From NCBI GenBank assembly GCA_040768585.1, contig JAXGMQ010000001.1, forward strand, positions 1,159,299-1,223,298: a DNA stretch of 64,000 nucleotides, given 5' to 3'. Both the position numbers and the translations under genes were made by a program. The DNA comes from Caldisericia bacterium. Lineage in GTDB: Bacteria; Caldisericota; Caldisericia; JAAYUI01. Below the pieces are notes generated by a model that worked only from the letters and a program-made list of their open reading frames with translations, made no database searches and had not been told where the DNA came from. Of the stretch, positions 1-64,000 are shown in pieces. The first letter of the stretch is position 1, and every line of letters starts with the position of its first letter.

Positions 1-1
1 C

Positions 2-3000
2 AAACTCAATGCGTATGACAACCCAGACGATGTAAACGACCCAGAAGGCTACACAATGGCCGTCGCGCCAACTGACGCAAACGGTCAGAACCATATTGGT
101 GTTGCGACCTACAACGTGAATGGTGCAGGTATCAGGTACATGGCAACAATCCGTTACTGGAATATGCCACACACAGTTGACCAGGATGCCTACTTTATTC
201 TTCAGGTAAACGATGATGGTTCATGGCTCGGATGGAACTGGGGAGAGACAAACTACCCAGGTATTATTGACCCAACAGACGTGATTCAGCCATTCACGGT
301 CTACCCATTTGGTCGAGATCTGAATAACAGAGGAAGTGACGCTCACGACGTTGGCGACAACGATTGTTCAGTCGGTACAGGAACAGTAGACCTTTGTGGT
401 TCAGGATTCCCGCCTCTTGGCGATGTCACATTCTACGACACATATGGTCCAACGTTCTGCGACCCGCAGTGGGGAACACCACCATACTACGGTATGGTGT
501 ATCACTACGGTGTCAGAACCCTCATTTCAGCCAAAACGGCAACAGAAGAGGGCGGAACGATTGCTGTTGTTTGCCAGCCAATGCATGCGAAAGACAAACT
601 CAACATTCGTGTACATACTTCCAACATGGTTGTTGACTACAACAGTTCAAGCATCAAGGTTGGAAACAACGCTGTGTACTTCACAACTGACAGAGCAAAC
701 CTCTTCCAGGCAAGTGATGGCACAATTGCAAACAATCAGTACGACCCGAGTATGACGCTTGGCTACGCCGCAAACCCACCAGGAGTCAGAAACCTTCCAT
801 GGGTTGAGACGGTAGATTATTGTGATGTTATCTCGCTCAAGGTACTTCCACCAGATTCAGATTTGAACTTTAACAACTTCTATATTGTCGACCACGCTCT
901 CCAGTACAGCGAAGTGTCCTACACCGGTGCGCAGGGTTCAGGAGCTCTTGTTGAACTCAACACACCAGACAGATGGATCACCCCAAGATACAACCCACTC
1001 TGCGTTCTTAGACCACTTTCACATGATGAGAACACAGACGTGAGATGTTATCCTGGTGGACAGACACACCTCATAAGAGTTGAAAACTCGATGAGAGGTG
1101 CTGGATATAACGCAACACCGGCCCTTTGGAGGAAGCAGTTCAATAAACTCGGTTCAGAGTTCTATGGACTCACCGACTACGGTATGTTCTTCGAGCTTAC
1201 AAATGAGGATTATGGTTATTGGGGTGTGCCATTAACGTTCGCATCGGGACTCGTGAAGAGACTTGAGATAACCGGACCGTTCATGACGCCACTTGACCTC
1301 GATCCAGAGTTCTCGTCCATCAAGTATCGCTCTGGTACCGCGGCTGGCTCAGCACTTGGTTACTCATACAAGGGTCTCAGATTTGTCCCAATTAAGTATG
1401 ACTACAGCGGACAGATTATTGTAGATAGACTCAACTACCTCGCCTACGAGCTTGGTCAGAGAAACTACACATATATCACAAGCCCTGGATGCACAACAGA
1501 AGGCGACTTCGTCCAATTCTCAGGAAGCGTTAACCCATATCTCAACATCGGCAAAGAGCTCGATTACAGGTATGTCACAAGACCAACTATAAACGGACGC
1601 GCCATGAGAGTCCTTGTATTTGATGAACTCATTCCGATTGGTCCTGGTAGAATCGATATTACTGTCTGGCTTACGGACGGAACAAAGAAGATATTCCAGG
1701 ATTGCTGCGTTGAGCCACCAGCCAATGGAGTTGATGTTGCTGGTATCAAGATTGAGGGTATGCCTCACATGATTACTGTTGATGAGGAAACAATACTCAA
1801 ACTCAAGCTCACAGAAGGTTATGGAATTGAATCCGAGGGCCCGCCGCCAGAGTATGGCAAGGGAATCCAGGAATACAGAGAATGTAACGATGCTCTCGTC
1901 TATGTGTGGCAGGATAGAGGTATCTTCGATCCAGTGGAGAAGCTTTATTCGTTCGCTGGTGATGGCTACTGCTCAATGGCTCCACAGTCGACAGACTACA
2001 CGGACCTTGGTGTTGCCTACACAGAGGACGATGACCTCAACAACGATAGCAAGATTTCGTTTGACGCTTTTGAAACTGAAATCATGGGTTCATATGACCT
2101 TGCAACCAACACATGGGTCGGTGGTCTTATTGATGCGAGAACGTTCCACCGACAGAATGGCGAATACATCTTCAGTCTTTCAGGTGCTGCAATGCCAACT
2201 ACAGTTGGTATTGACTTTGGCTCGAAGGGAATTGAAGCTGAGCCGGACCACGTTATCGGTGACGACGAAACACTTGATATTCACGTAACTGCCTACAAGT
2301 ATGGCGACGACAACAACAGCAGATCGTTCAGACCGTTCTGGGGTGGCAGAGAAATAAACACAGAGAGAGCTTTCAGCCACGAAGTTTACCTTGCAGGTCA
2401 GAAATCAGCTTATGTCGAAGCCAAAGAAGACCTCATGGCAACTGTAACACCGGCCGTTCTTACTGCTGGTTGTACACCTGAGCTTATTGATCCAACTGCG
2501 CCGCTAACATTTGAGGTTAAGTGGCCAGATGGCACACCACTTGATCTTTCGGTTGGTGTTGAGGATCCACTTGGTGGTGATGAGGTTAAGATTGACGATG
2601 CATGGATCCATCTTTTCAAGGATCCGCATCCAGACGACCAGTACTATTACCCGGGTGAGTTACTACCACAGTACTATTGGCTAAGGACTGATCTTCATAA
2701 TGAAGACTTCTCCCAAATTGGTAATACCAGGATGTACTCTTTCAACAGATATCCGTTCCTACCGATTACGTTTGGTTGGAACCCAGCCGAAGGTGTGTAC
2801 GTTTTCAAGGGATTTGCTGCGAATGACAAGGGTAGTTTTGACGTGCACATTTATTCACCAGATAGAAGACACAAGGCGATTGCCGAGATTGTTGTAGAAT
2901 CACCAATTGTCGACTATGAGATCTCACCACGGGATTTCTATACGAATGCTGGTAAGGACCCGCTGTATGACACCGGTTCCGACGACGATTTTGTGATGAC

Positions 3001-5443
3001 AGGTGCTGATTTCAAGTGGTACTTTATCACTGCAACAATGAAAACTGCTGAAGGCAACCTTATACAGGGTCTTGCGGAGTCAACCTCCACCTGCTTGGGT
3101 GGCGAGGGTATGAATGCAAGGTTCACACCGTTCTACACGAGAGAAGAGCATTACAACTGGGTCACACCACCATCAGCGACTCTCCAGAGTAGAAGGCGCT
3201 ATTCCGGTCACGCCGCTGTCTATAACTATTACCTGAGTGACTCTAGAGGTAGTAGAGAGAGACAGATAATGCTTGCTGACCTGAATGGAAACGGTACCTT
3301 CGGTGATCTTCCTGAAGAGTTCCTTATCTTTGGTAGATCAGATTACTCAGACCTGGGTATTAGAGTTGGTGGAAAGACCGGTCCTGGAGCTCCATTCTAC
3401 CCGACAGTGAACTCAAGGTTTGATGATGAGACATACAACTATTGGAACTCATGGGATGGTCCATTTGACAAACCATCAGCTGGCCCAGCAGGATATGGTG
3501 TAGGATCGATATACAACGATGAGAAGGAAGGACTCTATGTGTTTGCTGATTCAAACAGAGACTTCCAGTTCACATACCAAGATTCGTTCAATATCGACAA
3601 TAGAGGTCAGGGTACTTTTGCATACTTTGCCGATGACAAGTGTAAAATCGGAGTCATGATTGGTGTGACAGATCATGCAATGACACCAAAATTTGGTGAT
3701 ATTTACGGTGGATCAGACCCATACACAGAGTTCTCTCCGCAGAGAACAGCGACAAGATTTGTTCACATATTGACTGGAAATGAAGAGCTTGGAACCGGTG
3801 ATGGTGCCTATTCCCTTGATTGGGACGCAATTCCGGACAACGTCGTAAATGTTGAGTACATGAAGGTTGTGACGAAATGGGCGGAAACAAAGGAAGAAAT
3901 AAGCAAGGATATGCTCGATGCAGACAATTATGACCTTGCATACGGAGTTGAAAACCACATTTGGTTCGAGTTCTATCCAGCCGACAACAGAGACTTCGCA
4001 GTAACTAAAGATGCCCATGTGGCAGTAATGGCAGCTGGAGACGTGTTACATCCATGGGGTGGACCGAAATCAGAGTCATTCATTGTGGCTGACATAACAG
4101 CTTCCCCGATCAACCCAAGCGACAGAGTGGCGCAGCTTTATATCACACCAACTGGAACTGGTCCAGATGTTACGAGCTTGAGGGTTGTCGGAAGCAGATG
4201 CGAGAATACAGCTGACTATGCAAGGTACTTCTATGACAACTACACGACATGGGGTGCTGCAAACTTCGATGTGATTATGTCAATACAAATCGTTGTTGAC
4301 ACAATGGAAGCACTCAAGGTTGGAGTACCTGGAACATTGGTTGTAAGCGCGCTCAAGACAGCGGGTGGCGAGCCAATTGAAGGTGCAACAGTTCATATCA
4401 AGGGTGCCGGTGTCGAGGTCGAAAAGAAGACAAGAGCGGATGGTTCCGTTGAGTTCAATATCACCCCAACCGAGCGTGGCAGAATATTGGTCACCGCAGA
4501 GGCAGAGGGAATGAAGGGTGCTTATACAACAGCGTTCGTTGAGACTTACGTTGCACCACCAAAACTTGATCTTGACCCGATCCCAGCGATCGTCTCAACA
4601 GATACAGTAACAGTAAAAGGAAGAACAAACGAAGGCACGAAGATAACAGTGAATGGTAGACCTGTTTCAGTGTCTCAGGATGGAACCTTTACATACACAT
4701 TGAGACTTGAGCCTGGAAAGAACAGCGTAATCGTTGTTGCTACTAATTCGGTTGGTCAAACACAAACAAAGGTTGTTGATATTGAATCGAGGATGAAAGC
4801 ATCTGAGATTATCATCGACCCAGTAGGGGAATACTGTAACGTAACAAGCATAAGAATCCGTGGACATGTCGAGCCTGGCAACACTGTGAAGGTAACATCT
4901 GTAACACTTGGTAGAGAGTTTGATGCTATAGTGACGAATGACACATTCATCTGTGATATCGATGTTCAGGCTGGTGTAAATGAGATTACAGTTGTGGCAA
5001 CAGACTTGACGACAAATAAAGAGTCTGATCCGCTCAATGTGAGTTTCTACATTTGGACGAGAGTTGACGTACTGATGTATCTCAATGGCAATCAGATGAT
5101 TGTGGACTCAGTACCACAGAGGATTGATGTTCCACCAACTGAGATCAATGGTGTTACCATGATCCCATTCGATCCAATCGCCAACGCGTTTGGTATTGGT
5201 GTAGTACCTGCCGGAGATACGATAACAGCAACGTGGGGAACAAATACACTTATTCTCACTAGAGGAAACAGCAAGGCAGTTCTCAACAACGAGGCCGTTG
5301 ATCTTGTGACAGCCCCAGTAATTGAGAATGGCGCTTTAATGATTGCACTTGATGATGTTAAGTTGCTTAAAGACGTCAATGGTGATGTGGTAATTGACAT
5401 GATCGCTGCGTCTGGTCAGATTGTGATATCCAAGAAGTACTAG
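2..5443 (+). CDS. Giant secreted surface-protein paralog, C-terminal ~1810 aa; 5' end lies upstream of the window. Carries the family core motifs, Ig-like repeats and a C-terminal copper amine oxidase N1-like module.
   Basis: The frame is open from position 2. The first residues LNAYDNPDDVNDPEGY align with the FPNLxLxxYDxDNPxDVNDPAxIPIS motif found in the other giant paralogs. Downstream family motifs are present: YPGGQTH, IFQDCC, ECNDALVYVWQDRG, AYKYGDDNN, LPQYYWLRTDLHN, SHEVYLAGQ. The C-terminus has Ig-like TVNG/VVATD repeats and a VPxxxIAxAFG...GALMIALDD module resembling the CuAO-N1 stalk domain. Confidence 0.8.
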   Translation, partial: KLNAYDNPDDVNDPEGYTMAVAPTDANGQNHIGVATYNVNGAGIRYMATIRYWNMPHTVDQDAYFILQVNDDGSWLGWNWGETNYPGIIDPTDVIQPFTVYPFGRDLNNRGSDAHDVGDNDCSVGTGTVDLCGSGFPPLGDVTFYDTYGPTFCDPQWGTPPYYGMVYHYGVRTLISAKTATEEGGTIAVVCQPMHAKDKLNIRVHTSNMVVDYNSSSIKVGNNAVYFTTDRANLFQASDGTIANNQYDPSMTLGYAANPPGVRNLPWVETVDYCDVISLKVLPPDSDLNFNNFYIVDHALQYSEVSYTGAQGSGALVELNTPDRWITPRYNPLCVLRPLSHDENTDVRCYPGGQTHLIRVENSMRGAGYNATPALWRKQFNKLGSEFYGLTDYGMFFELTNEDYGYWGVPLTFASGLVKRLEITGPFMTPLDLDPEFSSIKYRSGTAAGSALGYSYKGLRFVPIKYDYSGQIIVDRLNYLAYELGQRNYTYITSPGCTTEGDFVQFSGSVNPYLNIGKELDYRYVTRPTINGRAMRVLVFDELIPIGPGRIDITVWLTDGTKKIFQDCCVEPPANGVDVAGIKIEGMPHMITVDEETILKLKLTEGYGIESEGPPPEYGKGIQEYRECNDALVYVWQDRGIFDPVEKLYSFAGDGYCSMAPQSTDYTDLGVAYTEDDDLNNDSKISFDAFETEIMGSYDLATNTWVGGLIDARTFHRQNGEYIFSLSGAAMPTTVGIDFGSKGIEAEPDHVIGDDETLDIHVTAYKYGDDNNSRSFRPFWGGREINTERAFSHEVYLAGQKSAYVEAKEDLMATVTPAVLTAGCTPELIDPTAPLTFEVKWPDGTPLDLSVGVEDPLGGDEVKIDDAWIHLFKDPHPDDQYYYPGELLPQYYWLRTDLHNEDFSQIGNTRMYSFNRYPFLPITFGWNPAEGVYVFKGFAANDKGSFDVHIYSPDRRHKAIAEIVVESPIVDYEISPRDFYTNAGKDPLYDTGSDDDFVMTGADFKWYFITATMKTAEGNLIQGLAESTSTCLGGEGMNARFTPFYTREEHYNWVTPPSATLQSRRRYSGHAAVYNYYLSDSRGSRERQIMLADLNGNGTFGDLPEEFLIFGRSDYSDLGIRVGGKTGPGAPFYPTVNSRFDDETYNYWNSWDGPFDKPSAGPAGYGVGSIYNDEKEGLYVFADSNRDFQFTYQDSFNIDNRGQGTFAYFADDKCKIGVMIGVTDHAMTPKFGDIYGGSDPYTEFSPQRTATRFVHILTGNEELGTGDGAYSLDWDAIPDNVVNVEYMKVVTKWAETKEEISKDMLDADNYDLAYGVENHIWFEFYPADNRDFAVTKDAHVAVMAAGDVLHPWGGPKSESFIVADITASPINPSDRVAQLYITPTGTGPDVTSLRVVGSRCENTADYARYFYDNYTTWGAANFDVIMSIQIVVDTMEALKVGVPGTLVVSALKTAGGEPIEGATVHIKGAGVEVEKKTRADGSVEFNITPTERGRILVTAEAEGMKGAYTTAFVETYVAPPKLDLDPIPAIVSTDTVTVKGRTNEGTKITVNGRPVSVSQDGTFTYTLRLEPGKNSVIVVATNSVGQTQTKVVDIESRMKASEIIIDPVGEYCNVTSIRIRGHVEPGNTVKVTSVTLGREFDAIVTNDTFICDIDVQAGVNEITVVATDLTTNKESDPLNVSFYIWTRVDVLMYLNGNQMIVDSVPQRIDVPPTEINGVTMIPFDPIANAFGIGVVPAGDTITATWGTNTLILTRGNSKAVLNNEAVDLVTAPVIENGALMIALDDVKLLKDVNGDVVIDMIAASGQIVISKKY

Positions 5444-5478
5444 GTTTGGAAATAGAGTTTGTAGAAAAGTAAAAAAGA

Positions 5479-5520
5479 TCTCAGCTTCCTCTCAACTGCA
5501 AAGGAGAAAGGAAGCTGAGA
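5479..5520 (+). terminator. Perfect 12-bp stem / 18-nt loop hairpin immediately downstream of giant paralog 1, with no U-tract.
   Basis: TCTCAGCTTCCT (5479-5490) pairs with AGGAAGCTGAGA (5509-5520). It starts 36 nt after the stop codon. No T-run follows it. Confidence 0.4.
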
Positions 5521-5550
5521 AGAGAAAGAACAAGATTAATATACGATGAG

Positions 5551-5564
5551 TAGATTGATTGAGG
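5551..5564 (+). promoter_or_regulatory. Conserved GATTAAT/GATTGATTGAGG upstream element, about 100 nt before the giant paralog 2 start codon.
   Basis: TAGATTGATTGAGG here is matched by GATTAGATTGATTT / GAGGTTGATTGAAGAG upstream of paralog 3 and by GGATTGATTAATAC / GTGATTGG upstream of paralog 4. All three lie at similar distances (about 65-100 nt) from the ATG. Confidence 0.4.
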
Positions 5565-5652
5565 TAAGAAAGCAAAAGATGGGAAGCTCATCCCGAGCCG
5601 AACAAGGGAACAACGGTCACTTGATTAGTGGTCGATCCAAAGGAGAGGTTAG

Positions 5653-8600
5653 ATGAGAAGAACAATAGTAATGCTGATCGCAGCTGCTATGATCTCGGGT
5701 ATATTCACTCAACTCCTTCCGATGCAGTCGGTTGGTGCAGAGGTAGTCCAGGATGGCAATCAACATGCGACTATTATTTTGTCAAACTGGCACATGGTGG
5801 GTCATGACGAGTATGGTGACCCGCTTTCGGGTGGCAAGTCATTTCCCTGGCAACATGAGGGGGAAAGTGTAGACTCTTATTGGGGTTCCGATGACTATGG
5901 AATGCCAAATGCAGTCAGCGCAATCACAACAGCTGGCGTTGCCCGAGCGGCTAGAAGACAAAATTATGGAATGACAACAACACCCATGCTCTGGACAACG
6001 GTTTATTTGACCATTGTCGCAGATGATGGTGGTTCGAGACCAATCATAGATGAGAAGGGCGATCTTGAGGGTCTTGGCAGGTGGTATGTTATCATGGATT
6101 CAGCTGGACAGGTTTGGTTTGACCCAGACGGAAGATTCCATGATTCGAGATATCTTGCCCAGGCAGATCCATTTTCACCATACTATATGTACATAGAGGA
6201 TGAGGATGGGAACGCTTTTGGAGCATGTCTTGAGAATCCAACTGCAAAAGTAGATCCCTCTGAGATGAATAACACTCAGGGACCATACCAGTTCTCACCA
6301 ACGACAGAGTCGGGTGAGGAGAATCCATTCTATGTCGAGCCGTGCTACTTTTGGATTAGACCAAATCTCACAAAGATAGTCAATGCTGAGGCTGAAAATA
6401 CATGCGACGCCTACTCAAACCACACACTCAGAGGCGAATCGAGAGCGTGGCAACTCGGTATTGCGTCCAGACCTGACTATCTCGCACAAAATGTCATGAG
6501 CCCATTTGGCAACGTCTCCGATGGTCTTGTTAGAGAAGGTGAGTGGGATATTGGAGTATCGCTGCTTCCTTTCATGCCAAATGAGCAATACACTGACAAC
6601 TATCAAGGCAATGGTACTGCTGGCACTTTCGATTCTACTGACTACATTTACAGGAACGTAAACTATCCAGCTGGTGGACCGCCATACGCGGTTGAACCTG
6701 GCGACGTTAGACTTACAAGCGTCACTGTCGGGATTGCCCCAAACACAAACACATTCCTTGCCGGCTCTGTTGTTCAGCCAAGCGACCTGGATGTTGGTGA
6801 ACCTCTCAATGCAATTCCGACCAATATTAGGTACGCTATCAGTGAAGTTGGCGAGGCAGCCGCAGAGCTTGAGCACCGCAACCTTGGTGCATTGAACCCA
6901 GCCGGTTGGTCAACTGTCTCGACAATGGGTACCACTGTCCTATCCCTGACTGACGTCTCAAACCTTACAGCGGGATCAGCTATCCAGATTGGACCAAACG
7001 ACGCCGGGCAGTCTGATATTTGCAACGTTGTCGCAATAATCAATACCGCACCAGCATATAACCAGTACTACACATACCTATCAGGACATTGTCCTGGTGG
7101 ATACGAGCTTTCGGCTTACGCCTACTACGTCAATGGTTCATTCAATCCGGGTGACTACATAGTATATGGCAGAGGTGCAACAAGCGAGATATTCCGTCTC
7201 GACTGGGTCAACTGGTACGGATATTATCCGAACTACATGGGTTACTGTTATGCTTATTCATCGTACACAGGTTTTGATCTTGATAGACCGCTCTACTTCA
7301 ACCATGCATATGACAATCTTTACAACCTTTACTATTCACAGGATACAATAACAAAGATTGACCAGGGTGTAGTTCTCGATTGTGCTACTCTCTACGACTA
7401 CGAAGCAGGAACACCAATCACAATCCTTGGTTATCAGCCAGGAGATTTCATCTACAGACAGCTTGATCCAAATGAGGCAAACGTAGCGATCGGTGACATC
7501 AGACTCAGTAACGTCGACGGTCACAGAATTGACGGCTTCCAGATGGGTCAGGGTGCGTATGAGTTCGATGCCCTTGTCATGAATGAAATCCTCTTTGCAG
7601 ACCCCAACGACCCACGCTATCAGGGAATGGTCAGAAACAGTGACTGGCACAAGTCAGATTTCGACTTCAACATTCAGAGCACGGTCGAAGAGGAATCGGT
7701 TGAGTTCCCATACGGTGCTTGCATGCCGACATACGACATCTCCGTGGAGTCAGACTTCTGGCAGGGAGAGCGTGTGTGGCGCACAAACAGTCAGGGCCAG
7801 TGGGAATCTGAGTGGCAAGGTGTTATCCCATCAGTCACTGCTTGTGCTCTTCGCTCACCCAACGACGATGTTGATGATGCACATCACAGAATAGCAAAAC
7901 AGACTGTTCTTGGACCATACGGCGACTCATTCTTCATTCACACAGCAACGATTCATAATGTTCAGCCAGACTACAGAGAATACCTTGGTATCGAGATTTT
8001 CTGTGATAATGGTTATGATAACCTCTCCAATCCAAACCCGGCGGGTGTGGGTGCTGTCGCACTTGACCTCAACGACAACTATATGAGGGGAACCGTTTGT
8101 GAGCCATACGTTGGCGCAACAAGCAGGGCTCCAGACCTTGACCTTAACAGAGACCTCGTAGCTCTTGATGGTTCGACAGACAATCCAAAGTTTGTTGATA
8201 CTGACAACCTGGCTCCAGTTCCAGACGGTCCTGGTAACTATGGTTGCAATGAGCCAATTTACTTTGATATGGATGATGACGGATTTGTCTCACCTGGTGA
8301 TAAGCGTGGGTCATCCGTGCAGATGAACGCTGGCGCCACTATGGATGGTATTGTACTATTCTTCGAGGTAAACAGTATCGTCCAGCAGGGAGACAGTGAT
8401 GTTGGCAGAATCCTTTCAAGATTCCGTGATCCACTAACCAATGAGCCGGTTTACAAGTACTATGACAACCCACATGCAATCTCAAGACTTCCATCGGGTG
8501 TTTGGGAGTATGGCGAGAACATCTACTGGGATCACCCAGAACCACCAGATTTCCCAGGTGGAGACGGAAGGACTGACCCGGGTGACATCAGACTTACTGA

Positions 8601-11600
8601 TGTTAATATTGGTGGAACGTCCTACTTCTGCGGTGAGACGGTCGGTATTGGTGATGTTTTTGCACTTGAGTATCCAGTGTACATGATTTCTACCGGCAAG
8701 AACGGCGACTATAACTACATGGATTTCCAGGTTCTTCCGTTCCCGACAATGGACGTGAAGGTTGATATTGACAAGCCTCTCAAGGTTGAACAGACCAGCA
8801 ATATCACGATTGAGGTCAACCCCCCGCCAGCTCCTGGTGAGTCCATCTTTGTTGCTCTTCGCGAAACAACGATTGAGCCGAGAATGCCAATGCCAGCAGT
8901 GCAGTTCTATAGCATGGAGAATGTTACGGGTGATTGGCTTACCTACGAGTGTGATGGTCAGGTGCTTGATGCTGGTCTATGCCCATGGACACCGGGTGGT
9001 GGTTATTACCATGTCGCACTTCCTTGGCCGTTTGAGTTTTTTGGTCAGACCTATACGTCGGTTGGTGTTAGCTACGATGGCTACATCGATATGAGTGATC
9101 AGTACAACTACCTAAGCTCGATTTGGCTAAATTACTGCTGGAGTCCACCGCCTTATCAGTACAACTATGGTAGGCTCCCCGCAAATCTTCCAGATACGGG
9201 TAGACCTCCTCGAATTCATTCGCTCCTTACATGGTGGGATTCAGATGAGGTTTGCTGGGGTGACGCGATTTGGCCAGCTACAGGTGAGACCGTATTTGTT
9301 GTGACCTGGCGTGGTGAAAATGGTGGATACTACTACTACAGGAGAGGCGAGCGGCTCGAGGCGCAGGTCGTTCTCTTCAGCAATGGTCAGATTCTTATCC
9401 AGTACAAGCAGACGGAGTGTCCATATTACTGGATGTATTCGTACTATGGTTATGATCACTACATAACCGGTATCACTAATGGCTCTGGTGTCTATTACGA
9501 ATGGGATCCGGGTGCTCCTTGCGCATTTGGCATGGAAGCTAACGTTCTGTTTACGCCAGGTGAAATCCCAGCAAAGGCTGGTGTTCCAAAGGTCAACATC
9601 GCAGAGGATGCGAAGTGGATGACCCAGGACAACCCGGTTGCAAGCTTTGAGTTTACACCATACAGAGGTACGTGTCTCGAGGACGGTACAAGGAAACCGA
9701 TGGAGATAAACCTCTACAGGGATGCTGGTGGACTTTCCGAGCCAGTGCCAAGAAACCCGCCACCAAACACATATCTCACATATCAGGAGCCTTCATTCTC
9801 AACAAGGCCTCCGATTCCAAATGGCAGAGTGATAGCGATTGGTAATCCGTTTGGCTATCTTGAAGGTGATTGGATTCTCATTGGAAATTCAACGAACTCT
9901 GAGAGAAGAAGAATTGAGCAGATTCATGTTGGAACTGAGGGCGCGAGCACAGAAGTCCTCTATCAGACATACAGATCGACTCAAGCGCTTCCGTCCTACC
10001 ACATACCTGTCAGGAGCGTGAAGGACTTCACAATTGGTAATCCTGTTATTGTAGGACATAGTCATACGGGCAACCAGGAGACTCATATTATTGAGGGTCT
10101 CTCCAGAGGAGATGTCAGCCCTGGCGAACCAAGCTTCTGGTCGACAGGAATCAGATATCCTTATCCGCAGGCCGGAACGAATGTGACACTTCTTGTTAAC
10201 AATGCGTCAGGATTCCAGATTGGTGACTACATTGGATACGGTTACACTAATGGCTGGTGGAATGCAAATCCGATCAATAACGGAAGAGACATTGCCAAGA
10301 TCATCGACATCGACTATGGCGCAAATTCGCTAACACTCGACGTCATCCATACGTATTGGTACTACTATAACTACTACGTTTGCACGATTGAGGCTGTCGA
10401 AGTCCGCGATCCATTGAAGTTCGTCCACTATGGTGATGCGACATCGCCATACGGTGAGGCAGAGCCTGTATTTACCACGAAGTTTGCATTCACGTTAAAC
10501 CGTGGCCTGAACTACGATCATTACTTTGGTGAGCCAGTAATCGGAATGCAGTACTTCGACCCATTCTGGGCTGACAACAAGTGGGGAAGATTCGATCTTG
10601 ATATGTACCCATCACGTCAGTTTGCTGCAGTCCTACCACCAGATGACGTATCGCCAGATCTTGACAGTGGCTACGATTGCTACTGGCGTGGCAGGTTTAA
10701 CATCGCACCAGAAGAGATCGTTATTGACCCAGAGAGAGACTGTTTACACGTTCTTGACACGAGATTTCCGAATGTCCTTCTGAATCTTTACGATGCCGAT
10801 AACCCCAACGATGTGAATGATCCCGCTAACATACCAATCTCATGTCCTGGTGGTGTTTCGGGTGTCGATCAGACAATCATCGCAAACGTCAACGCGACAG
10901 GCGCAGGCGTTAAGTACCTGATGACCGCTGGGCAGTCCAGCCCGCCAAGATACATTGTTCAGGTCAACGATGATGGTACGTATGAGTGGTGGCGTTGGTA
11001 CGAGCCGCTTGCTGCAACACAGATTTTCGGTGCTCTCGATCCGAATGACTGGCTGTACAGATGGCTTGATATGGATGTGCTTAACTTTGTGAACCCGGCG
11101 ACCAGGTCACCTCTCCCAGTTCATGACAACACCTATGAACTGAGACTCACCGATAATGACTGCTCGAAGGGTGGCGGTGTTTGCGACCCGTGTAACAACG
11201 GCACACTGTGGCCATGTCTTGGTGACATCACAATCAATGATGCATATGGAAGATTTATGGGTACAATTTCTGATCCATACTCCAACTACCCGAACCCACA
11301 GCCACTCCCAGCAAACTTTGGAAGAATCGAAAACTTCGGCATTCCATGTGTTATTGACAGATGGACACTTGGTTCTGACGGTGGACAAATCATGTTCCCA
11401 GTCAAGCCTCTCAAGGGTGGCACGCTTAATATTAGAGTTTATACCTATCAGGCAGTCTTTGACTACAATTCATCCAACATCCATGCACCTGGACCATACT
11501 TCACAGAAGACACCTCATATGGTATCGACTACTGTGGTTACTATCAGATGAAGGTTATCGAGAAGGATGCTGATGTTAACTTCATCGAGTTTAGAATGGT

Positions 11601-14600
11601 TGACCACGCGCTTCAGAATTCAAGACTCAACTACACAACAGGTGTTAATCCGCTCTACCCAATGCCATCACCAGCCCCGAGGATTCAGAGGTCTTACGAT
11701 CCAATCATCAGAGACTATGGCAGACAGCTCAGAAGTTACCCTGGCGGACAGACACATACCGGTAGGCTCACAGGTGGAGCGATTGGTAATGGTAACCGCT
11801 GGAATGCATACCCAGCAATCTGGGAAAACATGTACGTCAAACTTGGAACCGAGTTCTATCCACTCACCGACTATGGTATGTACTTCTTCCTGCTTAATGG
11901 TGACGGAAACCACATCGGTTGGCCAGGAATGAGAGACTCAGCTCAGGAGCCAAACCTCGCAGTAAGATATATGAGAATCAAGGGTCCGTTTATGAGACCT
12001 AAGTATTATTATGAGCCGTCGTTGAACTGCGTACTTGGTGGTTCAGACAGCCCGTGGTATGAGTACAATAATGTCCTTGGTCTTCCAATCTCCTATGACT
12101 ACTCAGGACAGATTGATGTTGACCCATCGAACTTCGGTGCTTACTGTCCAGGTGGCGGAGCTGACCTTTCGCAGATTGGTAACCCATCCTCATCGACAGA
12201 CAGCTTTACGTATAAGAATGCCAACACTTGGCTTACAAAATGGAAAGATCTCTACTACGGTGGATTCTGGCAGGTATCAAGATCCAACTTCAATGCCCCG
12301 GTCGCTGACCCAGTAACTCCTTGCTATCCATACCTCTGGGTATTCGACGAGATTATTCCTGTAAGCTCTGGTGACATCACGATTGAGCTCGAGCTTATGA
12401 ATGGCGTCAAGAAGGTATATCAGGATTGCTGTGTGGCCGAGCTTGAGGGAACTAAAGACGGAATCCCAGTGCATGGTCTCAAGATAGAGGGTGCCCCGCA
12501 GTACGTTACGGTGGATGATGACAACGTGTTCGAACTCACAGTAACCGAAGACACCGGCAAGGGCATGCTCAACAACGACGAGTGGCTCAACATCGAGTGC
12601 AATGATGCTGTCCTCTTCGCATGGCAGGATAGAGGTGTTGTCGATCCAGGATCAAAATACTGGCTTGGACCACTAGATGGTCAGATAACGATGCCACCAA
12701 TCTCATCAGACTTCTCGAATGTTGAGTATGCGTACGAGTTGGTCGCTGATGTTAACGATGACAATAAAGTCTCGTACGAGGATTGGGAGACTGAGATTGT
12801 CGGAACATATGACATGGCAACCAACACATGGCTTGGTGGTATGATTGACGCCAGGACATTCCAGAGAGAGAACGGTCAGTACAAAATCGAACTCACAAAG
12901 GAATGGGGAGCCCAGATTGATGTTGTTGGTATTGATATTGGCGGCGTCGATGAAAATGGAAGACCGCTTCTTCGTAATCACGTCGACCACATTGTTGATG
13001 AGAACGAGCTTGTTCCACTCAACATCACCGCCTACAAGTATGGCGACGACAATAATGACAGAGCCTTTACACCTCTCTACGACCAGGTTCTCTCAACAGG
13101 CTACTCGCACGAGGTATATCTCGCTGGACAGGTTACGATTGGTGTAGAACCAAAACGTGACCTCAGTGTGACCTATGGGCCAGAGCCGTTGACTGCTGGT
13201 GTCATTCCAGAGAAGCTAGGCGATCCACTTACACTCTACGTGACCGATTACAATGGTGAGCCAGTTAATTTGACGATGGGTATGGCTGATGCTCATGGTG
13301 ACTATGAGGTAATCGGCGAAAACATCTGGAGAAATCTGTTCAAAGACCCGCACCCAGATAATGAGTACTACTATGGCAATGGTGTAGTCCTTCCGCAGTA
13401 CTATTGGATGAGAACAGACCTTCATAACGATCCAGACTCGATAACGAATATCTGCAATACAGGTATGTACAACTCGTTCTTCCTTCCAATCAAGTTTGGT
13501 ATGGATGCAGAAAAGGGTGTTTACAGCTTCAGCGGATTTATTGCAAACGATAAGGGCGATTTTGAGATCTACGTTTACACGCCAGATCGCAGGCACTCAG
13601 GTGTCGTGACAGTCAAGGTCGTTAACCCAACTGTCACATATGAAATCGTCAACAAGGATGAAATAAACACTATCTTTGATGTGCCATCCACAACGGATGA
13701 CCCAGACTTTGTCATGACAGCCGGTGACAACAGAGCATACATCGTTACGGCGACATGCCGTAATGCTCAGGATGCTCTGCTCAAGGGCGTTGCGAAAGGC
13801 GTCTCTGTCTGTTCTGGCCAGGGTGAGGACATCGCGAGATTCACACCGTCAATGACTGTTCTTAATAACTTCTGGTATCAGGGTTACTACTACAACACGA
13901 TCGGCGTTGACTTCAACAATGATGGCGCACTTACATCACCATCCATAGCGCAATCTGAGTTTGCAGAAGTGAAACCAATTGCAGATGCGATCTACTATAA
14001 CACGCACATGACCAGATACACCGATGGAAGCTATGCTCTTTGGCTCTACACGGGCGCTGATTCATGGTATCCAGGACCATTGAACTATATGTGGTTCCTA
14101 GACCGAAGGAATGAGTCTCAGTTCCTTTCACCACCGAGATCGTTCGGACTTGGTGCAATCTACAACGACTTGTATCATGGCACGTATATGTTTGCCGACC
14201 TAAACGGTGACAACTCAATTTCATTCAGAGACTCGCTGTCACTTGACGAACAGGGAAGAACAACCTTCTATGTCTACACAGACGATGCATGTTATCTGAC
14301 GGGTCTTGTTGGATACAACGACTATTGTAACGTTTCGATGTACGCAGACGTTGCTGGATATCCATCCTACTATACCGAGTACGACCCGAATTACTCGAGG
14401 TACAGATACCCAAGAAACTTCGCTGATGGAGTGTATGCTCTTGATTGGGAAGCATGGGCAGACACGGAGCTTGAGATTGGCACACCAAGGATTGAGATTA
14501 TTGAGCCGCTTTCTGGTGAGGAGTGGCGCAAGGATCTCCTTGATGAGAACTATTATGATCTCGTTTACGGTGTTAAGAATCACATGCTTGTCAGAGTTTA

Positions 14601-16050
14601 CCCAGCCGATATGAGAGACCTTCCAATAGCTGAAGAAACAGTTATCGGTTACTCAGTTGCTAGGAAAAGCGGTACCGGCGCTGCTCCAGCGTTTGAGACG
14701 ACGGTTATGGCAAGACTTGTCGAAAGTGAAGTCGATCCGAGCGCAAGAGAAGCGAATCTCTATGTTGATCCAACAGGTACTGGCTCATACCAGGCCGGTC
14801 TGTATATGAGAAACGAGAGAAAGAATACGTTCAACCCAATGATTCTCCCAACATTCTCACAGAATCTTGCTCTCACTGTGTTTGATGTGGTAAAAGGAAT
14901 GGAGATAATTCCTGAGGTCGCAGGCGCTCTTAAGGTTGGACAAGAAACGACCCTTTCAATCAAGGTCGTAGTTGCTGGTGGAGCAAATGAACCACTCGAA
15001 GGAATTAGTGTAACTCTCGATGATGCAAACGGCGTTGTTGATTCAGTAACAGCAAAAACAAATGCCAAGGGTGTTGCTGAGTTCACAGTTACTCCAAAGA
15101 AAGCCGGAAGAATTGTTGTCAAGGCGACCTCCGATGTTTATGGCAAGGCATACAGCGCTGTCGGTGTTGAGGTCGAGGTCGTGCCGCCAATGCTCGTTGT
15201 CAACCCAGTCAAGTCAGTTACCAAGGAATCGAAGATTGAGATCACAGGTAAGACATCGATTGGCGTGGAAGTCGAGATAAACACTGAGAAGGTCAAGGTT
15301 GCGGACGATGGTACCTTCAAGCATAGCGTCAACCTGCAGGAGGGCTTCAATTCGATAGATGTTGAAGCTGTCAATTCGGTAGGAATGGCAACTAGTGTTG
15401 TTGTTAACGTAGTCAGAGACTCGACTCCGCCATCGATAATTCTTGACCAGAAGGACGTAGTCTTTGGTCCAACTATTACACTTACGGGTAAGGTTGAGCC
15501 GTACTCAGTTGTAACGGTCAACGGAGTCCCAGCAGAGGTTGTGTACGACAATTGGAGAGTTGAGCTTACAGACGTTGACAACGGAGCACTTGAAGTTGAG
15601 ATCAAGGCCACAGACCCCGCCGGAAATGAAAGCGAGCCATTCAAAGCGACACTCACAGTTGTCACAAAGAAAGAAATGGTTCTTCATGAAGGTTCAACCT
15701 CTGTCACAATCAATGGTGATGATCAGCGTGGACTCACGAGAGCCCCGTACGTTGATGGACTTAGTTTCATGGTTCCGGTGCAGGCGTTCTCCACTTTCTT
15801 TGGTAATGCTGGAGATCCAGTTGTGAATGGTGACGTTGCAACAGTGACAATCAACGGCATTTCCTTTGAGTTCACAAATGGCACAAAGCTCTACACCCAG
15901 GATGACACTGATTTTACAATGCCAAAAGAAGCGAAGCTTGAATTTGGCGTGATGTTTGTTGATGCTATTTATCTTGCCTCCACGCTTGGTCTTGAGACGA
16001 GCTGGAATGCAGGTAACAATGAGTTGAGAATATACGAGATTACGGACTGA
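5653..16050 (+). CDS. Giant secreted protein (3465 aa), paralog 2 of the tandem family. Signal peptide; N-terminal domain with repeated Ca-binding-like loops; conserved Cys-motif core; Ig-like repeats; CuAO-N1-like C-terminus.
   Basis: A single uninterrupted 10.4-kb ORF. An AAAGGAGAGGT RBS sits 7 nt upstream of the ATG. The N-terminus is hydrophobic (MRRTIVMLIAAAMISGIFTQLL...A-EVV). It shares GQVWFDPDGRFHD, NNTQGPY, YPGGQTH, VYQDCC, ECNDAVLFAWQDRG, AYKYGDDNNDR and LPQYYWMRTDLHN with the other giants. Confidence 0.88.
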   Translation: MRRTIVMLIAAAMISGIFTQLLPMQSVGAEVVQDGNQHATIILSNWHMVGHDEYGDPLSGGKSFPWQHEGESVDSYWGSDDYGMPNAVSAITTAGVARAARRQNYGMTTTPMLWTTVYLTIVADDGGSRPIIDEKGDLEGLGRWYVIMDSAGQVWFDPDGRFHDSRYLAQADPFSPYYMYIEDEDGNAFGACLENPTAKVDPSEMNNTQGPYQFSPTTESGEENPFYVEPCYFWIRPNLTKIVNAEAENTCDAYSNHTLRGESRAWQLGIASRPDYLAQNVMSPFGNVSDGLVREGEWDIGVSLLPFMPNEQYTDNYQGNGTAGTFDSTDYIYRNVNYPAGGPPYAVEPGDVRLTSVTVGIAPNTNTFLAGSVVQPSDLDVGEPLNAIPTNIRYAISEVGEAAAELEHRNLGALNPAGWSTVSTMGTTVLSLTDVSNLTAGSAIQIGPNDAGQSDICNVVAIINTAPAYNQYYTYLSGHCPGGYELSAYAYYVNGSFNPGDYIVYGRGATSEIFRLDWVNWYGYYPNYMGYCYAYSSYTGFDLDRPLYFNHAYDNLYNLYYSQDTITKIDQGVVLDCATLYDYEAGTPITILGYQPGDFIYRQLDPNEANVAIGDIRLSNVDGHRIDGFQMGQGAYEFDALVMNEILFADPNDPRYQGMVRNSDWHKSDFDFNIQSTVEEESVEFPYGACMPTYDISVESDFWQGERVWRTNSQGQWESEWQGVIPSVTACALRSPNDDVDDAHHRIAKQTVLGPYGDSFFIHTATIHNVQPDYREYLGIEIFCDNGYDNLSNPNPAGVGAVALDLNDNYMRGTVCEPYVGATSRAPDLDLNRDLVALDGSTDNPKFVDTDNLAPVPDGPGNYGCNEPIYFDMDDDGFVSPGDKRGSSVQMNAGATMDGIVLFFEVNSIVQQGDSDVGRILSRFRDPLTNEPVYKYYDNPHAISRLPSGVWEYGENIYWDHPEPPDFPGGDGRTDPGDIRLTDVNIGGTSYFCGETVGIGDVFALEYPVYMISTGKNGDYNYMDFQVLPFPTMDVKVDIDKPLKVEQTSNITIEVNPPPAPGESIFVALRETTIEPRMPMPAVQFYSMENVTGDWLTYECDGQVLDAGLCPWTPGGGYYHVALPWPFEFFGQTYTSVGVSYDGYIDMSDQYNYLSSIWLNYCWSPPPYQYNYGRLPANLPDTGRPPRIHSLLTWWDSDEVCWGDAIWPATGETVFVVTWRGENGGYYYYRRGERLEAQVVLFSNGQILIQYKQTECPYYWMYSYYGYDHYITGITNGSGVYYEWDPGAPCAFGMEANVLFTPGEIPAKAGVPKVNIAEDAKWMTQDNPVASFEFTPYRGTCLEDGTRKPMEINLYRDAGGLSEPVPRNPPPNTYLTYQEPSFSTRPPIPNGRVIAIGNPFGYLEGDWILIGNSTNSERRRIEQIHVGTEGASTEVLYQTYRSTQALPSYHIPVRSVKDFTIGNPVIVGHSHTGNQETHIIEGLSRGDVSPGEPSFWSTGIRYPYPQAGTNVTLLVNNASGFQIGDYIGYGYTNGWWNANPINNGRDIAKIIDIDYGANSLTLDVIHTYWYYYNYYVCTIEAVEVRDPLKFVHYGDATSPYGEAEPVFTTKFAFTLNRGLNYDHYFGEPVIGMQYFDPFWADNKWGRFDLDMYPSRQFAAVLPPDDVSPDLDSGYDCYWRGRFNIAPEEIVIDPERDCLHVLDTRFPNVLLNLYDADNPNDVNDPANIPISCPGGVSGVDQTIIANVNATGAGVKYLMTAGQSSPPRYIVQVNDDGTYEWWRWYEPLAATQIFGALDPNDWLYRWLDMDVLNFVNPATRSPLPVHDNTYELRLTDNDCSKGGGVCDPCNNGTLWPCLGDITINDAYGRFMGTISDPYSNYPNPQPLPANFGRIENFGIPCVIDRWTLGSDGGQIMFPVKPLKGGTLNIRVYTYQAVFDYNSSNIHAPGPYFTEDTSYGIDYCGYYQMKVIEKDADVNFIEFRMVDHALQNSRLNYTTGVNPLYPMPSPAPRIQRSYDPIIRDYGRQLRSYPGGQTHTGRLTGGAIGNGNRWNAYPAIWENMYVKLGTEFYPLTDYGMYFFLLNGDGNHIGWPGMRDSAQEPNLAVRYMRIKGPFMRPKYYYEPSLNCVLGGSDSPWYEYNNVLGLPISYDYSGQIDVDPSNFGAYCPGGGADLSQIGNPSSSTDSFTYKNANTWLTKWKDLYYGGFWQVSRSNFNAPVADPVTPCYPYLWVFDEIIPVSSGDITIELELMNGVKKVYQDCCVAELEGTKDGIPVHGLKIEGAPQYVTVDDDNVFELTVTEDTGKGMLNNDEWLNIECNDAVLFAWQDRGVVDPGSKYWLGPLDGQITMPPISSDFSNVEYAYELVADVNDDNKVSYEDWETEIVGTYDMATNTWLGGMIDARTFQRENGQYKIELTKEWGAQIDVVGIDIGGVDENGRPLLRNHVDHIVDENELVPLNITAYKYGDDNNDRAFTPLYDQVLSTGYSHEVYLAGQVTIGVEPKRDLSVTYGPEPLTAGVIPEKLGDPLTLYVTDYNGEPVNLTMGMADAHGDYEVIGENIWRNLFKDPHPDNEYYYGNGVVLPQYYWMRTDLHNDPDSITNICNTGMYNSFFLPIKFGMDAEKGVYSFSGFIANDKGDFEIYVYTPDRRHSGVVTVKVVNPTVTYEIVNKDEINTIFDVPSTTDDPDFVMTAGDNRAYIVTATCRNAQDALLKGVAKGVSVCSGQGEDIARFTPSMTVLNNFWYQGYYYNTIGVDFNNDGALTSPSIAQSEFAEVKPIADAIYYNTHMTRYTDGSYALWLYTGADSWYPGPLNYMWFLDRRNESQFLSPPRSFGLGAIYNDLYHGTYMFADLNGDNSISFRDSLSLDEQGRTTFYVYTDDACYLTGLVGYNDYCNVSMYADVAGYPSYYTEYDPNYSRYRYPRNFADGVYALDWEAWADTELEIGTPRIEIIEPLSGEEWRKDLLDENYYDLVYGVKNHMLVRVYPADMRDLPIAEETVIGYSVARKSGTGAAPAFETTVMARLVESEVDPSAREANLYVDPTGTGSYQAGLYMRNERKNTFNPMILPTFSQNLALTVFDVVKGMEIIPEVAGALKVGQETTLSIKVVVAGGANEPLEGISVTLDDANGVVDSVTAKTNAKGVAEFTVTPKKAGRIVVKATSDVYGKAYSAVGVEVEVVPPMLVVNPVKSVTKESKIEITGKTSIGVEVEINTEKVKVADDGTFKHSVNLQEGFNSIDVEAVNSVGMATSVVVNVVRDSTPPSIILDQKDVVFGPTITLTGKVEPYSVVTVNGVPAEVVYDNWRVELTDVDNGALEVEIKATDPAGNESEPFKATLTVVTKKEMVLHEGSTSVTINGDDQRGLTRAPYVDGLSFMVPVQAFSTFFGNAGDPVVNGDVATVTINGISFEFTNGTKLYTQDDTDFTMPKEAKLEFGVMFVDAIYLASTLGLETSWNAGNNELRIYEITD

Positions 16051-16073
16051 TAAGGGATATAAGGATAAGATTT

Positions 16074-16112
16074 CTCTCCCGGATACCTCTTTGTGTTGGT
16101 GTCCGGGAGAGC
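16074..16112 (+). terminator. Hairpin with a 10-bp stem downstream of giant paralog 2, with no U-tract.
   Basis: CTCTCCCGGA (16075-16084) pairs with TCCGGGAGAG (16103-16112), about 21 nt after the stop. It is preceded by ATTTCTCTC, and the same ATTTCTCTC lead-in occurs at 27001. Confidence 0.4.
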
Positions 16113-16124
16113 GAGAGACACATG

Positions 16125-16167
16125 ATTAGATTGATTTCGAAGCGATTAATGAGGTTGATTGAAGAGA
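16125..16167 (+). promoter_or_regulatory. Conserved GATTGATT upstream element pair, before giant paralog 3.
   Basis: GATTAGATTGATTT at 16125-16138 and GAGGTTGATTGAAGAG at 16152-16167. This is the same motif family seen upstream of paralogs 2 and 4. Confidence 0.4.
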
Positions 16168-16222
16168 ACACTAAAGAGGCTAAGTTTGGCCTTAGTGGCT
16201 ATAGTGCAAAAGGAGAGGTCAG

Positions 16223-19066
16223 ATGAAGAAACTACTTAGCTTGCTCGTAGTGGCAGTAATGGCCCTTGGAATGTTTGCTACCCAAATAGCGCCATTCAAT
16301 ACTGTCCAGGCGCAGGACGAAGAGCTTCGCGATGTTACCATGATTGTTCCGGTATTTCATCGCGCTGGCTATGACCGTTATGGTCGTCCCCTTCGCAACG
16401 GCAGGTACACGGAGTATGATGGTGTAAACGTCAACACAAAAACCGGAAGATTCACGCTTGACCCCGGTTTGCCGGCTGGCACTGCACCGACATATGACGC
16501 AACTGACGGTGTTTTATTTCCGTGGCAATATCCTGGTGATGATATGTGGGGCAGAGCTGGATATCATATGCCAGACTGCGTCAAGGCCATTGATGAACCG
16601 GGCAACGGAAGAATAAATGTCGCTGTCACAGAGCTTTCCGATGATGACTGGAATGTTACACCATACCTCTACACAGAAGTTTTCCTTACAGTGTTAGCGG
16701 AGGGTGGCGAGAGTCAGCTCTTTGACAAGAGATACATTGTCATGGACAACATGGGTCAGGTTTGGATTGACCCAGACGGTAGATTCCACGATTGCCGATA
16801 CTGGGAACCAGCAAATCCGGCATCCACTTATTACAGGAGTGCAACTGTCCTTTCAGGAGACAACACTGCTCAGTGGAATGATTGCCGAACAAACCCGAAG
16901 ATGATTGTTGATCCAAGTGGCGACAATAACACCCAGGGACCATACATTTTCAACCCGCAGTACAATTCAGCCCGTGAAGATTACCCAGCCCCAGTGTACC
17001 ACGAGAATGTTCACTACTGGTGGTATGATGAGGACAAGGGAATCGACAGGGTTTGGAAACTCGGTATTGCAAACCAGACCGACTATCTGAGAGAGGGTGC
17101 CTTCTCACCAGACGGCGTTCACATATCATCAGGTATCGTCGGTGGTCCAGATGGTTCGACGCCAGGTGCATACTACCCAGGAAAGCCGGTTCTTTGGAAC
17201 ACAGTGATGTCAGACTCGGTGACACAGAGATGGTGTCCACACGATTCCAACATCATTGCCTATGACTGGGACTACAACCTCCCACTTGCCAACTTTACAA
17301 ATCAGGAATTCTGTATCGACGTCAATGGAAACAATCTGTACGACTTTGGCGAGCCGATATTCCTTGATGCGGACAGCAACGGTATGTTTGATGACCTCGA
17401 CCTGAGACTTATTGCATGGACGATTGTTTGGGGTGGAACGTCATTCAACTTCAGAAAAGGCACTCTCGTTGGTATCAACGATGAGGACTATCTCTGGTTC
17501 CTTGCAAATGGCTTTGGTGTCATCGACTTGAGCACACTTACTGACATTAAGCACACGTCAACCTCTGGCGCGTCGCTCTATGATCAGATATATCGAGATG
17601 TTGATGGCGACGACTTGGTTGGTCCAAATGATGTCAGAATCACCAATATCAATGGTCGTATTGATGGAATGGGAATCACCTGTGGTGGCTTCTTCATGGG
17701 CGATGCTCTTATCATGCTCGAAGTACTCAAGACATCCTGCTCATATAAGTACAATGTGCATGTGCAGTCAGACCTGTGGCAGGTTATGCAGGAGGATACA
17801 TACGAGCAGATCGAGATGTATCCATCAATGACAGCTGCTGCATTCCACTCTCCAAACGGCGATATCGTCTCGATGGCTCAGCTTGTAAATAAGGCGACAG
17901 CCCTCGATGATGATGGCAACACTTTCTACATGCCAACAACGACCTTCTACAATGTTGCACTTCTGTACAGAGAGTTTGTCGGTCTCCAGCTCTTCCTCGA
18001 CAATGGTATCGACAACAACCTTGCTGCTGGTGGTGAGTGCTATCAACTTTCCCTCGCCGACGACCACGTAAACTTTGAATCAGGTGAGCTCTACATCGGA
18101 TGTCAGGATGTTGAGACAGCCATGGATTATGATTTTGTTCTCACCGAGTTCTCTTCCGACTACCTCTACTTTGAAACCTCGTACGACATGACACCGGGCG
18201 CTTTCCCAACCCCAGTTCCAGATACCCTTAGATATGGTTGCGGTGAACCGATTTACAAAGACCTCAACAAGAAGCCACTCAATCCAGTCCTTCCGCTTCA
18301 GCCAGACCCAGAAGAGAATGACTACAACCCGGGCGTTGTAAACGTTGGCGACCAGAGAATGCTCGAAGTAACCGTTTACACCGAGGGTGTTCAGGGTTCA
18401 GCTGGAACAAAACATACATATCCAGCAGGTTCAATCGTTACAGATGGTGACCTCGACGCAGGCAGAATTCTTATCATGCTTGAGCCAGGTCTTGCGTACT
18501 ACGATGAGCCACAGGGCTGCAACGAACCAAACTCCATGTATGACATGGGTGAGTTGATTTATTTCGACCCAGCGCTTGCTGCCGGCACAAGAGCAACTCA
18601 TATGCTCTATGTTGACAATGGTGGTGGTATCGAGAGATTCGACCCAACAGAACCAAGTGACCTCGGTGGTATGAGATGGAATAGCTCAGTTCATGGTGGC
18701 GCAACTCAGGGTCAGTACAACGGCTATGGCGCATATGGTCAGAGCGGTTGGATGGGAGCGGAGCAGGCCTCGCAGTACTGGTTCTACCAGCAGTGCGGTG
18801 GTCTTGGTTCACCATACGACTACTCAAGCTACCCATATCTCTTCAATGTTGGCCCAACCTACTCCTATAACTACAGCAACTCCTATCCATGGGCAAACTA
18901 TATCTATAACAACACCTATCACACAAACTGCGGTGACCTTCTTGCGCTTCGCTGTCAGCAGTTCATGGGTGACTGGCGCTTAAGGCTCTATGAAGACAGT
19001 GACATGGAGTCGTATTACCAATATTCTTCCCAGTATATTCCAGGTAGCCCATACACATACATTTAG
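16223..19066 (+). CDS. Giant secreted protein paralog 3, N-terminal 947-aa segment. It is interrupted by a frameshift and continues in the ORF starting at 18990.
   Basis: An AAAGGAGAGGT RBS precedes the ATG. Signal peptide MKKLLSLLVVAVMALGMFATQIAPFNTVQAQDE. N-terminal domain motifs HRAGYDRYGRPL, GQVWIDPDGRFHDCRY and NNTQGPY match paralogs 2 and 4. The frame ends at 19066 while homology continues in another frame. Confidence 0.72.
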   Translation: MKKLLSLLVVAVMALGMFATQIAPFNTVQAQDEELRDVTMIVPVFHRAGYDRYGRPLRNGRYTEYDGVNVNTKTGRFTLDPGLPAGTAPTYDATDGVLFPWQYPGDDMWGRAGYHMPDCVKAIDEPGNGRINVAVTELSDDDWNVTPYLYTEVFLTVLAEGGESQLFDKRYIVMDNMGQVWIDPDGRFHDCRYWEPANPASTYYRSATVLSGDNTAQWNDCRTNPKMIVDPSGDNNTQGPYIFNPQYNSAREDYPAPVYHENVHYWWYDEDKGIDRVWKLGIANQTDYLREGAFSPDGVHISSGIVGGPDGSTPGAYYPGKPVLWNTVMSDSVTQRWCPHDSNIIAYDWDYNLPLANFTNQEFCIDVNGNNLYDFGEPIFLDADSNGMFDDLDLRLIAWTIVWGGTSFNFRKGTLVGINDEDYLWFLANGFGVIDLSTLTDIKHTSTSGASLYDQIYRDVDGDDLVGPNDVRITNINGRIDGMGITCGGFFMGDALIMLEVLKTSCSYKYNVHVQSDLWQVMQEDTYEQIEMYPSMTAAAFHSPNGDIVSMAQLVNKATALDDDGNTFYMPTTTFYNVALLYREFVGLQLFLDNGIDNNLAAGGECYQLSLADDHVNFESGELYIGCQDVETAMDYDFVLTEFSSDYLYFETSYDMTPGAFPTPVPDTLRYGCGEPIYKDLNKKPLNPVLPLQPDPEENDYNPGVVNVGDQRMLEVTVYTEGVQGSAGTKHTYPAGSIVTDGDLDAGRILIMLEPGLAYYDEPQGCNEPNSMYDMGELIYFDPALAAGTRATHMLYVDNGGGIERFDPTEPSDLGGMRWNSSVHGGATQGQYNGYGAYGQSGWMGAEQASQYWFYQQCGGLGSPYDYSSYPYLFNVGPTYSYNYSNSYPWANYIYNNTYHTNCGDLLALRCQQFMGDWRLRLYEDSDMESYYQYSSQYIPGSPYTYI

Positions 19067-22000
19067 TTATAATGGCTACCTCTCTTACTTATCCTCAGCG
19101 CTTGTTTGGTATCGTGGTCCAGACACAGATGGCAGAGATGTTTGTACAGATCCATATTGGACAAACTATGCCTTCAACTACCAGCTTCTCTGCGAGGACT
19201 ACAGAAGATATACTTCGTACGAGAAGTATGTAGGTATGGGCTCAGTTCTTATGGATCATTCTGGAAATGGATATGGTCAGCAGTACTACTACAGCCAGAA
19301 TAACAGGTCGTACTACGGACTTCACAGTGCTTCTAACCGATGCAGGATGCATTTCTTCCGCTGGGAGTACATGCCTCACCCAGAAAACGGTGGACCGTAC
19401 TCTCGTGCTATTCCGATCGCTTACTTTGATCCACCATCATCTGGTGACCTTCTTGCCTTTAATACTCTCTATGATGTGAGAACCACTGTCTTTGGTGGAC
19501 AGTGGAATGTCGCGATGTCACCTGACATCTGGAATGGCGACATCACAGTCAACCTTGTTGGAGGAAACACGTTTGGTTCGGTTGGTTTCTCGCATGGTCA
19601 ATACTACAACTACTACCATAACTACTACGGTGTTGATGCATACTTCGACAATGCTGAAGCATACATAATCGAGGTTGTTCCAAGTGCTGGTGACAGAAGA
19701 CGTCTCACGCTTGGCGGTCACCATGTTGGTTTGAACAAGCATGTCTACAGAAAAGACGATGTTAACTACTCAACATCGAGTGCGAGCGCTTCTGCACTTA
19801 CTCCATTCAGCCACTACTACCCATGCGGATCGAAACTTGCCGCTGGTGAGCTTTATGACATCGAATCCGTTGTCTCAATGGTCACGATGGGCAAATGTGG
19901 TGATCCACGATTCATGGATATCCCAGTGCTTCCTGGCGAAGTTGACCTCAAGGTCTCAATAGATGGAAACCCTGTATCGGAAGAAGATGAGTTCCACCTT
20001 AAGGTAGAGCAGACATCAGACATCCAGCTCTCAGTTGATCCACCACCACAGCCAGGCGAGAAGTACGTCGTCAGAATGAGTGGCGTCTTCCAGGAAGGCT
20101 ATCCGGCACGTGAAGCCTACACCGACTATATCGAATCCAGAGAGAGCAACACATTCTCGGAGTTCTGCGAGGGTGAAGTCGAGTTTGACAAGGAAAACTT
20201 TAACGGCTCCCCATACCTAGATGACACATATACACAGGAGTTTGCACTGCCGTGGGACTTCCCGCTTTACAACAGGATAATCCCTGCCGGTACGACTTTG
20301 TATGTTGGCACAAACGGTCAGATCGTATTCGAGAGAAACTATGCCGGTTACATTCCAAGTACCTATGGTTGGTTCCATAGATATGGTTATCCAGACTATG
20401 CGATACTTGCTTGTGGCGATGACCTCGAGCTCTACGAAGCACCAAGCTATGGTCGTACAAACTACAATCTCCATATGTACTACTGCCAGCCAACACCTGA
20501 CTCCGTAAGGATCAGATGGGAAACCCAGATATATCCAGCTAATGAAAATGGGCCAGCAACCGTTAACTTCTACATCACTCTTTATCAGGATGGAACCATT
20601 AGATTCACTTATGGTGACATGTATGATACCCGAGGTAGCTATAGTACAGTTGTTTCTGGTATCAGTGGTGACATCTCAGAGGGTGAATACTACTATACCA
20701 TGTATCACAACATGGTAATGAACTCCCTCGCCTATGCCGATGATGTTGTTCTCACCCGTTTTGAGTTCCCACCAGACGAGGGAAGACCATCGGGCGGAAC
20801 AATCGATTCAGACTATATGATTGGCAGCACCACTGAAGCACCGCACAGCAATGAGATCGGTGGAGCACACTATAAGACAGTTGAGATCACTCCAGAGAAC
20901 CCAGTTCAGCATATTCAGTACACCCCGTACAGAGGTTCCGTCCAGGAAGATGGTTCTTGCGATCCAATCAAAGCTGAGGTATTCCTGGAGCGTGGTGGAG
21001 TTTCGTATCCAGTTCCGATGGATTCAGTACTCTCTGGCGAGAGGGTCGAAAGAGATGTCGAAGACTATGATGAACTCAACCTCTACGATTACAACATCTA
21101 CGATCCATACTGGGTTGTTAGGCCTTGGGTGCAGAAGATGTATGAAGGTCGTCATATGGGCGACCACACACCAAGACCAATCCCATCAACGGCTGGTATA
21201 CCAACTGCAAATTGCGCGCTCAATAACCAGTATGATTGCTATGGCATATTTGAGCTGATGGTTGAGCCAGAAGAACTCAGACTTGAGTTCTCAGATGCAA
21301 GCAGAACCTGCATCTCCCCGGTTGACCAGAGATTCCCGAACCTTATCCTCAAGGTCTACGATGGCGACAATCCAATTGATGTAAACGATCCAGCTGATAT
21401 CCCGATTTCCACTGTTGGAATGCAGCCGGGTGTCAGAGGCAAGATTGTTGCCAATGTTAACGCTTCTGGTGCTGGAATTAAGTACCTCTGCACAGCAGTA
21501 GGTAAGAGGACCGGTGATGTGGACGTTAGGTACATCATCCAGGTTAATACCGATGGTACATACACCTTCTGGCGTATGTACGAGCCAGCAACAGACAGAC
21601 CGGGCGCGGCGTTGGGTGTTCTTGACCCAACCGACTGGCTGTACTCAAACAGATATCCATACAACAACGTCTATGGCGAGACAAACAGGTCTTATAACCA
21701 GTCAAGATTGCCATGGACAGATACAGACGGCTGGTTGTCGGCAATCACTGGTGATTCAACCATTACCACAGAGCTTGAAGATTACGATTGCTCATTCGAC
21801 CATTCAATCTGCAGAGATGTTTGTAGACCAACGAATGATGGTTTCCCGAACCTTGGATCCGTGACATACAACGACAGAATCGGAAGATTCAACGGTTCGT
21901 ACTACGACAACGATTTATTCTTCAGCCAGAGAACAGGTGGAGCGCCGTTTGGTGTCATCGAGACGTTCGGTGTGCCAACCATGATCACAAACTGGGATAA

Positions 22001-25000
22001 CAATTCAGAGGGTGGAGAGGTATACGTTCCAATTCAGCCAAGAGACACAGATACCCCACTACAAATTAGAGTCTACATCAATGATGCAGTGTTTGACTAT
22101 AACTCTGCAATTTCGGAGTGGTCATTTGACAACACACATCCGACATATCACCCACCATACTTTGTCTATGATGACTCACCAGGCATCGACTACTGTGGTA
22201 TAATCACAGTTCCAGTGCAGCCAGCTGACAAGCTCAACTTCACAGAGTTCATGCTTACTGACCACGGACTTCAGTTCTCAGAAGCTGATTACACGGCGGG
22301 TGATAGCGCGCTTGCGGAGATGGATAGACCAGCTCCACAGCTGAGACACTGGTACAACCCAATTTGCTACAACTACAAGAAGGACATGAGAGTATATCCG
22401 GGTGGACAGACCCACCTCGCAAGGGCAATCGGCTCTGAGCGTGAGGGTGGTTTCAATGCCTACCCAGCTGTGAGCAAGGAATACTTCGGAAAACTTGGTA
22501 CTGAGTTCTATCCACTCACCGACTATGGTCTTTATTTCACAATGGTCTCCAATACTGACGTAAGATCTTGGAGTCTCTGGGATTCCTACACATTTGACCC
22601 ATATGGAACCCTTGAGCGTTCATATCCAGAGATGCAGTTCAGAATCATTGACACAATCGAGGTTTCAGGACCATTCATGGTGCCGTTCCAGTGGCGCAGA
22701 CCAAACATAATCGGTTCTGGAAGCAACCAGATTGGTTACATCGAGAGAGCTCTCAGAAGTGAGTACGAGTATAATGGTGTTGAGAATGTACCGATCAGAT
22801 ATGACACATCCGGTTATATCAAGATCGACCAGTCCAACTCACAGTATTATGAAATCAGAAGCAATGCCGATTTCACTGACGTTGTAAGTCCAGGATTCAC
22901 CTATGATACACACGAGTACATCGATAACCCACTTCCGTCAAATGGAACGCTTAACAAGAACAGATCACTCGTTTATCACAGTAGTAACCCATATATTCTA
23001 CATATGCCTCGCGGATATGTTGGCGACAATGCCTACGTCTTTGCTATCGACGAACTCATCCCAATGGGTCCTGGTAACATCGAGATTAAGGTAACGCTCA
23101 GAGACGGAACAATTAAGATATTCCAGGATTGCTGCATCAAACCAATCTCAGATGGTATTGATGTGCATGGACTTGACATCAAGCTTGACAACGAGGACAT
23201 CAATGAACGCGGCGGAATCTTGGTTGACCAGGACGTTGTGCTTCAAGCAAGAGTTTACGAGAATGAGAAAGCCGATGTCGTCGACGGAACCGAGTGGGAA
23301 TACGCAGAGTGCAATGATGCTCTTGTTTACGCCTGGCAGGATAGAGGTATCTACGACCCAGCACTTAGAGTGCATGTGGGTGCCGGTGATGGCTGGGTAA
23401 CAAAACCACCGAAAAACTCCGATATGTACAGACAAGCAGTTCAGTATCTTACGGATGACGACTTTGATGGTGATGGTAAGGTCAGCTTCAGTTCACACGA
23501 GACAGAGGTTATCGGATCTTATGACATCGTAACAAACACTTGGTCAGGTGCTTTTGTTGACGCTAGAACATATCAGAGACAGGATGGGTACTATGTCCTT
23601 CCACTCACTGAGGAGAAGGGTTCATACGTTGATACCGTTGGATTTGACTTCGGCGGATTTGGACCGACTGGTAAGCCACTCCCACCAGGAATCAGAGACC
23701 ACGTTGTTGGTTGGGATGAGACACTGCCGGTTTGGATTGTCGCCTACAAATATGGTGATGACAGCAACGACAGGACTTTCAGACCGCTGTTTGACTCGAT
23801 CGAGACTAATGTTCCATCAATGAGCCACGAGGTTTACCTCGCTGGCACAAAGGATCTCGAGGTCTTCCCACAAGTTGACCTTCAGATGGAGTACGGTCCA
23901 GAGCCACTTACCGCTGGTATGACACCTGAGCTTCAGAACCCAGAGACACCGCTCTTCTTCAGATTCACGGATGACCAGGGCAACCCAGTTGACTTCACGC
24001 AAGGAGTCGAGGACGCATGGGGTAACAGGCTTGTTAAAGACGAGGATATCTACAAGCATTGTTTCATTGACCCACATCCAGATGATGAATACTACTACGG
24101 AATTGGAGCCGTTCTTCCACAGTACTACTGGTTGAGGACTGACCTCCACAACTTCGATGGCACACCGATCTGCAACTCATTGTTGTTCTCGGATCCAGAT
24201 GAGCCATTCAAGCCAATCAGATTCGATATTGAGAAGGACGTAAACGGTAATGTTACAGGTAGATACAACTTCACAGGTTTCTGTGCAAACGATGCCGGCG
24301 AGTTTGAGGTTTATGCCTACACGCCGGACAGAAAACACAGCGCAGTTGCGACAGTGAAGGTTGCTCAGCCTGAGATCAAGTACGCCGTTAAGAATTTCGA
24401 GACGGGTCAGACGTTTGATGATGTTGACTTTGTCATGACAGCCAATGATGGTAGACGCTATGTGATAACAGCGACGTGCTGGGATGCTCAGGGTTCTCTT
24501 ATCAAGGGCACGGCGAAAGAAGTTTCGGTCTGCTCCGGTACAGGTTCTGATACGGCCAGATTCACTCCATACATCACAAGACCACAGAACTTTAATTGGA
24601 CTAGAGGTTCGAGCAATGCTGGATCACACTATGGAGTTCCGGGATATGGACAGGGATATGACCCATTCTACTCGTTCTATATTTACTTCCTCATCGATGA
24701 GGGTGATAGATTCTATCCATTTATGGGTGTAGATCTCACAAATGACGGTGATATCGACCCAATGAGAACAGAAACTTCAGAGTTGCACAGATACACTGCA
24801 ATGAAGCCAATGATTCAGTCCTACTACGGAATCTACGACACTTGGAGATATAGCAACTGGAGATCACCATGGGTGCACTACAACACAACAAATACACGTT
24901 ATGACGATATGACGTACAATGTGATGCACGCTTGGGATCTTCCACCAGCCAATGATGGTTGGGGTTGGGGAGCAATCTATAACCACCCATACGCAGGCGG

Positions 25001-26975
25001 TTATATCTTTACAGACTTCAATGTGGACGGAATCCTGACGTTCGAAGATTCACTGTCGTTCGATCAGAATGGTAAGGCAAGCTTCCACTTCTGGGCTGAT
25101 GATATTTGTGAGGTCGGTGGTCTTGTCGGTAATAACCATTACAGCAATGACAGCCAGTTTGCAGACCTCTATGGATACCCATCATGGTATGATGAGAAGT
25201 CACCAAACTACATGTATGAGAGATTCTACACATATAGAGATTGGTACGGCGACTGGCATGGTACTAGGGACTACACATTCATGCTTGACTGGGAGGCAAT
25301 TCCGAACAGAAACGTTGCCGTCAAAGCTCCTGAGGTCAAGATCTTCAACCCAGAGAACGGCGAAGAGATGTCGAAAGATATCTTCGATCCTGAAGCCTAT
25401 GATCTTACGTATGCAGTTAGAAACCACATGATCGTTAGGGTTTACCCAGCTGATAGACGCGATGCGAAGGTCAAAACTGGTGGCTCTTTCTTCATGAATG
25501 ACTACAGAGACTGGGCAACCACCTACTATGCGAACGAGTATGAATCATTAATCGTAGGAAGACTCACCGAGTCGACAGTTGATCCTGAGGCAGTAGAGAC
25601 AATGATTTACTTCACTCCGACAGGCACAGGCGAGAACACGAGTTCATTGCTTTATCTCAGAGAGTTCGACTGGAACGACAGAGCAAGTGAAACAAACGGT
25701 TTCGGTGGAATCACATTCGAGACATACATGAGGGTTGCCGATGTGGTTAGATTTGATTCCTGCAGGGGTTTGACTGTTAAAGCCGAACCACTCAACGAGG
25801 TTCTCAGACTTGGTCAGCCAGACACGATTGTTGTTACTGTCACCGAGACAGGCAGCGGATTCCCGATCGAGGGCGCAACTGTCGCTCTTAAGTCGGAGAA
25901 TGGCAACATCGAGATGGAGTCAACAACTGACAACATCGGTCAGGCATACTTTAACGATGTCAAACCTGAGGATATGTCGAAGTTTGTTATTACAGCATCG
26001 ACAGACGAGTATGTGAATGGCACAGATGTTCTTTACGTTGATGTTGACCTTTCACCACCATCAATTGATGTTGATGACTTCGAGGCACTCACCAAGAATT
26101 CAACAGTGAATCTCACTGGTACGGTTACAAAGGGTTCAAAGCTCAAAGTCGGTACGAAGGACGCGAATGTTGAAGCAGATGGTAAGTGGAAGGTTCAGAT
26201 ACAGCTTGTTGAGGACGAGAACCTCATTCCACTACTTGCAACAGGTCCAAACGGTGTACAGCAGTCACTAACACTCAGGATTGTCCTCGACACAACTGAA
26301 CCAGCGCTTCTCATGCCAGAAGAGTCGAGTCTTGATTTCTTCGATATCTCAGGCGATAGCGGAGAGATTTGGCTCACGGGCAGAGTCTCACCAGACGCAG
26401 TTGAAGTAGAGGTCACAATCGACCAGGGTGGGGAGAGAATCCCGGTTAGCGCAACAATCGTCAACGATGTGTGGCGCACAGACAAGTTTGAAGTCGAGAC
26501 AGGCGTTGAGTTCACAGTCCAGGTAGAGGCAACAGATGCAGCTGGAAACGTCAAAAAGTCCGATGTGGTTCCGTACTTTATTGCCAAGGTCACAAAGATT
26601 GAACTTACCGTTGGTAACTCAATCGCTATGGTCAATGGCAAGCCAGTGACTGAAGCTATCCAGCCACCAGTGCTTAACGCCAATGGCGTGATGCTCGTGC
26701 CACTAAGGCAGCTTGCGGACGCATTTGGTATCGCAGTTGCCGCGACTGGCAACAGTCTGACTATCACGGTTGATGGAAAGACAGCGACCTGCACAGTAGG
26801 TACTAACGGTGCGACAGTCGACGGAAATACCTTCACAATGTCGACAGCTCCTGAGAGCATTGTCACTGTGGTCATGGTACCGCTTGACTTCGTACACGAA
26901 GTACTCAAACTCACTGGAAAGAATATCGAACTCGTTAAGACAGCTATTGGTGTAACAATCATTATCAGTGATTGA
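18990..26975 (+). CDS. Giant secreted protein paralog 3, C-terminal 2661-aa segment. Same gene as 16223..19066 after a ±1 frameshift; the combined product is about 3.58k aa.
   Basis: The start of this ORF (SYNGYLSYLSSALVWY) aligns with paralog 2 at about aa 1140 (SYDGYIDMSDQYNYLSSIWLNY). That places it mid-gene rather than at a true start, and there is no RBS. The family core follows (VLPGEVDLKVSIDG...VEQTSDIQLSVDPPPQPGE, YPGGQTH, IFQDCC, ECNDALVYAWQDRG, AYKYGDDSNDR, LPQYYWLRTDLHN), with a CuAO-N1-like C-terminus. Confidence 0.72.
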   Translation: MKTVTWSRITNILPSIFQVAHTHTFSYNGYLSYLSSALVWYRGPDTDGRDVCTDPYWTNYAFNYQLLCEDYRRYTSYEKYVGMGSVLMDHSGNGYGQQYYYSQNNRSYYGLHSASNRCRMHFFRWEYMPHPENGGPYSRAIPIAYFDPPSSGDLLAFNTLYDVRTTVFGGQWNVAMSPDIWNGDITVNLVGGNTFGSVGFSHGQYYNYYHNYYGVDAYFDNAEAYIIEVVPSAGDRRRLTLGGHHVGLNKHVYRKDDVNYSTSSASASALTPFSHYYPCGSKLAAGELYDIESVVSMVTMGKCGDPRFMDIPVLPGEVDLKVSIDGNPVSEEDEFHLKVEQTSDIQLSVDPPPQPGEKYVVRMSGVFQEGYPAREAYTDYIESRESNTFSEFCEGEVEFDKENFNGSPYLDDTYTQEFALPWDFPLYNRIIPAGTTLYVGTNGQIVFERNYAGYIPSTYGWFHRYGYPDYAILACGDDLELYEAPSYGRTNYNLHMYYCQPTPDSVRIRWETQIYPANENGPATVNFYITLYQDGTIRFTYGDMYDTRGSYSTVVSGISGDISEGEYYYTMYHNMVMNSLAYADDVVLTRFEFPPDEGRPSGGTIDSDYMIGSTTEAPHSNEIGGAHYKTVEITPENPVQHIQYTPYRGSVQEDGSCDPIKAEVFLERGGVSYPVPMDSVLSGERVERDVEDYDELNLYDYNIYDPYWVVRPWVQKMYEGRHMGDHTPRPIPSTAGIPTANCALNNQYDCYGIFELMVEPEELRLEFSDASRTCISPVDQRFPNLILKVYDGDNPIDVNDPADIPISTVGMQPGVRGKIVANVNASGAGIKYLCTAVGKRTGDVDVRYIIQVNTDGTYTFWRMYEPATDRPGAALGVLDPTDWLYSNRYPYNNVYGETNRSYNQSRLPWTDTDGWLSAITGDSTITTELEDYDCSFDHSICRDVCRPTNDGFPNLGSVTYNDRIGRFNGSYYDNDLFFSQRTGGAPFGVIETFGVPTMITNWDNNSEGGEVYVPIQPRDTDTPLQIRVYINDAVFDYNSAISEWSFDNTHPTYHPPYFVYDDSPGIDYCGIITVPVQPADKLNFTEFMLTDHGLQFSEADYTAGDSALAEMDRPAPQLRHWYNPICYNYKKDMRVYPGGQTHLARAIGSEREGGFNAYPAVSKEYFGKLGTEFYPLTDYGLYFTMVSNTDVRSWSLWDSYTFDPYGTLERSYPEMQFRIIDTIEVSGPFMVPFQWRRPNIIGSGSNQIGYIERALRSEYEYNGVENVPIRYDTSGYIKIDQSNSQYYEIRSNADFTDVVSPGFTYDTHEYIDNPLPSNGTLNKNRSLVYHSSNPYILHMPRGYVGDNAYVFAIDELIPMGPGNIEIKVTLRDGTIKIFQDCCIKPISDGIDVHGLDIKLDNEDINERGGILVDQDVVLQARVYENEKADVVDGTEWEYAECNDALVYAWQDRGIYDPALRVHVGAGDGWVTKPPKNSDMYRQAVQYLTDDDFDGDGKVSFSSHETEVIGSYDIVTNTWSGAFVDARTYQRQDGYYVLPLTEEKGSYVDTVGFDFGGFGPTGKPLPPGIRDHVVGWDETLPVWIVAYKYGDDSNDRTFRPLFDSIETNVPSMSHEVYLAGTKDLEVFPQVDLQMEYGPEPLTAGMTPELQNPETPLFFRFTDDQGNPVDFTQGVEDAWGNRLVKDEDIYKHCFIDPHPDDEYYYGIGAVLPQYYWLRTDLHNFDGTPICNSLLFSDPDEPFKPIRFDIEKDVNGNVTGRYNFTGFCANDAGEFEVYAYTPDRKHSAVATVKVAQPEIKYAVKNFETGQTFDDVDFVMTANDGRRYVITATCWDAQGSLIKGTAKEVSVCSGTGSDTARFTPYITRPQNFNWTRGSSNAGSHYGVPGYGQGYDPFYSFYIYFLIDEGDRFYPFMGVDLTNDGDIDPMRTETSELHRYTAMKPMIQSYYGIYDTWRYSNWRSPWVHYNTTNTRYDDMTYNVMHAWDLPPANDGWGWGAIYNHPYAGGYIFTDFNVDGILTFEDSLSFDQNGKASFHFWADDICEVGGLVGNNHYSNDSQFADLYGYPSWYDEKSPNYMYERFYTYRDWYGDWHGTRDYTFMLDWEAIPNRNVAVKAPEVKIFNPENGEEMSKDIFDPEAYDLTYAVRNHMIVRVYPADRRDAKVKTGGSFFMNDYRDWATTYYANEYESLIVGRLTESTVDPEAVETMIYFTPTGTGENTSSLLYLREFDWNDRASETNGFGGITFETYMRVADVVRFDSCRGLTVKAEPLNEVLRLGQPDTIVVTVTETGSGFPIEGATVALKSENGNIEMESTTDNIGQAYFNDVKPEDMSKFVITASTDEYVNGTDVLYVDVDLSPPSIDVDDFEALTKNSTVNLTGTVTKGSKLKVGTKDANVEADGKWKVQIQLVEDENLIPLLATGPNGVQQSLTLRIVLDTTEPALLMPEESSLDFFDISGDSGEIWLTGRVSPDAVEVEVTIDQGGERIPVSATIVNDVWRTDKFEVETGVEFTVQVEATDAAGNVKKSDVVPYFIAKVTKIELTVGNSIAMVNGKPVTEAIQPPVLNANGVMLVPLRQLADAFGIAVAATGNSLTITVDGKTATCTVGTNGATVDGNTFTMSTAPESIVTVVMVPLDFVHEVLKLTGKNIELVKTAIGVTIIISD

Positions 26976-27000
26976 TAGGAAAATTGCTCGAAAAGTAACT

Positions 27001-27037
27001 ATTTCTCTCTGCTGCTCCGTCTGGGGCGGCAGAGAGC
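27001..27037 (+). terminator. Imperfect hairpin downstream of giant paralog 3, sharing the ATTTCTCTC lead-in.
   Basis: CTCTCTGCTGC pairs with GCGGCAGAGAG, with one mismatch. It is followed by CGGGAAAAAAGG and not by a T-run. Confidence 0.3.
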
Positions 27038-27046
27038 GGGAAAAAA

Positions 27047-27083
27047 GGATTGATTAATACAAGTGATTGGTTTGAATATAAAT
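27047..27083 (+). promoter_or_regulatory. Conserved GATTGATTAAT upstream element, before giant paralog 4.
   Basis: GGATTGATTAATACAAGTGATTGGTTTGAATATAAAT lies about 100 nt upstream of the ATG at 27149. Confidence 0.4.
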
Positions 27084-27148
27084 GAACGAAGCAGCATTGC
27101 GGTTGCAGCTTCCGCTGTAAACCTTCAAGGAAGTGAAGGAGAGAGCAA

Positions 27149-30100
27149 ATGAGAAAAATACTGACTACTCTGCTTAGTGTGGCGTTAGTGCTTGGCATGA
27201 TCTCAACCTTTATGCCAATGCTATCGCTTGATAATGCAGAAGCGCAGGGCAGCGGCAATACACCGGCCACAATGGTTGGCAATCGCTTCCATAGGATTGG
27301 ATACGATCGTTATGGACGTGAGTTGCCCGATGGTAAGATGGTTCCGTGGCAGAAGGTTGGAGAAGTTTGGTGGGGTCGCGAAGGCTTCTATATGCCATAC
27401 GCGGTTCGCGCCGTGGACGATCCACCGTATTCCATTACGGTTCCACCGGCCACAGCCTTTTACTCAACCGTCGTTTCCAACGAGACGTCATCTCACGTAG
27501 CCACCCTCGGCTTTGGTCTTTGGACCGAAGTTTGGCTCACTGTGGATGTCGACCCAGGTGATGGACAGACAACATACAAGCATCACTGGTACGTCATTCT
27601 CGATGACTACGGTCAGCTATGGTTCGATCCAGATGGTCGATTCAACGATTGTCGCTATTATGGGTACGCAGATCCATACGACGTCAACTATATGGAAGAT
27701 GACGACTACACACACGACAACTGCACCGACAACCCAAGAGCCCTTGTCGACCCGATCGTCTCGAACAACACACAGGGACCATACATTCTCGATCCAGATT
27801 ACAACCCATTCGTGAACGAGAATGCGTCGATGTGGCAGTTCTACAGCCCAAGCTATGCCCTGAACAATGTGGCAGCTCCCGTATATAACCCAAGAATCTA
27901 CTTCTGGGATGCAGAGAAGACCGGTTATAACACCAAGAGACTCTGGAAACTCGGTTTTGCTGACATGAATGACTACCTTGCAGAGAATGCAGTCGGACCA
28001 GCCGGCGCGCTTTGTTCAGGTGTTGTTTATGAAGAGGCTGCAAATCCATCAAATCCACTCTACAAAGAGTACCAGGACTGGGACATCGATCTCTCCCTCA
28101 GAGCATTCCAACTCAACTATAACCCAGCTCAGTTTGCAGAGGCAGGTTCAGAGGTTCACGCCGAGAACATCACGCTTGGCGGCAACTACCCAGACTCCCA
28201 GGTTTCATGGGCAGCTCAGGCACCAGTTGCTTACAATTTCGGCGAGTTTGCCTACAGAAAAGCTGGCGCTGATGTGATGTATCCAACACTCACAGGCCCT
28301 GGCACTTATGACACAAAACCGGTTTCGTTTGTTGACGAGGCTGACATTAGGTTGTCGGATATCGTCGTCACAAGAAACGGTGATATCAGAACCTATCCTC
28401 CATTTACATCGGTTATCGACACCGGTGCCATAGGTGTTTGGGAGCCAGGAGACGACTACGACGTAGGTACATCTCAGTGGGCGTTCTCAGATGGCGTGAC
28501 CGGCACGTTTGGTCGGCCAGAGTACTACCATGATCAGGCAATCGGAACGAACAACGGTGGCAACGGTGGCGGAGATGGTGTCTATAGCCCTGGTGAGTTC
28601 ATCTACAGAAAAGCTCTTGCAAACTCTGGAATGACCGTTCAGGCAGATGACATCAGACTTACAAACGTCAACGGATATCAGACAAACACAAACAGACACC
28701 TTCCAAACAACCCAGACCTTCTCTTTGACACCGATGGTATGGTAAGAGCCGGCATCATGGACGGCGACCTCCTCATCATGGCTGAGGTTCTCAATGGTGG
28801 TTGCCAGTCTCCAAACTATGATATTGCTGTCCAGACGGACGCATGGATTGGCTGGAGAGACAATGGCAGATGGATGCCAGTTGAGATTGGTTACACCGCA
28901 GCCGGTATTCGTTCGCACTTCGACACAACAATCAACCACTTCAACAGAGTTCAGAAGAATGCGATGCTTTCGCAGAATTCAGACGGATTCTTTGTGCCAT
29001 CAACAGTATTCCACGATGTTCAGTTCGAGGAGAGACAGTTTGGTGGTTGGTCGATCTGGCTTGATGACGGTATTGACAACAACGCCGCTGTGAACCAGAT
29101 GTATGCTTGCACAGCCCTCGACCTTTCGGACAACCTTGAAGGCAAAGAGACCATCGAGCAGATTGTTGGTGGTGAGTCACTCGAGGCTTGGGACTTTGAT
29201 TATGGTCGTGGTGGTGTGAGAGACGACTTTGGTGAGCTCGTTTCGTTCACAGACACGGCCAAGGTCATTGGCCCTCCATATGGCTTCTATGACACAGAAG
29301 GTAACGGTTTCGGTTGCCATGAGCATCTTTATCGTGACATGGACAGCAGTGGCGCTATTTCCAAGGGTGATCTTAGACTCACAGACGTTATCACATATCG
29401 TGAGGTTGGTCCTGTCTCAGGTTCTATGATCCAGTACTATGCCGGTACAACAGTCGCTGCTGGTGACCTCGATGTCGGCGAACCAATCACATACTTCAAC
29501 CAGCCACCACAGGCCGGCAACATTGAGTTCATGTTCTACGACATCTCGCATCCGGCAGATGGCGTTCCAAGGAATTATGAATATGACCCAGGTGAGGACA
29601 TCTATCTTCAGCCAATCGGTCTTACCGAAGTTGACTATCGCTCGGTCAGAGCAACTGATGTAGAGATCCAGGGTAAGAAGTACATCTGTGGTACAGCAGT
29701 GTCGCTCTCACAGGCTCTGTTTGTTGAGAACCCAGTAAGCATGATTTCGATGGGTAACAATGGTCTTGCCTCCTTCATGGACTTTGAAGTCATCCCAGGA
29801 AGCATCCAGGTTGAAGTCAAGGTTGATCAGGAATTCATGGTTGAGCAGACCTCTCACGTCGAAGTCAGAGTGGTTCCAGAGCCAACGGATCCAGATGACA
29901 AGTACTACATCCTCATCGAGAACCTTCCAAGATCTTCTTACAACAATATTGCCGAGACGGTTAGAACCATCGACCGCGACCATCTGGTTGCGAACTTCGA
30001 GATCACACCTTACAGAGGCTCATGCGACCTGACAGGATTTGTCCAGGACAGAAAGGTTTACGTCCACGCAATTAAGGAAGAGACGGATGTCTCAGCCTAC

Positions 30101-33100
30101 AGCGGTCTTCTTCAGGTTCCAAGAGATGGCTCATACTACGATCCTTACTGGGAAACAGTCTACAGAGACCCAGAGAAACGTGCCTACGCCAACTATGCAA
30201 GGTATGTCTTCGATCCAGTCAATGATCCAAGGTATGATCTGTATGCAACACATTTCTCACACCTCGCCAACTCGTATGACTGCTACGGCAGATGGGAAAG
30301 AACGGTTCAGCCAGAGGATCTTGATATTCAGGCAAACAGAAAATGTCTCACCATCCTAGAGCAGAGATTCCCGAACCTCGTCCTTACGCTTACAAACTGG
30401 GACAACCCGAACGATATTAATGACCCGGCGGACATCAGATTCGCAACAGAGTCGATTCCAGATAGACCACACCGTGTGAACTACAACTGTCGTGGCGCTG
30501 GCGTTAAGTTCCTTTTCACTGCAAACAATACTGATTTCACCGAGAAGTACATTGTTCAGGTCAATGACGACGATACGTTCATCTGCTGGCAGTGGTTTGA
30601 TTATGAGCCACTCAACATGCTTTCACCACTCGACTACCTTATCTACAGAGACCTTGGTAACCCAGGTTGGCCGAGTTCACCGCAGCAGCCAGACCCAAGA
30701 AATTCCAGAGGTCCAGTCAATGACCCACCGCGTCTCCCAACAGATGCTGAGCCAGAATCAGAACTTGAGAGATGCTTTGTTGACGATGTGGACTGCTCTG
30801 GTAAGCAGGCAACCTGTGACATCTGTGGTATAGGTGGCGGCTCGATTGAGGACTTCGTACCGATCGGTTCAGTCACACTCAATGACACATATGGCAATAG
30901 CTACGTTGAATTCATCATCCAGACCTTCGGTGTTCCGACCATGGTCACCGACTACGGATACCTTTCAACAACAGATCCGGGCGGTCAGATGCTTGTTGCC
31001 GTCCTCCCAAGAGAAGCGGATACACCACTCTGGGTGCGTGTAACAGCTGAGCAGACGATATTCAACTTTAACAGTGTCGATGGGCAGCTTTGGCCACCAA
31101 ATGGCCCTGGATTCCTCAACGACTACACGGGTGGTGTGGATTATTGCGGACTTATCAGCTTTGATATTACCCCGCCGGACCCAGACGTGAACTTCACAGA
31201 AGTCACGATGGTCGACCACGCTCTCCAGTATTCGCAGGCCAACTACACTGTCGGTTCAGATTCAGATGGATATCACACCAACCCAGTCTCGCCGCTTGGT
31301 ATGCCGGCACCACAGATCCAGACACCGTACAATCCAATACTTAAAGACCTCACCGAAGAGGTAACCTGTTATCCAGGTGGACAGACTCATCCATTCAGAC
31401 TTGATGGTCCGAACTCCAAGAGGCGCTCAGGCTGGAATGCATATCCCGCAATCCACAGCGAGTGGTACAACGGAACAGATCACTCACAGTTTGTGAAGCT
31501 TGGAACAGAGTTCTTCCCACTTACCGACTATGGTCTGTACTTCATCTTGAAGAACCAGCGTGGTGAACACCTGTCCTTCTCTCCAATCCAGCACTGGGTC
31601 TCACCATATCCAATTAGGTACGATCTCATGATCAAGAGAGTCATTATCGAAGGACCGTTCATGAGACCGAAGTTTATGGATGCAGACAACTCGAACTATC
31701 TCTCCAACAACTACTACAATGGAACTGAGTATCCACCGATCGCTTATGACACGAGTGGTAGACTTGAGATCACAGACCTCAACGTCAACGCATTTGTGCA
31801 GAACTCGCTTTCCTACAGAGGTGGTGACTTCGCCAATGTCACAAGCCCATACATGACGGGTTCAGACCCAGTCAGAAACCAGCTTGTGTATCCAGATGAC
31901 ACCAACATCCCAGAGAATGACTATCTTAGACTACTTGACAGGTCACTTGACTTCACATCGCTTCACTTTGCCAACATTGGTAATAGACCATCTGGTGCCA
32001 ACGATGTCTTCTGTATCGACGAAATTATCCCAGTTAACTACGGAAACATCAGCATTACAGTCGAACTCCAGAATGGTAAGCGTAAGATTTACCAGGATTG
32101 CTGCGAGACAACACCAGTTGACGGCATCAATGTTTGGGGTCTTGATATCCAGGATGCTCCAGATGAAATCGTCGTTGACACAGAGAATGTCATTGAGATA
32201 GGACTTAGAGAATACAACGACATTCAGGTCGTCCAAGAGTGCAACGATGCCCTCGTGTTCTGCTGGCAGGATCGTGGCGTCAAGCAGATTGGATCAGACA
32301 TGAGAGTCGGTGCTGGTGATGGTTGGATTACAAACCCACCACGCAACAGCAACCTTCGAGATAAGGTTTGGCAGTATCTCACCGGCGATGATATCAATGG
32401 TGATGGCAAGATAACATTCAAGGACTTCGAGACTGAGATTCTTGGTACCTATGATATGACAACCAACACATGGCTTGCTGGTATCATTGACGCAAGAACG
32501 TATCAGAGGCAGGATGGAATCTACAGATTCGAGCTTAACGAAACAAATAATTGTATTGTTGACGAGATTGGATTTGACTTCGGTGGTGGTGAGCAGATAG
32601 GCGGAAGGTTCTCTTCAGCAGATCACATCATCAGCATCAACGAAGAACTTCCGATTTGGATTACAGCATACAAGTATGGTGATGACAATAACGACAGAAG
32701 CTTCCAGCCATACTATGAGATCCCACCACAGTCAGAGTTTGGTAAGCCAGGATTCTCACACGAAGTTTATATGGCTGCGCAGAAGTCCGTCAGGGTTGTT
32801 GGTTCGGAGGATCTTGTTGTAGAGATAACACCTGCTGTCCTCACAGCTGGTGTAACTCCTGAGTATGTCGATCCAGATGAGCCATTGACATTTACAGTGT
32901 ACCATCCAGATGGTGATACGAGATTCAACTTCTTTGAAGAAGGAGTACCGGACTACACTGGTGCTTACAAAATCAGAGAATGGGAACAGGTCGCAAACAA
33001 CCTGTTCGAGGATCCACATCCAGACAACAAGTATCACTATGGATATGATTCCGAGCTTCCGCAGTACTACTGGTTGAGAACAGACCTTCACAACAACGAT

Positions 33101-35971
33101 CCGACATCCAATGCAGAGGGAGTTGACAACCACAGACTATTCGCTTCAAGGATTACTGCGATTGACTTCATCGAGTACGACTTCAGCGGTGGTGAAGATG
33201 GTGTATACATCTTCAAGGGATTCTGTGCGAACGATGAGGGTAGTTTCCCGGTTATTATCTACTCACCAGACAGAAAGCATTACGCCAGAGAGACAGTCAA
33301 GATCAAACCACCAAAGGTGGAGTACAAGATCACAAACATCGACGATCCAGATCAGAGAGTGTTTGATCTACCAGGAACACCAGGCGATCCTGAGTTCCTC
33401 ATGACCGCTGCTGATAACAGAGTCTACAAAGTTGATATTACCTGCTACACGCATGACGGCGAGAAGCCACTTATCGGCGCTGCCAAGGGTGTATCAGTCT
33501 GCACAGGCTCAGACAGAGACAACGCAAGATTCACACCAGTCTACACAGCACCATCCTCGTTCCTTACTGGTGAGCCAAGATACGCCATTGGTACCAGAGG
33601 TGATTGGATGCCAGTTGATGGTCAGCCTCTTGGTCAGGATCAGATTTACACCCCACGTATCAGACCACGCCTTGGAATAGACTTTGATGCCGACGGTGTC
33701 GTTGAGGAGTCCAACAGAGAGGTTATCAGACCAACAGCATACACTCACAAAATAGCTCGCATATACATGACCTCATACTACTTCTACTACTTCCCAGGCG
33801 TACGATACCAAGCCACAGGTGGACTTGTTCCAAGCGTTTACTACAACACAAACAACTACGCCTACCCGGACAGATATGACGAAAAGAACTACTACAACCT
33901 GTTCATCTATGGTGATATCTACCCAGACCCAGATTCCACATTTGCTTGGGGACTTGGTGCCATCTATAACTCGTCCCATTACGGCGGATACCTCACAATT
34001 GACGTGAATGATGACGACTTCCTTACCTATGCAGACTCATTGTCACTCGATGAGAGAGGCTCGACCCAGGTCTACGTCTATGCTGAAGATCTTTGCTACT
34101 TCGCTGGCTTCATCGGCGACAACCCATGGACTAACACGAAGTGGGGAGATGTATACGGTGGAATTGACTCCTACCTGTCGAATGTTACAAGTGGATACAG
34201 TGATAGCTTCTATGGAGACCCACATGCTCCGAGAACGATGCAGAGAAGATATGGTTACAGACCACAGGGAGTGAATGTACCGACAGCTTATATTCCTGCT
34301 GCTGATGGCACGTTCAAACTTGACTGGGAGGCATTCCCAAGCAAGGATAACTACGCCAAGATTGAAGCTCCATTTGCGATCGCAAGATCTGCGGAGACAA
34401 GAGAACCATTTGGTCTTATGCTTATGAATCAGAACTGTTATGATCTGATCTATGCGAAAGAAAACCACATACTGTTCAACTTCTACCCAGCATTCTCGAG
34501 CGATCTGCCATTGGGTGAGGGTGCGAGAGTCGACCTTTTGATCTACACATGGGGTGGAACGGATCCAACAAGATCTTATGCGAGAACATACAAATCCGCA
34601 GAAGACCCAGCCGCGACGGAGTGCATGGCGCTTGTAAGGCCGACGGGTGTGGCGACGCGAATGCTCTCAATCGCTTACTACCAGGAGAACACAAGATTTA
34701 GGTTCCCATACGAGTACAGGATTGAAAGAGACCTCGAGAAGAGAAATATCCTTCCATCGTTCGACTCAGTCAGGGGGCTTGAGGTACTTGTTGACTCGGA
34801 AGATGTTCTTAGATCGCAGATCACAGGTACACTCAACATTACAGTCAGAGAGTATGGTTCCAACGCTCCGGCAGGTAACGCTGAGCTCAAGATTGAGGGC
34901 GCTGGTGTATCGCTTCCATCCAAGCGCTGCAACGACAAGGGTCAGGCATCGGTTGTTGTAACACCAACAGAGACTGGAATCATCAAGGTAACAGCAAGTC
35001 TCGAAGGATACGCTGATGGATTCGGTACCATAACGGTCGGCGTTGATACTCAACCGCCAACGGTAACAATTGAAGAACCAACCAACTACGCAGTTGTTGC
35101 TGGCAATTCGGTTGCGCTCAAGGGTGTAACAAAACCAGGTTCGAAGCTCACAGTCAATGGACAGCAGGTTGCAGTCAATCTTAAGGGTGAGTTTGAGTTC
35201 AACGTGAACCTTCAGAACGAGGGCGCTAACACAATCGTTGTCAAGGCAACGTCACCAACAGGCGCGACAACCGTCAGATACGTCACAGTCATCAGAGACA
35301 CTCAGGCTCCAAGCCTTATCATCAATGAGCCAACTGAGATTATTGCAAACGCAACATACTACGACGTCACAGGCAGAGTTGAGCCAGGCTCTAAGGTTAC
35401 AGTTAACGGTGTGGACGCGAAGGTCGTCTTCGATGTTTGGACTCACAGAGTTAACCTCGTCCCAGGCAAGAATGAAGTTGAAGTGACGGCAATCGATGCG
35501 GCAGGTAACACTGTCACCTCCAAGATTGTTCTTGTTAACTACAAGCTTGTGACAATCGAGCTTACCAAGGAAGTCACGACAGCCTACGTAAATGGTGAGA
35601 TGGTACAGCTGACAGCAGCTCCAAGACTCTCGATGGCATCAGGCACATTCATGGTGCCAGCGGGTGACCTCTTCGGTAGCCTCGAGGGCAATGTGGTTAA
35701 TGCCGGTGGCAACCTGTTCAACATTACGCTTGGTGCGAGCACCGCTTCGATTACGCAAGATGGAAAGACTGCCCAGGTCAATGGTGTGGCCAAAGCGCTT
35801 CCAGAAGCTCCGGCAAGAGACGTTGCAACCGGCCAGCTCATGGTGCCCGCAGCTGTCCTCCTTCAGTACATGAATGAGGGTTCAGCTGATGGTGACATTG
35901 AGCCAATACTTGACATCGAGTGGAACCCATCCGCTGGTAGAATGACAATCAGCAGATACTGGATACCATGA
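27149..35971 (+). CDS. Giant secreted protein (2940 aa), paralog 4 of the tandem family.
   Basis: RBS GAAGGAGAG. Signal peptide MRKILTTLLSVALVLGMISTFMPMLSLDNAEAQG. Shared motifs HRIGYDRYGREL, GQLWFDPDGRFNDCRY, NNTQGPY, YPGGQTH, IYQDCC, ECNDALVFCWQDRG, AYKYGDDNNDR and LPQYYWLRTDLHN. C-terminal Ig-like repeats and a CuAO-N1-like module (MVPAGDLFGSLEG...GQLMVPAAVLLQYM). Confidence 0.88.
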   Translation: MRKILTTLLSVALVLGMISTFMPMLSLDNAEAQGSGNTPATMVGNRFHRIGYDRYGRELPDGKMVPWQKVGEVWWGREGFYMPYAVRAVDDPPYSITVPPATAFYSTVVSNETSSHVATLGFGLWTEVWLTVDVDPGDGQTTYKHHWYVILDDYGQLWFDPDGRFNDCRYYGYADPYDVNYMEDDDYTHDNCTDNPRALVDPIVSNNTQGPYILDPDYNPFVNENASMWQFYSPSYALNNVAAPVYNPRIYFWDAEKTGYNTKRLWKLGFADMNDYLAENAVGPAGALCSGVVYEEAANPSNPLYKEYQDWDIDLSLRAFQLNYNPAQFAEAGSEVHAENITLGGNYPDSQVSWAAQAPVAYNFGEFAYRKAGADVMYPTLTGPGTYDTKPVSFVDEADIRLSDIVVTRNGDIRTYPPFTSVIDTGAIGVWEPGDDYDVGTSQWAFSDGVTGTFGRPEYYHDQAIGTNNGGNGGGDGVYSPGEFIYRKALANSGMTVQADDIRLTNVNGYQTNTNRHLPNNPDLLFDTDGMVRAGIMDGDLLIMAEVLNGGCQSPNYDIAVQTDAWIGWRDNGRWMPVEIGYTAAGIRSHFDTTINHFNRVQKNAMLSQNSDGFFVPSTVFHDVQFEERQFGGWSIWLDDGIDNNAAVNQMYACTALDLSDNLEGKETIEQIVGGESLEAWDFDYGRGGVRDDFGELVSFTDTAKVIGPPYGFYDTEGNGFGCHEHLYRDMDSSGAISKGDLRLTDVITYREVGPVSGSMIQYYAGTTVAAGDLDVGEPITYFNQPPQAGNIEFMFYDISHPADGVPRNYEYDPGEDIYLQPIGLTEVDYRSVRATDVEIQGKKYICGTAVSLSQALFVENPVSMISMGNNGLASFMDFEVIPGSIQVEVKVDQEFMVEQTSHVEVRVVPEPTDPDDKYYILIENLPRSSYNNIAETVRTIDRDHLVANFEITPYRGSCDLTGFVQDRKVYVHAIKEETDVSAYSGLLQVPRDGSYYDPYWETVYRDPEKRAYANYARYVFDPVNDPRYDLYATHFSHLANSYDCYGRWERTVQPEDLDIQANRKCLTILEQRFPNLVLTLTNWDNPNDINDPADIRFATESIPDRPHRVNYNCRGAGVKFLFTANNTDFTEKYIVQVNDDDTFICWQWFDYEPLNMLSPLDYLIYRDLGNPGWPSSPQQPDPRNSRGPVNDPPRLPTDAEPESELERCFVDDVDCSGKQATCDICGIGGGSIEDFVPIGSVTLNDTYGNSYVEFIIQTFGVPTMVTDYGYLSTTDPGGQMLVAVLPREADTPLWVRVTAEQTIFNFNSVDGQLWPPNGPGFLNDYTGGVDYCGLISFDITPPDPDVNFTEVTMVDHALQYSQANYTVGSDSDGYHTNPVSPLGMPAPQIQTPYNPILKDLTEEVTCYPGGQTHPFRLDGPNSKRRSGWNAYPAIHSEWYNGTDHSQFVKLGTEFFPLTDYGLYFILKNQRGEHLSFSPIQHWVSPYPIRYDLMIKRVIIEGPFMRPKFMDADNSNYLSNNYYNGTEYPPIAYDTSGRLEITDLNVNAFVQNSLSYRGGDFANVTSPYMTGSDPVRNQLVYPDDTNIPENDYLRLLDRSLDFTSLHFANIGNRPSGANDVFCIDEIIPVNYGNISITVELQNGKRKIYQDCCETTPVDGINVWGLDIQDAPDEIVVDTENVIEIGLREYNDIQVVQECNDALVFCWQDRGVKQIGSDMRVGAGDGWITNPPRNSNLRDKVWQYLTGDDINGDGKITFKDFETEILGTYDMTTNTWLAGIIDARTYQRQDGIYRFELNETNNCIVDEIGFDFGGGEQIGGRFSSADHIISINEELPIWITAYKYGDDNNDRSFQPYYEIPPQSEFGKPGFSHEVYMAAQKSVRVVGSEDLVVEITPAVLTAGVTPEYVDPDEPLTFTVYHPDGDTRFNFFEEGVPDYTGAYKIREWEQVANNLFEDPHPDNKYHYGYDSELPQYYWLRTDLHNNDPTSNAEGVDNHRLFASRITAIDFIEYDFSGGEDGVYIFKGFCANDEGSFPVIIYSPDRKHYARETVKIKPPKVEYKITNIDDPDQRVFDLPGTPGDPEFLMTAADNRVYKVDITCYTHDGEKPLIGAAKGVSVCTGSDRDNARFTPVYTAPSSFLTGEPRYAIGTRGDWMPVDGQPLGQDQIYTPRIRPRLGIDFDADGVVEESNREVIRPTAYTHKIARIYMTSYYFYYFPGVRYQATGGLVPSVYYNTNNYAYPDRYDEKNYYNLFIYGDIYPDPDSTFAWGLGAIYNSSHYGGYLTIDVNDDDFLTYADSLSLDERGSTQVYVYAEDLCYFAGFIGDNPWTNTKWGDVYGGIDSYLSNVTSGYSDSFYGDPHAPRTMQRRYGYRPQGVNVPTAYIPAADGTFKLDWEAFPSKDNYAKIEAPFAIARSAETREPFGLMLMNQNCYDLIYAKENHILFNFYPAFSSDLPLGEGARVDLLIYTWGGTDPTRSYARTYKSAEDPAATECMALVRPTGVATRMLSIAYYQENTRFRFPYEYRIERDLEKRNILPSFDSVRGLEVLVDSEDVLRSQITGTLNITVREYGSNAPAGNAELKIEGAGVSLPSKRCNDKGQASVVVTPTETGIIKVTASLEGYADGFGTITVGVDTQPPTVTIEEPTNYAVVAGNSVALKGVTKPGSKLTVNGQQVAVNLKGEFEFNVNLQNEGANTIVVKATSPTGATTVRYVTVIRDTQAPSLIINEPTEIIANATYYDVTGRVEPGSKVTVNGVDAKVVFDVWTHRVNLVPGKNEVEVTAIDAAGNTVTSKIVLVNYKLVTIELTKEVTTAYVNGEMVQLTAAPRLSMASGTFMVPAGDLFGSLEGNVVNAGGNLFNITLGASTASITQDGKTAQVNGVAKALPEAPARDVATGQLMVPAAVLLQYMNEGSADGDIEPILDIEWNPSAGRMTISRYWIP

Positions 35972-36037
35972 GGTAACTAGCAAGATTGAGGTGGAGCGAG
36001 TTTCTCTACCTTGAGCTTGGAAAGAAGAAATGACAAT

Positions 36038-36072
36038 CCCCCGAGTGAACTTATCGCTCGGGGGATTTTTTT
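36038..36072 (+). terminator. Canonical rho-independent terminator at the end of the giant-gene array.
   Basis: The 8-bp GC-rich stem CCCCCGAG (36038-36045) pairs with CTCGGGGG (36057-36064), separated by an 11-nt loop. A T7 run follows at 36066-36072, about 65 nt after the paralog 4 stop. Confidence 0.75.
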
Positions 36073-36987
36073 ATGTGAGAATGATTGTTGATTTTTACTA
36101 GATGAGCTTGAAGTGAATCCTTTTTTTACTTTCCAGTGTTGTGAGTTACTCAAGATGAGATATGATCCGTTCCCACAAATAACCACCGGGTCTAGAGAAT
36201 ATCGCTGTGAAGTAAGATATTGAAGTGGGAGGGTTGTAAATTCCTGTGTTTCCTCATCCCAGCAAGGCGGTGGGCACCAAAAGCGTTGTATCCAAGAGGA
36301 CAAAATTTTTGTGTTTGCCTTTGACTGATGTTTATTAAGTGAATAATCTCAAAACATTTTAGTACCGCCAAGCATAACTTCTATTGTTACCAAAGATTTG
36401 ATGATTCCGGTTCTACCAGGATAAGTAACCACAGAAGACACTTGTTGTAAACACAATTGGCTTTGATGGGTCTAGAGGTTTGAATGTTGTGTGAGGGGAT
36501 AGTTCGTGAACCAATGGGAGATTACTCATGATTGGAGTAGAATCTGGTGTGAGGAGTTCCGCAAGTTTTGTGAAAGCAGCATCTCTTCTTAAAATCCCAA
36601 GCAAAGCATGGTAGATACTTTTGCCTCCCACTCTCACATACCTATCTCAACTGGGACTAATTCAAGGTTGCTGGAAATGATGATGAGTTCACGAAGTTTT
36701 TTAAAAACTGCCCACCATGAAATAAACCACAAATTGCTCCAAATCACCTCCATTTTGTAAGCTTTCTCCAGAAAGATTCAATGCCACTCACACATTTTCT
36801 CCTTACGGACTTCCTTCGCCCTGAAGCAATCTTCATCCAATTCTACTTCATCCTTTAGTGGGCGATTTGCCCTCAAGTGGTTACAAAATCCTCTACTTCT
36901 GATTCCCCCTTAGGCATGTGGGGGCGATATACATATTTGTTTCCCTTTCCATTACTGACTATTTCAGATTGAGGAGATTAGGATAAC

Positions 36988-37022
36988 CAAAGCGCTTCAG
37001 TTGGTTACTGAAGTGCTTTGGG
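36988..37022. other. Strong 15-bp inverted repeat/hairpin (one G·U position, 5-nt loop) inside the non-coding stretch.
   Basis: CCAAAGCGCTTCAGT tggtt ACTGAAGTGCTTTGG, read directly from the sequence. No U-tract follows it. Confidence 0.4.
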
Positions 37023-37300
37023 TAGTGGGTATATAGTCTATCGAGAACCCCGCAAATTTATGAAGGGATTAGTCAACCTACAAACGGGAGACCACTCAAA
37101 CGACCAAACAGATGTCTTGCGGTGCTTTGATAATTGAGAACAATATAGAGCGAGGAGGGGGCATAAAAGTACTTTCCCGGATCCCAAAATTTGTAAGGGT
37201 CTAGATAGTTCACATTTTTGTTGAGTCTGAATGACGCTTCTTTAATTAACATTTTGTGCAGAATGAAAACTATAAACCAAAACAGCTTCAGATTGCGCAC

Positions 37301-37370
37301 GACCTCCTCACCCTTTCCCTCCCTCTCCCCCAAAGGGGGAGAGGAATTAGAGGGAGCTTCCTTTTTTCTA
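37301..37370. repeat. Polypyrimidine tract containing a perfect 10-bp hairpin (CCTCTCCCCC aaa GGGGGAGAGG), followed by a T6 run.
   Basis: CCTCCTCACCCTTTCCCTCCCTCTCCCCCAAAGGGGGAGAGGAATTAGAGGGAGCTTCCTTTTTTCT. A second similar tract, CACTCCCCTCTCCC...GGGGCAGGGGCG, lies at about 37455-37500. Confidence 0.4.
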
Positions 37371-37723
37371 AGGAATAGTTAGCAGACAAAAGAGGATTTT
37401 CTTACCTCTGTTAATATTACGCTCCCCTTTCTGAAAGTTGATATTTGGCACACGCACTCCCCTCTCCCTTATAATTGTAAGTGAAAGGGGCAGGGGCGAA
37501 GGTGATTGTTGATAATCATTTCTGAAACAAAAGCCTAAAAATTGGTCAATGAAAAGAAAACAACTCAAACTCAGAAATACACAACAGACTTTAGGTCTAA
37601 TAGTTTACTGTCTCTAACATCGAGCAATCTCTGTTAAAAAAGTTGAACTTGTAGGGAATGGGGACTAGGAAAAGTTATTGATTGGTAAGGTCTGAGTTGG
37701 TAAGAGCCTTCATAAATTGTTTG

Positions 37724-39283
37724 CTATTCTCTTGATTCGCCAAAATTATTACGTACGACAAAAACATCGTTCAGGTCGATGATACCGTTGTTATCGAAGT
37801 CGCACTCAAGTTTGAATCCTGGGTTGAAAGAACGCTTCCCGAGGTGTGTGGCAATAATGATGAGATCTGTCCCATCAACCCTACAGTCGAGGTTGCAGTC
37901 ACCCATAATCTGTTTGATAAAAAAGTTGATCCCAAGTTTGTACCTGTAGTTAGGAGTGTCGACGACTATTTCACCAAAGTCCTGGAGTGACAATACGCCC
38001 TTTGAATTGACACTAACGGCGACCGTCTCGGTGTACCCTGGATAGACGACAATCTCTCTTTTGTCGGTTGAGGTGTTTCTGGCGTAGGTGTGCACTCTGG
38101 CAGATATGGGAGAGCTTCCGAGATTGACTAGTCTAATCTCCCGAGTGTAAATCTTCTCAGGGCAGATGATTCCGAAATTCAAATCGCAGGATATTCCGAG
38201 GTAAAGTCCAAAAGGTGATGTTGAATATCTGATGAGTTTGGGGCCGCATGTCACATAGAAATCTGCTTTGTGAGGAACAGCCTGTGAAGTAATATCGCCT
38301 GGTGTGTTTATGGCGTTGTATGCGGAACCAGTGGATTTCTGGACCGGGATTATCTGGCTATTTCTGGTGCAACAGAGGATGATTCTTCCGCACACAGAAA
38401 TATTTGTTGGAGAGAGAGTTTTATTCATCCACGATGTGTCACCTTCGATGCTTTTGCAGAGAATCCCGCTATCGCTCCCAAAGAGGTAGACCCACTTGCA
38501 GTCAGTCACTGCCCCTTTGTTCTTTCCCGTCGGGGTTTTATCACTCCAGAGTTGTCTACAGTCCTCCACCGCAAGCGCAATGCATCCGCCCCTTTCAAGA
38601 ACAGCCACAAACGAGTTGTCGCTTATGGATGTAACACTCTCCACAAAACCAACCGTGGCGCTAGAGCATACAAGCTCCAGAGATTCTGCATCAAAGACGT
38701 GTACTCGCATGTCTCTGCAAGCGATGACCACCCGATTTCCGACAACCGTTGGGGCAGAAACTGGCTCATCAGGGAGTTCCCCGCTCGATTGTATGATGCC
38801 ATTTGTGTCTGCCCTGTAGATATGTGATTTGCTGTTGATGAATAGAGACCTGTCGGATGCCAAGAGACTCTGTGGGTCATCAACCTCGACATTCCACACG
38901 ACTGAATCGCTCGAGATTCTTCTTGCTGTTATTTCCTTGCCATCGAAGGAGATGAAAAGATCATTGAATATGACAGGCACACATGGGCCAGTTATCTTGA
39001 ATGTTCCCAGCTCCTCTTTGGAGTTGGTATGGAACACAACCGCCTCGTTGGCGCATATCGTAAAAATATAATCATTTGATGTCAGAATGTGGTGCCCCTG
39101 AGAGATAGTAACCTCCCAATTGGACAGATAGGGAGGGTGGACAGTCTGGGCACAATATGCCTGTCTACCACTGTTGCCGCCCACATTTGGCCAGAGGCAT
39201 ACGGCCTCCGAGCCACCTAAAACGGCGACACCGAGTGACACAATCAACAGTGCTAGAAGATAAGCTGTAAGTGCCTTCTTCAT
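37724..39283 (-). CDS. Secreted beta-propeller (PQQ-like repeat) protein with a C-terminal type-I dockerin domain.
   Basis: Signal peptide MKKALTAYLLALLIVSLGVAVLGG. The C-terminus has two EF-hand-like dockerin repeats about 33 aa apart: DCNLDCRVDGTDLIIIATHL and DFDNNGIIDLNDVFVVRNNF. The central region has a repeated beta-strand pattern. It is transcribed divergently from the ECF sigma gene. Confidence 0.7.
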   Translation of the reverse strand: MKKALTAYLLALLIVSLGVAVLGGSEAVCLWPNVGGNSGRQAYCAQTVHPPYLSNWEVTISQGHHILTSNDYIFTICANEAVVFHTNSKEELGTFKITGPCVPVIFNDLFISFDGKEITARRISSDSVVWNVEVDDPQSLLASDRSLFINSKSHIYRADTNGIIQSSGELPDEPVSAPTVVGNRVVIACRDMRVHVFDAESLELVCSSATVGFVESVTSISDNSFVAVLERGGCIALAVEDCRQLWSDKTPTGKNKGAVTDCKWVYLFGSDSGILCKSIEGDTSWMNKTLSPTNISVCGRIILCCTRNSQIIPVQKSTGSAYNAINTPGDITSQAVPHKADFYVTCGPKLIRYSTSPFGLYLGISCDLNFGIICPEKIYTREIRLVNLGSSPISARVHTYARNTSTDKREIVVYPGYTETVAVSVNSKGVLSLQDFGEIVVDTPNYRYKLGINFFIKQIMGDCNLDCRVDGTDLIIIATHLGKRSFNPGFKLECDFDNNGIIDLNDVFVVRNNFGESRE

Positions 39284-39408
39284 TTATCCACATTATTTAT
39301 CCTATTTATTGTATTGTCAATCCTCTATTTCTCAGCCTTTTTTGCAATTCTCTAATAATTTCATTAAAATGGTCTGATACTACTTGGTGAACCAGGGGTG
39401 GTGGTTGG

Positions 39409-40044
39409 GTGTATTTTACCCGAAGTTCGAGCACAAGCCCTTTTGTTTCGCTAACCTTGGGACAGATGGATAGGAAAACAGAAAAGAAAACGATTCTAGC
39501 GGCGCAGAAGGGTGACGCCGAAGCCTTCGAGAAGCTTTACAATGCATTCAAGCTGGAGTTGTACAGATCAGCGCTGCTCATTATGAAACATCCCGCCGAT
39601 GCTGAGGATGCCGTTGCTGAGACCTTCATCAAGACATTCAGGGCGATCGACAGGTTTGACACGAAGTATCCAATGAGACCTTGGTTACATCGGATACTTC
39701 GGAATGAGTGCAACAACATCTTCAAAAAGAAGAGAACAAAGACTGTACTGTACGACGACTTTGGCACAGATTGGAAAGAGTCAGTGGCTGATAGAGACTC
39801 GAAATGCACATCGACGCTCATCATTGAGGACGAGGAGGATTCGAGACTCATGGAACTCATCGATTCGATGAACGATAGCCACAGAGAGGTTCTGATTCTC
39901 CACTACTACGACGGACTCGATCTAATTAAAATCGCTGAAATCATCGGTGTCCCCATCGGTACCGTGAAGTCGCGACTCTTCCACGCCAGAAAACAGCTTT
40001 TGAAGTCTATCGAAGAGAATGAAGTGATATTGGATAGAGATTGA
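39409..40044 (+). CDS. ECF-family RNA polymerase sigma-70 factor.
   Basis: Region 2 (AFEKLYNAFKLELYRSALLIMKHPADAEDAVAETFIKTFRAIDRFD...RPWLHRILRNECNNIFKK) and region 4 (REVLILHYYDGLDLIKIAEIIGVPIGTVKSRLFHARKQL) are both recognisable. The ORF begins at a GTG at 39409. An in-frame ATG at 39466 (MDRKTEKK...) is an alternative start. Confidence 0.85.
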   Translation: MYFTRSSSTSPFVSLTLGQMDRKTEKKTILAAQKGDAEAFEKLYNAFKLELYRSALLIMKHPADAEDAVAETFIKTFRAIDRFDTKYPMRPWLHRILRNECNNIFKKKRTKTVLYDDFGTDWKESVADRDSKCTSTLIIEDEEDSRLMELIDSMNDSHREVLILHYYDGLDLIKIAEIIGVPIGTVKSRLFHARKQLLKSIEENEVILDRD

Positions 40045-40064
40045 TACAGAGAGAGACAGGGAAT

Positions 40065-42326
40065 ATGAGACACCTAACTACAGAACAGATTGCCGCCTAC
40101 CAGGCAGGAGGGATGAGAGCAAGCGAAAAGTTTTTCGCCTTCATCCACCTGCTTGTTTGCGGCGAGTGCAGGGCTGCTCTGAAAAAAGAGAAGAGACTTT
40201 TCAAGAGCACAAACACGAAACTCAAGCGAATTACGAGCCACAGCTTCCCGACAAACCTGATGGATGCGAGAGTGGGAGCAGTCATCTCACAGATAGCTGC
40301 TAACACTGCTCCGCAGGTGAGGTTTTTTGGCAAGTGGGCGACGGTGGCAGCGCTTGTTGTGGTGATGCTTGCGTCATCCTACTCGGTATTCTTCTTTGCC
40401 CCGATCGTGGGAGCAGCGAGAGAGACCCCTGCCCAGGCGTTTGTATCGTCAAAAATAATTCCAATCTACAACGAGATTGGCAACGTGGTTCCTGACATGT
40501 CAGACATCGCGAAGAAAGAGGTGTTCTTCAGGGCGATGTGCGACACACTGATGATTTGCACATCAGAGAGAATAAAGTGGATGTACAGCGAAGGTTACAC
40601 CCTGGAGGAGGTGTATTTCGCAAGTGTGGTGGCAAGGGTTATCGGCGCATCGACAGAATCGGTGCTGCCTCTTCTCAAGCAGGACAAGACGTGGGGGCAG
40701 ATTTTCTCCGAACTCAACATTCCTTTTTCACAGCAACTTGAGATAGAAGAGGGTGTCAAGCAAACAATCAAACAGACTGAGACCGCTATGGACAATCAGA
40801 AAACCTTCTCCGTTCCAGTCCGAAAAAATACCGATGGCTCAATCTCATCGGTTGTTGATATTCCTGAGGATGTCGCCAAAAAAATTCCGGAAGGCAAAGA
40901 GGCGACCGTCGAGATCGATAGAACCGGCAAGCCAACCGGCAACGTTGAGGTGCTTGAGAGACCGACTTACTACACCGGCAACATCGTATCAGTTGAATCA
41001 GGTTATGAGATTTTCACAGTGGATACCGAGAACGGCGATACCGTCACAGTCAGGGTCACACCTGAGACAAACATGAGACGCTATGGAGACTACTTCTTCA
41101 GAACAGAGCTTCGACAGAATCAGCTCTGCGTAGTCAATGGCGTCTGGAGTGAGGGCGTTCTATTCGCTGATTTTGTCGATATCAAAGAGCCTATCAGAAG
41201 CACAAATTTTGAGGGTGTTGTTATTGATATGGACGGTTCGTCAATCACAGTCACAGGATTTGGTGCTCCTCTTAAAAAGAATGAAAACTCAAACATAACA
41301 GGCACGCTTGAGATAGGCTCAAAGGTTGAATTTACGGCCTTTGGCAATGACTATGATGGCTTCCAGATAGAGTGGATGAAGGCTTCACCGAAGATTCAGC
41401 CCACTCCTACTCCCGCTCAACCCAGGGCGACTGTCGAAGGGATTGTTGTGGGCATCGATGAGATCGAGAAGCTTATCCTTCTTGATGACGGCACATCGAT
41501 TTTCTACAACAAGCTGACAGAATTTGCTGGAGGAATGCCCTGGGTTGGCTCTGTTATCGCCAGCGAGGCGTATGAGGTAAACACCAACCTTGATAACAAG
41601 TTCCAAGATCAGGCAATCAAAATCACGATATCAGCACCGAAGACAACGGATACCTTTGAGTATGCAAAGAAGCTTGACTCAATCGTGTGTCTGAGTGGGT
41701 GTAACTGGATACGACCAGAGGGTGTCACGAGAATCACCCTTGAGGGTGTTGATACTTCGTTCCTCATCATCCCGGATACGGTCGGTCATGATCAGGTGAC
41801 TCCAAACCGCAAGGGTTATCTGCTTATCCTTTCAGGCAACACGGTTGATGGCGTAAACATGATAACAAAGGTGAGTGTTGTTGACCCGAAGAGCATAGTC
41901 GTAAAGAGTGGCGTCATCGTCTCACACGAGGGCATGAAGGTGAAACTCGACGACGGTACAGAGATAACACTCAGGTCATTCACCGCAGGCGCAACCGGGG
42001 TTGCAAAGGACGCGAAGGCAGAGTTCAGGTGCTGGCAGACAGAAGGCAAACTCACAGCGCTTGAGGTGACACTGGTCGAGGAGACAAAGAAAACCATCGA
42101 GACTCCCTGGACAAGTGTTGTCTCCTTTGATGGAACAAAGCTTGTTCTTGAGGAAGGTCTGGTTGTTGAATTTGATGAGAACACAGTGGTTGTGACAGCC
42201 GTCCTCAAGGAAGAGATCGACTCATCCCAGATAACGATGGGTTCTAGGGTAATCTGCGTGTACACCGATAATGGTGACGGTAGAAAGATTGCCGTAAAGG
42301 TGATGGTATACATACAGGCTCCATGA
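40065..42326 (+). CDS. Anti-sigma factor. N-terminal ZAS-type zinc-finger motif, one TM helix, and a large (~650 aa) extracytoplasmic beta-rich domain.
   Basis: It immediately follows, and slightly overlaps, the sigma gene. FIHLLVCGECRAAL fits the HxxxCxxC anti-sigma motif. TM segment WATVAALVVVMLASSYSVFFFAPIVGAA. The likely start is the ATG at 40065 (MRHLTTEQ) after GAGAGACAGGGAAT; the ORF track begins at an in-frame TTG at 40041. Confidence 0.7.
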   Translation: MRHLTTEQIAAYQAGGMRASEKFFAFIHLLVCGECRAALKKEKRLFKSTNTKLKRITSHSFPTNLMDARVGAVISQIAANTAPQVRFFGKWATVAALVVVMLASSYSVFFFAPIVGAARETPAQAFVSSKIIPIYNEIGNVVPDMSDIAKKEVFFRAMCDTLMICTSERIKWMYSEGYTLEEVYFASVVARVIGASTESVLPLLKQDKTWGQIFSELNIPFSQQLEIEEGVKQTIKQTETAMDNQKTFSVPVRKNTDGSISSVVDIPEDVAKKIPEGKEATVEIDRTGKPTGNVEVLERPTYYTGNIVSVESGYEIFTVDTENGDTVTVRVTPETNMRRYGDYFFRTELRQNQLCVVNGVWSEGVLFADFVDIKEPIRSTNFEGVVIDMDGSSITVTGFGAPLKKNENSNITGTLEIGSKVEFTAFGNDYDGFQIEWMKASPKIQPTPTPAQPRATVEGIVVGIDEIEKLILLDDGTSIFYNKLTEFAGGMPWVGSVIASEAYEVNTNLDNKFQDQAIKITISAPKTTDTFEYAKKLDSIVCLSGCNWIRPEGVTRITLEGVDTSFLIIPDTVGHDQVTPNRKGYLLILSGNTVDGVNMITKVSVVDPKSIVVKSGVIVSHEGMKVKLDDGTEITLRSFTAGATGVAKDAKAEFRCWQTEGKLTALEVTLVEETKKTIETPWTSVVSFDGTKLVLEEGLVVEFDENTVVVTAVLKEEIDSSQITMGSRVICVYTDNGDGRKIAVKVMVYIQAP

Positions 42327-44290
42327 AAAAAATACTAGCTGCTGCTATTGCTCTCTCACTGGTTGTGCCGACTCTCGCAGTTGGCGCGACCAGTTTGAAT
42401 ATTGAGGTCAACCCCTCGCTAGCCACACTTGGCTGCGAGGTAAAAATCACTGCAACACTTGATGAACCCGCTCCTGAGGCGGCAAAGGTTGAGGTGAGAT
42501 TTCCCGTGGTCATGAAGGTGCCAGGGAAGATTGATGGTGGACTGATAACGGTCAATGAAATGCCTGTTGACACCATCACTGTTGAGAAGAATGTCCTTAC
42601 CTTTGATATCCCAGAACCAATTGAAGACCACGCGAATCTAGAAATTCTCATCCCAACGGCGTGTGGCATTGCAAACCCGTTTGAGGGTGGCAGCTATGTG
42701 ATAGAAATTGACATCGATGGAGTCAGACAAAGAACCAAGTTTGAGGTGGGCAGAATACTTGAAGAATCCCCAATAGTTGTGTTGTCCCCTGACCTTGCCG
42801 GAAAACCCGTCAACCTCATGGTACAGATTCCAGCATCAGAACACCTTCAGCTAGTGCAAGGTGATGCCGTTAAGATAACGCTTCCTGCGGAATTTATTAT
42901 GCCAGAGCTTCCTGACCTTGAGTATGTCACACTCTCTGGCGAGACGCCCCCAGTTGTTGATATGGATGGTAACACCCTCACGGTTGTCGTGGGCTCAGAT
43001 TTACCCATAAATAAGCCTATCACGCTCATTTTTGGAACAGAATTTGGTTTGGTACTTCCCCTCTGGCCGGACACCTACAAGCTAAATTTGGAGATTCCTG
43101 GCAAGCTAGAGGAGACATCGACTGATCTCTTCCAGGTGAGACCACTTAAACCAACTGTTTATGCCTCGGTTGATCCGCCGGAGCCTGAGAACAAGTGGTA
43201 CACGAAACCCCCAACGATCGAACTTCTCAGCGAGGTTGAGAGAGATATCTACTACAATTGGAACTACGAAAGAAAAACCCTTTACGCCGAGAGTTTTACC
43301 GCTCCAGAGGGTGTCAATAACCTCACTTATGTCGGCAGGATAAAAGATGGTGGCTGGGAGGCTGTTTTGACCCGCACCTTCAGGGTTGACTCAAACCCGC
43401 CAATTGTCGGTGATGTGGTGCGTTTCACCAATAAAGCTGAACTAGACTTAATATACAACATCATCGATGTGTCTCCCTGCGAGTCTGGGATTGATGGCTA
43501 TGAAACCGAGTCTCTTGGTGACAACAAATTCAGGACAACCCTTGAGCTTGCGCCTGGCGACAACAGCTTTGTTTTCTGGGCGGTTGACTCGTGCGGCAGA
43601 AAGGTCGAGACCCCCAAAACCATCACACTCGATAACACTCCACCAGCCCTTGATATACTCTCCCCGTCGTCTGGATCGGTCATATGTGGAAGGATAGTTA
43701 GAATTAACGGAGTAACAGAGCCAGGGGCGAAGATTACTGTCGATGGTTCAAACATCCAGGTCGACTCATCGGGCTATTTTATCGCTGTTGTTTCGCCAAC
43801 TGAGGAAGGTCCGGTCAATATAAAGGTTGTATCTCAGGATTTGGCAGGCAACACCCAAGAAGCAGTGCTGCCAATCCTCTATATTTCGGGGACTTCCATC
43901 TCGATGACAATCGGGAAGAAAGACGCTGTTTTTGCCGGAGTTGAAAAGAAGCTTCTAGTTGCTCCATACAAGGACTTTGATGTCACCTACATTCCAGCCC
44001 CAACTCTTCTTAAAGCTCTCAATTACGAGCTTGTCAAAGAGGAGACTGGGGATGGCTGGATGATAAAAGACCTTGTCGGGGATGAGAGGATGTATCTGTC
44101 TCCAGGCGATGTGAACATAGTCAGACAGGGAAGTTCCGGTGCATTCGAGATAAGTTTGTCAAACGCCCCTCAGCTTTCTGAGGATGTTTTGTGCGTACCC
44201 CTGGAATTCACGACGAAAATATTGGATTTGAACCCAAGTGAGTTTGCGGGTGGAGAAATAGTCATAAAATTCTGTCCCAGAGGGGAATAA
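42323..44290 (+). CDS. Secreted protein with Ig-like/beta-sandwich repeats; function unknown.
   Basis: Its ATG overlaps the anti-sigma stop (ATGA), which suggests translational coupling. Signal peptide MKKILAAAIALSLVVPTLAVGAT. Invasin/Ig-like segments are present, for example PPALDILSPSSGSVICGRIVRINGVTEPGAKITVDG. Confidence 0.7.
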   Translation: MKKILAAAIALSLVVPTLAVGATSLNIEVNPSLATLGCEVKITATLDEPAPEAAKVEVRFPVVMKVPGKIDGGLITVNEMPVDTITVEKNVLTFDIPEPIEDHANLEILIPTACGIANPFEGGSYVIEIDIDGVRQRTKFEVGRILEESPIVVLSPDLAGKPVNLMVQIPASEHLQLVQGDAVKITLPAEFIMPELPDLEYVTLSGETPPVVDMDGNTLTVVVGSDLPINKPITLIFGTEFGLVLPLWPDTYKLNLEIPGKLEETSTDLFQVRPLKPTVYASVDPPEPENKWYTKPPTIELLSEVERDIYYNWNYERKTLYAESFTAPEGVNNLTYVGRIKDGGWEAVLTRTFRVDSNPPIVGDVVRFTNKAELDLIYNIIDVSPCESGIDGYETESLGDNKFRTTLELAPGDNSFVFWAVDSCGRKVETPKTITLDNTPPALDILSPSSGSVICGRIVRINGVTEPGAKITVDGSNIQVDSSGYFIAVVSPTEEGPVNIKVVSQDLAGNTQEAVLPILYISGTSISMTIGKKDAVFAGVEKKLLVAPYKDFDVTYIPAPTLLKALNYELVKEETGDGWMIKDLVGDERMYLSPGDVNIVRQGSSGAFEISLSNAPQLSEDVLCVPLEFTTKILDLNPSEFAGGEIVIKFCPRGE

Positions 44291-44294
44291 GATT

Positions 44295-47200
44295 ATGAAA
44301 CGTTTTGTTGCGCCACTGCTTGCCGCTGTTTTTTTCTTCGCTGGTGTGTCGGTGTCAAAGGCTGTATGTAAGGTCGACGTCTACAGTGTTGACGTCAATC
44401 CCGCGGTGTCTCTGGCGAAGGCTTGCTATACGGTCAGTTTTCATATTGAGTGTGCCATGGTGGAGGGCGAGACGTTTGAGGTTCATCTTCCAAGGGACTC
44501 TGAGACGCCGTATGGCTGCCGAACGTGTGACGTTAACATAGACGGCGACTACAAGCACAGGTACGACGTTGAGGGGAATGTGGTAAGGATTCAACTCACG
44601 AGGGGTTTGAGCGCTGGCAGGCATTATTTTCACATCTGCAACGTCACAAATCCCAGCAGCAAAGGGCCACACGTTGTCAGTATCGTGTCCTCCGCCGGGG
44701 TTTTTACCTCAAGACCTTTCAATTTTGCAGACACGGCAATTTCAATCCCAAAGGTCGAAGTGAACCCCGACTATGTCAAGGCGTGTGCTGAATATGAGAT
44801 TACTTTCAAAACATCATCCGATGCCTCAACCGGTTGCGGGTGTTCGAGAAGAACTGTTATATATGTGACATTCCCAAAAAACTTTGTATTCCCCTACGAT
44901 ATTGACCCGCAGTTTGTGCTGGTGAATGGCAGGCCGGCTGATTCGGTCGGTATAATTGACAAGACACTCGTCATCACATCAAGCAGTAAGTTTGTTGCTG
45001 GACAGACCATTAAAATCAAGATTCTAAAAGGTGCTGGTGTCATAAACCCAGAAACCCCTGGGTGGTATTCGCTGAATGTCTACACCTCGGATGACAGAAT
45101 ATCTATCAACAGCGAGAGGTTCTACATCAGACCGTCAACGGTTACAAGAGCCAAGGTGACGCTCGATGACCCTTACACCTGCTCAAAGTCAGGTTTTGTC
45201 GTTGAGTTTATGACGGGCCCCTACGGTCAGATAAAAAAAGGGTCGAAGATTGAACTTATCCTCCCGCCATCATTTGACGTGCCTGATTTTATTCCCGCTG
45301 AGAATCTGTCAGTCAATGACATGCCTGTCATGTCAGAGTCAAGCATCAAATCCAACAATATCGACGGCTGGTCTCAGATTGCGGTGCTCTCGCCTGTTGA
45401 TATTGGGTCTGAGTCAAAGGTTGTGATTATCGTTCTACCAGGCGCTATGATAGCCTTGCCAGACACTCCATCCTATGATTACTCGATCGACGTAAGGACA
45501 GCAACAGAACCAAACAGGGTGCCATCGCTTCCCTTCAGTGTCGACCGTTCGAGGCTTAGAAACGTCAAGCTGACCGCTACTCCCTCCTATGTCTCGCTTC
45601 CTGCGGTTATTCAGGTTGCATTCAGGCTTGGCGGGTGCGGTGATTTGACCTCTGGAATCGACACAATCACTGTGCAGTTTGATGAACTGTTCTGGTTCCC
45701 AGACTCAAAGCTCATGACTGACATAAAGATCAATGGAGTCCCCGTTGACAGACTCGTCATGGTATCCGGCAAACAGATAACAATCTCCCCTCCCAATGAT
45801 ATCCCAGGCGACGAGTGGGTTACAGTTGAGTTTGGAGAAGGTTGTGGTATCAGAAATCCTTCCAAAGCAGGCGAACCTCAGAAGGTGAAGGTGTGGACAA
45901 CAAGAGAGCGAGATGCCTCTGTTTCAAACATCATCCTCTTTGCCACAACTAAAATATCTGGGGTAGCTGTCAGTCTTTCAAAACCCCAAACAGGCAAGTA
46001 TTCGTCCTGCGACATCACCTTTGTCTCAGGTTCAGCTGGAGCGCTGAAGGCAGGCTCACAGCTTCTGCTCAGATTTCCTGAGGGATTTGACTTCAAGGGG
46101 CCGGTCTCGACCCACACCATATTGGTTAACGAAACCAGATGCCGGAGGGTGAGACTCACTGAAAATACGTTGGAACTAACAACCGGCTTGGATATCGAGG
46201 CAGGCACTCAGGTGGGTGTGTCAGTATCGTCAGATGCAAACCTGAGACTGCCAGATGAACCGAGTTACTATCAAATCGAGGTTGCCACCGAGGCTGAACC
46301 AGAGTTTGTGCTGTCGCAGAGGTTCCCAATTGCTGATAAGATTCAATTTGAGTATAAGGTCACACCTGATGAGCCTGATGGGATTGATGAGTGGTATGTC
46401 ACACATCCAACCGTTGAGCTCAGGGCTTTCAACTCGCTCGATGAATTTGCCCAGATTGAGCTTGATATCAACTTTGATGTAAGACCATACAATGGTTCGT
46501 TTGAGATTGATGACGGGTTTACCGTCATAAAGGCTGTCGCAACTGACAAGTTTGGCAACGTGTCAGAACCGCTTGTGCTGAGTTTCGATGTCGACACAAA
46601 CCCGCCAACATTTGAACCTGAATCTGGCACTGTTTACTCAAGAGCCATGTATCACTCAGAGATTGTTGAGATTGATGAACTCAATGACGTTGAGATTGAA
46701 TATGACGAAACTGAGGGTGTGACAGTCGAAAGACAACGGGTAGCCGAACTTGTGAAGGTTTCCTGCAAGGTAGAGACTGAACAAACAAAAACGGTTGAGA
46801 TAACAGCCACCGACGAGGCTGGAAACAGCAACACCTGGGAGCGAATCGTTGTTTTTGATTGGACGGAGCCGATGTTGGAGCTGCCTGATAGGATTACAAC
46901 CGATGAATCGGAGATCACAATCTCTGGAAAAACAGAATCCGGTGCAAGCGTTGTCTGTGATGATGAGATAATAATTTGTGACGATGAGGGCAACTTCACG
47001 CACACCGTCAGTGTCAGTGATGGTTTCTCAAGGTTTTTTTTCACGGCAAAAGATAGGGCTGGAAACTCAAGCACAAAGGTGCTTGCTGTCGAGGCTAATC
47101 TTCAGATTGTGGTGGTTCTGACAATTGGAGAAACCGCGGCAACAATCAATGATGTGCCAACCGAGATTGGTTCAAATCCTGTCTACCTCTCATCCGGCAA

Positions 47201-47477
47201 TGCGATGATACCGCTTCGATTTTTGGCTGAGGCTTTTGACGCGGATGTGGGTTGGGACGAAAAAACTTCGGAAATAACAATCACCGTTGGTGATAAGGTG
47301 ATAGTTGTGAGAGTCGGCAACAGGATAGCAATTGTTGATGGGGAAGTGGTGGAGATGCCAGTTACCCCTGAGATTAAATCGGGCGCGACATTTGTTCCAC
47401 TGCGGTTTATCACCGAATCGTTCGGTTGCCAGCTGGAAGTTGTTGGCAAAAAAATAACAATCACATACAATAAATAG
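44295..47477 (+). CDS. Secreted protein with 5 or more tandem ~125-aa Cys-containing beta-sandwich modules, Ig-like repeats, and two C-terminal CuAO-N1-like modules.
   Basis: RBS AGAGGGGAA. Signal peptide MKRFVAPLLAAVFFFAGVSVSKA. Modules of the form VNG(R/V)P...I..PE.P recur. The C-terminus MIPLRFLAEAFDADVGWDEKTSEITITVGDKVIVVRVGNRIAIVDGEVVEM...ATFVPLRFITESFGCQLEV matches the copper amine oxidase N-terminal-like domain pattern. Confidence 0.75.
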   Translation: MKRFVAPLLAAVFFFAGVSVSKAVCKVDVYSVDVNPAVSLAKACYTVSFHIECAMVEGETFEVHLPRDSETPYGCRTCDVNIDGDYKHRYDVEGNVVRIQLTRGLSAGRHYFHICNVTNPSSKGPHVVSIVSSAGVFTSRPFNFADTAISIPKVEVNPDYVKACAEYEITFKTSSDASTGCGCSRRTVIYVTFPKNFVFPYDIDPQFVLVNGRPADSVGIIDKTLVITSSSKFVAGQTIKIKILKGAGVINPETPGWYSLNVYTSDDRISINSERFYIRPSTVTRAKVTLDDPYTCSKSGFVVEFMTGPYGQIKKGSKIELILPPSFDVPDFIPAENLSVNDMPVMSESSIKSNNIDGWSQIAVLSPVDIGSESKVVIIVLPGAMIALPDTPSYDYSIDVRTATEPNRVPSLPFSVDRSRLRNVKLTATPSYVSLPAVIQVAFRLGGCGDLTSGIDTITVQFDELFWFPDSKLMTDIKINGVPVDRLVMVSGKQITISPPNDIPGDEWVTVEFGEGCGIRNPSKAGEPQKVKVWTTRERDASVSNIILFATTKISGVAVSLSKPQTGKYSSCDITFVSGSAGALKAGSQLLLRFPEGFDFKGPVSTHTILVNETRCRRVRLTENTLELTTGLDIEAGTQVGVSVSSDANLRLPDEPSYYQIEVATEAEPEFVLSQRFPIADKIQFEYKVTPDEPDGIDEWYVTHPTVELRAFNSLDEFAQIELDINFDVRPYNGSFEIDDGFTVIKAVATDKFGNVSEPLVLSFDVDTNPPTFEPESGTVYSRAMYHSEIVEIDELNDVEIEYDETEGVTVERQRVAELVKVSCKVETEQTKTVEITATDEAGNSNTWERIVVFDWTEPMLELPDRITTDESEITISGKTESGASVVCDDEIIICDDEGNFTHTVSVSDGFSRFFFTAKDRAGNSSTKVLAVEANLQIVVVLTIGETAATINDVPTEIGSNPVYLSSGNAMIPLRFLAEAFDADVGWDEKTSEITITVGDKVIVVRVGNRIAIVDGEVVEMPVTPEIKSGATFVPLRFITESFGCQLEVVGKKITITYNK

Positions 47478-47480
47478 CTG

Positions 47481-49439
47481 ATGCTAGGATTCCTATATAC
47501 CCTCGCGCTTCTTGCGTACATTTATTCTTTCGTACTCTTTATCAGATTCTTTGTTTGGCGGCGTCTCGCCTGGTCGAGGTTTTGGAGAACAAAGGTGGAC
47601 ATTACTCTGTCCCAAATAAAGAGCATGGCAAGAAGTTGGGGGGTCAATCTTCCCTTTTTTACAATCATGGTGCCAGCTCGCAATGAGTCCAAGGTTATAA
47701 GGCGAACTGTTGAGAACCTGATGAGACTCGATTACCCAAAGGAATTTCTTCAAATAATCGTTGTCACAGATGAGAAGGAGAGGATCTCCCACGCAGAAAA
47801 GAAGCCTGAGCAGGTCGAGGGACTCTACAAAATTCTCATTGGCGAGACAACCGAGACAAAGTCGGTTGACCTTGAGGAGTTTCTGCTTGCGTGGGTAACC
47901 GAAAGCTTGCCCGTTGGGAGACTTGTCTATCTTGCGCAAAGGCTAGACAGAAGGATTGCAACGGCGAATTTTGCGCAAGACATGAAGGGTCTTGTCTTTA
48001 ATTTCTGCTCATCAATCCTTCGCGACAAACCAACCGACATCTCAAATATCTACTACGGCGTGAGGAAAGCGATCCCTGGCAAGACAGACAGAGAACTAAT
48101 GGAGATTGTGTCAGAGATTCTGCTTCAAGCGAGGGTGTCAATCAGACAGATTGCGGTTCGAATCAAGCTTAAAAGAAACATCACAAAGCGTGTAGCAAGC
48201 ATGGTTCCGAGGGGATATGCATCCACCTCGGCAACGGTTATGGAGAGGATTTCCGAGCTTGATGAAAATATAAAAAACAGGGGTGTTACATCTGTTGAGG
48301 CGTTGGGTGACCTTTATGACAGATTCTTCAAAACCACCCAACAGGTCGTGTGTGAGTGCATCGACTCTTTTAAAACCTCTGGGTTCAAACTCGCACACGT
48401 TGAGGTGCCGTATGATTTCGATGGTGAGTTTGGCGGTGTTTGCACAGGTGTTGAGGTTCGCTCAACAAAGGGCAGAGCCCTCAATTATGCCTTCTCTGAG
48501 GTTGACCCGCAGACTTGCATGATTGCGTTCTATGACGCTGAGTCTCACCCCGACCCAGATGTCTTCCTGCATGCTGCGCGTCACATGCTCTCGGATAATC
48601 CACCTGATATCTTGCAGGGGCCTCTTTTCCAGGTGAGGAACTACTACAGGATGGGAGCGCTCTCAAAGATTGGCGGACTATACAAGGCTATTGCTCATGA
48701 TTGGTATTTGCCCCTTATGTTCAACAGGCTTCCGTTTGTTGGCGGGACAAACCTGCACATCAGTTGGGATTTGATTCAGAGGATGAGAGGGTTTGACGAA
48801 CTCTCGCTCACTGAAGACCTTGAGTTCGGCTGTAGGGCGTACCTCTATTTTGGGACGAAGCTAACATTCCTCACAGTCAAATCAACCGAGCAAACACCCC
48901 CTACCATGCCTCAGTATTTCAGGCAACGTCTTAGGTGGGCATCGGGTCATTTGCAGGTCATCTCGCGTATCAGAAACTACCCCAGACCACGACTGTCTGT
49001 GGGTGATGCGGGTGACTACAAGAGACGGGCAAGGAAACTGTGGTGGTATCTCATTGTGATGGGACCGCTAGAGTGGATGGTGTATCAGCTCTCAACGGGC
49101 ATTGTGCTTCTGATGGATTTAATACTGCTTTCAAACTTCTTTGGTGCAACCATCCCTGGGCCATTCTTTGCTGAGAATGCGATACTATACTGGGCACTGG
49201 TTGGACTCAATGTGCCGTATCTGATTTTCACACTCTACTGTTACCTTAGGTATGATGAGGTGTTTGACAGAACTTTCAGACCTCTTACAGTTGCCGCTGG
49301 CATTTTTGATTTTGTGAAGCTTTTCATTGCCAGTTTTGTGGTTTTTCTCCTTCCTGCCCCCTACACCTGGGCGGTTGTGCTAAAGGCCATTGGACGCGCC
49401 CCAAAGACGTGGGTGAAGACGCCGAGGACGGGCGAGTAA
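47481..49439 (+). CDS. Family 2 glycosyltransferase (processive beta-glycan synthase type), integral membrane.
   Basis: An N-terminal TM helix is followed by IMVPARNESKVIRRTVENLMRLDYP (the GT2 Rossmann start), a DAE motif, and QRLRWASGH (the QxxRW motif of the cellulose/chitin/PNAG-synthase clade). Multiple C-terminal TM helices are present. It begins 4 nt after the upstream stop, so it is probably in the same operon. Confidence 0.75.
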   Translation: MLGFLYTLALLAYIYSFVLFIRFFVWRRLAWSRFWRTKVDITLSQIKSMARSWGVNLPFFTIMVPARNESKVIRRTVENLMRLDYPKEFLQIIVVTDEKERISHAEKKPEQVEGLYKILIGETTETKSVDLEEFLLAWVTESLPVGRLVYLAQRLDRRIATANFAQDMKGLVFNFCSSILRDKPTDISNIYYGVRKAIPGKTDRELMEIVSEILLQARVSIRQIAVRIKLKRNITKRVASMVPRGYASTSATVMERISELDENIKNRGVTSVEALGDLYDRFFKTTQQVVCECIDSFKTSGFKLAHVEVPYDFDGEFGGVCTGVEVRSTKGRALNYAFSEVDPQTCMIAFYDAESHPDPDVFLHAARHMLSDNPPDILQGPLFQVRNYYRMGALSKIGGLYKAIAHDWYLPLMFNRLPFVGGTNLHISWDLIQRMRGFDELSLTEDLEFGCRAYLYFGTKLTFLTVKSTEQTPPTMPQYFRQRLRWASGHLQVISRIRNYPRPRLSVGDAGDYKRRARKLWWYLIVMGPLEWMVYQLSTGIVLLMDLILLSNFFGATIPGPFFAENAILYWALVGLNVPYLIFTLYCYLRYDEVFDRTFRPLTVAAGIFDFVKLFIASFVVFLLPAPYTWAVVLKAIGRAPKTWVKTPRTGE

Positions 49440-49485
49440 GGTAATGTGGATGAAAGACACATTACCCAAAAAAAGAAGTGGAGGT

Positions 49486-50406
49486 ATGATGATGAAAAAG
49501 ACGCAATCAATGGTAATTGATGCTTTGATAGATGACATGATTACAAAGTTTTCTCCAAGTGAATTTGAGGAGTTCATAAAATTCCTTCTTAAAGCAATGA
49601 AGTTTGGTTCAAAAAAAACGCCAGATTCAGGGGATAAAGGTGTTGATGTTATTGGCACAATGAGTGCTGGTAGCTTAGCAGATGTTAAAATAAAAATACA
49701 GGTGAAGAAATACGCCAGAGATAGAAAAATTAGTAATGATACTGTGCTACAGCTGAGAGGAACATTGGCACCTGGAGAATATGGTTGTGTAATCACAACA
49801 TCAAGTTTTACAAGTAAAGCTGTAAGTGAAGCAAATGACTGCGCTAAAGGAAAGACTGAAATAACGCTTATAAACGGAATTGATCTTGCTAAACTGGTTT
49901 TGATGAATTTTGATAAAATCTCGAATGAATATCCAGATAGATTTTCAATACGGAGAAGGTTGAATATTCCGCCAGAAGAGAGTTTTGAAGTGGTTGACTC
50001 TAGAGATGATGTAAAAGAAGAACTCAGTGAGGAATCGATGTGTACAACTACCGAAGAAGATGATGACTTTAACACAATTGTTTGTCCGGCTTATGATGGT
50101 GGGGTTGAGAAAACATTTATCCCGAAAAAGGCATGGTGGGCTGTCAAAATTGCAGATAGAAATAAAAGTAAAATTTGCAATATAGCAATATATCAATCAT
50201 CTCCAACTTCTGCAATAACTCATTGGGGTAAGGTTGGAAGAATAGCGGATTACGATGAGACCGGTAAGTGCATTCTTTATTTAGAAGGTGAACCAAAAGA
50301 ATTGACAAACTATGTCAAAAAACCAGGGGGGAAACCTGGAATTCAAGGAACAAAGTATACAACGCTAGATAAACTCCTCAACGCAAAAACACTCGATGAC
50401 CTTTGA
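49486..50406 (+). CDS. Mrr-catalytic-domain (restriction endonuclease-like, PD-(D/E)xK) protein with a C-terminal domain of unknown function.
   Basis: The N-terminal ~150 aa (FEEFIKFLLKAMKF...GDKGVDVIGT...VKIKIQVKKYARDRKISNDTVLQLRGTL...GCVITTSSFTSKAVSEA...ITLINGIDLAKLVL) matches the Mrr_cat pattern. The likely start is the ATG cluster right after a GGAGG at 49486-49494; the ORF track starts at 49444. It sits in an AT-rich segment. Confidence 0.65.
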   Translation: MMMKKTQSMVIDALIDDMITKFSPSEFEEFIKFLLKAMKFGSKKTPDSGDKGVDVIGTMSAGSLADVKIKIQVKKYARDRKISNDTVLQLRGTLAPGEYGCVITTSSFTSKAVSEANDCAKGKTEITLINGIDLAKLVLMNFDKISNEYPDRFSIRRRLNIPPEESFEVVDSRDDVKEELSEESMCTTTEEDDDFNTIVCPAYDGGVEKTFIPKKAWWAVKIADRNKSKICNIAIYQSSPTSAITHWGKVGRIADYDETGKCILYLEGEPKELTNYVKKPGGKPGIQGTKYTTLDKLLNAKTLDDL

Positions 50407-50546
50407 TCCACTGAGAGTAGTACTTTCAATCAGCACCAGCTCGCAAACCTTGACCCGATGACGGGAGAGTAAGGGTAGAGACTTATCAAGTCGATGCCCC
50501 ACCAGATAAATATCAATCCTAGAATCAGTTCAGGATAATGTGCATT

Positions 50547-52094
50547 CTACTTGGCTAAATCCGGATTTGGAAACAACACCAACACCTCGCCCTGTTTTGT
50601 TTTTGGGTATTCATCGGGGCTTTTCCAGATAACCTTTGCCCCCAATAACTCACAGACAAATCGAAGCGGCAGCATCATTGTGTTGTCGACGATAACAGGT
50701 GTTGTCTCAAACCTTCCATCGATTCTAACCTCAATTCCGTCCACTTTTGCTGTTGGTTTGTTCGCCCAAAGCTCGATTTTCTTTGGCATAATCGGCTCTA
50801 GATTGTTGAAGTTGTATGTGGGGGTCACAAATGTTGCTTTCTTCTCCTTTGAGTTCCAGGTCAGAGTGCAGCCGACTTTTTCTCCTGACACAGTATCAAC
50901 TCTTGTGAAGATGTTGTCCATTAGCCACTTTATCGGAACCATGAGCCTGTCGCCAATAACCTGAGCGTATGGCTTGATTGGGATGGTGTTCTCATCGACA
51001 TAGGCAAAGTATTTCTTGACCGGTATTCTTGTCATGACGGTTTCGATATCAGTCCTCTTTGTGGCATTCTCGATTTTCCAGACGAGTTTCAGGGGTTCTT
51101 TGTCATATACGCTTGTGAATTTGTAGACCGTGTCTGTGCCAATGTCAGACACCCAGACAAACCCCTGGCTGTCAACCTCAACAGAGCTGAGCTTCGCCTC
51201 TGGCGGGAAGACATTCTGTCCTGGGTTTTCACCCGTGTTGCCAATCTCACCGATTTTTGTGAAATTACCGTCAAGTACGGTGACGATGTTGGTGCCTGAG
51301 TCTGCCACGTAGTAATAGCCAAACTCATTGCTTGTTCTGTCTGCCGAGATGTCTGTTGGACTATCAAACACAAGTGAATCGTTGCTCTCTGTCGATATGA
51401 CAAATTCCCCATCACGCCTGTATTTTAAGATTCTCTTGTTACCAGTGTCGGCAACAAGCACATATCCTCGTACATCAACTACGACCCCCTCTGGACTGTT
51501 GAAATGCTCATTATCATTACCCGCTGGCGCGCTGGAGTGTTCGTATCCTTCTGGTGTGGTGAATCTTGGAATAGCATAATCGTTACAGTCTTCGACACTT
51601 TTATCAAAATCAATTGCATACGGATCATATCTGACGAGTTTGTTCCCTGCTCTGTCTATGACATATGCCCCAATATCGTCTGCTATTCCGATTTTTGCCA
51701 TGGCATATGGTTCAAGAAGTTCGTGCCTTTCCGGGTCACCTGTGAAGGTGTGGTGCGTCCTGTTTGGGTTCATGTTGACGATTGTGCCAAGGGTTGCATC
51801 AACAATACCTATTGTGTTTCCAACTCTGCAGGTGCTTATGTCCACCGGAGATACCAGTTTCAAATCTTTACAGTAGATAATCTCCTTTATGAAATCCCCC
51901 AAGTAGTGCCCATACATATCAAACTTATGAACCTTTGAGTTAATCGGGTCTGCAACAAAGATGTAGTACCCAAAGTCACAGGCAATCCCCATCTTCTTGT
52001 GCTGTGGCGCGCTCCTTGAAACAGACACGGAAAAACCAAACACCAAGATGGCAGCTAAAAACACCGACACATAAAATCTAATATTCCTCTTCAT
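50547..52094 (-). CDS. Secreted NHL-repeat/beta-propeller protein with a C-terminal CuAO-N1-like module.
   Basis: The likely start is at MKRNIRFYVSVFLAAILVFGFSVSVSRSA, after a GAGGGGGTG RBS; the longer ORF start at 52220 lacks one. NHL-like repeats are recognisable (YVADSGTNIVTVLDG, VWVSDIGTDTVYKF, YVLVADTGNKRILKY). The C-terminus MMLPLRFVCELLGAKVIWK carries the CuAO-N1-like motif. Confidence 0.7.
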   Translation of the reverse strand: MKRNIRFYVSVFLAAILVFGFSVSVSRSAPQHKKMGIACDFGYYIFVADPINSKVHKFDMYGHYLGDFIKEIIYCKDLKLVSPVDISTCRVGNTIGIVDATLGTIVNMNPNRTHHTFTGDPERHELLEPYAMAKIGIADDIGAYVIDRAGNKLVRYDPYAIDFDKSVEDCNDYAIPRFTTPEGYEHSSAPAGNDNEHFNSPEGVVVDVRGYVLVADTGNKRILKYRRDGEFVISTESNDSLVFDSPTDISADRTSNEFGYYYVADSGTNIVTVLDGNFTKIGEIGNTGENPGQNVFPPEAKLSSVEVDSQGFVWVSDIGTDTVYKFTSVYDKEPLKLVWKIENATKRTDIETVMTRIPVKKYFAYVDENTIPIKPYAQVIGDRLMVPIKWLMDNIFTRVDTVSGEKVGCTLTWNSKEKKATFVTPTYNFNNLEPIMPKKIELWANKPTAKVDGIEVRIDGRFETTPVIVDNTMMLPLRFVCELLGAKVIWKSPDEYPKTKQGEVLVLFPNPDLAK

Positions 52095-52237
52095 ACCTAG
52101 CACCCCCTCTCTTGAAGATATTCTAAGACAGCAGGGCAACAGTAGACAAACAAGATTGGCGTCAGATTCCGTTAAATATGAATCAATCTGTGACATGAAA
52201 ACTGGAAAACTTTCCAACAATGACTAAAATCATCCTC

Positions 52238-52738
52238 ATGTGGATATTCGAAGAAAAAACTCAAATGACTGGTTTTTGGTGGATTATCCTGCTTGTTTTC
52301 CTTGCAACTATTGCTCCCCTTGTGCTTGCCTATGTCTTTGGTGACCTAAGCTCCTTCGCTGAAATCAAGCCTCTTCTGAGCATTGTACTAATTCTCGATG
52401 TTGCGCTTTTTGGCTTCCTGCTTGGTATTATGAGATACCTAGTTGTCAGGTTCGACGAGAAGACGCTGGAGTTTGGTTTTCACCCCTTTGTTGTCAAAGT
52501 CCCTTTTGACAAAATTCAGAGCATCAGAATCAAGAAGTACTCCTTCTGGCAAACGGGTGGGTTTGGCATACGACTTGGCGCAAATCGTAGGTGGAACTAT
52601 GTTGCAAGGACGGGGTGGTTTGTCGAGGTCGACTGGGCAGAGAACAAGCGTCATGGATTTTCGATCACGGACTGTGAGGCGTTTTATGGGGGGATAAAGG
52701 ATTTTCTTGGAGATAGGGCGAGTTTGGAAGAAGGGTAG
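52238..52738 (+). CDS. Small membrane protein with two TM helices and a bacterial PH-like C-terminal domain (tandem paralog 1 of 4).
   Basis: (M)WIFEEKTQMTGFWW parallels the MVYFEEK N-termini of the three downstream paralogs. Two hydrophobic helices are present. The C-terminal FYGGIKDFLGDRA parallels FFKVMKELIGDD in the others. The ORF track begins at an upstream ATG at 52220. Confidence 0.55.
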   Translation: MWIFEEKTQMTGFWWIILLVFLATIAPLVLAYVFGDLSSFAEIKPLLSIVLILDVALFGFLLGIMRYLVVRFDEKTLEFGFHPFVVKVPFDKIQSIRIKKYSFWQTGGFGIRLGANRRWNYVARTGWFVEVDWAENKRHGFSITDCEAFYGGIKDFLGDRASLEEG

Positions 52739-52844
52739 AGATTTCCTGTAATACTTTCATAGAATGTGTGAACAAAATGATTTGGGAGCATCCCAAATGA
52801 GATAAATAGCTTAGTTTGTGGATTCGAATATTTGGAGGTAGAAA

Positions 52845-53312
52845 GTGGTATATTTTGAAGAAAAGGTGAGATATGGATATTGGAGAATGCTTTGGAACAC
52901 GTTACTACCATTATTCGCAATTTATGTATTCATTCGGTTAGATTGTCCTATTTCTGACTTTTTTGGTGAGAATCAGCTAATCTATGAAGTTCTGCTTATA
53001 ATGTTTATTTTCCTAAGTGTATTCAATGTCCTTGTAACAGGACTCTATCAAAAGATAAGGGTACTTGAAGATAGAATTGTGATAGAAGACATATACGCAT
53101 CAAAAAGTGTAATTCCACTCAAAGATATTATTGAAATAAACCTGGCTAAAAAGAAGCTTAGCAAAAATATACCGAGTGATTCAGTTTTTCATTTAGCAGT
53201 TGCCATCCACTATGAAAAGAATCGAAGAAGAGATATTCTAATAGAGGATTATGAAAGCTTTTTCAAAGTTATGAAAGAGCTGATTGGGGACGACAATGTT
53301 GTAACAGTATGA
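52845..53312 (+). CDS. Small two-TM membrane protein, bPH-like (tandem paralog 2 of 4).
   Basis: GTG start 6 nt after a GGAGG. The N-terminus is MVYFEEKVRYGYW. Two TM helices. The C-terminus is EDYESFFKVMKELIGDDNVV. Confidence 0.6.
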   Translation: MVYFEEKVRYGYWRMLWNTLLPLFAIYVFIRLDCPISDFFGENQLIYEVLLIMFIFLSVFNVLVTGLYQKIRVLEDRIVIEDIYASKSVIPLKDIIEINLAKKKLSKNIPSDSVFHLAVAIHYEKNRRRDILIEDYESFFKVMKELIGDDNVVTV

Positions 53313-53384
53313 TGTGTAACATTATGTTGTGAATTCATAGATATATTGAATTTTGATTTGTGTACAAATACCAGGAGGTGAGGT

Positions 53385-53873
53385 GTGGTGTATTTTGAAG
53401 AAAAATTGAATGCAAGTGTGGGATACAGGTTTGTGTTTGCGCTTCTATGGGTTTTTATTGTCTTAGGGATTACATACACTATACCAGTATATGGCTCGTT
53501 TTATCAAAACGGTTCAGCAGGTGCGATAGTGGGTGTTGGTTTTATACTTACCTTTGTCGTATTTATCCTGATTATCACAAGACCTTTTCCAACAACCCTC
53601 AAGGTTTTGAAAAATAGGATTGTGACAATAAGCAATTCCAGCATGTGGAGTATAAACCTGTCAAACATTGAAAAGATAAGTATCACAAGGGATAGTCTTC
53701 GTCTTTTATCCAAGGACAAGCAACATTCGATAATCTTCGTAGAGATTATTCCAAAGAATAAAACGCATTCTGAGTCACGGATAAAGATATGTGACTACCA
53801 CGGTTTCTTTAGCGCCATTAAGGAACTGGTGGGCGAAGAGGTTTTGGACATTCCAGACTATATTGAATTGTGA
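53385..53873 (+). CDS. Small two-TM membrane protein, bPH-like (tandem paralog 3 of 4).
   Basis: AGGAGGTGAGG RBS with a GTG start. The N-terminus is MVYFEEKLNA. Two TM helices. The C-terminus is CDYHGFFSAIKELVGEEV. Confidence 0.6.
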   Translation: MVYFEEKLNASVGYRFVFALLWVFIVLGITYTIPVYGSFYQNGSAGAIVGVGFILTFVVFILIITRPFPTTLKVLKNRIVTISNSSMWSINLSNIEKISITRDSLRLLSKDKQHSIIFVEIIPKNKTHSESRIKICDYHGFFSAIKELVGEEVLDIPDYIEL

Positions 53874-53893
53874 GAATAGAAAGGGAATAGTCT

Positions 53894-54370
53894 ATGGTAT
53901 TTTTTGAAGAAACAACGAGATTTCCGATGATAGGAAAGGTCATTATATTTATTTGTCTATTTACTTTGTGGGCCTGGTTGTTGATAGCATCTTTTTCTCA
54001 CAGCGTTAGTCACGTCTCTGATACTGTAACAGCGGTTTCTGTATCCACAATCTTTATAGCATTCCTTTTTATTGTTTTCGGGAATTACTACACGACGATT
54101 CGAGTTTTGAGAGACAAAATAATTGTTTGTAAAAGCGGTTTATCCACAGGAATCCATAAAGATCAAATCAAAAAAGTGTATCTGGCAGAATCAAGCATTG
54201 AGTGGTTATCAAGGAGCCCAGGAAGGGTAAGGGTTAGTGTTGTTATTGAAAGGAAAGAAGAAACACTTAATTGGGAAACACTTGTAAAACTTGAAGATTA
54301 TCAATCCTTCCTCGACGCCATGGTCAAGCTAGTTGGAGAAGATAAGGTTGTATACCCCCCATCGGTATGA
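53894..54370 (+). CDS. Small two-TM membrane protein, bPH-like (tandem paralog 4 of 4).
   Basis: AAAGGGAA RBS with an ATG start. The N-terminus is MVFFEETTRF. Two TM helices. The C-terminus is EDYQSFLDAMVKLVGEDKVV. Confidence 0.6.
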   Translation: MVFFEETTRFPMIGKVIIFICLFTLWAWLLIASFSHSVSHVSDTVTAVSVSTIFIAFLFIVFGNYYTTIRVLRDKIIVCKSGLSTGIHKDQIKKVYLAESSIEWLSRSPGRVRVSVVIERKEETLNWETLVKLEDYQSFLDAMVKLVGEDKVVYPPSV

Positions 54371-54471
54371 CTCGACAAAACCTTACTATGACACATTCAG
54401 CACACCCTTTAACATAAGGTATCTTGACGGTTAACAAGACTTGACTAAAATTTTTTGTCAAGGAGATAGAG

Positions 54472-55101
54472 ATGTCTACAGAAGAAGAAAAAAACAGAGA
54501 AAAGCTGAAACAACAGTTCGAGGAAACCCTTTCGAATAAGGTGTTACTCACTCTTGTGTCAAACGGCAAGGACGACCAAGAAACCCAGATGACACGCACC
54601 TTCATCGCTGATCTGGCTGAGTTGACCGACAAGGTCGAGTTTGCTGAAAGAACAGATGCAAAAGATGACACCACTGTCATCGAAGTTGGCAGAAACCTTG
54701 GCTATAACATATCATTCTGGGGAGCACCAACGGGCATGGAAACCCAGACCTTCCTTCAGTCGCTTGTCATGGCAAGCAGAGGGGATGAGACGCTCCCTGG
54801 CGGAATGAAAGAGAAGTTTGACAGTTTGCCAAAGGACACCCTCGTTGAGGTGTTTGTCTCGCCAAACTGCCCCCACTGCCCAAGACAGGCTCTTCTTGCT
54901 GTCGCCTCGGCAATAGCAGCCCCTGGGAAAATCGAGGGAAGAGTGACAATGACAGGAACAAACCTCGACAGAGCCAAAGGGTTTGGAGTTTCAGCAGTTC
55001 CGACTACAATACTTGATGAAAAAAAGGAAACGTTTGCGCCAGGAGCAATGCCCGTGCCAGCGTTCCTTGACTATGTGAAAAATAACACGGAGGTAGCGTG
55101 A
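54472..55101 (+). CDS. Glutaredoxin-like protein disulfide oxidoreductase (two thioredoxin-fold halves, with a single CPHC active site in the C-terminal half).
   Basis: AAGGAGAT RBS. A CPHC motif sits in VFVSPNCPHCPRQALLAVASA, followed by a GFGVSAVPT cis-Pro loop region. The size and layout resemble thermophile PDO/glutaredoxin-like domain proteins. It overlaps the start of the downstream thioredoxin gene. Confidence 0.6.
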   Translation: MSTEEEKNREKLKQQFEETLSNKVLLTLVSNGKDDQETQMTRTFIADLAELTDKVEFAERTDAKDDTTVIEVGRNLGYNISFWGAPTGMETQTFLQSLVMASRGDETLPGGMKEKFDSLPKDTLVEVFVSPNCPHCPRQALLAVASAIAAPGKIEGRVTMTGTNLDRAKGFGVSAVPTTILDEKKETFAPGAMPVPAFLDYVKNNTEVA

Positions 55102-55427
55102 TGAGTGAAGTTCTACATTTGACAGACGACGATCTTGAAAAAAAGATCAATGAGGGTGGAGCGGTTGTTGTTGATTTCTGGGCTCCCTGGTGCGGACCAT
55201 GCAAGATGATTGGGCCAATAATCGACGAGCTTGCTGGGGTTTTCAACAGCCAGGTGACTTTTGTCAAGATCAACGTTGATGAGCAGCAGAGAATCGCTGG
55301 TATGAACGGCGTTACTTCCATTCCGACACTGCTTTTCTACAAAGACGGCAAGAAGGTTGACGCGCTCGTTGGGGCAATGCCGAAACCAATGCTCGAGGCG
55401 AGGGTCAAGAACGCATTTGGCATCTAA
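55101..55427 (+). CDS. trxA: Thioredoxin.
   Basis: WCGPC active site within VVVDFWAPWCGPCKMIGP. The length (108 aa) and overall pattern are typical of TrxA. GGAGG lies 8 nt upstream of the ATG. Confidence 0.85.
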   Translation: MSEVLHLTDDDLEKKINEGGAVVVDFWAPWCGPCKMIGPIIDELAGVFNSQVTFVKINVDEQQRIAGMNGVTSIPTLLFYKDGKKVDALVGAMPKPMLEARVKNAFGI

Positions 55428-55813
55428 ACAGCTGATCATAACGTTTTTGCCGCATAAATAGGTATGAATCGATGGGTGACCACAGAGCTGTAGTGGCTTG
55501 GGTCACCCATTTTTGAGTTACTCTTTAAAGTATTGGGTTCTTGTTGTGGTTTTCGGTCAGTGTGAGAGGCGCTGTATTCTTCTAAGAAGGTATTGCCCTA
55601 ATATGATTTGTCCATTATTTCTTGCATCCGTGGAATTTTATGATAATTGCCAGATGATTCTTGTTTTGAATCTCCCAGTGATGTTAACGGTTGGAGTTGT
55701 GGATTGTCGAAATATTTCACAGATTAACAAAATATTTAGCATGCGATAAACACACTACCTGTAAATGGTTGATAATGACTCATAGGATATTCTCATGTTT
55801 TTAAGGAGGTGTC

Positions 55814-57937
55814 ATGAAAAATAGTTTTATTCGATTGTTTGCTGTTTTGGCTATTGTGGTTGGTGTTTTATTGTCAGCTTCGTGTGGGGGTGATTATGGA
55901 ATGTCTTGCGTAATCGAGAACACAAAACAGGCAAGCAAATGGCGACAGGAAAAAAGTTTACCAAGTAAAGAGTCTGGGGATATTGACTCAACAAAATGGG
56001 GTGGCGATTTCAGCTTTGATGACCCAACTGTGTTTGGTGAGGAAAGTGAATCTGAGAGGGAGACTCAAAAAGAACGAGACCAAATAAAGAACTTAGACGA
56101 GATAGCAGATTTTACAGGGGAAAGGTTTGAGTATTTCTACATCGATGGGGATGAAGATAATGGTTCTAATGCTCAGGGAGAAAAGAATTGTGTAGATTAC
56201 ATATCGCTTAGCTGGAGTCCCGATTTCAAGCCACTAAATGGGCTAAGGTTGAAGATGAACGCAGGTGAAGTCCTGTATATTGCATTCTATGTCAGGAACA
56301 ACACCGAGAATGTGATTGAATACTATCTGAATCATGGTGATCCTATCAGATTGAATCCCAAAGAAGTCATGGAATTTCAGCACAAAATACAATGCACAAA
56401 GATGGATAAAAGATTTGAAGACTATTATGTTGGTGCAGGATATGCAGAGATTGAGGGAGAAGAAAGAAGCTGGAAAAATGCCTGTGGTTTGTTGGAGATA
56501 AATGTTGAGAGGATGGATATAAAGGAGTACCCAGTTGTTTGGCGAACTCCACACATGTTTTTGTCAAAAGGTTTTCTTTTCGGTATCGAAGTTTTTGATG
56601 AGACCATTATTGTAGCAGAAAAAGGTCATGCGGAGACTCCTTGCGGGAGTCCTAAGCTAATTTCAGCCTATGACAGGTCAACAGGAGAATATCTTTGGAA
56701 AATGGGGCAAGGCACTCAACCAGATGGTTCGTGGTTCAACATAGGCGGATTCGAGTATGATGATGGTAAACTTTATCTGTATGAAAGCTATACTGGTAGA
56801 AATTTTATTGATACAGTCAGCTTTAGTTTTGATCAAAATAGTAAGAATTTGAGGGTTTTGGATATCAGAAGTGGGGAAGAATTGGAGTTTAATGAGGAAG
56901 AAGTTTTCTCATTTTTTCTGCGCAAACAATTCGAAGAATCAGGAGAAAAATATATTTTGATGCATAACAATCGGCAAAGAACCGCACCTTCTTTAGTCGA
57001 TCTCGAACAAGGAAAAGAAGTCTGTCAGTTGAGAGGGAGTGTCTACTCCTATGCAGTATTAGGGCAAAATATCTACACATATGAGTTGGATTCAATATCA
57101 TCTGCATCTTTTGATTTTACAGATTATAAAACTGTTCGGGAGGAATACAGACAATGGATAATTCAACATTCCAAAATTAGAAAATACTCCTTTGAACGTG
57201 GATTCATTCAGGAAAAGAAAGCAGATATTGTTGGGAGATTTCAAATCTTTGGTGACAAGGTTTACTTCATTCAATCAGATAAAGCATTGGGAGGAGAATG
57301 CACATTCAGAGAAGATGGTGAATTTTATAATGATACATCAATCCTGAAGATCAATCCTGAAACACTCGAAACGGAATGGTCACATGAGCTGAAAAAGGTT
57401 TCTCTATCAGAAGATTCTAGCATAGACAATCGGAGACATTATCAATTTGTTGATAACACGGTTGTGATAATTTCTGAAAAAGATGTCTATGGAATTGACT
57501 CAAACACAGGAAAAATTGTCTGGGAAAATAATGCCTTTGTGGGATTGCTAGATGACACAAAACAACTCGATGGTAATACATGTGTTGTGTTCCACAACGG
57601 AACAACTGAATCCGAATCTACCTTTATGTTATATGTGGATGCAAGCACGGGGAGGATAGCAAAAATTGAAAAGCTTGAACCCAAGATTACTTCAGAACAA
57701 AGTGAACGTCTACGTGTAAATTGGTACAAAGAAAGCAGCGATGGTTACTTAATTTGTGAGCATTATTGGCTAGATCCAAAAACACATGAAATCCTTGGAA
57801 TAAACGAGGGAGAAGATCCACACATACTGTCAGACATTGGAAACATTGTAGATGGATACATGTTTTATATCGAGCAGGATTGGAATAAAGATGAATACAA
57901 AAGAAAACCTCAATTGGTCTGCAAAAAGATTTATTAA
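55814..57937 (+). CDS. Lipoprotein with PQQ-like beta-propeller repeats (tandem paralog 1 of 4 or more).
   Basis: AAGGAGG RBS. A signal peptide ends in the lipobox-like LSASC. It is followed by the conserved GGDYGMSCVIENTKQ motif. Repeats carry the G-x-x-LW signature (GEYLWKMGQG, GKIVWENNAF). Confidence 0.7.
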   Translation: MKNSFIRLFAVLAIVVGVLLSASCGGDYGMSCVIENTKQASKWRQEKSLPSKESGDIDSTKWGGDFSFDDPTVFGEESESERETQKERDQIKNLDEIADFTGERFEYFYIDGDEDNGSNAQGEKNCVDYISLSWSPDFKPLNGLRLKMNAGEVLYIAFYVRNNTENVIEYYLNHGDPIRLNPKEVMEFQHKIQCTKMDKRFEDYYVGAGYAEIEGEERSWKNACGLLEINVERMDIKEYPVVWRTPHMFLSKGFLFGIEVFDETIIVAEKGHAETPCGSPKLISAYDRSTGEYLWKMGQGTQPDGSWFNIGGFEYDDGKLYLYESYTGRNFIDTVSFSFDQNSKNLRVLDIRSGEELEFNEEEVFSFFLRKQFEESGEKYILMHNNRQRTAPSLVDLEQGKEVCQLRGSVYSYAVLGQNIYTYELDSISSASFDFTDYKTVREEYRQWIIQHSKIRKYSFERGFIQEKKADIVGRFQIFGDKVYFIQSDKALGGECTFREDGEFYNDTSILKINPETLETEWSHELKKVSLSEDSSIDNRRHYQFVDNTVVIISEKDVYGIDSNTGKIVWENNAFVGLLDDTKQLDGNTCVVFHNGTTESESTFMLYVDASTGRIAKIEKLEPKITSEQSERLRVNWYKESSDGYLICEHYWLDPKTHEILGINEGEDPHILSDIGNIVDGYMFYIEQDWNKDEYKRKPQLVCKKIY

Positions 57938-58018
57938 ATGATGACCCAGGCTTGTTTGGTGTGAATCTGCGTTTCTTGTTGTGTGTTTAGTTTTGATTAT
58001 ATAAAGGAGGTTTTTAAG

Positions 58019-60124
58019 GTGCGAATATCTAGAGTTTTGCTATCAACTGTTGTTGTGGTGTTGCTGACAATTTCCTTTGTTTCATGTGGGGGAGATTATG
58101 GGATGAACCGCATCATCGAAAACACCAACAAAACCAGACTATATAGACCGGTTATAGAAGACAGTCGAGTGCCACCTAAGACTACAGATAATAAAACCAA
58201 GAAGGGTGAGAGCAGCAGGCAATTCTTTGGAGGTGGTTATCTAAATACTACCTGGAATTTTGCTGTTCCATCTGATGTCACATTTCCTGTTGTTGACCAA
58301 TTCGCATATGTGAATACAAAACACAAAGAAGAAGCAGATAGATTAAAGATTGAAAGACAGGAACTTATTGATGACGCTACAAGTGAGGAGTGCAAACTAA
58401 AAATAACATGGGAAAGTGGTTATATCAAAAAAGATAGGTCTGTTTACGTTGATTTGCCCATAGGTCAAACAACAGAGCATTTTTTCAATCTACTCAATAA
58501 GTACAAAACACCAATTCAGCTAAAGCTAAAAGAAGGTTTCGCCAATGATGGTTTTATGCCAAAATCAACAGAGACAAAAATAATTGAGCCAGAACAAATT
58601 GCCTACATTTATTTTCAATACACCCGGACATTAGAGAATGCCAATAAGACAATATTCAAAGACATTTTCTCGTGCATGGACATCGAATTTGTCACAGACA
58701 TAGAAGGAATCGCATTCGATTACGATAAAATGCAAAAGATTGATGTCTATACATATCCGGTTGATTTGAATCGCTTTGACAAGGACGAGAAAGAAATCGT
58801 GTGGACCAAGTTTGTTGATACTTGTTGTGATTTCGTGATTGACCATAAAGTCATAGGGAATGTTATTTGTACAAAGAATTCAAGATGTTTATACGGCAGT
58901 TGTTTTCAAAAGTTTGTAGAATTTTATGATGTTAGAGATGGTAGACGGATAAGGAACTTTCCCTTTCATGTAGATGATGTGATACGTAATTCATTATCAG
59001 ATTATTACTTCGAACAAGACGGAAAGCTCTACATCCAGTGTAGCGAAAACAAAGAAAAACTGTTGGAATCAAAAGATGTTGATCCTGTTTGTCAGAAAGA
59101 GACTATAAAAATAATCTATGAGACAAAGTGCTTTGATATAAACACATGTGAAGAGATTCCTGTAACAGAGGAAGAATATATGACTGCTTACAGAAGGCAC
59201 AAAGCGAATGGTAACGACAGGTATATCGAACTTAAAAGGCATAACAAAATTATTCAATGTCAGAATGAAAAGGTAGTAAAAGAAGAGTGGATTGAGCTGA
59301 TATGCACAAGCTTTGATGGGGAAAATGTTTTCTGGACAGCCGATATGGGAGTACTGGTTGAATACCATGAAATGCAAATTGTCTCACAGGACAACAATTG
59401 TTGCATCGTGGTAAATTCTGACAACGAGACAATAAGAACTCTAACTAGTGTCTCAATGAAAGACGGGAGCATATTGACACGAGTTGAATACCCAAAAACC
59501 GAATCTGGTAATGATAGTTACAAGTTAATACAATCTACACCTTATGGGGCTTTGTTGTTCGGTGGAACTTGTAGTCATGGTGATGAAATGGGTTTTGTTA
59601 ATGTCAAATGGCTCGAGATGCTTGATACCAGAACACTTAAACCGATATACAAGGTTGATATGGTTGATGAGTTACGAACCGTAGAGAATAGTCTACCATT
59701 TTTGCATCTCGAATATGTGATATTTGATAATTTTTTCTACCACCAATCTGTTTGCATTGATTTGAAAACGGGAAAACAGCTTTGGAAAGGTGGATACGAC
59801 TACAATACTATTGTCTATAAAAAGGACAATAATCTGGTTTTATCAGATCATGAAAGTAAATTGACAAGGATTAACATGAGAACAGGGGAGATTGTTTGGC
59901 AAACAGGCTACAACCACGCTCAAAGCTGCACCAGACCTAAAGGAGACGTTATTTTGTGGTATGATATGTGGGTTGATTATGAGACAGGTGTTGTGCTTGG
60001 GAAAATGAAGTCTTCTGACCAGGAGAAAAAACAAATAACGATTGTCAGCGTTAATCCGGAATGCGTGATATATGTTGACAGAAATTATGGAGACTTCATG
60101 TTTTATTGCGAAAGGTTCAAGTAG
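58019..60124 (+). CDS. Lipoprotein with PQQ-like repeats (tandem paralog 2).
   Basis: The likely start is the GTG at 58019, 8 nt after an AAGGAGG; the ORF track begins at an upstream GTG at 57983. The leader is (M)RISRVLLSTVVVVLLTISFVSC, then GGDYGMNRIIENTNKTR. Repeats include GKQLWKGGYDY and GEIVWQTGY. The CFDINTCEEIPVTEEEY motif is shared with paralog 3. Confidence 0.7.
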   Translation: MRISRVLLSTVVVVLLTISFVSCGGDYGMNRIIENTNKTRLYRPVIEDSRVPPKTTDNKTKKGESSRQFFGGGYLNTTWNFAVPSDVTFPVVDQFAYVNTKHKEEADRLKIERQELIDDATSEECKLKITWESGYIKKDRSVYVDLPIGQTTEHFFNLLNKYKTPIQLKLKEGFANDGFMPKSTETKIIEPEQIAYIYFQYTRTLENANKTIFKDIFSCMDIEFVTDIEGIAFDYDKMQKIDVYTYPVDLNRFDKDEKEIVWTKFVDTCCDFVIDHKVIGNVICTKNSRCLYGSCFQKFVEFYDVRDGRRIRNFPFHVDDVIRNSLSDYYFEQDGKLYIQCSENKEKLLESKDVDPVCQKETIKIIYETKCFDINTCEEIPVTEEEYMTAYRRHKANGNDRYIELKRHNKIIQCQNEKVVKEEWIELICTSFDGENVFWTADMGVLVEYHEMQIVSQDNNCCIVVNSDNETIRTLTSVSMKDGSILTRVEYPKTESGNDSYKLIQSTPYGALLFGGTCSHGDEMGFVNVKWLEMLDTRTLKPIYKVDMVDELRTVENSLPFLHLEYVIFDNFFYHQSVCIDLKTGKQLWKGGYDYNTIVYKKDNNLVLSDHESKLTRINMRTGEIVWQTGYNHAQSCTRPKGDVILWYDMWVDYETGVVLGKMKSSDQEKKQITIVSVNPECVIYVDRNYGDFMFYCERFK

Positions 60125-60170
60125 TGTTTGAATTTTTCGTGTTTGATTGCAATTTGTTGGAGGTGAGTGC

Positions 60171-62351
60171 GTGAGACCAAGAGTTTTGTGTTTATCGTTT
60201 TTAGCCGTTGCCGTGTTCCTTGTTTCATGCGACAACAGCATGAATCGTATTATCGAGAACACCAACAAAACAAGAGAAAACCGTGGTGGGTATGTGCTAG
60301 TGGCACGGAATTCACAAGAAAAAGCAGACAGCGTAAGCGCTGATTTTTCAAATACCACAGGAGTGCACAGGAAGAAAAAAACTGTACCTGTGAAGAATCC
60401 TGTGCTAGAACTGATTGATTCAACAGATTCAACTTGTTGTCCAAACAACAGCTTAAGTTATTCAATTATTCACACGAATCCGTACCAGATAATGGCAGAT
60501 GAGTTGCAAAGAGCGGCTACTCTTGAGAGCGCGATTGCAGAAATCGAGAATGAGCAACCCGATGCCCCAAGCAAGCTCAGAGCGTCAGTTGATGGAAAAC
60601 CCATGATCTGGGGGATGTACTATGTCCCGTTTAGCATAAGCCAATACTCAAGTGGGTTTCAAATCAACATGATAAATGATTACAACCTTCCAATTAGAGT
60701 CACAAGAAACAAAGATACAGAGACTGTTTTTGACTTCAGTCTATATGAAGATTTTGTGATTCCAGCAAAGGGTTATCACAAATTCTATGTTTCTTATAAA
60801 AGAACAGAAGCGAATGCTCATCAGATCAAGTTCTTCGATGTCCTATCTGTTCTTGATTACGAGTTTGTCACAGACTACAAGGAACGCATCGAATATGACT
60901 TTAGCAAGTCCTGCAAGATTGATGTCATGACATACCCGATTGATAATTCTCCACCAGGACCGTTTGAGACAAAGACCGTTTGGAAGACTAAAACACAGGC
61001 ACGAGATTTTCAGATAAAGATTTTCGGGAATATTGTGTGTGTAGAAGCACACTACGGTTATTACGGCAGTAGTTGGTTGGATTTTATCGAGCTTGTTGAT
61101 ATCAGAGATGGTAAAATGATTAGGGAATTCAACTACTACAGAGAACCTGTTTGGTTCGATAACCAAAGAAACACTGACAATTACTTTGTTGCAAATGATA
61201 TGCTGTACTTGCAGTGTAGAAAACCAATGCCTATGGGTGAGTCGAGTATGGATTTGACAAAAGAAAAAAGAGAGATTCTTGAGACAAGGTGTTTTGACAT
61301 TAACACTTGCGAGGAGATTCCAATTACTGAAAATGAATTCACATTGGCAGAGAGTGCATACTATTCATTATCTGATGATAGAAAAATTGATATAAATAAG
61401 GAAATCATTGAGTACGTCGATGAGAAATATGGCTCTCGTAAAGAAAAGAAAAAAACTACTGTAAAATGCTCAAGTCCTGACAAAAGCAATGTGTTCTGGG
61501 AGAAAACAATTTATGAAGGACAGACTGACGGACAAACCTACATCATCTCACAGGACATAGAACACCTATTCTTATTGCATAAGGGAGAAGATTTATCATA
61601 TAAGATGGAAAACACAATTCTGAAGATGTCAATGGCAGATGGCAAGGTGTTGGGCAAATATGAGATAGAAATTGAAGAAGTGCCAATGGAAGGGCCACAT
61701 AGCGCATTTGCATATATTGTCAGGCACAGACCATGTGGATTGGTTATATTCTACGGAAAATGTTTGCATGGAAATGAATCTAGTCATGCTTCTTTTAATA
61801 GATTTGAAATCATTGACAAAGACACGTTTGAATCAGTTTTCCAGTGGCAGTTTGATGATTTCATAATTGGTGGAGATATTCATGATGTGCCAGATAGGCT
61901 AGATAATGTGTTGTTTTACGACAACCTTATGATTTGCGGTAAAGGGGATATCCACTGTTTCGACATGGAAAAGAGGGAGTTGCTTTGGAAAACCGCAGTC
62001 TATGAGTCATATAATCCAAATTTCATGGTGTATGATGATAAGTATCTGTTTGTAAAAGGGGGTGAGACGATTTTTGCGCTTGATATAGATTCTGGCAAGG
62101 TTCTCTGGTTCAACCAACTTCAAAATATCAGTCAAAGAAGAGAAAAGCCAGAGGGAGAATGTGTTATTTGGAAAGATATGTGGTTGGATACAAAAACTGG
62201 CAGAGTGCTTGGGAAAATAGCAGACAGTAAGACAACATGGAGCAATTACCCACTGGTAGTCAGAGTTAACTCCGACTATCTGCTGTATGTTCAACGCGAT
62301 ACGTCTGTATACCCAGGAGGGGCGTATCTTGTGATGGAAAGGTTTGAATAA
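60171..62351 (+). CDS. Lipoprotein with PQQ-like repeats (tandem paralog 3).
   Basis: The likely start is the GTG at 60171, 8 nt after a GGAGG; the ORF track begins at a TTG at 60147. The leader is (M)RPRVLCLSFLAVAVFLVSC, then DNSMNRIIENTNKTR. Repeats include RELLWKTAVYE and GKVLWFNQLQ. Confidence 0.7.
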   Translation: MRPRVLCLSFLAVAVFLVSCDNSMNRIIENTNKTRENRGGYVLVARNSQEKADSVSADFSNTTGVHRKKKTVPVKNPVLELIDSTDSTCCPNNSLSYSIIHTNPYQIMADELQRAATLESAIAEIENEQPDAPSKLRASVDGKPMIWGMYYVPFSISQYSSGFQINMINDYNLPIRVTRNKDTETVFDFSLYEDFVIPAKGYHKFYVSYKRTEANAHQIKFFDVLSVLDYEFVTDYKERIEYDFSKSCKIDVMTYPIDNSPPGPFETKTVWKTKTQARDFQIKIFGNIVCVEAHYGYYGSSWLDFIELVDIRDGKMIREFNYYREPVWFDNQRNTDNYFVANDMLYLQCRKPMPMGESSMDLTKEKREILETRCFDINTCEEIPITENEFTLAESAYYSLSDDRKIDINKEIIEYVDEKYGSRKEKKKTTVKCSSPDKSNVFWEKTIYEGQTDGQTYIISQDIEHLFLLHKGEDLSYKMENTILKMSMADGKVLGKYEIEIEEVPMEGPHSAFAYIVRHRPCGLVIFYGKCLHGNESSHASFNRFEIIDKDTFESVFQWQFDDFIIGGDIHDVPDRLDNVLFYDNLMICGKGDIHCFDMEKRELLWKTAVYESYNPNFMVYDDKYLFVKGGETIFALDIDSGKVLWFNQLQNISQRREKPEGECVIWKDMWLDTKTGRVLGKIADSKTTWSNYPLVVRVNSDYLLYVQRDTSVYPGGAYLVMERFE

Positions 62352-62412
62352 TAAGTCCGAGGCATATAGATTTTGCTTTGGGGCTTGCAAATCAATAAAT
62401 TGGAGGATTGGT

Positions 62413-64000
62413 GTGAGGAAAACATTATGCATTTTGATAGTTCTTTCGGTAGCATTTACAACTCTTACTTCATGTGGGGGTGATGATGGGATGAGCAGAA
62501 TCATCGAGAACACAAAACAGACAAGCTCTTGGCGACAAAGCTATAAGTTTAAACCAAAACGGGAAAAAATCACAAGACAAACAAAACTCATGAAAACTGA
62601 TAATCTGGACTTTACAAACCTTTTGGACACAGAAGTCTACCCCGATATTTCTGTTGAAGGTATTTTTAGCACCAGAGAAATCAATAGGCGTATCCAGTTT
62701 AGTTGGGACAAAGATGATTTCAACTCTAAAAGTCTTGATTTGACTATGTTTTTAGGGCAGATAAGGGATGTTGTCTTTTATGTGAAGAATGTGAGTGATT
62801 CAACCGTTGTATTAGAATTTAACAATACACTTCCAAATTGCCTTTTATATCCTGAAGATGTCTATGTGGCTTCAGAAACTGAAAGTATTGAAAACAAGCT
62901 ATACATCAAGTCAGCTCTTCACGAACTTAATCCAGGTGAAACTGTGGAAGTGCAAGCAGAAATTCATTGTCTAGCCAACCAAACCGACAAATTATTAATC
63001 AATAATGTTGTTGATTTCGCGCTAGAAGAAGTTGAGACAAAAAAGGTTTTCAACTCTAAAGGTTGTTTGGCATTTCTCAATTTGAGAATCAACATCTCAA
63101 CTGATGATATTGTCTGGAAAACACAGTATGATACGAGAACCAACAGTAGTGAAATTGAGATTGTCAACGGTGTATTGTTGCTAAAGCACTATATGACAAG
63201 AGAATCTCCTTTTAGGATGATTTACAATGTGACGGCAATCAACCCAATTACAGGAGAAGTTCTTTGGGACTGGATTCAACCAGACCCAGATAGCAAGCAC
63301 AAGCGTCCAGACCTGGGCAAGCTTGTGGTTGATAGTGAAAAACTTCTAATTAAATTATATGGCGTTCATTATGAGTACGATGAACAAACTGATACATATG
63401 AAAAGAATTTCCTAGACAGACTTTTCTGGGCTGTTGATTTACACACAGGGGAGTGTCTGCCAGATGATGAGCAATCTGTAATAGAGCAGATGTATCAGAC
63501 TGAATATAGAAAAGATGGTGTGAGATATGAGTTTGTAGGTTACGATGAGTCAAATCTTATTGATAAGAAAACTGGAAAAGCACTCTGGTCATATGATGGA
63601 ACACGTATTTCATCTTTTGTAGTACAAGATGAAATGGTTCTTATACATGAGTTTGAATCATATTTTTCTGCCGATAGTCGTCTTGTTTTATACTCTTTGG
63701 CTGGGGAAAAACTAATGGATTGGGACTTCGATGAAGAAGGAAAGTTTTTCAAAATTGGAAACAATGTGATTTTTGTTGAGGGAGATGTAATATTTGGTGA
63801 GTATGGAGGGTGCTGGATAAATTCAACTTTTGACACGGTTATTTATGGAGTAGACATAGAAACCATGGATTTTCTTTGGAAATACACCAACACTAAAGAT
63901 GATGGGAAAAGTCAAATAACAGCGAGTAACAATTATCTTTCATATGGTGATATCTTCTTTGTTAATTGTGGTTCTGAGTTTGTTGGCATTGACTCAGACA
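62413..64000 (+). CDS. Lipoprotein with PQQ-like repeats (tandem paralog 4); 3' end lies beyond the window.
   Basis: GTG start 5 nt after a GGAGG. The leader is (M)RKTLCILIVLSVAFTTLTSC, then GGDDGMSRIIENTKQTSSWRQ (compare GGDYGMSCVIENTKQASKWRQ in paralog 1). The frame stays open to position 64000. Repeats include GEVLWDW and GKALWSYDG. Confidence 0.7.
   Translation, partial: MRKTLCILIVLSVAFTTLTSCGGDDGMSRIIENTKQTSSWRQSYKFKPKREKITRQTKLMKTDNLDFTNLLDTEVYPDISVEGIFSTREINRRIQFSWDKDDFNSKSLDLTMFLGQIRDVVFYVKNVSDSTVVLEFNNTLPNCLLYPEDVYVASETESIENKLYIKSALHELNPGETVEVQAEIHCLANQTDKLLINNVVDFALEEVETKKVFNSKGCLAFLNLRINISTDDIVWKTQYDTRTNSSEIEIVNGVLLLKHYMTRESPFRMIYNVTAINPITGEVLWDWIQPDPDSKHKRPDLGKLVVDSEKLLIKLYGVHYEYDEQTDTYEKNFLDRLFWAVDLHTGECLPDDEQSVIEQMYQTEYRKDGVRYEFVGYDESNLIDKKTGKALWSYDGTRISSFVVQDEMVLIHEFESYFSADSRLVLYSLAGEKLMDWDFDEEGKFFKIGNNVIFVEGDVIFGEYGGCWINSTFDTVIYGVDIETMDFLWKYTNTKDDGKSQITASNNYLSYGDIFFVNCGSEFVGIDSD

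Follow-up and report, generated by a model that had tools for sequence, protein, structure and literature searches.

What does a dockerin do at the end of a secreted beta-propeller protein when no cohesin is recognisable in the DNA around it? The question is raised by a gene of a Caldisericia bacterium whose 519-residue product is identical to an NCBI record named 'PQQ-binding-like beta-propeller repeat protein [Caldisericia bacterium]'. We analysed this gene together with the 64-kb stretch of DNA that surrounds it (hereafter the window), which includes a divergent ECF sigma factor operon and a series of giant surface-protein genes (Table 1).

Table 1. Features of the window, with positions counted from its first nucleotide and residues numbered along the 519-residue protein.
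Feature	Position	Strand	Basis
Three more giant surface-protein genes (1795 aa, 3465 aa, 947+2661 aa)	56..26975	+	Pfam; Glucodextran_B/Cu_amine_oxidN1 C-terminal tail
Adjacent convergent giant surface protein, 2940 aa, Cadherin-like + Glucodextran_B + Cu_amine_oxidN1 end	27149..35971	+	Pfam
Propeller-Ig-dockerin gene, 519 aa	37724..39283	-	ORF listing; stop codon 37724-37726
Dockerin module, residues 458-519, with two Ca-loop/helix repeats at 37763-37900	37727..37912	-	Dockerin_1, 2y3n_B, model helices
Ig-like beta-sandwich, residues 362-457, ASH/PapD/HYDIN_VesB type	37913..38200	-	Pfam + AF2
Eight-bladed beta-propeller, residues 52-355, BamB/PQQ_2-like fold	38219..39130	-	PQQ_2 + AF2 + Foldseek
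Predicted Sec-type signal peptide, residues 1-27, MKKALTAYLLALLIVSLGVAVLGGSEA	39203..39283	-	Read from sequence; model helix 2-25
Predicted sigma70-type promoter of the propeller-dockerin gene, TTGACA-17-AATAAT	39292..39320	-	Consensus scan 11/12; -10 ends 8 nt before ATG
Candidate ECF-type promoter, TGAACC-N17-GTATTT, towards the sigma gene	39388..39416	+	Conserved blocks
ECF sigma factor, 192 aa from ATG 39466 (longest ORF from GTG 39409)	39466..40044	+	Sigma70_r2, r4_2, TIGR02937
Anti-sigma factor, 761 aa, N-terminal H-x3-C-x2-C zinc motif, large extracytoplasmic part	40041..42326	+	Orthologs, weak profile matches
Rest of the ECF operon: 655-aa and 1060-aa Cu_amine_oxidN1-tailed multi-Ig surface proteins, 652-aa GT2 glycosyltransferase	42323..49439	+	Pfam

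From its N-terminus, the protein consists of a signal peptide, an eight-bladed propeller of the BamB/PQQ_2 kind, an Ig sandwich of the ASH/PapD type, and a C-terminal dockerin. Its AlphaFold model has an overall pLDDT of 82 and a pTM of 0.76. Every member of the family alignment has a signal peptide, and the protein is probably secreted by the Sec pathway; in the model, the helix of the signal peptide is followed by a low-confidence linker. The propeller passes the PQQ_2 cutoff of Pfam (30.0 bits vs 27.6), comprises about 31 strands with pLDDT of 82-95, and its top Foldseek matches are structures of BamB (E=2e-16, TM 0.72-0.74 normalised to the target) together with designed eight-bladed propellers. 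PQQ-dependent dehydrogenases match the quinoprotein profile PF01011 and have a catalytic domain of some 550-600 residues. Here, PF01011 has no match at E<=1 and the propeller spans about 300 residues, which speaks against an enzyme of this type. With only non-catalytic PQQ_2 matches, this small size, and BamB and designed propellers as the best folds, the propeller is non-enzymatic. The strands of the Ig sandwich extend across the whole domain in the model (pLDDT 84-94). The corresponding profile, HYDIN_VesB_CFA65-like_Ig, is below threshold in this protein (17.7 bits) and in the relatives P0004 and P0008 (both 23.8), and reaches its cutoff of 25.5 only in the relative P0006 (26.5).

The protein shares with BamB (YfgL) an eight-bladed fold and, probably, the character of a non-catalytic scaffolding propeller of the cell envelope. 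Given the fold and PQQ_2 matches, and the fact that JGI and NCBI names of some relatives say BamB, one could ask if it is BamB itself, i.e., the outer-membrane protein assembly lipoprotein. The sequence evidence largely refutes this identity. The BamB equivalog models TIGR03300 and NF008351 give 26.0 bits vs 285.2 and 24.2 vs 423, i.e., they are short by more than 250 bits, and the protein is only 11-15% identical in sequence to structures of BamB. Unlike the lipoprotein BamB, the family has no conserved lipobox cysteine at the end of the signal peptide (Cys29 varies in the alignment of eight family sequences), and it carries the additional Ig and dockerin modules. Furthermore, the phylum's type species, Caldisericum exile, has an unexplained outer-membrane-like envelope but yielded no detectable BamA (PMC4104836). 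We regard an assignment to BamB as extremely improbable.

The C-terminal module is a genuine and separate dockerin. The two Asp-rich repeats that the first-pass annotation had read as Ca-binding are both present, at residues 462-474 (DCNLDCRVDGTDL, with the loop DCNLDCRVDGTD) and at residues 495-507 (DFDNNGIIDLNDV, with the loop DFDNNGIIDLND). Both loops have D or N at positions 1, 3, 5, 9 and 12, and these are invariant in the family except for positions 3 and 5 of loop 2, which are D or N. The first-pass annotation had staked its reading on a match to the Dockerin_1 profile and on the repeats lying outside the propeller blades, and the reading withstood both. The profile match is borderline (residues 461-513, E=9.5e-5, 23.0 bits vs a gathering threshold of 22.9, i.e., +0.1 bit), and all five relatives scored, at 25-40% identity, also pass (P0003, 28.2 bits; P0004, 36.8; P0006, 24.0; P0007, 29.3; P0008, 28.1). 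The model and the Pfam coordinates concur in placing the repeats in a distinct terminal module, structurally separate from the propeller and the sandwich, with one helix after each Ca loop (471-479 and 504-512); this is the region of lowest confidence in the model (pLDDT 55-82). A phmmer search of PDB sequences aligned residues 456-518, covering both repeats, to the Cel48 dockerin 2y3n_B (E=3.2e-6). This chain is from Pseudobacteroides cellulosolvens; another dockerin of the kind is that of Xyn10B (1OHZ chain B).

In line with the type I-like dockerins of cellulosomal enzymes (PF00404), the module consists of two segments in tandem, of about 22 residues and with a 12-residue Ca loop before a helix in each; it totals about 60 residues and occupies the C-terminus of a secreted protein. 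The dockerin probably binds Ca2+. It differs from canonical dockerins at position 6 of loop 1, which is usually Gly and is here a Cys that is invariant in the family; this may point to a Cys-containing 'clasped' dockerin subtype. Since the putative recognition positions 10-11 differ between the repeats (G-T in one vs L-N in the other), a symmetric dual-binding mode does not seem evident from the sequence.

Is there a cohesin to receive it? The Pfam searches gave no cohesin match in any protein of the window, be it among 21 selected long ORFs at E<=0.01 (20 with 150 aa or more, and the sigma factor in its 192-aa form, scanned separately) or among the nine surface proteins of the window at E<=10. 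This agrees with the first-pass annotation, which had recognised no obvious cohesin there. Ortholog profiles were made for the 655-aa and 1060-aa surface proteins, the anti-sigma factor and the 330-aa neighbour; searched with hmmsearch against PDB sequences, they revealed no cohesin either. The AlphaFold model of the 655-aa protein, the one conserved neighbour that was modelled, is a chain of beta-sandwiches resembling the Ig chains of S-layers and adhesins, and lacks a cohesin-like domain. The first-pass annotation had taken the dockerin to imply a cohesin-bearing scaffold somewhere in the genome. Such an implication is not supported, as cohesins and dockerins are also found in species that make no cellulosome, according to what PMC6487960 cites from Peer et al. 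2009.

The protein might still be one of many clients of a classical cellulosome-like system, plugged into a scaffoldin with multiple cohesins whose gene is in another part of the genome. Such a system was proposed for Ca. Stygibacter (Cloacimonadota), in which several enzymes with dockerins were identified along with a scaffoldin of 3,755 aa that bears cohesins in tandem (PMC8542988). Ca. Stygibacter is also an uncultured anaerobic lineage outside Firmicutes having signal-peptide proteins with a C-terminal dockerin, including non-enzymatic passengers tied to the cell envelope, and dockerin/cohesin systems were inferred in other uncultured phyla (PMC8542988). The best alignment of our dockerin being with a cellulosomal one is in agreement with this hypothesis. 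However, Pfam identified no glycoside hydrolase or CBM, and no cohesin, in 64 kb of surface-protein genes, and the passenger of the dockerin, a propeller with an Ig domain, is non-enzymatic, unlike those of cellulosomal dockerins. Contrary to Ca. Stygibacter, neither a cohesin nor a second dockerin protein was found in the available Caldisericia sequence. The paired-loop pattern occurs once in the six-frame translation of the window, and when we scanned about 373 kb (the window and all retrieved loci, nearly all from Caldisericia), paired dockerin loops turned up in Caldisericia DNA in the propeller-dockerin gene only; multiple dockerin-bearing enzymes sharing a scaffold were not found there. 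The family motif D[CVA]NLDCxVD is present at one place only in the complete 2.23-Mb chromosome OY771555.1, where dockerins with other loop sequences would escape the search; this is suggestive of a one-to-one pairing rather than of many clients. Altogether, we consider a cellulosome-like system quite improbable.

All named members of the family are from Caldisericia. L014, the one locus that belongs to a complete genome, yielded a single copy, and so did each of the other loci. They are compact proteins, of about 510-530 aa, with PQQ_2 scores of 26-45 bits. Within them, the dockerin is the most conserved part: its mean pairwise identity of 0.48 exceeds those of the Ig domain (0.31) and the propeller (0.27), and it accounts for half of the invariant columns of the eight-sequence alignment (16 of 32 fall within residues 461-515). 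The comparison with a homolog that is 80% identical gives a pN/pS of 0.15 for the whole protein and of 0.085 for the dockerin, the lowest of all regions. These values matter for the hypothesis of an orphan dockerin, i.e., a module lacking a dedicated protein partner and acting as a Ca2+-stabilised terminal cap, or engaged in self-association or glycan contact. The failure to detect cohesins in the window or the conserved neighbours, and the occurrence of dockerin-like modules in organisms without cellulosomes noted above, are both consistent with it. Yet, strong conservation of the dockerin in an otherwise fast-evolving protein is more readily explained by a specific interaction surface than by a passive cap, and we find the orphan hypothesis unlikely. 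Among the closest dockerin-only matches, a single one has a named member in its cluster, from a Crenarchaeota MAG.

The fusion of a dockerin to a PQQ-like propeller in place of a glycoside hydrolase had been regarded as atypical in the first-pass annotation. The fusion is real, and it has precedents. Many dockerins of R. flavefaciens are on non-GH or unknown modules (PMC2930009), and our exhaustive homolog search uncovered unrelated proteins in which a PQQ propeller is followed by CARDB/Ig and finally by Dockerin_1 (P0024 and P0089, and by eye P0014, P0085 and P0140). These proteins have the same succession of signal peptide, PQQ_2-type propeller, Ig-like sandwich and C-terminal dockerin as the Caldisericia family, to which they are not detectably orthologous. 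They differ from it by their strongly repetitive PQQ_2/ACSF4 propellers (187-444 bits) and extra NosD and PKD modules, whereas the Caldisericia family is compact, divergent, and has its own conserved gene neighbourhood. We found no papers on dockerins in Caldisericota or on PQQ-propeller dockerins.

This neighbourhood, when complete, comprises the giants, the ECF operon and the GT2 gene, and it is complete in four lineages, i.e., half of them. An ortholog of the 2940-aa giant, 53-57% identical, occupies the same position in four other lineages, and orthologous giants of 3544-3578 aa adjoin a 2994-aa giant in L007, L008 and L010. Every giant of the window has C-terminal Glucodextran_B and Cu_amine_oxidN1 domains. 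Proteins with PF07833 in Desulfotomaculum are surface-exposed or cell-wall associated and linked to cell-wall hydrolases (PMC4137172). The giants are plausibly attached to the surface, and to this extent their initial description is in agreement with our results. It had also endowed them with dockerin-like loops and made them candidate scaffolds, and neither idea is upheld: each has at most one isolated EF-hand-like loop (residues 1748-1762 in the 2940-aa giant), they have no match to Dockerin_1 or Cohesin at E<=10, and the conserved neighbour that we modelled has no cohesin-like domain. The 1.75-kb gap between the 2940-aa giant and the propeller-dockerin gene (35972-37723) contains no gene remnant detectable by tblastn. 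Its sole Rfam match, to His_leader, is below threshold (34.5 bits vs 49); we took it as a chance match and discarded the presence of an RNA.

Four lineages lack the ECF operon and the giants near the family gene, and they are the closest ones in sequence. In this second kind of neighbourhood the convergent gene encodes a 330-aa ASH/PapD Ig repeat protein with no homolog in the window. The closest relatives (35-40% identity) being devoid of the ECF context, we suspected displacement by a paralog. We rejected it because the identities of all genes of the locus scale together and the propeller-dockerin gene, together with that of the anti-sigma factor, is the fastest evolving of the locus. At every locus sampled, the family gene is beside secreted proteins with a Cu_amine_oxidN1 tail, and this module is the only element that blastp found in common between the two kinds of neighbourhoods. 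A shared neighbour was rejected as the partner of the dockerin. The adjacency to Cu_amine_oxidN1 proteins could be a coincidence, should these genomes encode them in large numbers. One may also conceive a lineage-specific dockerin-receptor pair, where a receptor other than a canonical cohesin, for instance the Cu_amine_oxidN1 tail that the giants carry or one of their beta-sandwich modules, would mount the conserved propeller on these envelope-building proteins; we give this scenario a low probability.

The divergent operon is that of an ECF sigma factor, as first annotated: besides Sigma70_r2 and r4_2, the sigma70-ECF model TIGR02937 scores 92.9 bits vs a threshold of 42.9. The length of 192 aa is the one given by gene callers in other samples. 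The anti-sigma gene overlaps that of the sigma factor by 4 nt, and its product has weak matches to the anti-sigma factors RseA and DdvA and residues H36, C40 and C43 invariant among orthologs. The operon is kept in synteny in L006, L010, L011 and L016. The propeller-dockerin protein could be functionally tied to this pair, either by belonging to the regulon or by serving the anti-sigma factor (761 aa) as ligand or co-sensor outside the cytoplasm. The divergent arrangement has indeed been kept in four lineages despite protein identities of 26-29%, the two proteins are the fastest-evolving ones of the locus, and there is a precedent in C. thermocellum, where anti-sigma factors are wired to cellulosome genes (PMC12484212). 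However, the promoters do not suggest co-regulation. The propeller-dockerin gene is probably transcribed from its own near-consensus sigma70-type promoter, whose -35 TTG and A/T-rich -10 are kept in position in four other lineages, and no ECF-type promoter was found upstream of it on its own strand. The ECF-type motif has GGTTCA and AAATAC blocks (read on the minus strand) that are invariant in five lineages, has no other occurrence in the window, and its single plus-strand site faces the sigma gene, of which it may be the autoregulatory promoter. In addition, the four lineages nearest in sequence lack the ECF operon nearby and the anti-sigma profile has no cohesin-like match. We consider a functional tie to the sigma/anti-sigma pair very unlikely.

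These results lead us to favour another reading: the propeller-dockerin protein is most likely a surface-tethered binding platform, neither a part of a cellulosome nor BamB. The propeller would provide the platform, with the Ig domain as a spacer, and the dockerin would most likely be a Ca2+-dependent protein-protein plug. The plug would fix the propeller on another component of the Caldisericia envelope, serving surface architecture and not a polysaccharide-degrading cellulosome. The partner is neither a cohesin that its sequence would reveal in the window nor one that the fold would reveal in the neighbour that was modelled. As no partner was found, we infer the tethering purely from the behaviour of dockerins elsewhere, where the structuring of the cell surface was proposed earlier as a role of non-cellulosomal dockerins (PMC2930009). 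Taken as a whole, a secreted non-enzymatic propeller plugged by its dockerin onto an envelope component is the best explanation, with roughly even chances of being right.

There are earlier examples of dockerins that are not part of cellulosomes, some of them attached to propellers. For cellulosome biology, the family adds one more non-cellulosomal dockerin lineage and leaves current concepts unchanged. If the dockerin has a lineage-specific, non-cohesin receptor on the giants, the propeller-dockerin gene would mark a new kind of system for assembling the cell surface and give access to the composition of the outer layer of Caldisericia. The Caldisericota are barely studied and the type of their envelope is unresolved. 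In this context, a propeller-dockerin protein present across the class offers an entry point into the organisation of their envelope, for which the dockerin could serve as bait.

The reverse-strand gene encodes a protein identical to the NCBI entry 'PQQ-binding-like beta-propeller repeat protein [Caldisericia bacterium]'; across public assemblies, contigs carrying it occur in 35 blocks. The first-pass annotation had placed two calcium-binding dockerin repeats at its C-terminus, and this assignment holds. The match to the Pfam dockerin profile is above the cutoff by a narrow margin, so we sought independent support. D/N occupies positions 1, 3, 5, 9, and 12 of each loop, residues 456-518 align over both repeats with the Cel48 dockerin 2y3n_B (E=3.2e-6, phmmer against PDB sequences), and all five relatives at 25-40% identity exceed the Dockerin_1 cutoff (24.0-36.8 bits). 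The paired loop pattern occurs once across the six reading frames of the window. The AlphaFold model, computed from an 8-sequence family alignment (mean pLDDT 82.3, pTM 0.76), places a separate terminal module after the propeller and the beta-sandwich, so the Asp-rich repeats lie outside the propeller blades. The dockerin finding withstood the two refuting conditions set at first reading, and is real and well delimited.

Features of the propeller-dockerin gene, its product and the adjacent promoters
Feature	Position	Strand	Details
Propeller-dockerin ORF	37724-39283	-	519 aa
Signal helix	residues 2-25		AlphaFold model
Propeller	residues 52-355		AlphaFold model
PQQ_2	residues 176-293		Pfam, 30.0 bits vs cutoff 27.6
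Separate beta-sandwich	residues 362-457		AlphaFold model
HYDIN_VesB Ig-like	residues 368-435		weak Pfam match
Dockerin_1	residues 461-513		Pfam, 23.0 bits vs cutoff 22.9, E=9.5e-5; borderline
Terminal module	helices 471-479 and 504-512		AlphaFold model
Putative sigma70-type promoter	39320-39292	- (gene's strand)	TTGACA-17-AATAAT; 11/12 consensus matches
ECF-type promoter candidate	39388-39416	opposite to dockerin gene	TGAACC-N17-GTATTT; remaining invariant blocks of the intergenic alignment

An exhaustive search across 1.84 billion cluster representatives yielded 7 proteins at E<=1e-30: the query cluster, a single 263-aa fragment, and five relatives that are full-length (509-532 aa) and whose alignment includes the C-terminus. 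All those with a named organism belong to Caldisericia or Caldisericales. Scanning species-representative genomes for the motif D[CVA]NLDCxVD added four full-length members, all from Caldisericia, and gave one copy in the complete 2.23-Mb chromosome OY771555.1. Within the family, residues 461-515 hold 16 of the 32 invariant alignment columns, mean pairwise identity is 0.48 in the dockerin, 0.31 in the Ig domain, and 0.27 in the propeller, and pN/pS against an 80%-identical homolog is 0.085 in the dockerin and 0.15 overall. When the window is compared with three other loci carrying the family (L006, L010, and L011), identities are 27-29% for the propeller-dockerin protein, 29-32% for the anti-sigma factor, 39-40% for the 655-aa surface protein, 56-57% for the giant, and 59-61% for the ECF sigma, making the first two the fastest-evolving genes of the locus. 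Since the dockerin is the best conserved part of a fast-evolving protein, the attachment module is the part most tightly held by selection.

Position 6 of loop 1, a Gly in canonical dockerins, is an invariant Cys (C467) in the Caldisericia family. Among the dockerins recovered, this residue recurs, together with a second Cys at the very end of the chain (GDxNxDCxV[DN]...FGxxC), in unrelated proteins outside the family (P0056, P0060, P0075, P0081, P0103, P0117, and P0137); one member of the P0056 cluster comes from a Crenarchaeota MAG. Their co-occurrence suggests a putative disulfide clasp between the two residues, whose purpose would parallel that of the intramolecular clasp described for the ScaA dockerin of R. 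flavefaciens (PMC3821032). The C-terminal Cys is kept in four family branches and lost in that of the window, which has C463 in its place; the window protein also has C494.

The best solved matches to the propeller are BamB structures (Foldseek E=2e-16, target-normalised TM 0.72-0.74, 11-15% identity), together with designed eight-bladed propellers. While the fold is common to both, it is extremely improbable that the protein is a BamB: it scores 26 vs 285 and 24 vs 423 with the NCBIfam equivalog models, the family signal peptides are of the ordinary Sec type with no conserved lipobox Cys, and no BamA could be detected in the phylum's type species, Caldisericum exile, whose outer-membrane-like envelope is unexplained (PMC4104836). 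There is also no sign of a quinoprotein dehydrogenase, with no match to PF01011 and a propeller of only ~300 aa. In the best-supported mechanism, to which we give an even chance, propeller and Ig domain would form a secreted binding platform that the dockerin would hold on the Caldisericia envelope.

No cohesin had been recognised in the window at first reading, and Pfam agrees: neither Cohesin nor Dockerin_1 was found in the other long ORFs scanned (E<=0.01) or in the nine large surface proteins (E<=10). Profiles built from orthologs of four neighbours (the 655-aa, 1060-aa, anti-sigma, and 330-aa proteins) retrieved no cohesin from the PDB at E<=10. The 655-aa protein is modelled as a chain of beta-sandwiches (mean pLDDT 80) resembling complement/MG chains, the S-layer proteins Sap, EA1, and SbsB, and the adhesins Bap/PrgB, with no cohesin in either set of top Foldseek matches (best 50 and best 60). 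An orphan dockerin is unlikely, and it is even less likely that the protein is the cellulosome-like client of a scaffoldin encoded elsewhere in the genome. The giants had been credited with dockerin-like loops; these are lone loops of the EF-hand type that score far under the threshold (e.g., residues 1748-1762 of the 2940-aa protein). There is only a small likelihood that the giant envelope proteins bear a receptor of a non-cohesin type.

The gene was correctly described as divergent from an ECF sigma operon, an arrangement kept in four other lineages (L006-L008/L016, L010, and L011/L012). There, the genes for GT2, the ~1080-aa and ~650-aa proteins, the anti-sigma factor, and the ECF sigma lie on one strand, the propeller-dockerin gene is divergent from the ECF genes, and giants of ~2990 and ~3550 aa are convergent. 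All surface proteins end in Glucodextran_B and Cu_amine_oxidN1 (Pfam); proteins with PF07833 were detected at the surface of Desulfotomaculum reducens cells, and cell-wall hydrolases commonly carry this domain (PMC4137172). The four lineages closest in sequence (L009 and L013-L015, 35-40% identity) have no ECF operon or giants nearby. Upstream, they keep homologs of the 172-aa membrane protein of the window, and downstream three Cu_amine_oxidN1 proteins; a convergent Ig protein of the ASH/PapD type (330 aa) is kept as well. Only the Cu_amine_oxidN1 module is common to both neighbourhood types. At 52220-54370, the window has four tandem paralogs encoding small membrane proteins (155-172 aa, 25-28% mutual identity, no Pfam family). 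Where the ECF operon is lacking, homologs of the first of these paralogs are found a few kb upstream of the dockerin gene, which suggests that the two types correspond to a single chromosomal region that either has or lacks this operon.

The -35 TTG and the A/T-rich -10 of the putative sigma70-type promoter keep their position in four other lineages. At 39284-39320, the -10 element stops just 8 nt short of the ATG, and AAATGAAG does not vary between lineages; a leaderless or almost leaderless mRNA is possible. The ECF-type candidate lies upstream of ATG 39466, the probable true sigma start, and occurs once in the window, with no second site. Given a putative sigma70-type promoter of its own and a single ECF motif facing sigma, the divergent placement need not mean that the gene belongs to the ECF regulon, and, despite the shared arrangement, a functional tie to the ECF/anti-sigma pair is improbable.

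Other features of the window deserve mention. No credible gene lies in the 1.75 kb (35972-37723) that separate the 2940-aa giant from the dockerin gene; GC there is ~0.41 vs ~0.47-0.50 in the flanks, the equivalent gap in L006 is ~385 bp, and identity is 99.9-100% across four other samples of the species. Neither family nor neighbour genes have left a remnant in this stretch, and its sole RNA match is a sub-threshold His_leader (34.5 bits vs 49). The overlapping ORFs at 16223-19066 (947 aa, with signal peptide) and 18990-26975 (2661 aa, without) look like fragments of one giant gene (~3,580 aa) that is interrupted near 18990-19066, either by a frameshift or by an error in the assembly; in orthologous loci, a single protein of 3,544-3,578 aa occupies this position. 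Three tandem genes at 55814-62351 have products of 707-734 aa whose N-termini are lipoprotein-like (…SCGGDYGM…) and whose C-termini match the PQQ_2 propeller weakly, below threshold. From ~52 kb on, GC falls from ~0.47 to 0.37-0.39 and GC skew is strongly positive. An Mrr-type restriction endonuclease gene (49444-50406, Mrr_cat, E=5e-21) is flanked by the GT2 gene and an NHL-repeat/Cu_amine_oxidN1 protein.

Finally, the fusion of a dockerin to a propeller was initially deemed atypical, which does not stand. The exhaustive search of cluster representatives also recovered unrelated proteins with a PQQ propeller, then CARDB/Ig, then a dockerin (P0024 and P0089, with 25.9 and 41.3 bits for Dockerin_1), and P0014, P0085, and P0140 have obvious dockerin C-termini scoring below the E<=0.001 listing. 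In R. flavefaciens, 118 dockerin proteins contain regions of unknown function and others carry LRR, serpin, or transglutaminase modules, and the authors raised cell-surface structuring as a possible role (PMC2930009). Cohesins and dockerins also occur in species making no cellulosome (PMC6487960, citing Peer et al. 2009), and a dockerin/cohesin surface system was inferred in Cloacimonadota (PMC8542988). The 519-aa protein is a new, lineage-specific case of an already known class of non-cellulosomal dockerin proteins.

Follow-up and report, generated by a model that had tools for sequence, protein, structure and literature searches.

A conserved ECF sigma factor/membrane anti-sigma factor operon with predicted envelope protein cargo in Caldisericia

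RESULTS

The window, a 64-kb stretch of DNA from a Caldisericia MAG, carries at positions 39466-49439 five plus-strand genes separated by gaps of 20, -4, 4, and 3 nt (Table 1). In order, they encode an ECF sigma factor, an anti-sigma factor, two secreted proteins (p3 and p4), and a membrane GT2. The original prediction of five co-oriented, near-abutting genes was borne out, all five ORFs being real, and the ATGA overlap that it described is present at the anti-sigma/p3 junction (42323-42326). The GTGA overlap claimed for the sigma and anti-sigma genes is an ORF artifact, the correct starts being 39466 for sigma and 40065 for anti-sigma; the longest anti-sigma ORF opens with TTG at 40041 and meets the sigma stop codon (40044) as TTGA instead. 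The true spacing at this junction is the 20-nt gap, since six of six orthologues begin with MRHL, the start encoded at ATG 40065. Gaps of 4 nt were also claimed, and this is correct for p3/p4 but not for p4/GT2, where the gap is 3 nt. None of the junctions leaves room for a terminator. At orthologous loci, the spacing is -4 to 20 nt for sigma/anti-sigma, -4 to 1 nt for anti-sigma/p3, and 1 to 4 nt for p3/p4, and it ranges from -119 to 77 nt for p4/GT2. These data support the prediction that the five genes are transcribed as a single, tightly packed unit, and the packing is kept between species. A sixth plus-strand gene, encoding an Mrr-like nuclease (49492-50406), follows the GT2 gene and is not kept at orthologous loci.

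Table 1. Coordinates of genes, protein features, and predicted promoters in the window
Feature	Position	Strand	Basis
Sigma-70-like promoter P1 (predicted), TTGCAA-17-TAAAAT	39342..39370	+	Consensus scan
ECF-type promoter P2, TGAACC-N16-TGTAT; likely autoregulatory	39388..39414	+	Motif match
ECF sigma factor, 192 aa	39466..40044	+	Pfam, NCBIfam, gene calls, orthologue starts
Single-pass ZAS-type anti-sigma factor, 753 aa	40065..42326	+	Invariant zinc ligands, orthologue start
HxxxCxxC zinc-finger codons (HLLVCGEC, aa 28-35)	40146..40169	+	Direct reading, alignment
Transmembrane helix, ~aa 90-114	40332..40406	+	Hydrophobic stretch WATVAALVVVMLASSYSVFFFAPIV; helix 91-110 in AF2 model
Juxtamembrane extracytoplasmic helical domain, aa 122-244	40428..40796	+	AF2 secondary structure, invariant columns
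~7 small beta-barrels (DUF5666-like OB folds), aa 247-749	40803..42311	+	AF2 model, Foldseek, profile search
p3, secreted envelope protein, 655 aa, p4 paralogue	42323..44290	+	Signal peptide, Pfam, alignment
p4, secreted envelope protein, 1060 aa	44295..47477	+	Domain scans, alignment
Cu_amine_oxidN1 domain of p4, aa 951-1056; putative envelope anchor	47145..47462	+	Pfam, 125.6 bits
Candidate internal sigma-70-like GT2 promoter, TTGGCA-17-TACAAT	47443..47471	+	Consensus scan
Membrane-embedded synthase-type GT2, 652 aa	47481..49439	+	Pfam, AF2, Foldseek, motifs
~200-aa all-helical insertion in GT-A domain, aa 98-296	47772..48368	+	Split Pfam matches, AF2
QRLRW motif codons, aa 482-486	48924..48938	+	Invariant in 34 sequences

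At least nine Caldisericales genomes share this gene order, at 30 to 60% protein identity, so the arrangement is not due to chance. The order sigma-anti-sigma-p3-p4-GT2 is found at loci L008-L010 and L013-L015, with partial loci at L012 and L018, all of them in Caldisericales. Orthologues of p3 and p4 are about 38% and 39% identical, respectively, and the anti-sigma factor is the fastest evolving product, at 31% identity versus 60% for sigma and GT2, which fits the expectation for an exposed sensor. A far more divergent Caldisericia lineage also has p3-like and p4-like genes with a GT2 gene (GT2 37% identical). A distant sigma/anti-sigma pair, L091, has no p3, p4, or GT2 gene downstream.

The start of the sigma gene at ATG 39466 agrees with the gene calls and with orthologues, which begin MDR; a GTG at 39409 was rejected as the start and falls within the -10 element of a promoter. 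The product scores 50.2 bits against Sigma70_r2 (cutoff, 24), 47.9 bits against r4_2 (cutoff, 25.7), and 92.4 bits against NCBIfam TIGR02937 (cutoff, 42.9). By its domain content, which consists of sigma-2 and sigma-4 domains only, it is a bona fide ECF (group IV) member. Its best named NCBIfam model is SigW; a SigW equivalog (PRK09641/TIGR02948) was ruled out, with 107 bits against a cutoff of 209 and 88.5 bits against 243.

The sigma gene adjoins an anti-sigma gene at every locus. As originally claimed, the anti-sigma factor contains the ZAS motif HxxxCxxC (HLLVCGEC), which is invariant in orthologues, and its giant ectodomain, put at about 650 aa, extends for about 640 aa beyond a single TM segment. 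Residues H3, H28, C32, and C35 are invariant in six orthologues and form the pattern H-x24-HxxxCxxC, which is of the HHCC type. Thus, the protein has both the motif and the fourth, upstream ligand of a ZAS protein, within an N-terminal helical domain (helices 6-14, 19-31, and 33-60 in the AF2 model). It matches RseA weakly in the NCBIfam scan and reaches no Pfam or NCBIfam threshold, including those of zf-HC2 and DUF5666. Against zf-HC2 (PF13490; cutoff, 22.2 bits), the orthologue P0122 scores 19.6 bits, and distant relatives found with the anti-sigma profile score 23.5 to 39.1 bits, above the cutoff. Together, these findings support the assignment of the first two genes as an ECF sigma factor and a ZAS-type membrane anti-sigma factor with a very large ectodomain, and we infer that the two proteins bind each other. 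No site-1 or site-2 protease gene, including PrsW or RasP, was found within the 64-kb window.

According to the AF2 model, which was built on six sequences only and has a pTM of 0.38, the ectodomain is predicted to start with a helical domain, after which come about seven OB barrels resembling DUF5666. Conservation within the ectodomain is highest in the juxtamembrane helical domain (aa 122-244), where C159 and C165 are invariant and to which no family could be assigned. The barrel array has pLDDT values of mostly 70 to 90, and its top Foldseek matches are ribosomal protein S1, Unr cold-shock domains, the Mpa OB domain, and CusF. The anti-sigma profile likewise retrieves strong DUF5666/CusF repeat proteins (E values down to 2.6e-19), and the orthologue P0126 scores a subthreshold 22.7 bits against DUF5666 (PF18914; cutoff, 27 bits). 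The full-length ectodomain is kept in all orthologues.

The putative signal peptides of p3 (MKKILAAAIALSLVVPTLAVGA) and p4 were read by eye from the N termini, and both proteins have Ig-like domains, in line with the claim of two secreted Ig-like proteins. p3 matches Glucodextran_B (42.7 bits) and Cu_amine_oxidN1 (CuAO-N1; 30 bits against the PF07833 cutoff of 24.2) and aligns with p4 at E=4e-20. p4 is laid out as about five DUF2808-like repeats, an OmpL47-like domain, a Big_6/Glucodextran_B region, and a C-terminal Cu_amine_oxidN1 pair. Neither p3 nor p4 has a Pfam match to DUF2808 (PF10989; cutoff, 25.3 bits); among homologues, P0128 reaches 19 bits and P0137, with 25% identity over the repeats, 26.9 bits. 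CuAO-N1 had been assigned to just one of the two secreted proteins, but both pass the Pfam cutoff. The claim that the module is also present in all of the neighboring giant proteins and in a further neighboring product is correct: it lies at the C terminus of the giants (31.8 to 70.8 bits) and of an NHL protein encoded at 50547-52220 on the minus strand (52.2 bits), and a C-terminal cassette of Glucodextran_B and CuAO-N1 is common to the giants, p3, p4, and the NHL protein.

The QxxRW motif predicted for the GT2 is present as QRLRW. An alignment of 34 homologues has D97, D352-A-E-S, T444-E-D, and Q482-R-L-R-W invariant, which is the motif set of processive synthases, and little or no variation is seen in PARNES, DAES, TEDLE, QRLRW, or the C-terminal WVKTPRTxE. 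The protein scores 72.7 bits against Pfam Glyco_trans_2_3, and its Pfam GT2 matches are split into two parts, aa 61-99 and 329-575, which flank the helical insertion; in the AF2 model (pLDDT, 87.7) the insertion forms ten helices, and the family as a whole has it, with poor conservation. The model has one N-terminal TM helix and about three to four C-terminal ones. The top Foldseek matches are BcsA, hyaluronan synthase, Chs1, and CesA (E values of 1e-7 to 1e-6), and all top fold matches are processive synthases (probability, 1.0; E values of 2e-7 to 1e-4), with TM-scores of only 0.25 to 0.40. Like BcsA, class I hyaluronan synthase, chitin synthases, and NodC, the protein combines a GT-A fold, the D/DAES/TEDLE/QRLRW motifs, an interface helix, and C-terminal TM helices. 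Unlike these enzymes, with which it shares 10 to 14% identity, it has no PilZ domain, ends in the invariant WVKTPRTxE, and carries the insertion of about 200 aa between the first Asp and DAES. An identity as the cellulose synthase BcsA was ruled out, with no PilZ match and 21.7 bits against the TIGR03030 cutoff of 699. The GT2 may make and export an envelope polysaccharide. The family is also found in Symbiobacterium, Fermentithermobacillaceae, and other Bacillota.

Two promoters are predicted ahead of the sigma gene. The TAAAAT box of P1 occupies the same relative position in seven orthologous loci. P2 resembles the ECF promoter consensus, which is of the AAC...CGT type, and has AAC in the -35 element and a CGT-like -10 element directly 5' of the sigma gene, as expected for ECF autoregulation. 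Its motif has a single match in the 64-kb window, where 0.24 would be expected, with none elsewhere in the window; matches to relaxed patterns are all intracoding. TGAACC-N16-nGTAT lies about 50 nt 5' of the sigma start in seven of the seven loci that cover that region. The conservation of an ECF-type promoter at this position suggests that the unit is self-regulated, i.e., that the operon is transcribed by its own ECF sigma factor. A further candidate promoter lies 9 nt ahead of the GT2 ATG, which in the window has no Shine-Dalgarno sequence, and a -10-like TAnnnT box is found 8 to 10 nt 5' of the GT2 ATG in nine of nine loci. The GT2 gene thus probably has its own promoter in the window too, from which the transcript would be leaderless.

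DISCUSSION

The operon is specific to Caldisericia and looks like a lineage variant built of known kinds of parts, not a novel type of system. In the SigW-RsiW system of Bacillus subtilis, an ECF sigma factor is paired with a single-pass ZAS anti-sigma factor and is activated by PrsW/RasP proteolysis; the SigW promoter, TGAAAC-N16-CGTA, is resembled by the operon promoter, and the autoregulated arrangement predicted for the operon is likewise shared. SigW is the best named model for our sigma factor, both anti-sigma factors have a single TM segment and an N-terminal zinc site, and the ligand positions nearly match, at C3/H30/C34/C37 in RsiW versus H3/H28/C32/C35 here (PMC5358783). RsiW differs in having CHCC ligands and a short extracellular domain where the Caldisericia protein has HHCC ligands and about 640 aa of helical domain and OB barrels, and the cargo genes are in cis here, unlike those of SigW-RsiW. 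ChrR of the ChrR-RpoE pair in Rhodobacter sphaeroides has the same H...HxxxCxxC ligand pattern, with a 25-residue spacing from the first His, as here, but it is soluble with a cupin C-terminal domain, whereas our anti-sigma factor spans the membrane and has an extracytoplasmic array. The ChrR zinc site is of the HHCC type (PMC5358783). Three uncharacterized proteins of similar length found with the anti-sigma profile (P0170, P0184, and P0189; 761 to 804 aa; E values of 1e-8 to 1e-7) have an N-terminal zf-HC2 domain, a TM segment, a helical region, and DUF5666 barrels, and the P0170 gene likewise follows an ECF sigma gene, which it overlaps by 4 nt; they differ in that only the N-terminal third aligns with the anti-sigma factor. 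Cell-surface signaling in the strict FecI/FecR/TonB sense did not hold up, with FecR at 14 to 16 bits in anti-sigma orthologues against a cutoff of 24 and no TonB-dependent transducer among the genes scanned. SigI-RsgI of Clostridium thermocellum is related in concept, in that a single-pass anti-sigma factor contacts a polysaccharide through its large, modular ectodomain and governs genes whose products are extracellular or lie at the surface. There, the ectodomains are carbohydrate-binding modules, SigI is not an ECF factor, and RsgI has its own N-terminal domain and no zinc finger; domain scans of the operon proteins and of anti-sigma orthologues detected no such module.

With moderate confidence, we read the locus as an autoregulated, Caldisericia-specific ECF sigma/membrane anti-sigma operon whose main, and perhaps only local, targets would be its own downstream genes. 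Of the regulated surface-building operon originally proposed, the gene packing, the ECF pair, the envelope proteins, and likely self-regulation stand, control of the giants is unsupported, and GT2 membership is weakened. At rest, the sigma factor would be held at the membrane by the HHCC zinc-finger domain of the anti-sigma factor, whose helical domain and OB-barrel stalk would reach into the envelope. The trigger would be an envelope cue, most likely a damaged or absent surface layer or glycan contacted by the ectodomain, and the anti-sigma factor would then be removed by regulated proteolysis, by analogy with RsiW. The freed sigma factor would fire the TGAACC-N16-nGTAT promoter ahead of its own gene, raising transcription of the sigma, anti-sigma, p3, and p4 genes and, by read-through across the 3-nt gap, of the GT2 gene. 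p3 and p4 would supply the DUF2808-like repeats and the Ig-like/CuAO-N1 cassette, and the GT2, probably expressed from its own constitutive promoter as well, would make and export the polysaccharide. In this scheme, CuAO-N1 may anchor proteins in the envelope. The sole precedent that we found for this role is Swol_0133 of Syntrophomonas wolfei, an abundant, secreted, S-layer-like protein of the membrane fraction in which a C-terminal CuAO-N1 is the only recognized domain (PMC3582634). By description, p3, p4, and the giants are like Swol_0133 in being secreted with a C-terminal CuAO-N1; Swol_0133 differs in not being known from an ECF operon.

For the GT2 there is another explanation, in which it is a housekeeping envelope polysaccharide synthase that happens to lie beside a four-gene ECF operon, owes most of its transcription to a promoter of its own, and stands outside the regulated programme. 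We regard this as unlikely on balance but give it real weight, since in Bacillota members of the GT2 family stand alone among housekeeping genes, and in some Caldisericia (L011, L016, and L017) the gene is separated or inverted relative to the operon; in L011 and L016, insertions of 4.3 kb and 9 kb part it from p4. The stand-alone genes in L016 and L017 have their own sigma-70-like promoter, an intrinsic terminator also lies upstream in L016, and no ECF motif was found 5' of the detached GT2 genes. Because the gene is detachable, is solitary in Bacillota, and has its own -10-like box at all nine loci, the ECF coupling may be incidental; the variable p4/GT2 spacing and the missing Shine-Dalgarno sequence point the same way, and the case for GT2 as an obligate operon member is weakened. 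Against this explanation, the 3-nt p4/GT2 gap without a terminator makes read-through in the window hard to avoid, and the adjacency of GT2 and p4, kept in most Caldisericales and in the lineage with the 37%-identical GT2, argues for a functional link of GT2 with p3 and p4. It is improbable, in our view, that the pair is a generic envelope-stress system whose passengers, p3 and p4, would be proteins of the common adhesin or S-layer-like kind carried along by gene packing in a small genome. ECF/anti-sigma pairs are ubiquitous, and the distant pair L091 has the same architecture without the downstream genes, but the translational-coupling-type junctions between anti-sigma, p3, and p4 (ATGA, 1 to 4 nt) persist despite divergence to 31 to 39% identity.

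The original prediction was also that the operon may control the display of its giant neighbors, and one could extend this to a system for their display in which the GT2 builds the polymer that anchors CuAO-N1 and the sigma factor coregulates the giants. The shared C-terminal cassette favors such a connection, as does the finding that L008, L009, L010, and L013 have an orthologue of a giant (55% identity) immediately ahead of the operon. However, the ECF motif is absent 5' of the giants, even with relaxed patterns, and the giants have their own spacers of a hairpin plus GATTGATT; this element, put forward for a motif search of the sigma regulon, belongs to the giant-giant spacers and not to this operon. 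A strong terminator (36035-36067) lies at the end of the last giant, which is separated from the operon by a divergent gene. A regulatory link between operon and giants is therefore unsupported, and we consider this extension quite improbable. Equally improbable, to us, is a cytoplasmic switch in which the HHCC site senses oxidants or singlet-oxygen-type stress, like RsrA and ChrR, and the ectodomain is a mere structural tether. The ligand set is invariant, and redox-responsive members exist among both CHCC and HHCC ZAS proteins, but the membrane-anchored RsiW is insensitive to oxidation and regulated by proteolysis (PMC5358783). In addition, the full-length ectodomain of all orthologues and its invariant juxtamembrane domain argue for a function outside the cell, and the cargo consists of secreted envelope proteins, not thiol repair enzymes.

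Under the autoregulated operon model that we prefer, one could speculate about a feedback loop, although we think it a long shot: the OB-barrel stalk would act as a dipstick that binds the GT2 glycan or the p3/p4/CuAO-N1 layer, so that with a thin or damaged layer the stalk would be bare, the anti-sigma factor would be cleaved, and the sigma factor would raise the synthesis of the protein and glycan parts of the layer. If true, this would be a new way to sense envelope completeness. To our knowledge, Caldisericota have a single cultured species, and the biology of their envelope is essentially unstudied. The locus offers a conserved, testable handle on it, comprising a sigma factor whose promoter motif is defined, a sensor whose OB-barrel stalk is unusual, and two surface proteins, as well as a widespread, uncharacterized synthase family whose catalytic domain carries a helical insertion. 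If CuAO-N1 were a glycan-binding anchor and the GT2 made its ligand, this would account for the display of CuAO-N1 surface proteins, of which anaerobic Bacillota and Caldisericia have hundreds.

Gene layout and conservation

Five long ORFs lie on the + strand at 39.4-49.4 kb of the window, and their sequences are best interpreted as an ECF/ZAS operon that regulates itself and has two envelope proteins, p3 and p4, as its putative cis-encoded cargo. The fifth gene, GT2, would be coupled to the operon by read-through in the window genome, yet is probably also expressed on its own. Orthologues and independent gene calls agree on the sigma factor start (MDRK..., 192 aa); the alternative GTG 39409 is ruled out by the orthologues and sits within the promoter. 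The original prediction described a GTGA-type overlap between the sigma and anti-sigma genes, which depended on TTG 40041. Because six of six anti-sigma orthologues begin with MRHL, the true start is the ATG 20 nt past the sigma stop codon (40044, read from the sequence), and TTG 40041 represents an ORF extension only. The predicted ATGA overlap is indeed common to anti-sigma and p3, and of the near-abutting 4-nt gaps, that between p3 and p4 is 4 nt while that between p4 and GT2 is 3 nt. There are no terminator-like sites between the operon genes, the sole strong terminator nearby being 3' of the last giant gene, and scanning the entire window for Rfam families (gathering thresholds) and tRNAs gave no matches.

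In tblastn searches with the window proteins as queries, the order sigma, anti-sigma, p3, p4, GT2 was kept in six loci of other genomes (L008, L009, L010, L013, L014, and L015), and L012 and L018 have a truncated version of it. Orthologue identity is ~60% for sigma and GT2, ~31% for anti-sigma, ~38% for p3, and ~39% for p4. Across loci the junctions remain close at sigma/anti-sigma (-4 to 20 nt), anti-sigma/p3 (-4 to 1 nt), and p3/p4 (1 to 4 nt), with a wider range of -119 to 77 nt at p4/GT2; other genes part p4 and GT2 by 4.3 kb in L011 and 9 kb in L016. In L094, from a far more divergent Caldisericia lineage (GT2 37% identical), a 744-aa ORF precedes p3-like, p4-like, and GT2 genes in that order. 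When one genome per species was scanned, relatives of GT2 with 55-62% identity were confined to Caldisericales/Caldisericia MAGs, and those with 33-38% were in Bacillota (Symbiobacterium, Fermentithermobacillaceae, and others), where GT2 is solitary amid housekeeping genes. The identical GT2 protein is present on many metagenome contigs. Near the solitary homologue in two Bacillota genomes, which share the same OTCase/radical-SAM/AMMECR1 neighbours, lies a family-less protein of ~450 aa (L092, 2951-4291; L093, 8053-9423), a possible conserved partner of GT2-family proteins.

Promoters

Each of the seven loci that extend far enough 5' of the sigma gene carries a TAAAAT -10 box and, 15-20 nt beyond it, TGAACC-N16-nGTAT. 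The latter occurs once in the window against 0.24 copies expected, and in the other loci it is found only at the equivalent place. ECF promoters have an AAC / CGT-type consensus, for example TGAAAC-N16-CGTA for SigW; since the element 5' of the sigma gene fits this consensus, it is best read as a putative autoregulatory promoter. Relaxed ECF-promoter patterns matched only intragenic sites across the whole window, so no more regulon members were found there. A TAnnnT -10-like box lies 8-10 nt 5' of the GT2 ATG in 9 of 9 loci, and no Shine-Dalgarno sequence precedes the window GT2, which together suggest that GT2 has its own, possibly leaderless, promoter. A sigma-70-like promoter lies 5' of GT2 in L016 and L017, accompanied in L016 by an intrinsic terminator.

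Coordinates of features in the window and of domains in the anti-sigma model
Feature	Position	Remark
Giant-giant spacer	5444-5652	GATTGATT at 5553
Giant-giant spacer	16051-16222	GATTGATT at 16129
947-aa ORF	16223-19066	
2661-aa ORF	18990-26975	overlaps 947-aa ORF
Giant-giant spacer	26976-27148	GATTGATT at 27048
1.75-kb region	35972-37723	includes/follows terminator
Terminator	36035-36067	
Beta-propeller/dockerin gene	37724-39283 (-)	divergent
TTGCAA-17-TAAAAT	39342-39370	TAAAAT -10 box common to 7/7 loci
TGAACC-N16-nGTAT	39388-39414	15-20 nt beyond TAAAAT element
Sigma start	39466	ATG
Anti-sigma start	40065	ATG
TTGGCA-17-TACAAT	47443-47471	GT2 -10-like box in window
Mrr_cat nuclease gene	49492-50406	same strand as GT2, directly 3' of it
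Low-GC region	52220-62351	
Thioredoxin pair	54472-55427	
N-terminal helical domain	anti-sigma	AlphaFold model
TM helix	anti-sigma aa 91-110	AlphaFold model
Helical extracytoplasmic domain	anti-sigma aa 122-244	AlphaFold model
~7 small beta-barrels	anti-sigma, up to aa 749	AlphaFold model

Sigma factor and anti-sigma factor

The sigma protein exceeds the Pfam cut-offs for Sigma70_r2 and r4_2, which identifies it as an ECF sigma factor, and scores 92 bits against NCBIfam TIGR02937 (cut-off 42.9); the best named NCBIfam model is SigW, with a score far under its cut-off. The anti-sigma protein has a weak RseA match at the N-terminus and no other family match in Pfam or NCBIfam. H3, H28, C32, and C35 are invariant in the orthologue alignment and form a predicted HHCC zinc site, whose positions match those of RsiW (C3/H30/C34/C37) and whose ligand type is that of ChrR (PMC5358783).

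The giant ectodomain that had been predicted for the anti-sigma protein is real, and in an AlphaFold model built on 6 sequences (pLDDT 72.8, pTM 0.38) it consists of a helical domain and tandem barrels. By Foldseek the barrels match tandem OB-fold proteins, namely ribosomal protein S1 (E=1.4e-11), Unr cold-shock domains, Mpa, and CusF, and the juxtamembrane helical domain gives only scattered, sub-threshold helix-turn-helix-like matches. Searching 1.84 billion representatives with a profile recovered only six full-length relatives and one fragment; every other match was either a DUF5666/CusF-like repeat protein or the N-terminus of a zinc-finger anti-sigma. The same architecture, zf-HC2 (over the Pfam cut-off) together with DUF5666, is found in three distant proteins 761-804 aa long, and one of them has an ECF sigma gene 5' of it with a 4-nt overlap and is without p3, p4, and GT2 downstream. 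The anti-sigma protein, with its giant ectodomain, appears to be a divergent case of an existing, uncharacterised architecture. Literature on DUF5666 yielded nothing functional at title/abstract level. The ectodomain has six invariant cysteines (C159, C165, C542, C546, C656, and C731), including two pairs with Cx5C and CxxxC spacing, which could form disulfides or a metal site; a thioredoxin pair is encoded 12 kb downstream.

Envelope proteins and glycosyltransferase

p3 (655 aa) and p4 (1060 aa) are paralogues (E=4e-20), each with a signal peptide and Ig-like domains (Glucodextran_B, Big_6). An N-terminal repeat of ~130 aa is present in more copies in p4 than in p3; related proteins reach the DUF2808 threshold in this repeat, for which the literature held nothing functional at title/abstract level. 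CuAO-N1 (Cu_amine_oxidN1) had been assigned to one secreted protein; it is C-terminal and strong in p4, but p3 carries it too, as a partial match above cut-off. Because the only precedent found for its role comes from Syntrophomonas wolfei, in an S-layer-like protein that is abundant there (PMC3582634), we go no further than to infer envelope anchoring.

The GT-A matches of GT2 in Pfam are split (aa 61-99 and 329-575) by a helical insertion of ~200 aa (aa 98-296). Its confident predicted model (pLDDT 87.7) best matches BcsA, hyaluronan synthases, chitin synthases, and plant CesA, with E ~1e-7 and TM-scores of only 0.25-0.40. D97, DAES, TEDLE, QRLRW, and a C-terminal WVKTPRTxE are invariant in 34 homologues. 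GT2 lacks a PilZ domain and reaches no NCBIfam equivalog, and its profile search against the PDB gave weak BcsA and PcManGT matches only. Single-sequence PDB searches with anti-sigma, p3, p4, and GT2 returned nothing useful.

Giants and flanking regions

The original prediction raised the possibility that the operon controls the neighbouring giants, and we found no support for this. The ECF motif lies upstream of no giant, even with relaxed patterns; a terminator and a divergent gene insulate the giants from the operon; and the giants have their own conserved spacers, each with a hairpin and GATTGATT. p3 and p4 have only the C-terminal Glucodextran_B/CuAO-N1 cassette in common with the giants. 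GATTGATT had been put forward as a motif of the operon sigma factor, but it was rejected as such, since its 5 copies window-wide (4.5 expected) amount to no enrichment and the operon promoter lacks it.

The three giant-giant spacers have one layout: a GC-rich hairpin, GATTGATT ~20 nt on, ~95 nt, a AAGGAGAG ribosome-binding site, and ATG. Their ~550 nt hold three of the five GATTGATT copies in the window. The giants are all paralogues (31-37% identity over ~1900 aa). The 947-aa ORF is similar to giants 2 and 5 at their N-termini, and the 2661-aa ORF to the giants from about residue 640 on; both ORFs probably belong to a single giant gene, interrupted by a frameshift or assembly error.

Between the giants and the operon, the 1.75-kb region has lower GC (~41%), no ORF longer than 108 aa, no Rfam or tRNA match, and no similarity in the orthologous loci, in which the equivalent interval spans ~0.3 kb. 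The divergent gene encodes a secreted beta-propeller (PQQ_2/BamB-like) that carries a dockerin type I domain at its C-terminus; the gene holds the same position in L008, L014, and L015 (26-29% identity) and is missing in L009 and L010. On the other side, the Mrr_cat nuclease matches type IV methyl-directed restriction enzymes as well as PDC-S02, a candidate system in PADLOC (E=7e-32); its C-terminal half is family-less. Its place is taken by a Fic gene in L008 and by other genes in L009 and L010, so it is a variable insertion and was rejected as an operon member. Past ~52 kb, GC falls to 37-39% in a region that may be an acquired island, with the thioredoxin pair, four small family-less ORFs (155-172 aa), and three similarly sized ORFs of ~710 aa, which match nothing but PQQ-like beta-propellers, and these weakly.

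As judged from sequence comparison, the operon components are all of known kinds, and it is their combination, together with the predicted OB-barrel sensor, that appears specific to this lineage.

Follow-up and report, generated by a model that had tools for sequence, protein, structure and literature searches.

Four tandem genes for putative beta-propeller lipoproteins sharing a conserved post-cysteine peptide in a Caldisericia bacterium

Exactly four paralogous genes, termed g1 to g4, are arranged in tandem on the plus strand of the 64-kb window (the whole stretch of Caldisericia bacterium DNA that was analysed), and their products share a polar peptide directly after a lipobox cysteine. Each precursor would be laid out as a type-II signal peptide, a lipid-modified Cys, the conserved peptide, a charged linker, a beta-sandwich and an eight-bladed propeller, and the mature proteins would be exposed on the outward side of the cytoplasmic membrane. 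With moderate confidence, the locus is read as a lineage-specific array of membrane-displayed propeller lipoproteins with a binding or scaffold role and a docking peptide.

Organization of the array

The four gene models and a promoter-like site upstream of them are located as follows.

55747–55776, plus strand: promoter-like site TAAACA-18-GATAAT, within the 386-nt gap that precedes g1 (consensus scan only, weak evidence)
55814–57937, plus strand: g1, predicted lipoprotein precursor of 707 aa, signal peptide aa 1–23, Cys24 at 55883–55885 (ORF, RBS and lipobox rule)
58019–60124, plus strand: g2, predicted lipoprotein precursor of 701 aa, GTG start, AAGGAGG at 58004–58010, Cys23 at 58085–58087
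60171–62351, plus strand: g3, predicted lipoprotein precursor of 726 aa, GTG start, GGAGGTGA at 60159–60166, Cys20 at 60228–60230
62413–64000, plus strand: g4, first 529 of 683 aa, GTG start, GGAGGA at 62402–62407, Cys21 at 62473–62475

A preliminary description of this DNA had claimed four or more tandem copies with four quoted peptides, a good RBS for each gene and diverged bodies. The four genes and four peptides were all found exactly as given, while no further member follows, the two genes directly downstream of g4 (315 and 374 aa) being unrelated to the array. Canonical ribosome-binding sites precede every start, namely AAGGAGG for g1 (55803–55809) and g2, GGAGGTGA for g3 and GGAGGA for g4, and the four proteins are mutually only 17–31% identical. 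The starts of g2 and g3 are most likely GTG 58019 and GTG 60171 rather than the longest-ORF starts, and the 701-aa call for g2 is also that of JGI and NCBI. The last gene extends 465 nt beyond the window end. The g1 protein is a 'hypothetical protein' in NCBI Caldisericia MAGs, and g4 bears the NCBI name 'PQQ-binding-like beta-propeller repeat protein'. The short intergenic gaps of 81 nt (g1–g2), 46 nt (g2–g3) and 61 nt (g3–g4) suggest one transcription unit, and the genes probably form a single operon.

The GC content of the array is 36–40% versus 45–51% in the giant genes of the window, which bears out the AT-richness described earlier and supports an accessory character. This low-GC stretch starts at ~49 kb, before g1, takes in both unrelated genes downstream of g4, ends ~3 kb past the window end, and adjoins a cluster of cell-envelope genes. 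The other secreted proteins of the window carry ordinary signal peptides without a lipobox Cys, and eight of ten, all giants included, possess a C-terminal Cu_amine_oxidN1 module.

The peptide after the lipobox cysteine

The conserved peptides, each located by alignment and by a search for IENT, are the following.

55883–55945, plus strand: g1 post-Cys peptide CGGDYGMSCVIENTKQASKWR (also direct-repeat family D1)
58085–58147, plus strand: g2 post-Cys peptide CGGDYGMNRIIENTNKTRLYR (also direct repeats and degenerate DNA pattern)
60228–60284, plus strand: g3 post-Cys peptide CDNSMNRIIENTNKTRENR (also direct repeats and degenerate DNA pattern)
62473–62535, plus strand: g4 post-Cys peptide CGGDDGMSRIIENTKQTSSWR (also direct repeats and degenerate DNA pattern)

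The motif reads (GGD[YD]G)-M-x-(R/C)-(I/V)-I-E-N-T and extends to ~15–20 polar residues as (GGD[YD]G)-M-x-R-I-I-E-N-T-(KQ/NK)-T. As first described, it is common to all four copies: the post-Cys segment is the top 14-column window of the alignment, with a mean pairwise identity of 0.714 against 0.476 for the runner-up and 0.151 (sd 0.103) alignment-wide, 5.5 sd above the mean, although these values come from four sequences of one organism and part of the conservation may reflect history. The Cys is followed directly by GGDYG, GGDDG or DNSMN, the best-conserved residues lie at +7 to +14 instead of +2 to +6, and the core is two residues nearer the Cys in g3 than in g1, g2 and g4. A six-frame search of the window found IENT at these four sites only; a degenerate DNA pattern for M-x-R-I-I-E-N-T-(K/N) matched g2, g3 and g4 with none expected from shuffles, and family D1, which contains the g1 peptide, was the largest direct-repeat family in the 15 kb scanned. 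The motif is polar and its hydrophobic moment low (0.11–0.27), hence the segment is neither membrane-embedded nor amphipathic. Both low-confidence structure models render it as a low-confidence helix docked to nothing.

The peptide is most likely a shared docking peptide, a short linear motif through which g1–g4 would all bind a single partner, or bind one another, near the membrane. A code for lipoprotein-sorting machinery is less likely than a docking motif, given the two-residue change in motif–Cys distance in g3 and the apparent lack of an outer membrane in the phylum. By analogy with Lol-avoidance signals or the Bacteroidota LES, the peptide might instead sort, retain or export these lipoproteins, for instance towards the sheath-like outer layer of the envelope seen in Caldisericum. 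This reading is unlikely; in its favour, the motif directly follows the Cys predicted to be acylated in every paralog, in the region where known sorting codes sit (PMC5080379), and an outer membrane-like envelope of C. exile in electron microscopy is quoted in PMC4104836. The register to the Cys, however, is unfixed whereas position is critical in LES (PMC5080379), conservation peaks outside +2 to +6, and the motif was seen on the four paralogs only and on none of the ~150 best propeller relatives, ~30 of which pass the lipobox rule. Neither BamA (absent in C. exile, PMC4104836) nor LPS (genes absent in Caldiserica, PMC5007114) is reported for the phylum, which has been discussed among outer membrane-losing lineages (bioRxiv 10.1101/2021.05.31.446380), and this bacterium appears to lack a true outer membrane.

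It is distinctly unlikely that C-(GGDxG)-M-x-R-I-I-E-N-T is a new Caldisericota-specific lipoprotein targeting or docking signal that passes the propellers on to a partner of their own or to a layer of the envelope. If true, this would mean lineage-specific lipoprotein targeting or docking in a phylum with an enigmatic sheath-like envelope lacking BamA and LPS. Candidate partners under such a reading are four small two-TM proteins from the same locus, or the paralogs for one another within a hetero-oligomer.

The preliminary description had derived lipidation from a signal peptide with a lipobox-like end in each gene. All four N-termini passed a regular-expression version of PROSITE PS51257, comprising a K/R n-region, a hydrophobic h-region and [LIVMFWSTAG](2)-[LIVMFYSTAGCQ]-[AGS]-C with Cys at residues 15–35; the Cys stands at 24, 23, 20 and 21 in g1 to g4, and the maximum 12-aa hydropathy of the signal peptides is 2.86–3.22. 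The proteins are thus probably lipid-modified at this Cys and membrane-anchored; nearly all bacteria encode lgt and lsp. We consider it improbable that signal peptidase I processes g1–g4 as ordinary secreted proteins, leaving the Cys as an unlipidated first mature residue or disulfide partner. Ser at -1 with Ala, Val or Thr at -2 also fits some signal peptidase I sites, the lipobox call comes from the regular expression only, and the proteins are Cys-rich (11–21 each), but the +1 Cys is invariant though the remaining signal peptide has diverged, Phe or Leu at -3 in g2–g4 matches a lipobox more closely than it does an AXA site, and the other secreted proteins of the window have no such Cys at the signal-peptide end.

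Codon usage distinguishes selection on the peptide from recent gene conversion or homogenisation at the 5' ends of the paralogs, which would leave the block a functionless remnant and which we regard as improbable. No DNA repeat shared by the paralogs is longer than this block (families D1 and D2), and the pair g1 and g4 shares 12 of 14 identical codons in it versus 47% elsewhere. In the other five gene pairs, however, codon identity at conserved residues is no higher in the motif (43–55%) than in the bodies (36–54%), synonymous sites have drifted in the motif about as much as elsewhere, and the conserved Arg is encoded by CGC, CGT and AGA, arguing for peptide-level selection rather than recent conversion; the neighbouring signal-peptide DNA is also unconserved. 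These codon patterns indicate that the motif is under purifying selection on its amino-acid sequence.

A nucleotide-level signal that would either start translation internally, yielding a leaderless cytoplasmic isoform (M-x-R-I-I-E-N-T), or impose a programmed translational pause directly behind the signal peptide is very improbable. The motif Met is invariant, an SD-like element GGGGGTGAT (coding G-G-D) lies 6–7 nt upstream of its ATG, and predicted anti-SD pairing there reaches -16.6 (g1), -11.4 (g2) and -15.8 (g4) kcal/mol, compared with -9 to -15 kcal/mol at the annotated starts and -3.9 +/- 3.0 on average for all array ATGs; some automated gene calls even open g3 and g4 at the motif Met (P0159, P0163). 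The element is nevertheless missing in g3 (-0.3 kcal/mol), and since nearly any G-G-D coding pairs strongly with the anti-SD (codon-usage-weighted mean -11.7 kcal/mol, 61% at or below -11), it is a by-product of the peptide and no evidence of selection. Each of the upstream starts, moreover, is served by a separate canonical RBS and opens a well-formed signal peptide.

Propeller bodies, relatives and natural variation

The propeller regions occupy the C-terminal part of each protein.

56531–57934, plus strand: g1 propeller region, ~aa 240–707, eight h-D-x-x-(T/S)-G-x-x-h-(W) hairpins (alignment, AF2, Foldseek)
58793–60121, plus strand: g2 propeller region, ~aa 259–701
60978–62348, plus strand: g3 propeller region, ~aa 270–726, boundaries inferred from alignment
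63085–64000, plus strand: g4 propeller region from ~aa 225, running past the window end (alignment and PQQ_2)

Behind the motif comes a charged, poorly conserved linker of variable length, followed by a domain that is probably a beta-sandwich. The CFDINTCEEIP(V/I)TE(E/N)E block, earlier ascribed to copies 2 and 3, is present in the alignment of g2 and g3, and the G-x-x-LW propeller signatures were recovered as T/SG-x-x-(L/I/V)-W. The C-terminal body is an eight-bladed propeller of the PQQ_2/BamB/YxaL type, in keeping with the PQQ-like repeats proposed before: eight hairpin blocks align across all four paralogs, and full-length g4 scores 33.8 bits with Pfam PQQ_2 (PF13360), above the gathering threshold of 27.6. 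The scores of g1, g2 and g3 (23.3, 20.6 and 24.8 bits) fall under that threshold with E-values of 2e-5 (g3) to 4e-4, g1 showing sub-threshold matches to both PQQ and PQQ_2. Structure prediction, proposed to confirm the propeller, gave a g1 model that is all-beta from residue 241, with tetrathionate hydrolase, BamB, YxaL and YncE propellers as top Foldseek matches. The models, built from 4-sequence alignments, have low confidence, with mean pLDDT values of 45 and 53. Searched against PDB sequences, the family profile matched PQQ alcohol dehydrogenases, BamB and tetrathionate hydrolase. The proteins probably serve for binding or as scaffolds and have no catalytic role.

Searched with the family profile, a set of 1.84 billion cluster representatives yielded no relative at E<1e-30 beyond the paralogs and no homology outside the propeller repeats, while 1,543 propeller proteins matched profile positions ~520–700 in multiple stretches. 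With only generic propellers as relatives, the array is, on this search, a lineage-specific, orphan family in one species, and its motif is real but narrow in distribution.

The locus varies in nature at one site.

57177–57184, plus strand: TTAGAAAA, target site in g1, duplicated around a 3,305-bp IS1595-family transposon in other assemblies of the same organism

The insertion splits g1 on 18 contigs (insertion allele loci L144, L145, L147 and L148), and g1 is intact on 12, so that g1 is dispensable and interrupted in part of the natural population. The cross-sample comparison called for in the preliminary description thus disclosed the insertion, the sole polymorphism found, in otherwise near-identical sequence, with 0–1 SNP in 22 kb among three samples and insertion flanks 100% identical to the intact allele. 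The suggestion of a family of surface lipoproteins subject to phase or antigenic variation did not hold up and is most improbable. Tandem, highly diverged paralogs in an AT-rich stretch by cell-envelope genes, one of them inactivated by transposon insertion in some natural populations or their members, would suit such a family; yet repeat scans of the array found no homopolymer or simple-sequence tracts, flanking or invertible-promoter inverted repeats or silent cassettes, the sequence is stable across samples, and every gene retains its own intact RBS. Nor are the signal peptides and 5' regions the conserved part of g1–g4, as that family type would have it.

Comparison with known systems

Among PQQ_2 (PF13360) propellers, BamB (E. 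coli YfgL) and Bacillus YxaL share the same blade with g1–g4, a h-D-x-x-T-G-x-x-h-W hairpin repeated eight times. BamB is a lipoprotein, as g1–g4 are predicted to be, YxaL is an extracytoplasmic (secreted) eight-bladed propeller of a single-membrane bacterium, and ~30 of the ~150 closest propeller relatives likewise pass the lipobox rule. Both proteins, however, have 370–390 aa compared with ~700 aa in g1–g4 and are devoid of the extra N-terminal conserved peptide, linker and beta-sandwich. That g1–g4 are BamB orthologs serving outer-membrane protein assembly is effectively refuted, despite the shared propeller-lipoprotein architecture and the place of BamB among the best sequence and structure matches: TIGR03300 and NF008351 gave 13.6–24.2 bits for g2–g4 (24 bits for TIGR03300 on g3) against cutoffs of 285 and 423, g1 matched neither model, and the array holds four divergent copies of about twice the BamB length with an extra N-terminal domain. 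The BamA partner, not detectable in C. exile (PMC4104836), is not expected in the phylum.

PQQ-dependent alcohol and methanol dehydrogenases resemble g1–g4 weakly and locally, over one or two blades (E=3.8e-5 against PDB chain 22vi_A), but the match spans ~70–130 residues only, and the vicinal Cys pairs of g2 and g3 are not kept across the paralogs. Identity as a PQQ-dependent dehydrogenase (TIGR03075) was rejected, g4 scoring 21.3 bits over ~75 residues against a cutoff of 480. PQQ biosynthesis needs O2, so PQQ is unlikely in this anaerobic lineage.

The present array is like the Mycoplasma Vlp/Vsp and Borrelia paralogous lipoproteins in combining tandem genes for (here predicted) lipoproteins, conservation near the 5' end and divergent bodies. 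In those families conservation falls on the 5' UTR and signal peptide, and variation comes about via repeats, inversions or cassettes. The array is unlike them in its unconserved signal peptides, the lack of any switching element in the repeat scans and its stability across samples.

The Bacteroidota LES, C-X-K-(D/E)2-X at the fixed positions +2 to +6 (PMC5080379), is likewise a short conserved peptide straight after the lipidated Cys. The residues following the Cys in g1–g4 do not fit this definition, and LES identity was rejected. The LES is loose, acidic and position-critical and occurs on many unrelated surface lipoproteins of an outer-membrane bacterium, whereas the g1–g4 motif is a long (+2 to ~+20) and highly specific peptide of mainly uncharged or polar residues, found on four paralogs only and with one register shift.

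The tandem array and its propeller bodies

The array interval contains exactly four co-directional family genes, g1-g4, which encode predicted lipoprotein precursors.

Genes of the array
55814-57937, + strand, g1, 707 aa
58019-60124, + strand, g2, 701 aa
60171-62351, + strand, g3, 726 aa
62413 to beyond the window end, + strand, g4, 683 aa in full

The full length of g4, which overruns the window, was taken from identical public contigs. The longest-ORF starts of g2 and g3 lie upstream of the likely real ones, GTG 58019, located 8 nt after AAGGAGG, and GTG 60171, located 4 nt after GGAGGTGA, both of which were also chosen in the JGI and NCBI gene calls. The intergenic gaps of 81, 46 and 61 nt are consistent with a single transcription unit, g1 is preceded by a gap of 386 nt, and scanning the array for promoters and terminators gave weak consensus matches only. 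The window gave no matches to Rfam families and no tRNA genes. Three of the four genes are now annotated as 'hypothetical protein' by NCBI, so the description given here is useful for annotation.

The four signal peptides feature a K/R-containing n-region followed by a strongly hydrophobic core and then the Cys, located at residue 20-24, and each N-terminus satisfies a lipobox rule in the style of PROSITE PS51257, in agreement with the preliminary description of the genes as predicted lipoprotein-type tandem paralogs. Pairwise protein identity is 16.5-30.6%, with two sub-pairs, g1/g4 and g2/g3. The conserved peptide behind the Cys leads into a poorly conserved linker, rich in charged and polar residues and very different in length among the four copies, and the weakly modelled beta strands at roughly residues 125-235 are taken to be a putative beta-sandwich.

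The remainder of each protein, starting at about residue 240-270, contains eight hairpin blocks of the form h-D-x-x-(T/S)-G-x-x-h-(W/h), which are aligned in all four paralogs. Against Pfam PQQ_2 (gathering score 27.6), full-length g4 reached 33.8 bits and g1-g3 20.6-24.8 bits, below that score (E 2e-5 to 4e-4), while the family profile weakly matched PDB sequences of PQQ alcohol dehydrogenases, tetrathionate hydrolase and BamB over one or two blades each. AlphaFold2 models built from four-sequence alignments displayed an all-beta repeated fold in the propeller region at low confidence (mean pLDDT 45 and 53), too poor for placing the motif or the middle domain. All family and structure searches indicate that the bodies of g1-g4 contain a PQQ-like propeller, as had been claimed from the repeat signatures. 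Identity with two known propeller proteins was rejected, since the BamB equivalog models gave 13.6-24.2 bits for g2-g4 against cutoffs of 285 and 423, with no match for g1, and the PQQ-dehydrogenase model 21 bits against a cutoff of 480.

Conservation of the peptide after the cysteine

The four post-Cys peptides quoted in the preliminary description are exact in the sequence and conform to (GGD[YD]G)-M-x-(R/C)-(I/V)-I-E-N-T. No IENT was found in the six frames of the window beyond the four copies, and a DNA pattern for M-x-R-I-I-E-N-T-(K/N) matched g2, g3 and g4 with 0 matches expected. The conservation claimed for the peptide holds, as the 14 columns from the Cys are the best conserved of the four-paralog alignment, with a mean pairwise identity of 0.714 against an alignment-wide mean of 0.151 (sd 0.103) and a second-best block of 0.476. 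The signal peptide columns reach 0.25, which identifies the mature N-terminus rather than the leader as the conserved element. The g3 copy lacks two of these residues (GG), which places its core M-x-R-I-I-E-N-T at +5 from the Cys instead of +7.

Identical codons at pair-conserved residues make up 43-55% inside the motif and 36-54% in the rest of the genes, and three codons, CGC, CGT and AGA, are used for the conserved Arg. As codon identity in the motif is the same as elsewhere, recent gene conversion cannot account for the block. A partial contribution is conceivable only for g1/g4, the one pair with an excess (12 of 14 in the motif). These codon data indicate that selection on the motif is purifying and acts at the protein level, not at the DNA level, making it a clean case of a motif maintained by purifying selection in paralogs that have otherwise diverged extremely.

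One DNA-level feature was nevertheless considered, namely that the Gly-Gly-Asp codons (GGGGGTGAT or GGGGGAGAT) of g1, g2 and g4 resemble a Shine-Dalgarno (SD) element, with the invariant in-frame ATG of the motif following 6-7 nt downstream.

SD-like element and ATG
55886-55903, in g1
58088-58105, in g2
62476-62493, in g4

The predicted pairing of the SD-like GGGGGTGAT in these three genes, -11 to -17 kcal/mol, matches true starts in strength, and the internal Met is taken as the start of g3 and g4 in some automated JGI gene calls. The element is absent before the motif Met in g3, and nearly all synonymous codings of Gly-Gly-Asp are SD-like (weighted mean -11.7 kcal/mol), so that nothing indicates selection on it. 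A selected internal SD element was therefore rejected in favor of a near-unavoidable by-product of encoding Gly-Gly-Asp. An amphipathic helix lying on the membrane surface was ruled out by the low helical hydrophobic moment (0.11-0.27) of the polar motif.

Genomic setting and variation between populations

The array is located downstream of large secreted proteins and of a second set of four tandem paralogs.

Features upstream of the array
56-35971 and 42323-47477, + strand, five very large ORFs (1795, 3465, 947, 2661 and 2940 aa) and two of 655 and 1060 aa
37724-39283, - strand, secreted 519-aa protein, PQQ_2 propeller followed by a type I dockerin at the C-terminus
39409-42326, + strand, ECF sigma factor and 761-aa probable anti-sigma factor, adjoining the PQQ_2/dockerin gene
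49444-50406, Mrr-like restriction nuclease gene
52220-54370, + strand, four tandem small paralogs (172, 155, 162 and 158 aa)

Six of the seven large ORFs bear C-terminal Glucodextran_B and/or Ig-like plus Cu_amine_oxidN1 modules, whereas the 947-aa ORF and most of the length of all seven have no Pfam match. Where the N-terminus is clear, these proteins carry ordinary signal peptides with no lipobox Cys, and the group looks like a giant surface protein cluster, cell-wall or S-layer-anchored. The four small paralogs, none of which has a Pfam or NCBIfam match, begin with M-V-(Y/F)-F-E-E and share a conserved C-terminal domain of ~80 aa as well as two predicted TM segments. They lie directly upstream of g1 together with two thioredoxins, the array being 1.4 kb downstream of the four paralogs. 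Other genes nearby encode a GT2 glycosyltransferase and an NHL/Cu_amine_oxidN1 protein.

From ~49 kb onward, next to the Mrr-like nuclease gene, the GC content falls from 45-51% to 35-45%, with 36-40% in the array itself, which bears out the AT-rich accessory character ascribed to it. The low-GC stretch is larger than the array, running from ~49000 to 64000 in the window and then to ~21000 of L003, a locus extending past the window end, beyond which GC returns to ~49%; besides the array, it contains the NHL/Cu_amine_oxidN1 gene, the thioredoxins, the small TM paralogs and the two unrelated genes that come next after g4. The PQQ_2/dockerin gene sits in a local low-GC patch of its own (36-38 kb, 41% GC). 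As candidate further family members, this PQQ_2/dockerin protein and the product of one of these two downstream genes, a 374-aa protein with an N-terminal TM segment, gave hhalign probabilities <1%, and the product of the other, a 315-aa protein lacking a signal peptide, was likewise unrelated by hhalign.

The phase or antigenic variability suggested in the preliminary description was not borne out. No simple-sequence tracts, invertible repeats or cassettes were found at the locus, and comparison of three 22-kb loci from three samples revealed 0-1 SNP, leaving an insertion in g1 as the sole structural polymorphism. The gene is split after codon 457 on 18 contigs and intact on 12. The inserted element, 3,305 bp in length with perfect 15-bp terminal inverted repeats GGGCATTATGCACTT, is flanked by an 8-bp target duplication TTAGAAAA and encodes a 292-aa IS1595-family transposase (DDE_Tnp_IS1595) as well as a 763-aa HSDR_N/N6_Mtase passenger of the type IIG-like restriction-modification kind.

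Insertion site in g1
57177-57184 of the window, empty site
2-3306 of L147 and 7372-7511 of L144, occupied site in other assemblies of the same organism; also occupied in L145 and L148

Outside the element, the insertion alleles match the flanking sequence of the intact allele at 100% identity. Contig ends fall exactly at the junctions, which suggests a mixture of occupied and empty populations. The interruption is ordinary transposon mutagenesis, not programmed variation, and implies that g1 is dispensable in nature.

Distribution and proposed role

Contigs carrying the array locus come from several metagenomes and reach 2.17 Mb, the contig of that length containing the NCBI proteins HPF49725-HPF49728; samples in which the organism occurs include JGI 3300009778, 3300025847 and 3300010350. 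Apart from the paralogs, only generic propellers were returned by a word-index search and by an exhaustive HMMER search with the family profile against 1.84 billion representatives; at E<=1e-3 the profile matched 1,543 proteins, nearly all at profile positions ~520-700 in several stretches, with nothing better than E=1e-23 except g1-g4 themselves. None of the ~150 best propeller relatives carries the motif, including the ~30 that also pass the lipobox rule. Judged from these searches, the family is an orphan outside its propeller repeats.

A degenerate DNA pattern of the motif had 44 matches in 185,579 GTDB species-representative genomes and 95 in a large metagenome contig set, all scattered and one per stretch. 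None of these matches is preceded by a signal peptide and Cys, and they therefore appear to be due to chance. The source contigs were returned by neither collection, though the pattern matches the window three times, and the negative result therefore covers other organisms only, not close relatives. Either the species is unrepresented in the scanned collections, or its GTDB representative lacks or masks the locus; were the locus truly lacking there, the array would be strain-variable. In an uncultured Planctomycetia (L035 2849-2874, and L070), a single-copy M-P-R-I-I-E-N-T-N-K-A-T-Q directly follows a hydrophobic N-terminal segment with no Cys, which is probably a coincidence.

The best-supported reading is that g1-g4 constitute a membrane-anchored lipoprotein family serving as binding or scaffold modules rather than enzymes, in which a flexible tether would hold the beta-sandwich and an eight-bladed PQQ-like propeller at the cell surface. 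For the post-Cys peptide, both sorting and docking had been proposed. The peptide is polar, sits at the base of a variable linker, has a shifted register in g3 and is restricted to four proteins. These four properties argue against a Cys-registered code read by a general sorting machine, so that a classical sorting code is disfavoured, and a short linear motif for docking or oligomerisation explains them better. We infer that the putative motif would in this way engage a candidate partner common to g1-g4. The four small two-TM paralogs are candidate partners by equal copy number (4+4) and proximity alone, which is only a lead.

No LPS genes have been reported in Caldiserica (PMC5007114), and Caldisericum exile has no reported BamA, yet shows an outer membrane-like layer by electron microscopy (PMC4104836); a discussion of outer-membrane loss across lineages includes the phylum (bioRxiv 10.1101/2021.05.31.446380). 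If the peptide is a true docking or targeting element, it would offer a handle on the poorly understood Caldisericota cell envelope and would join a very small number of known sequence-specific signals that lie in the mature N-terminus of a bacterial lipoprotein. As found, g1-g4 form a well-defined orphan family of predicted surface propeller lipoproteins in one uncultured species, a new and very narrow addition to the well-known class of PQQ-like propeller lipoproteins.
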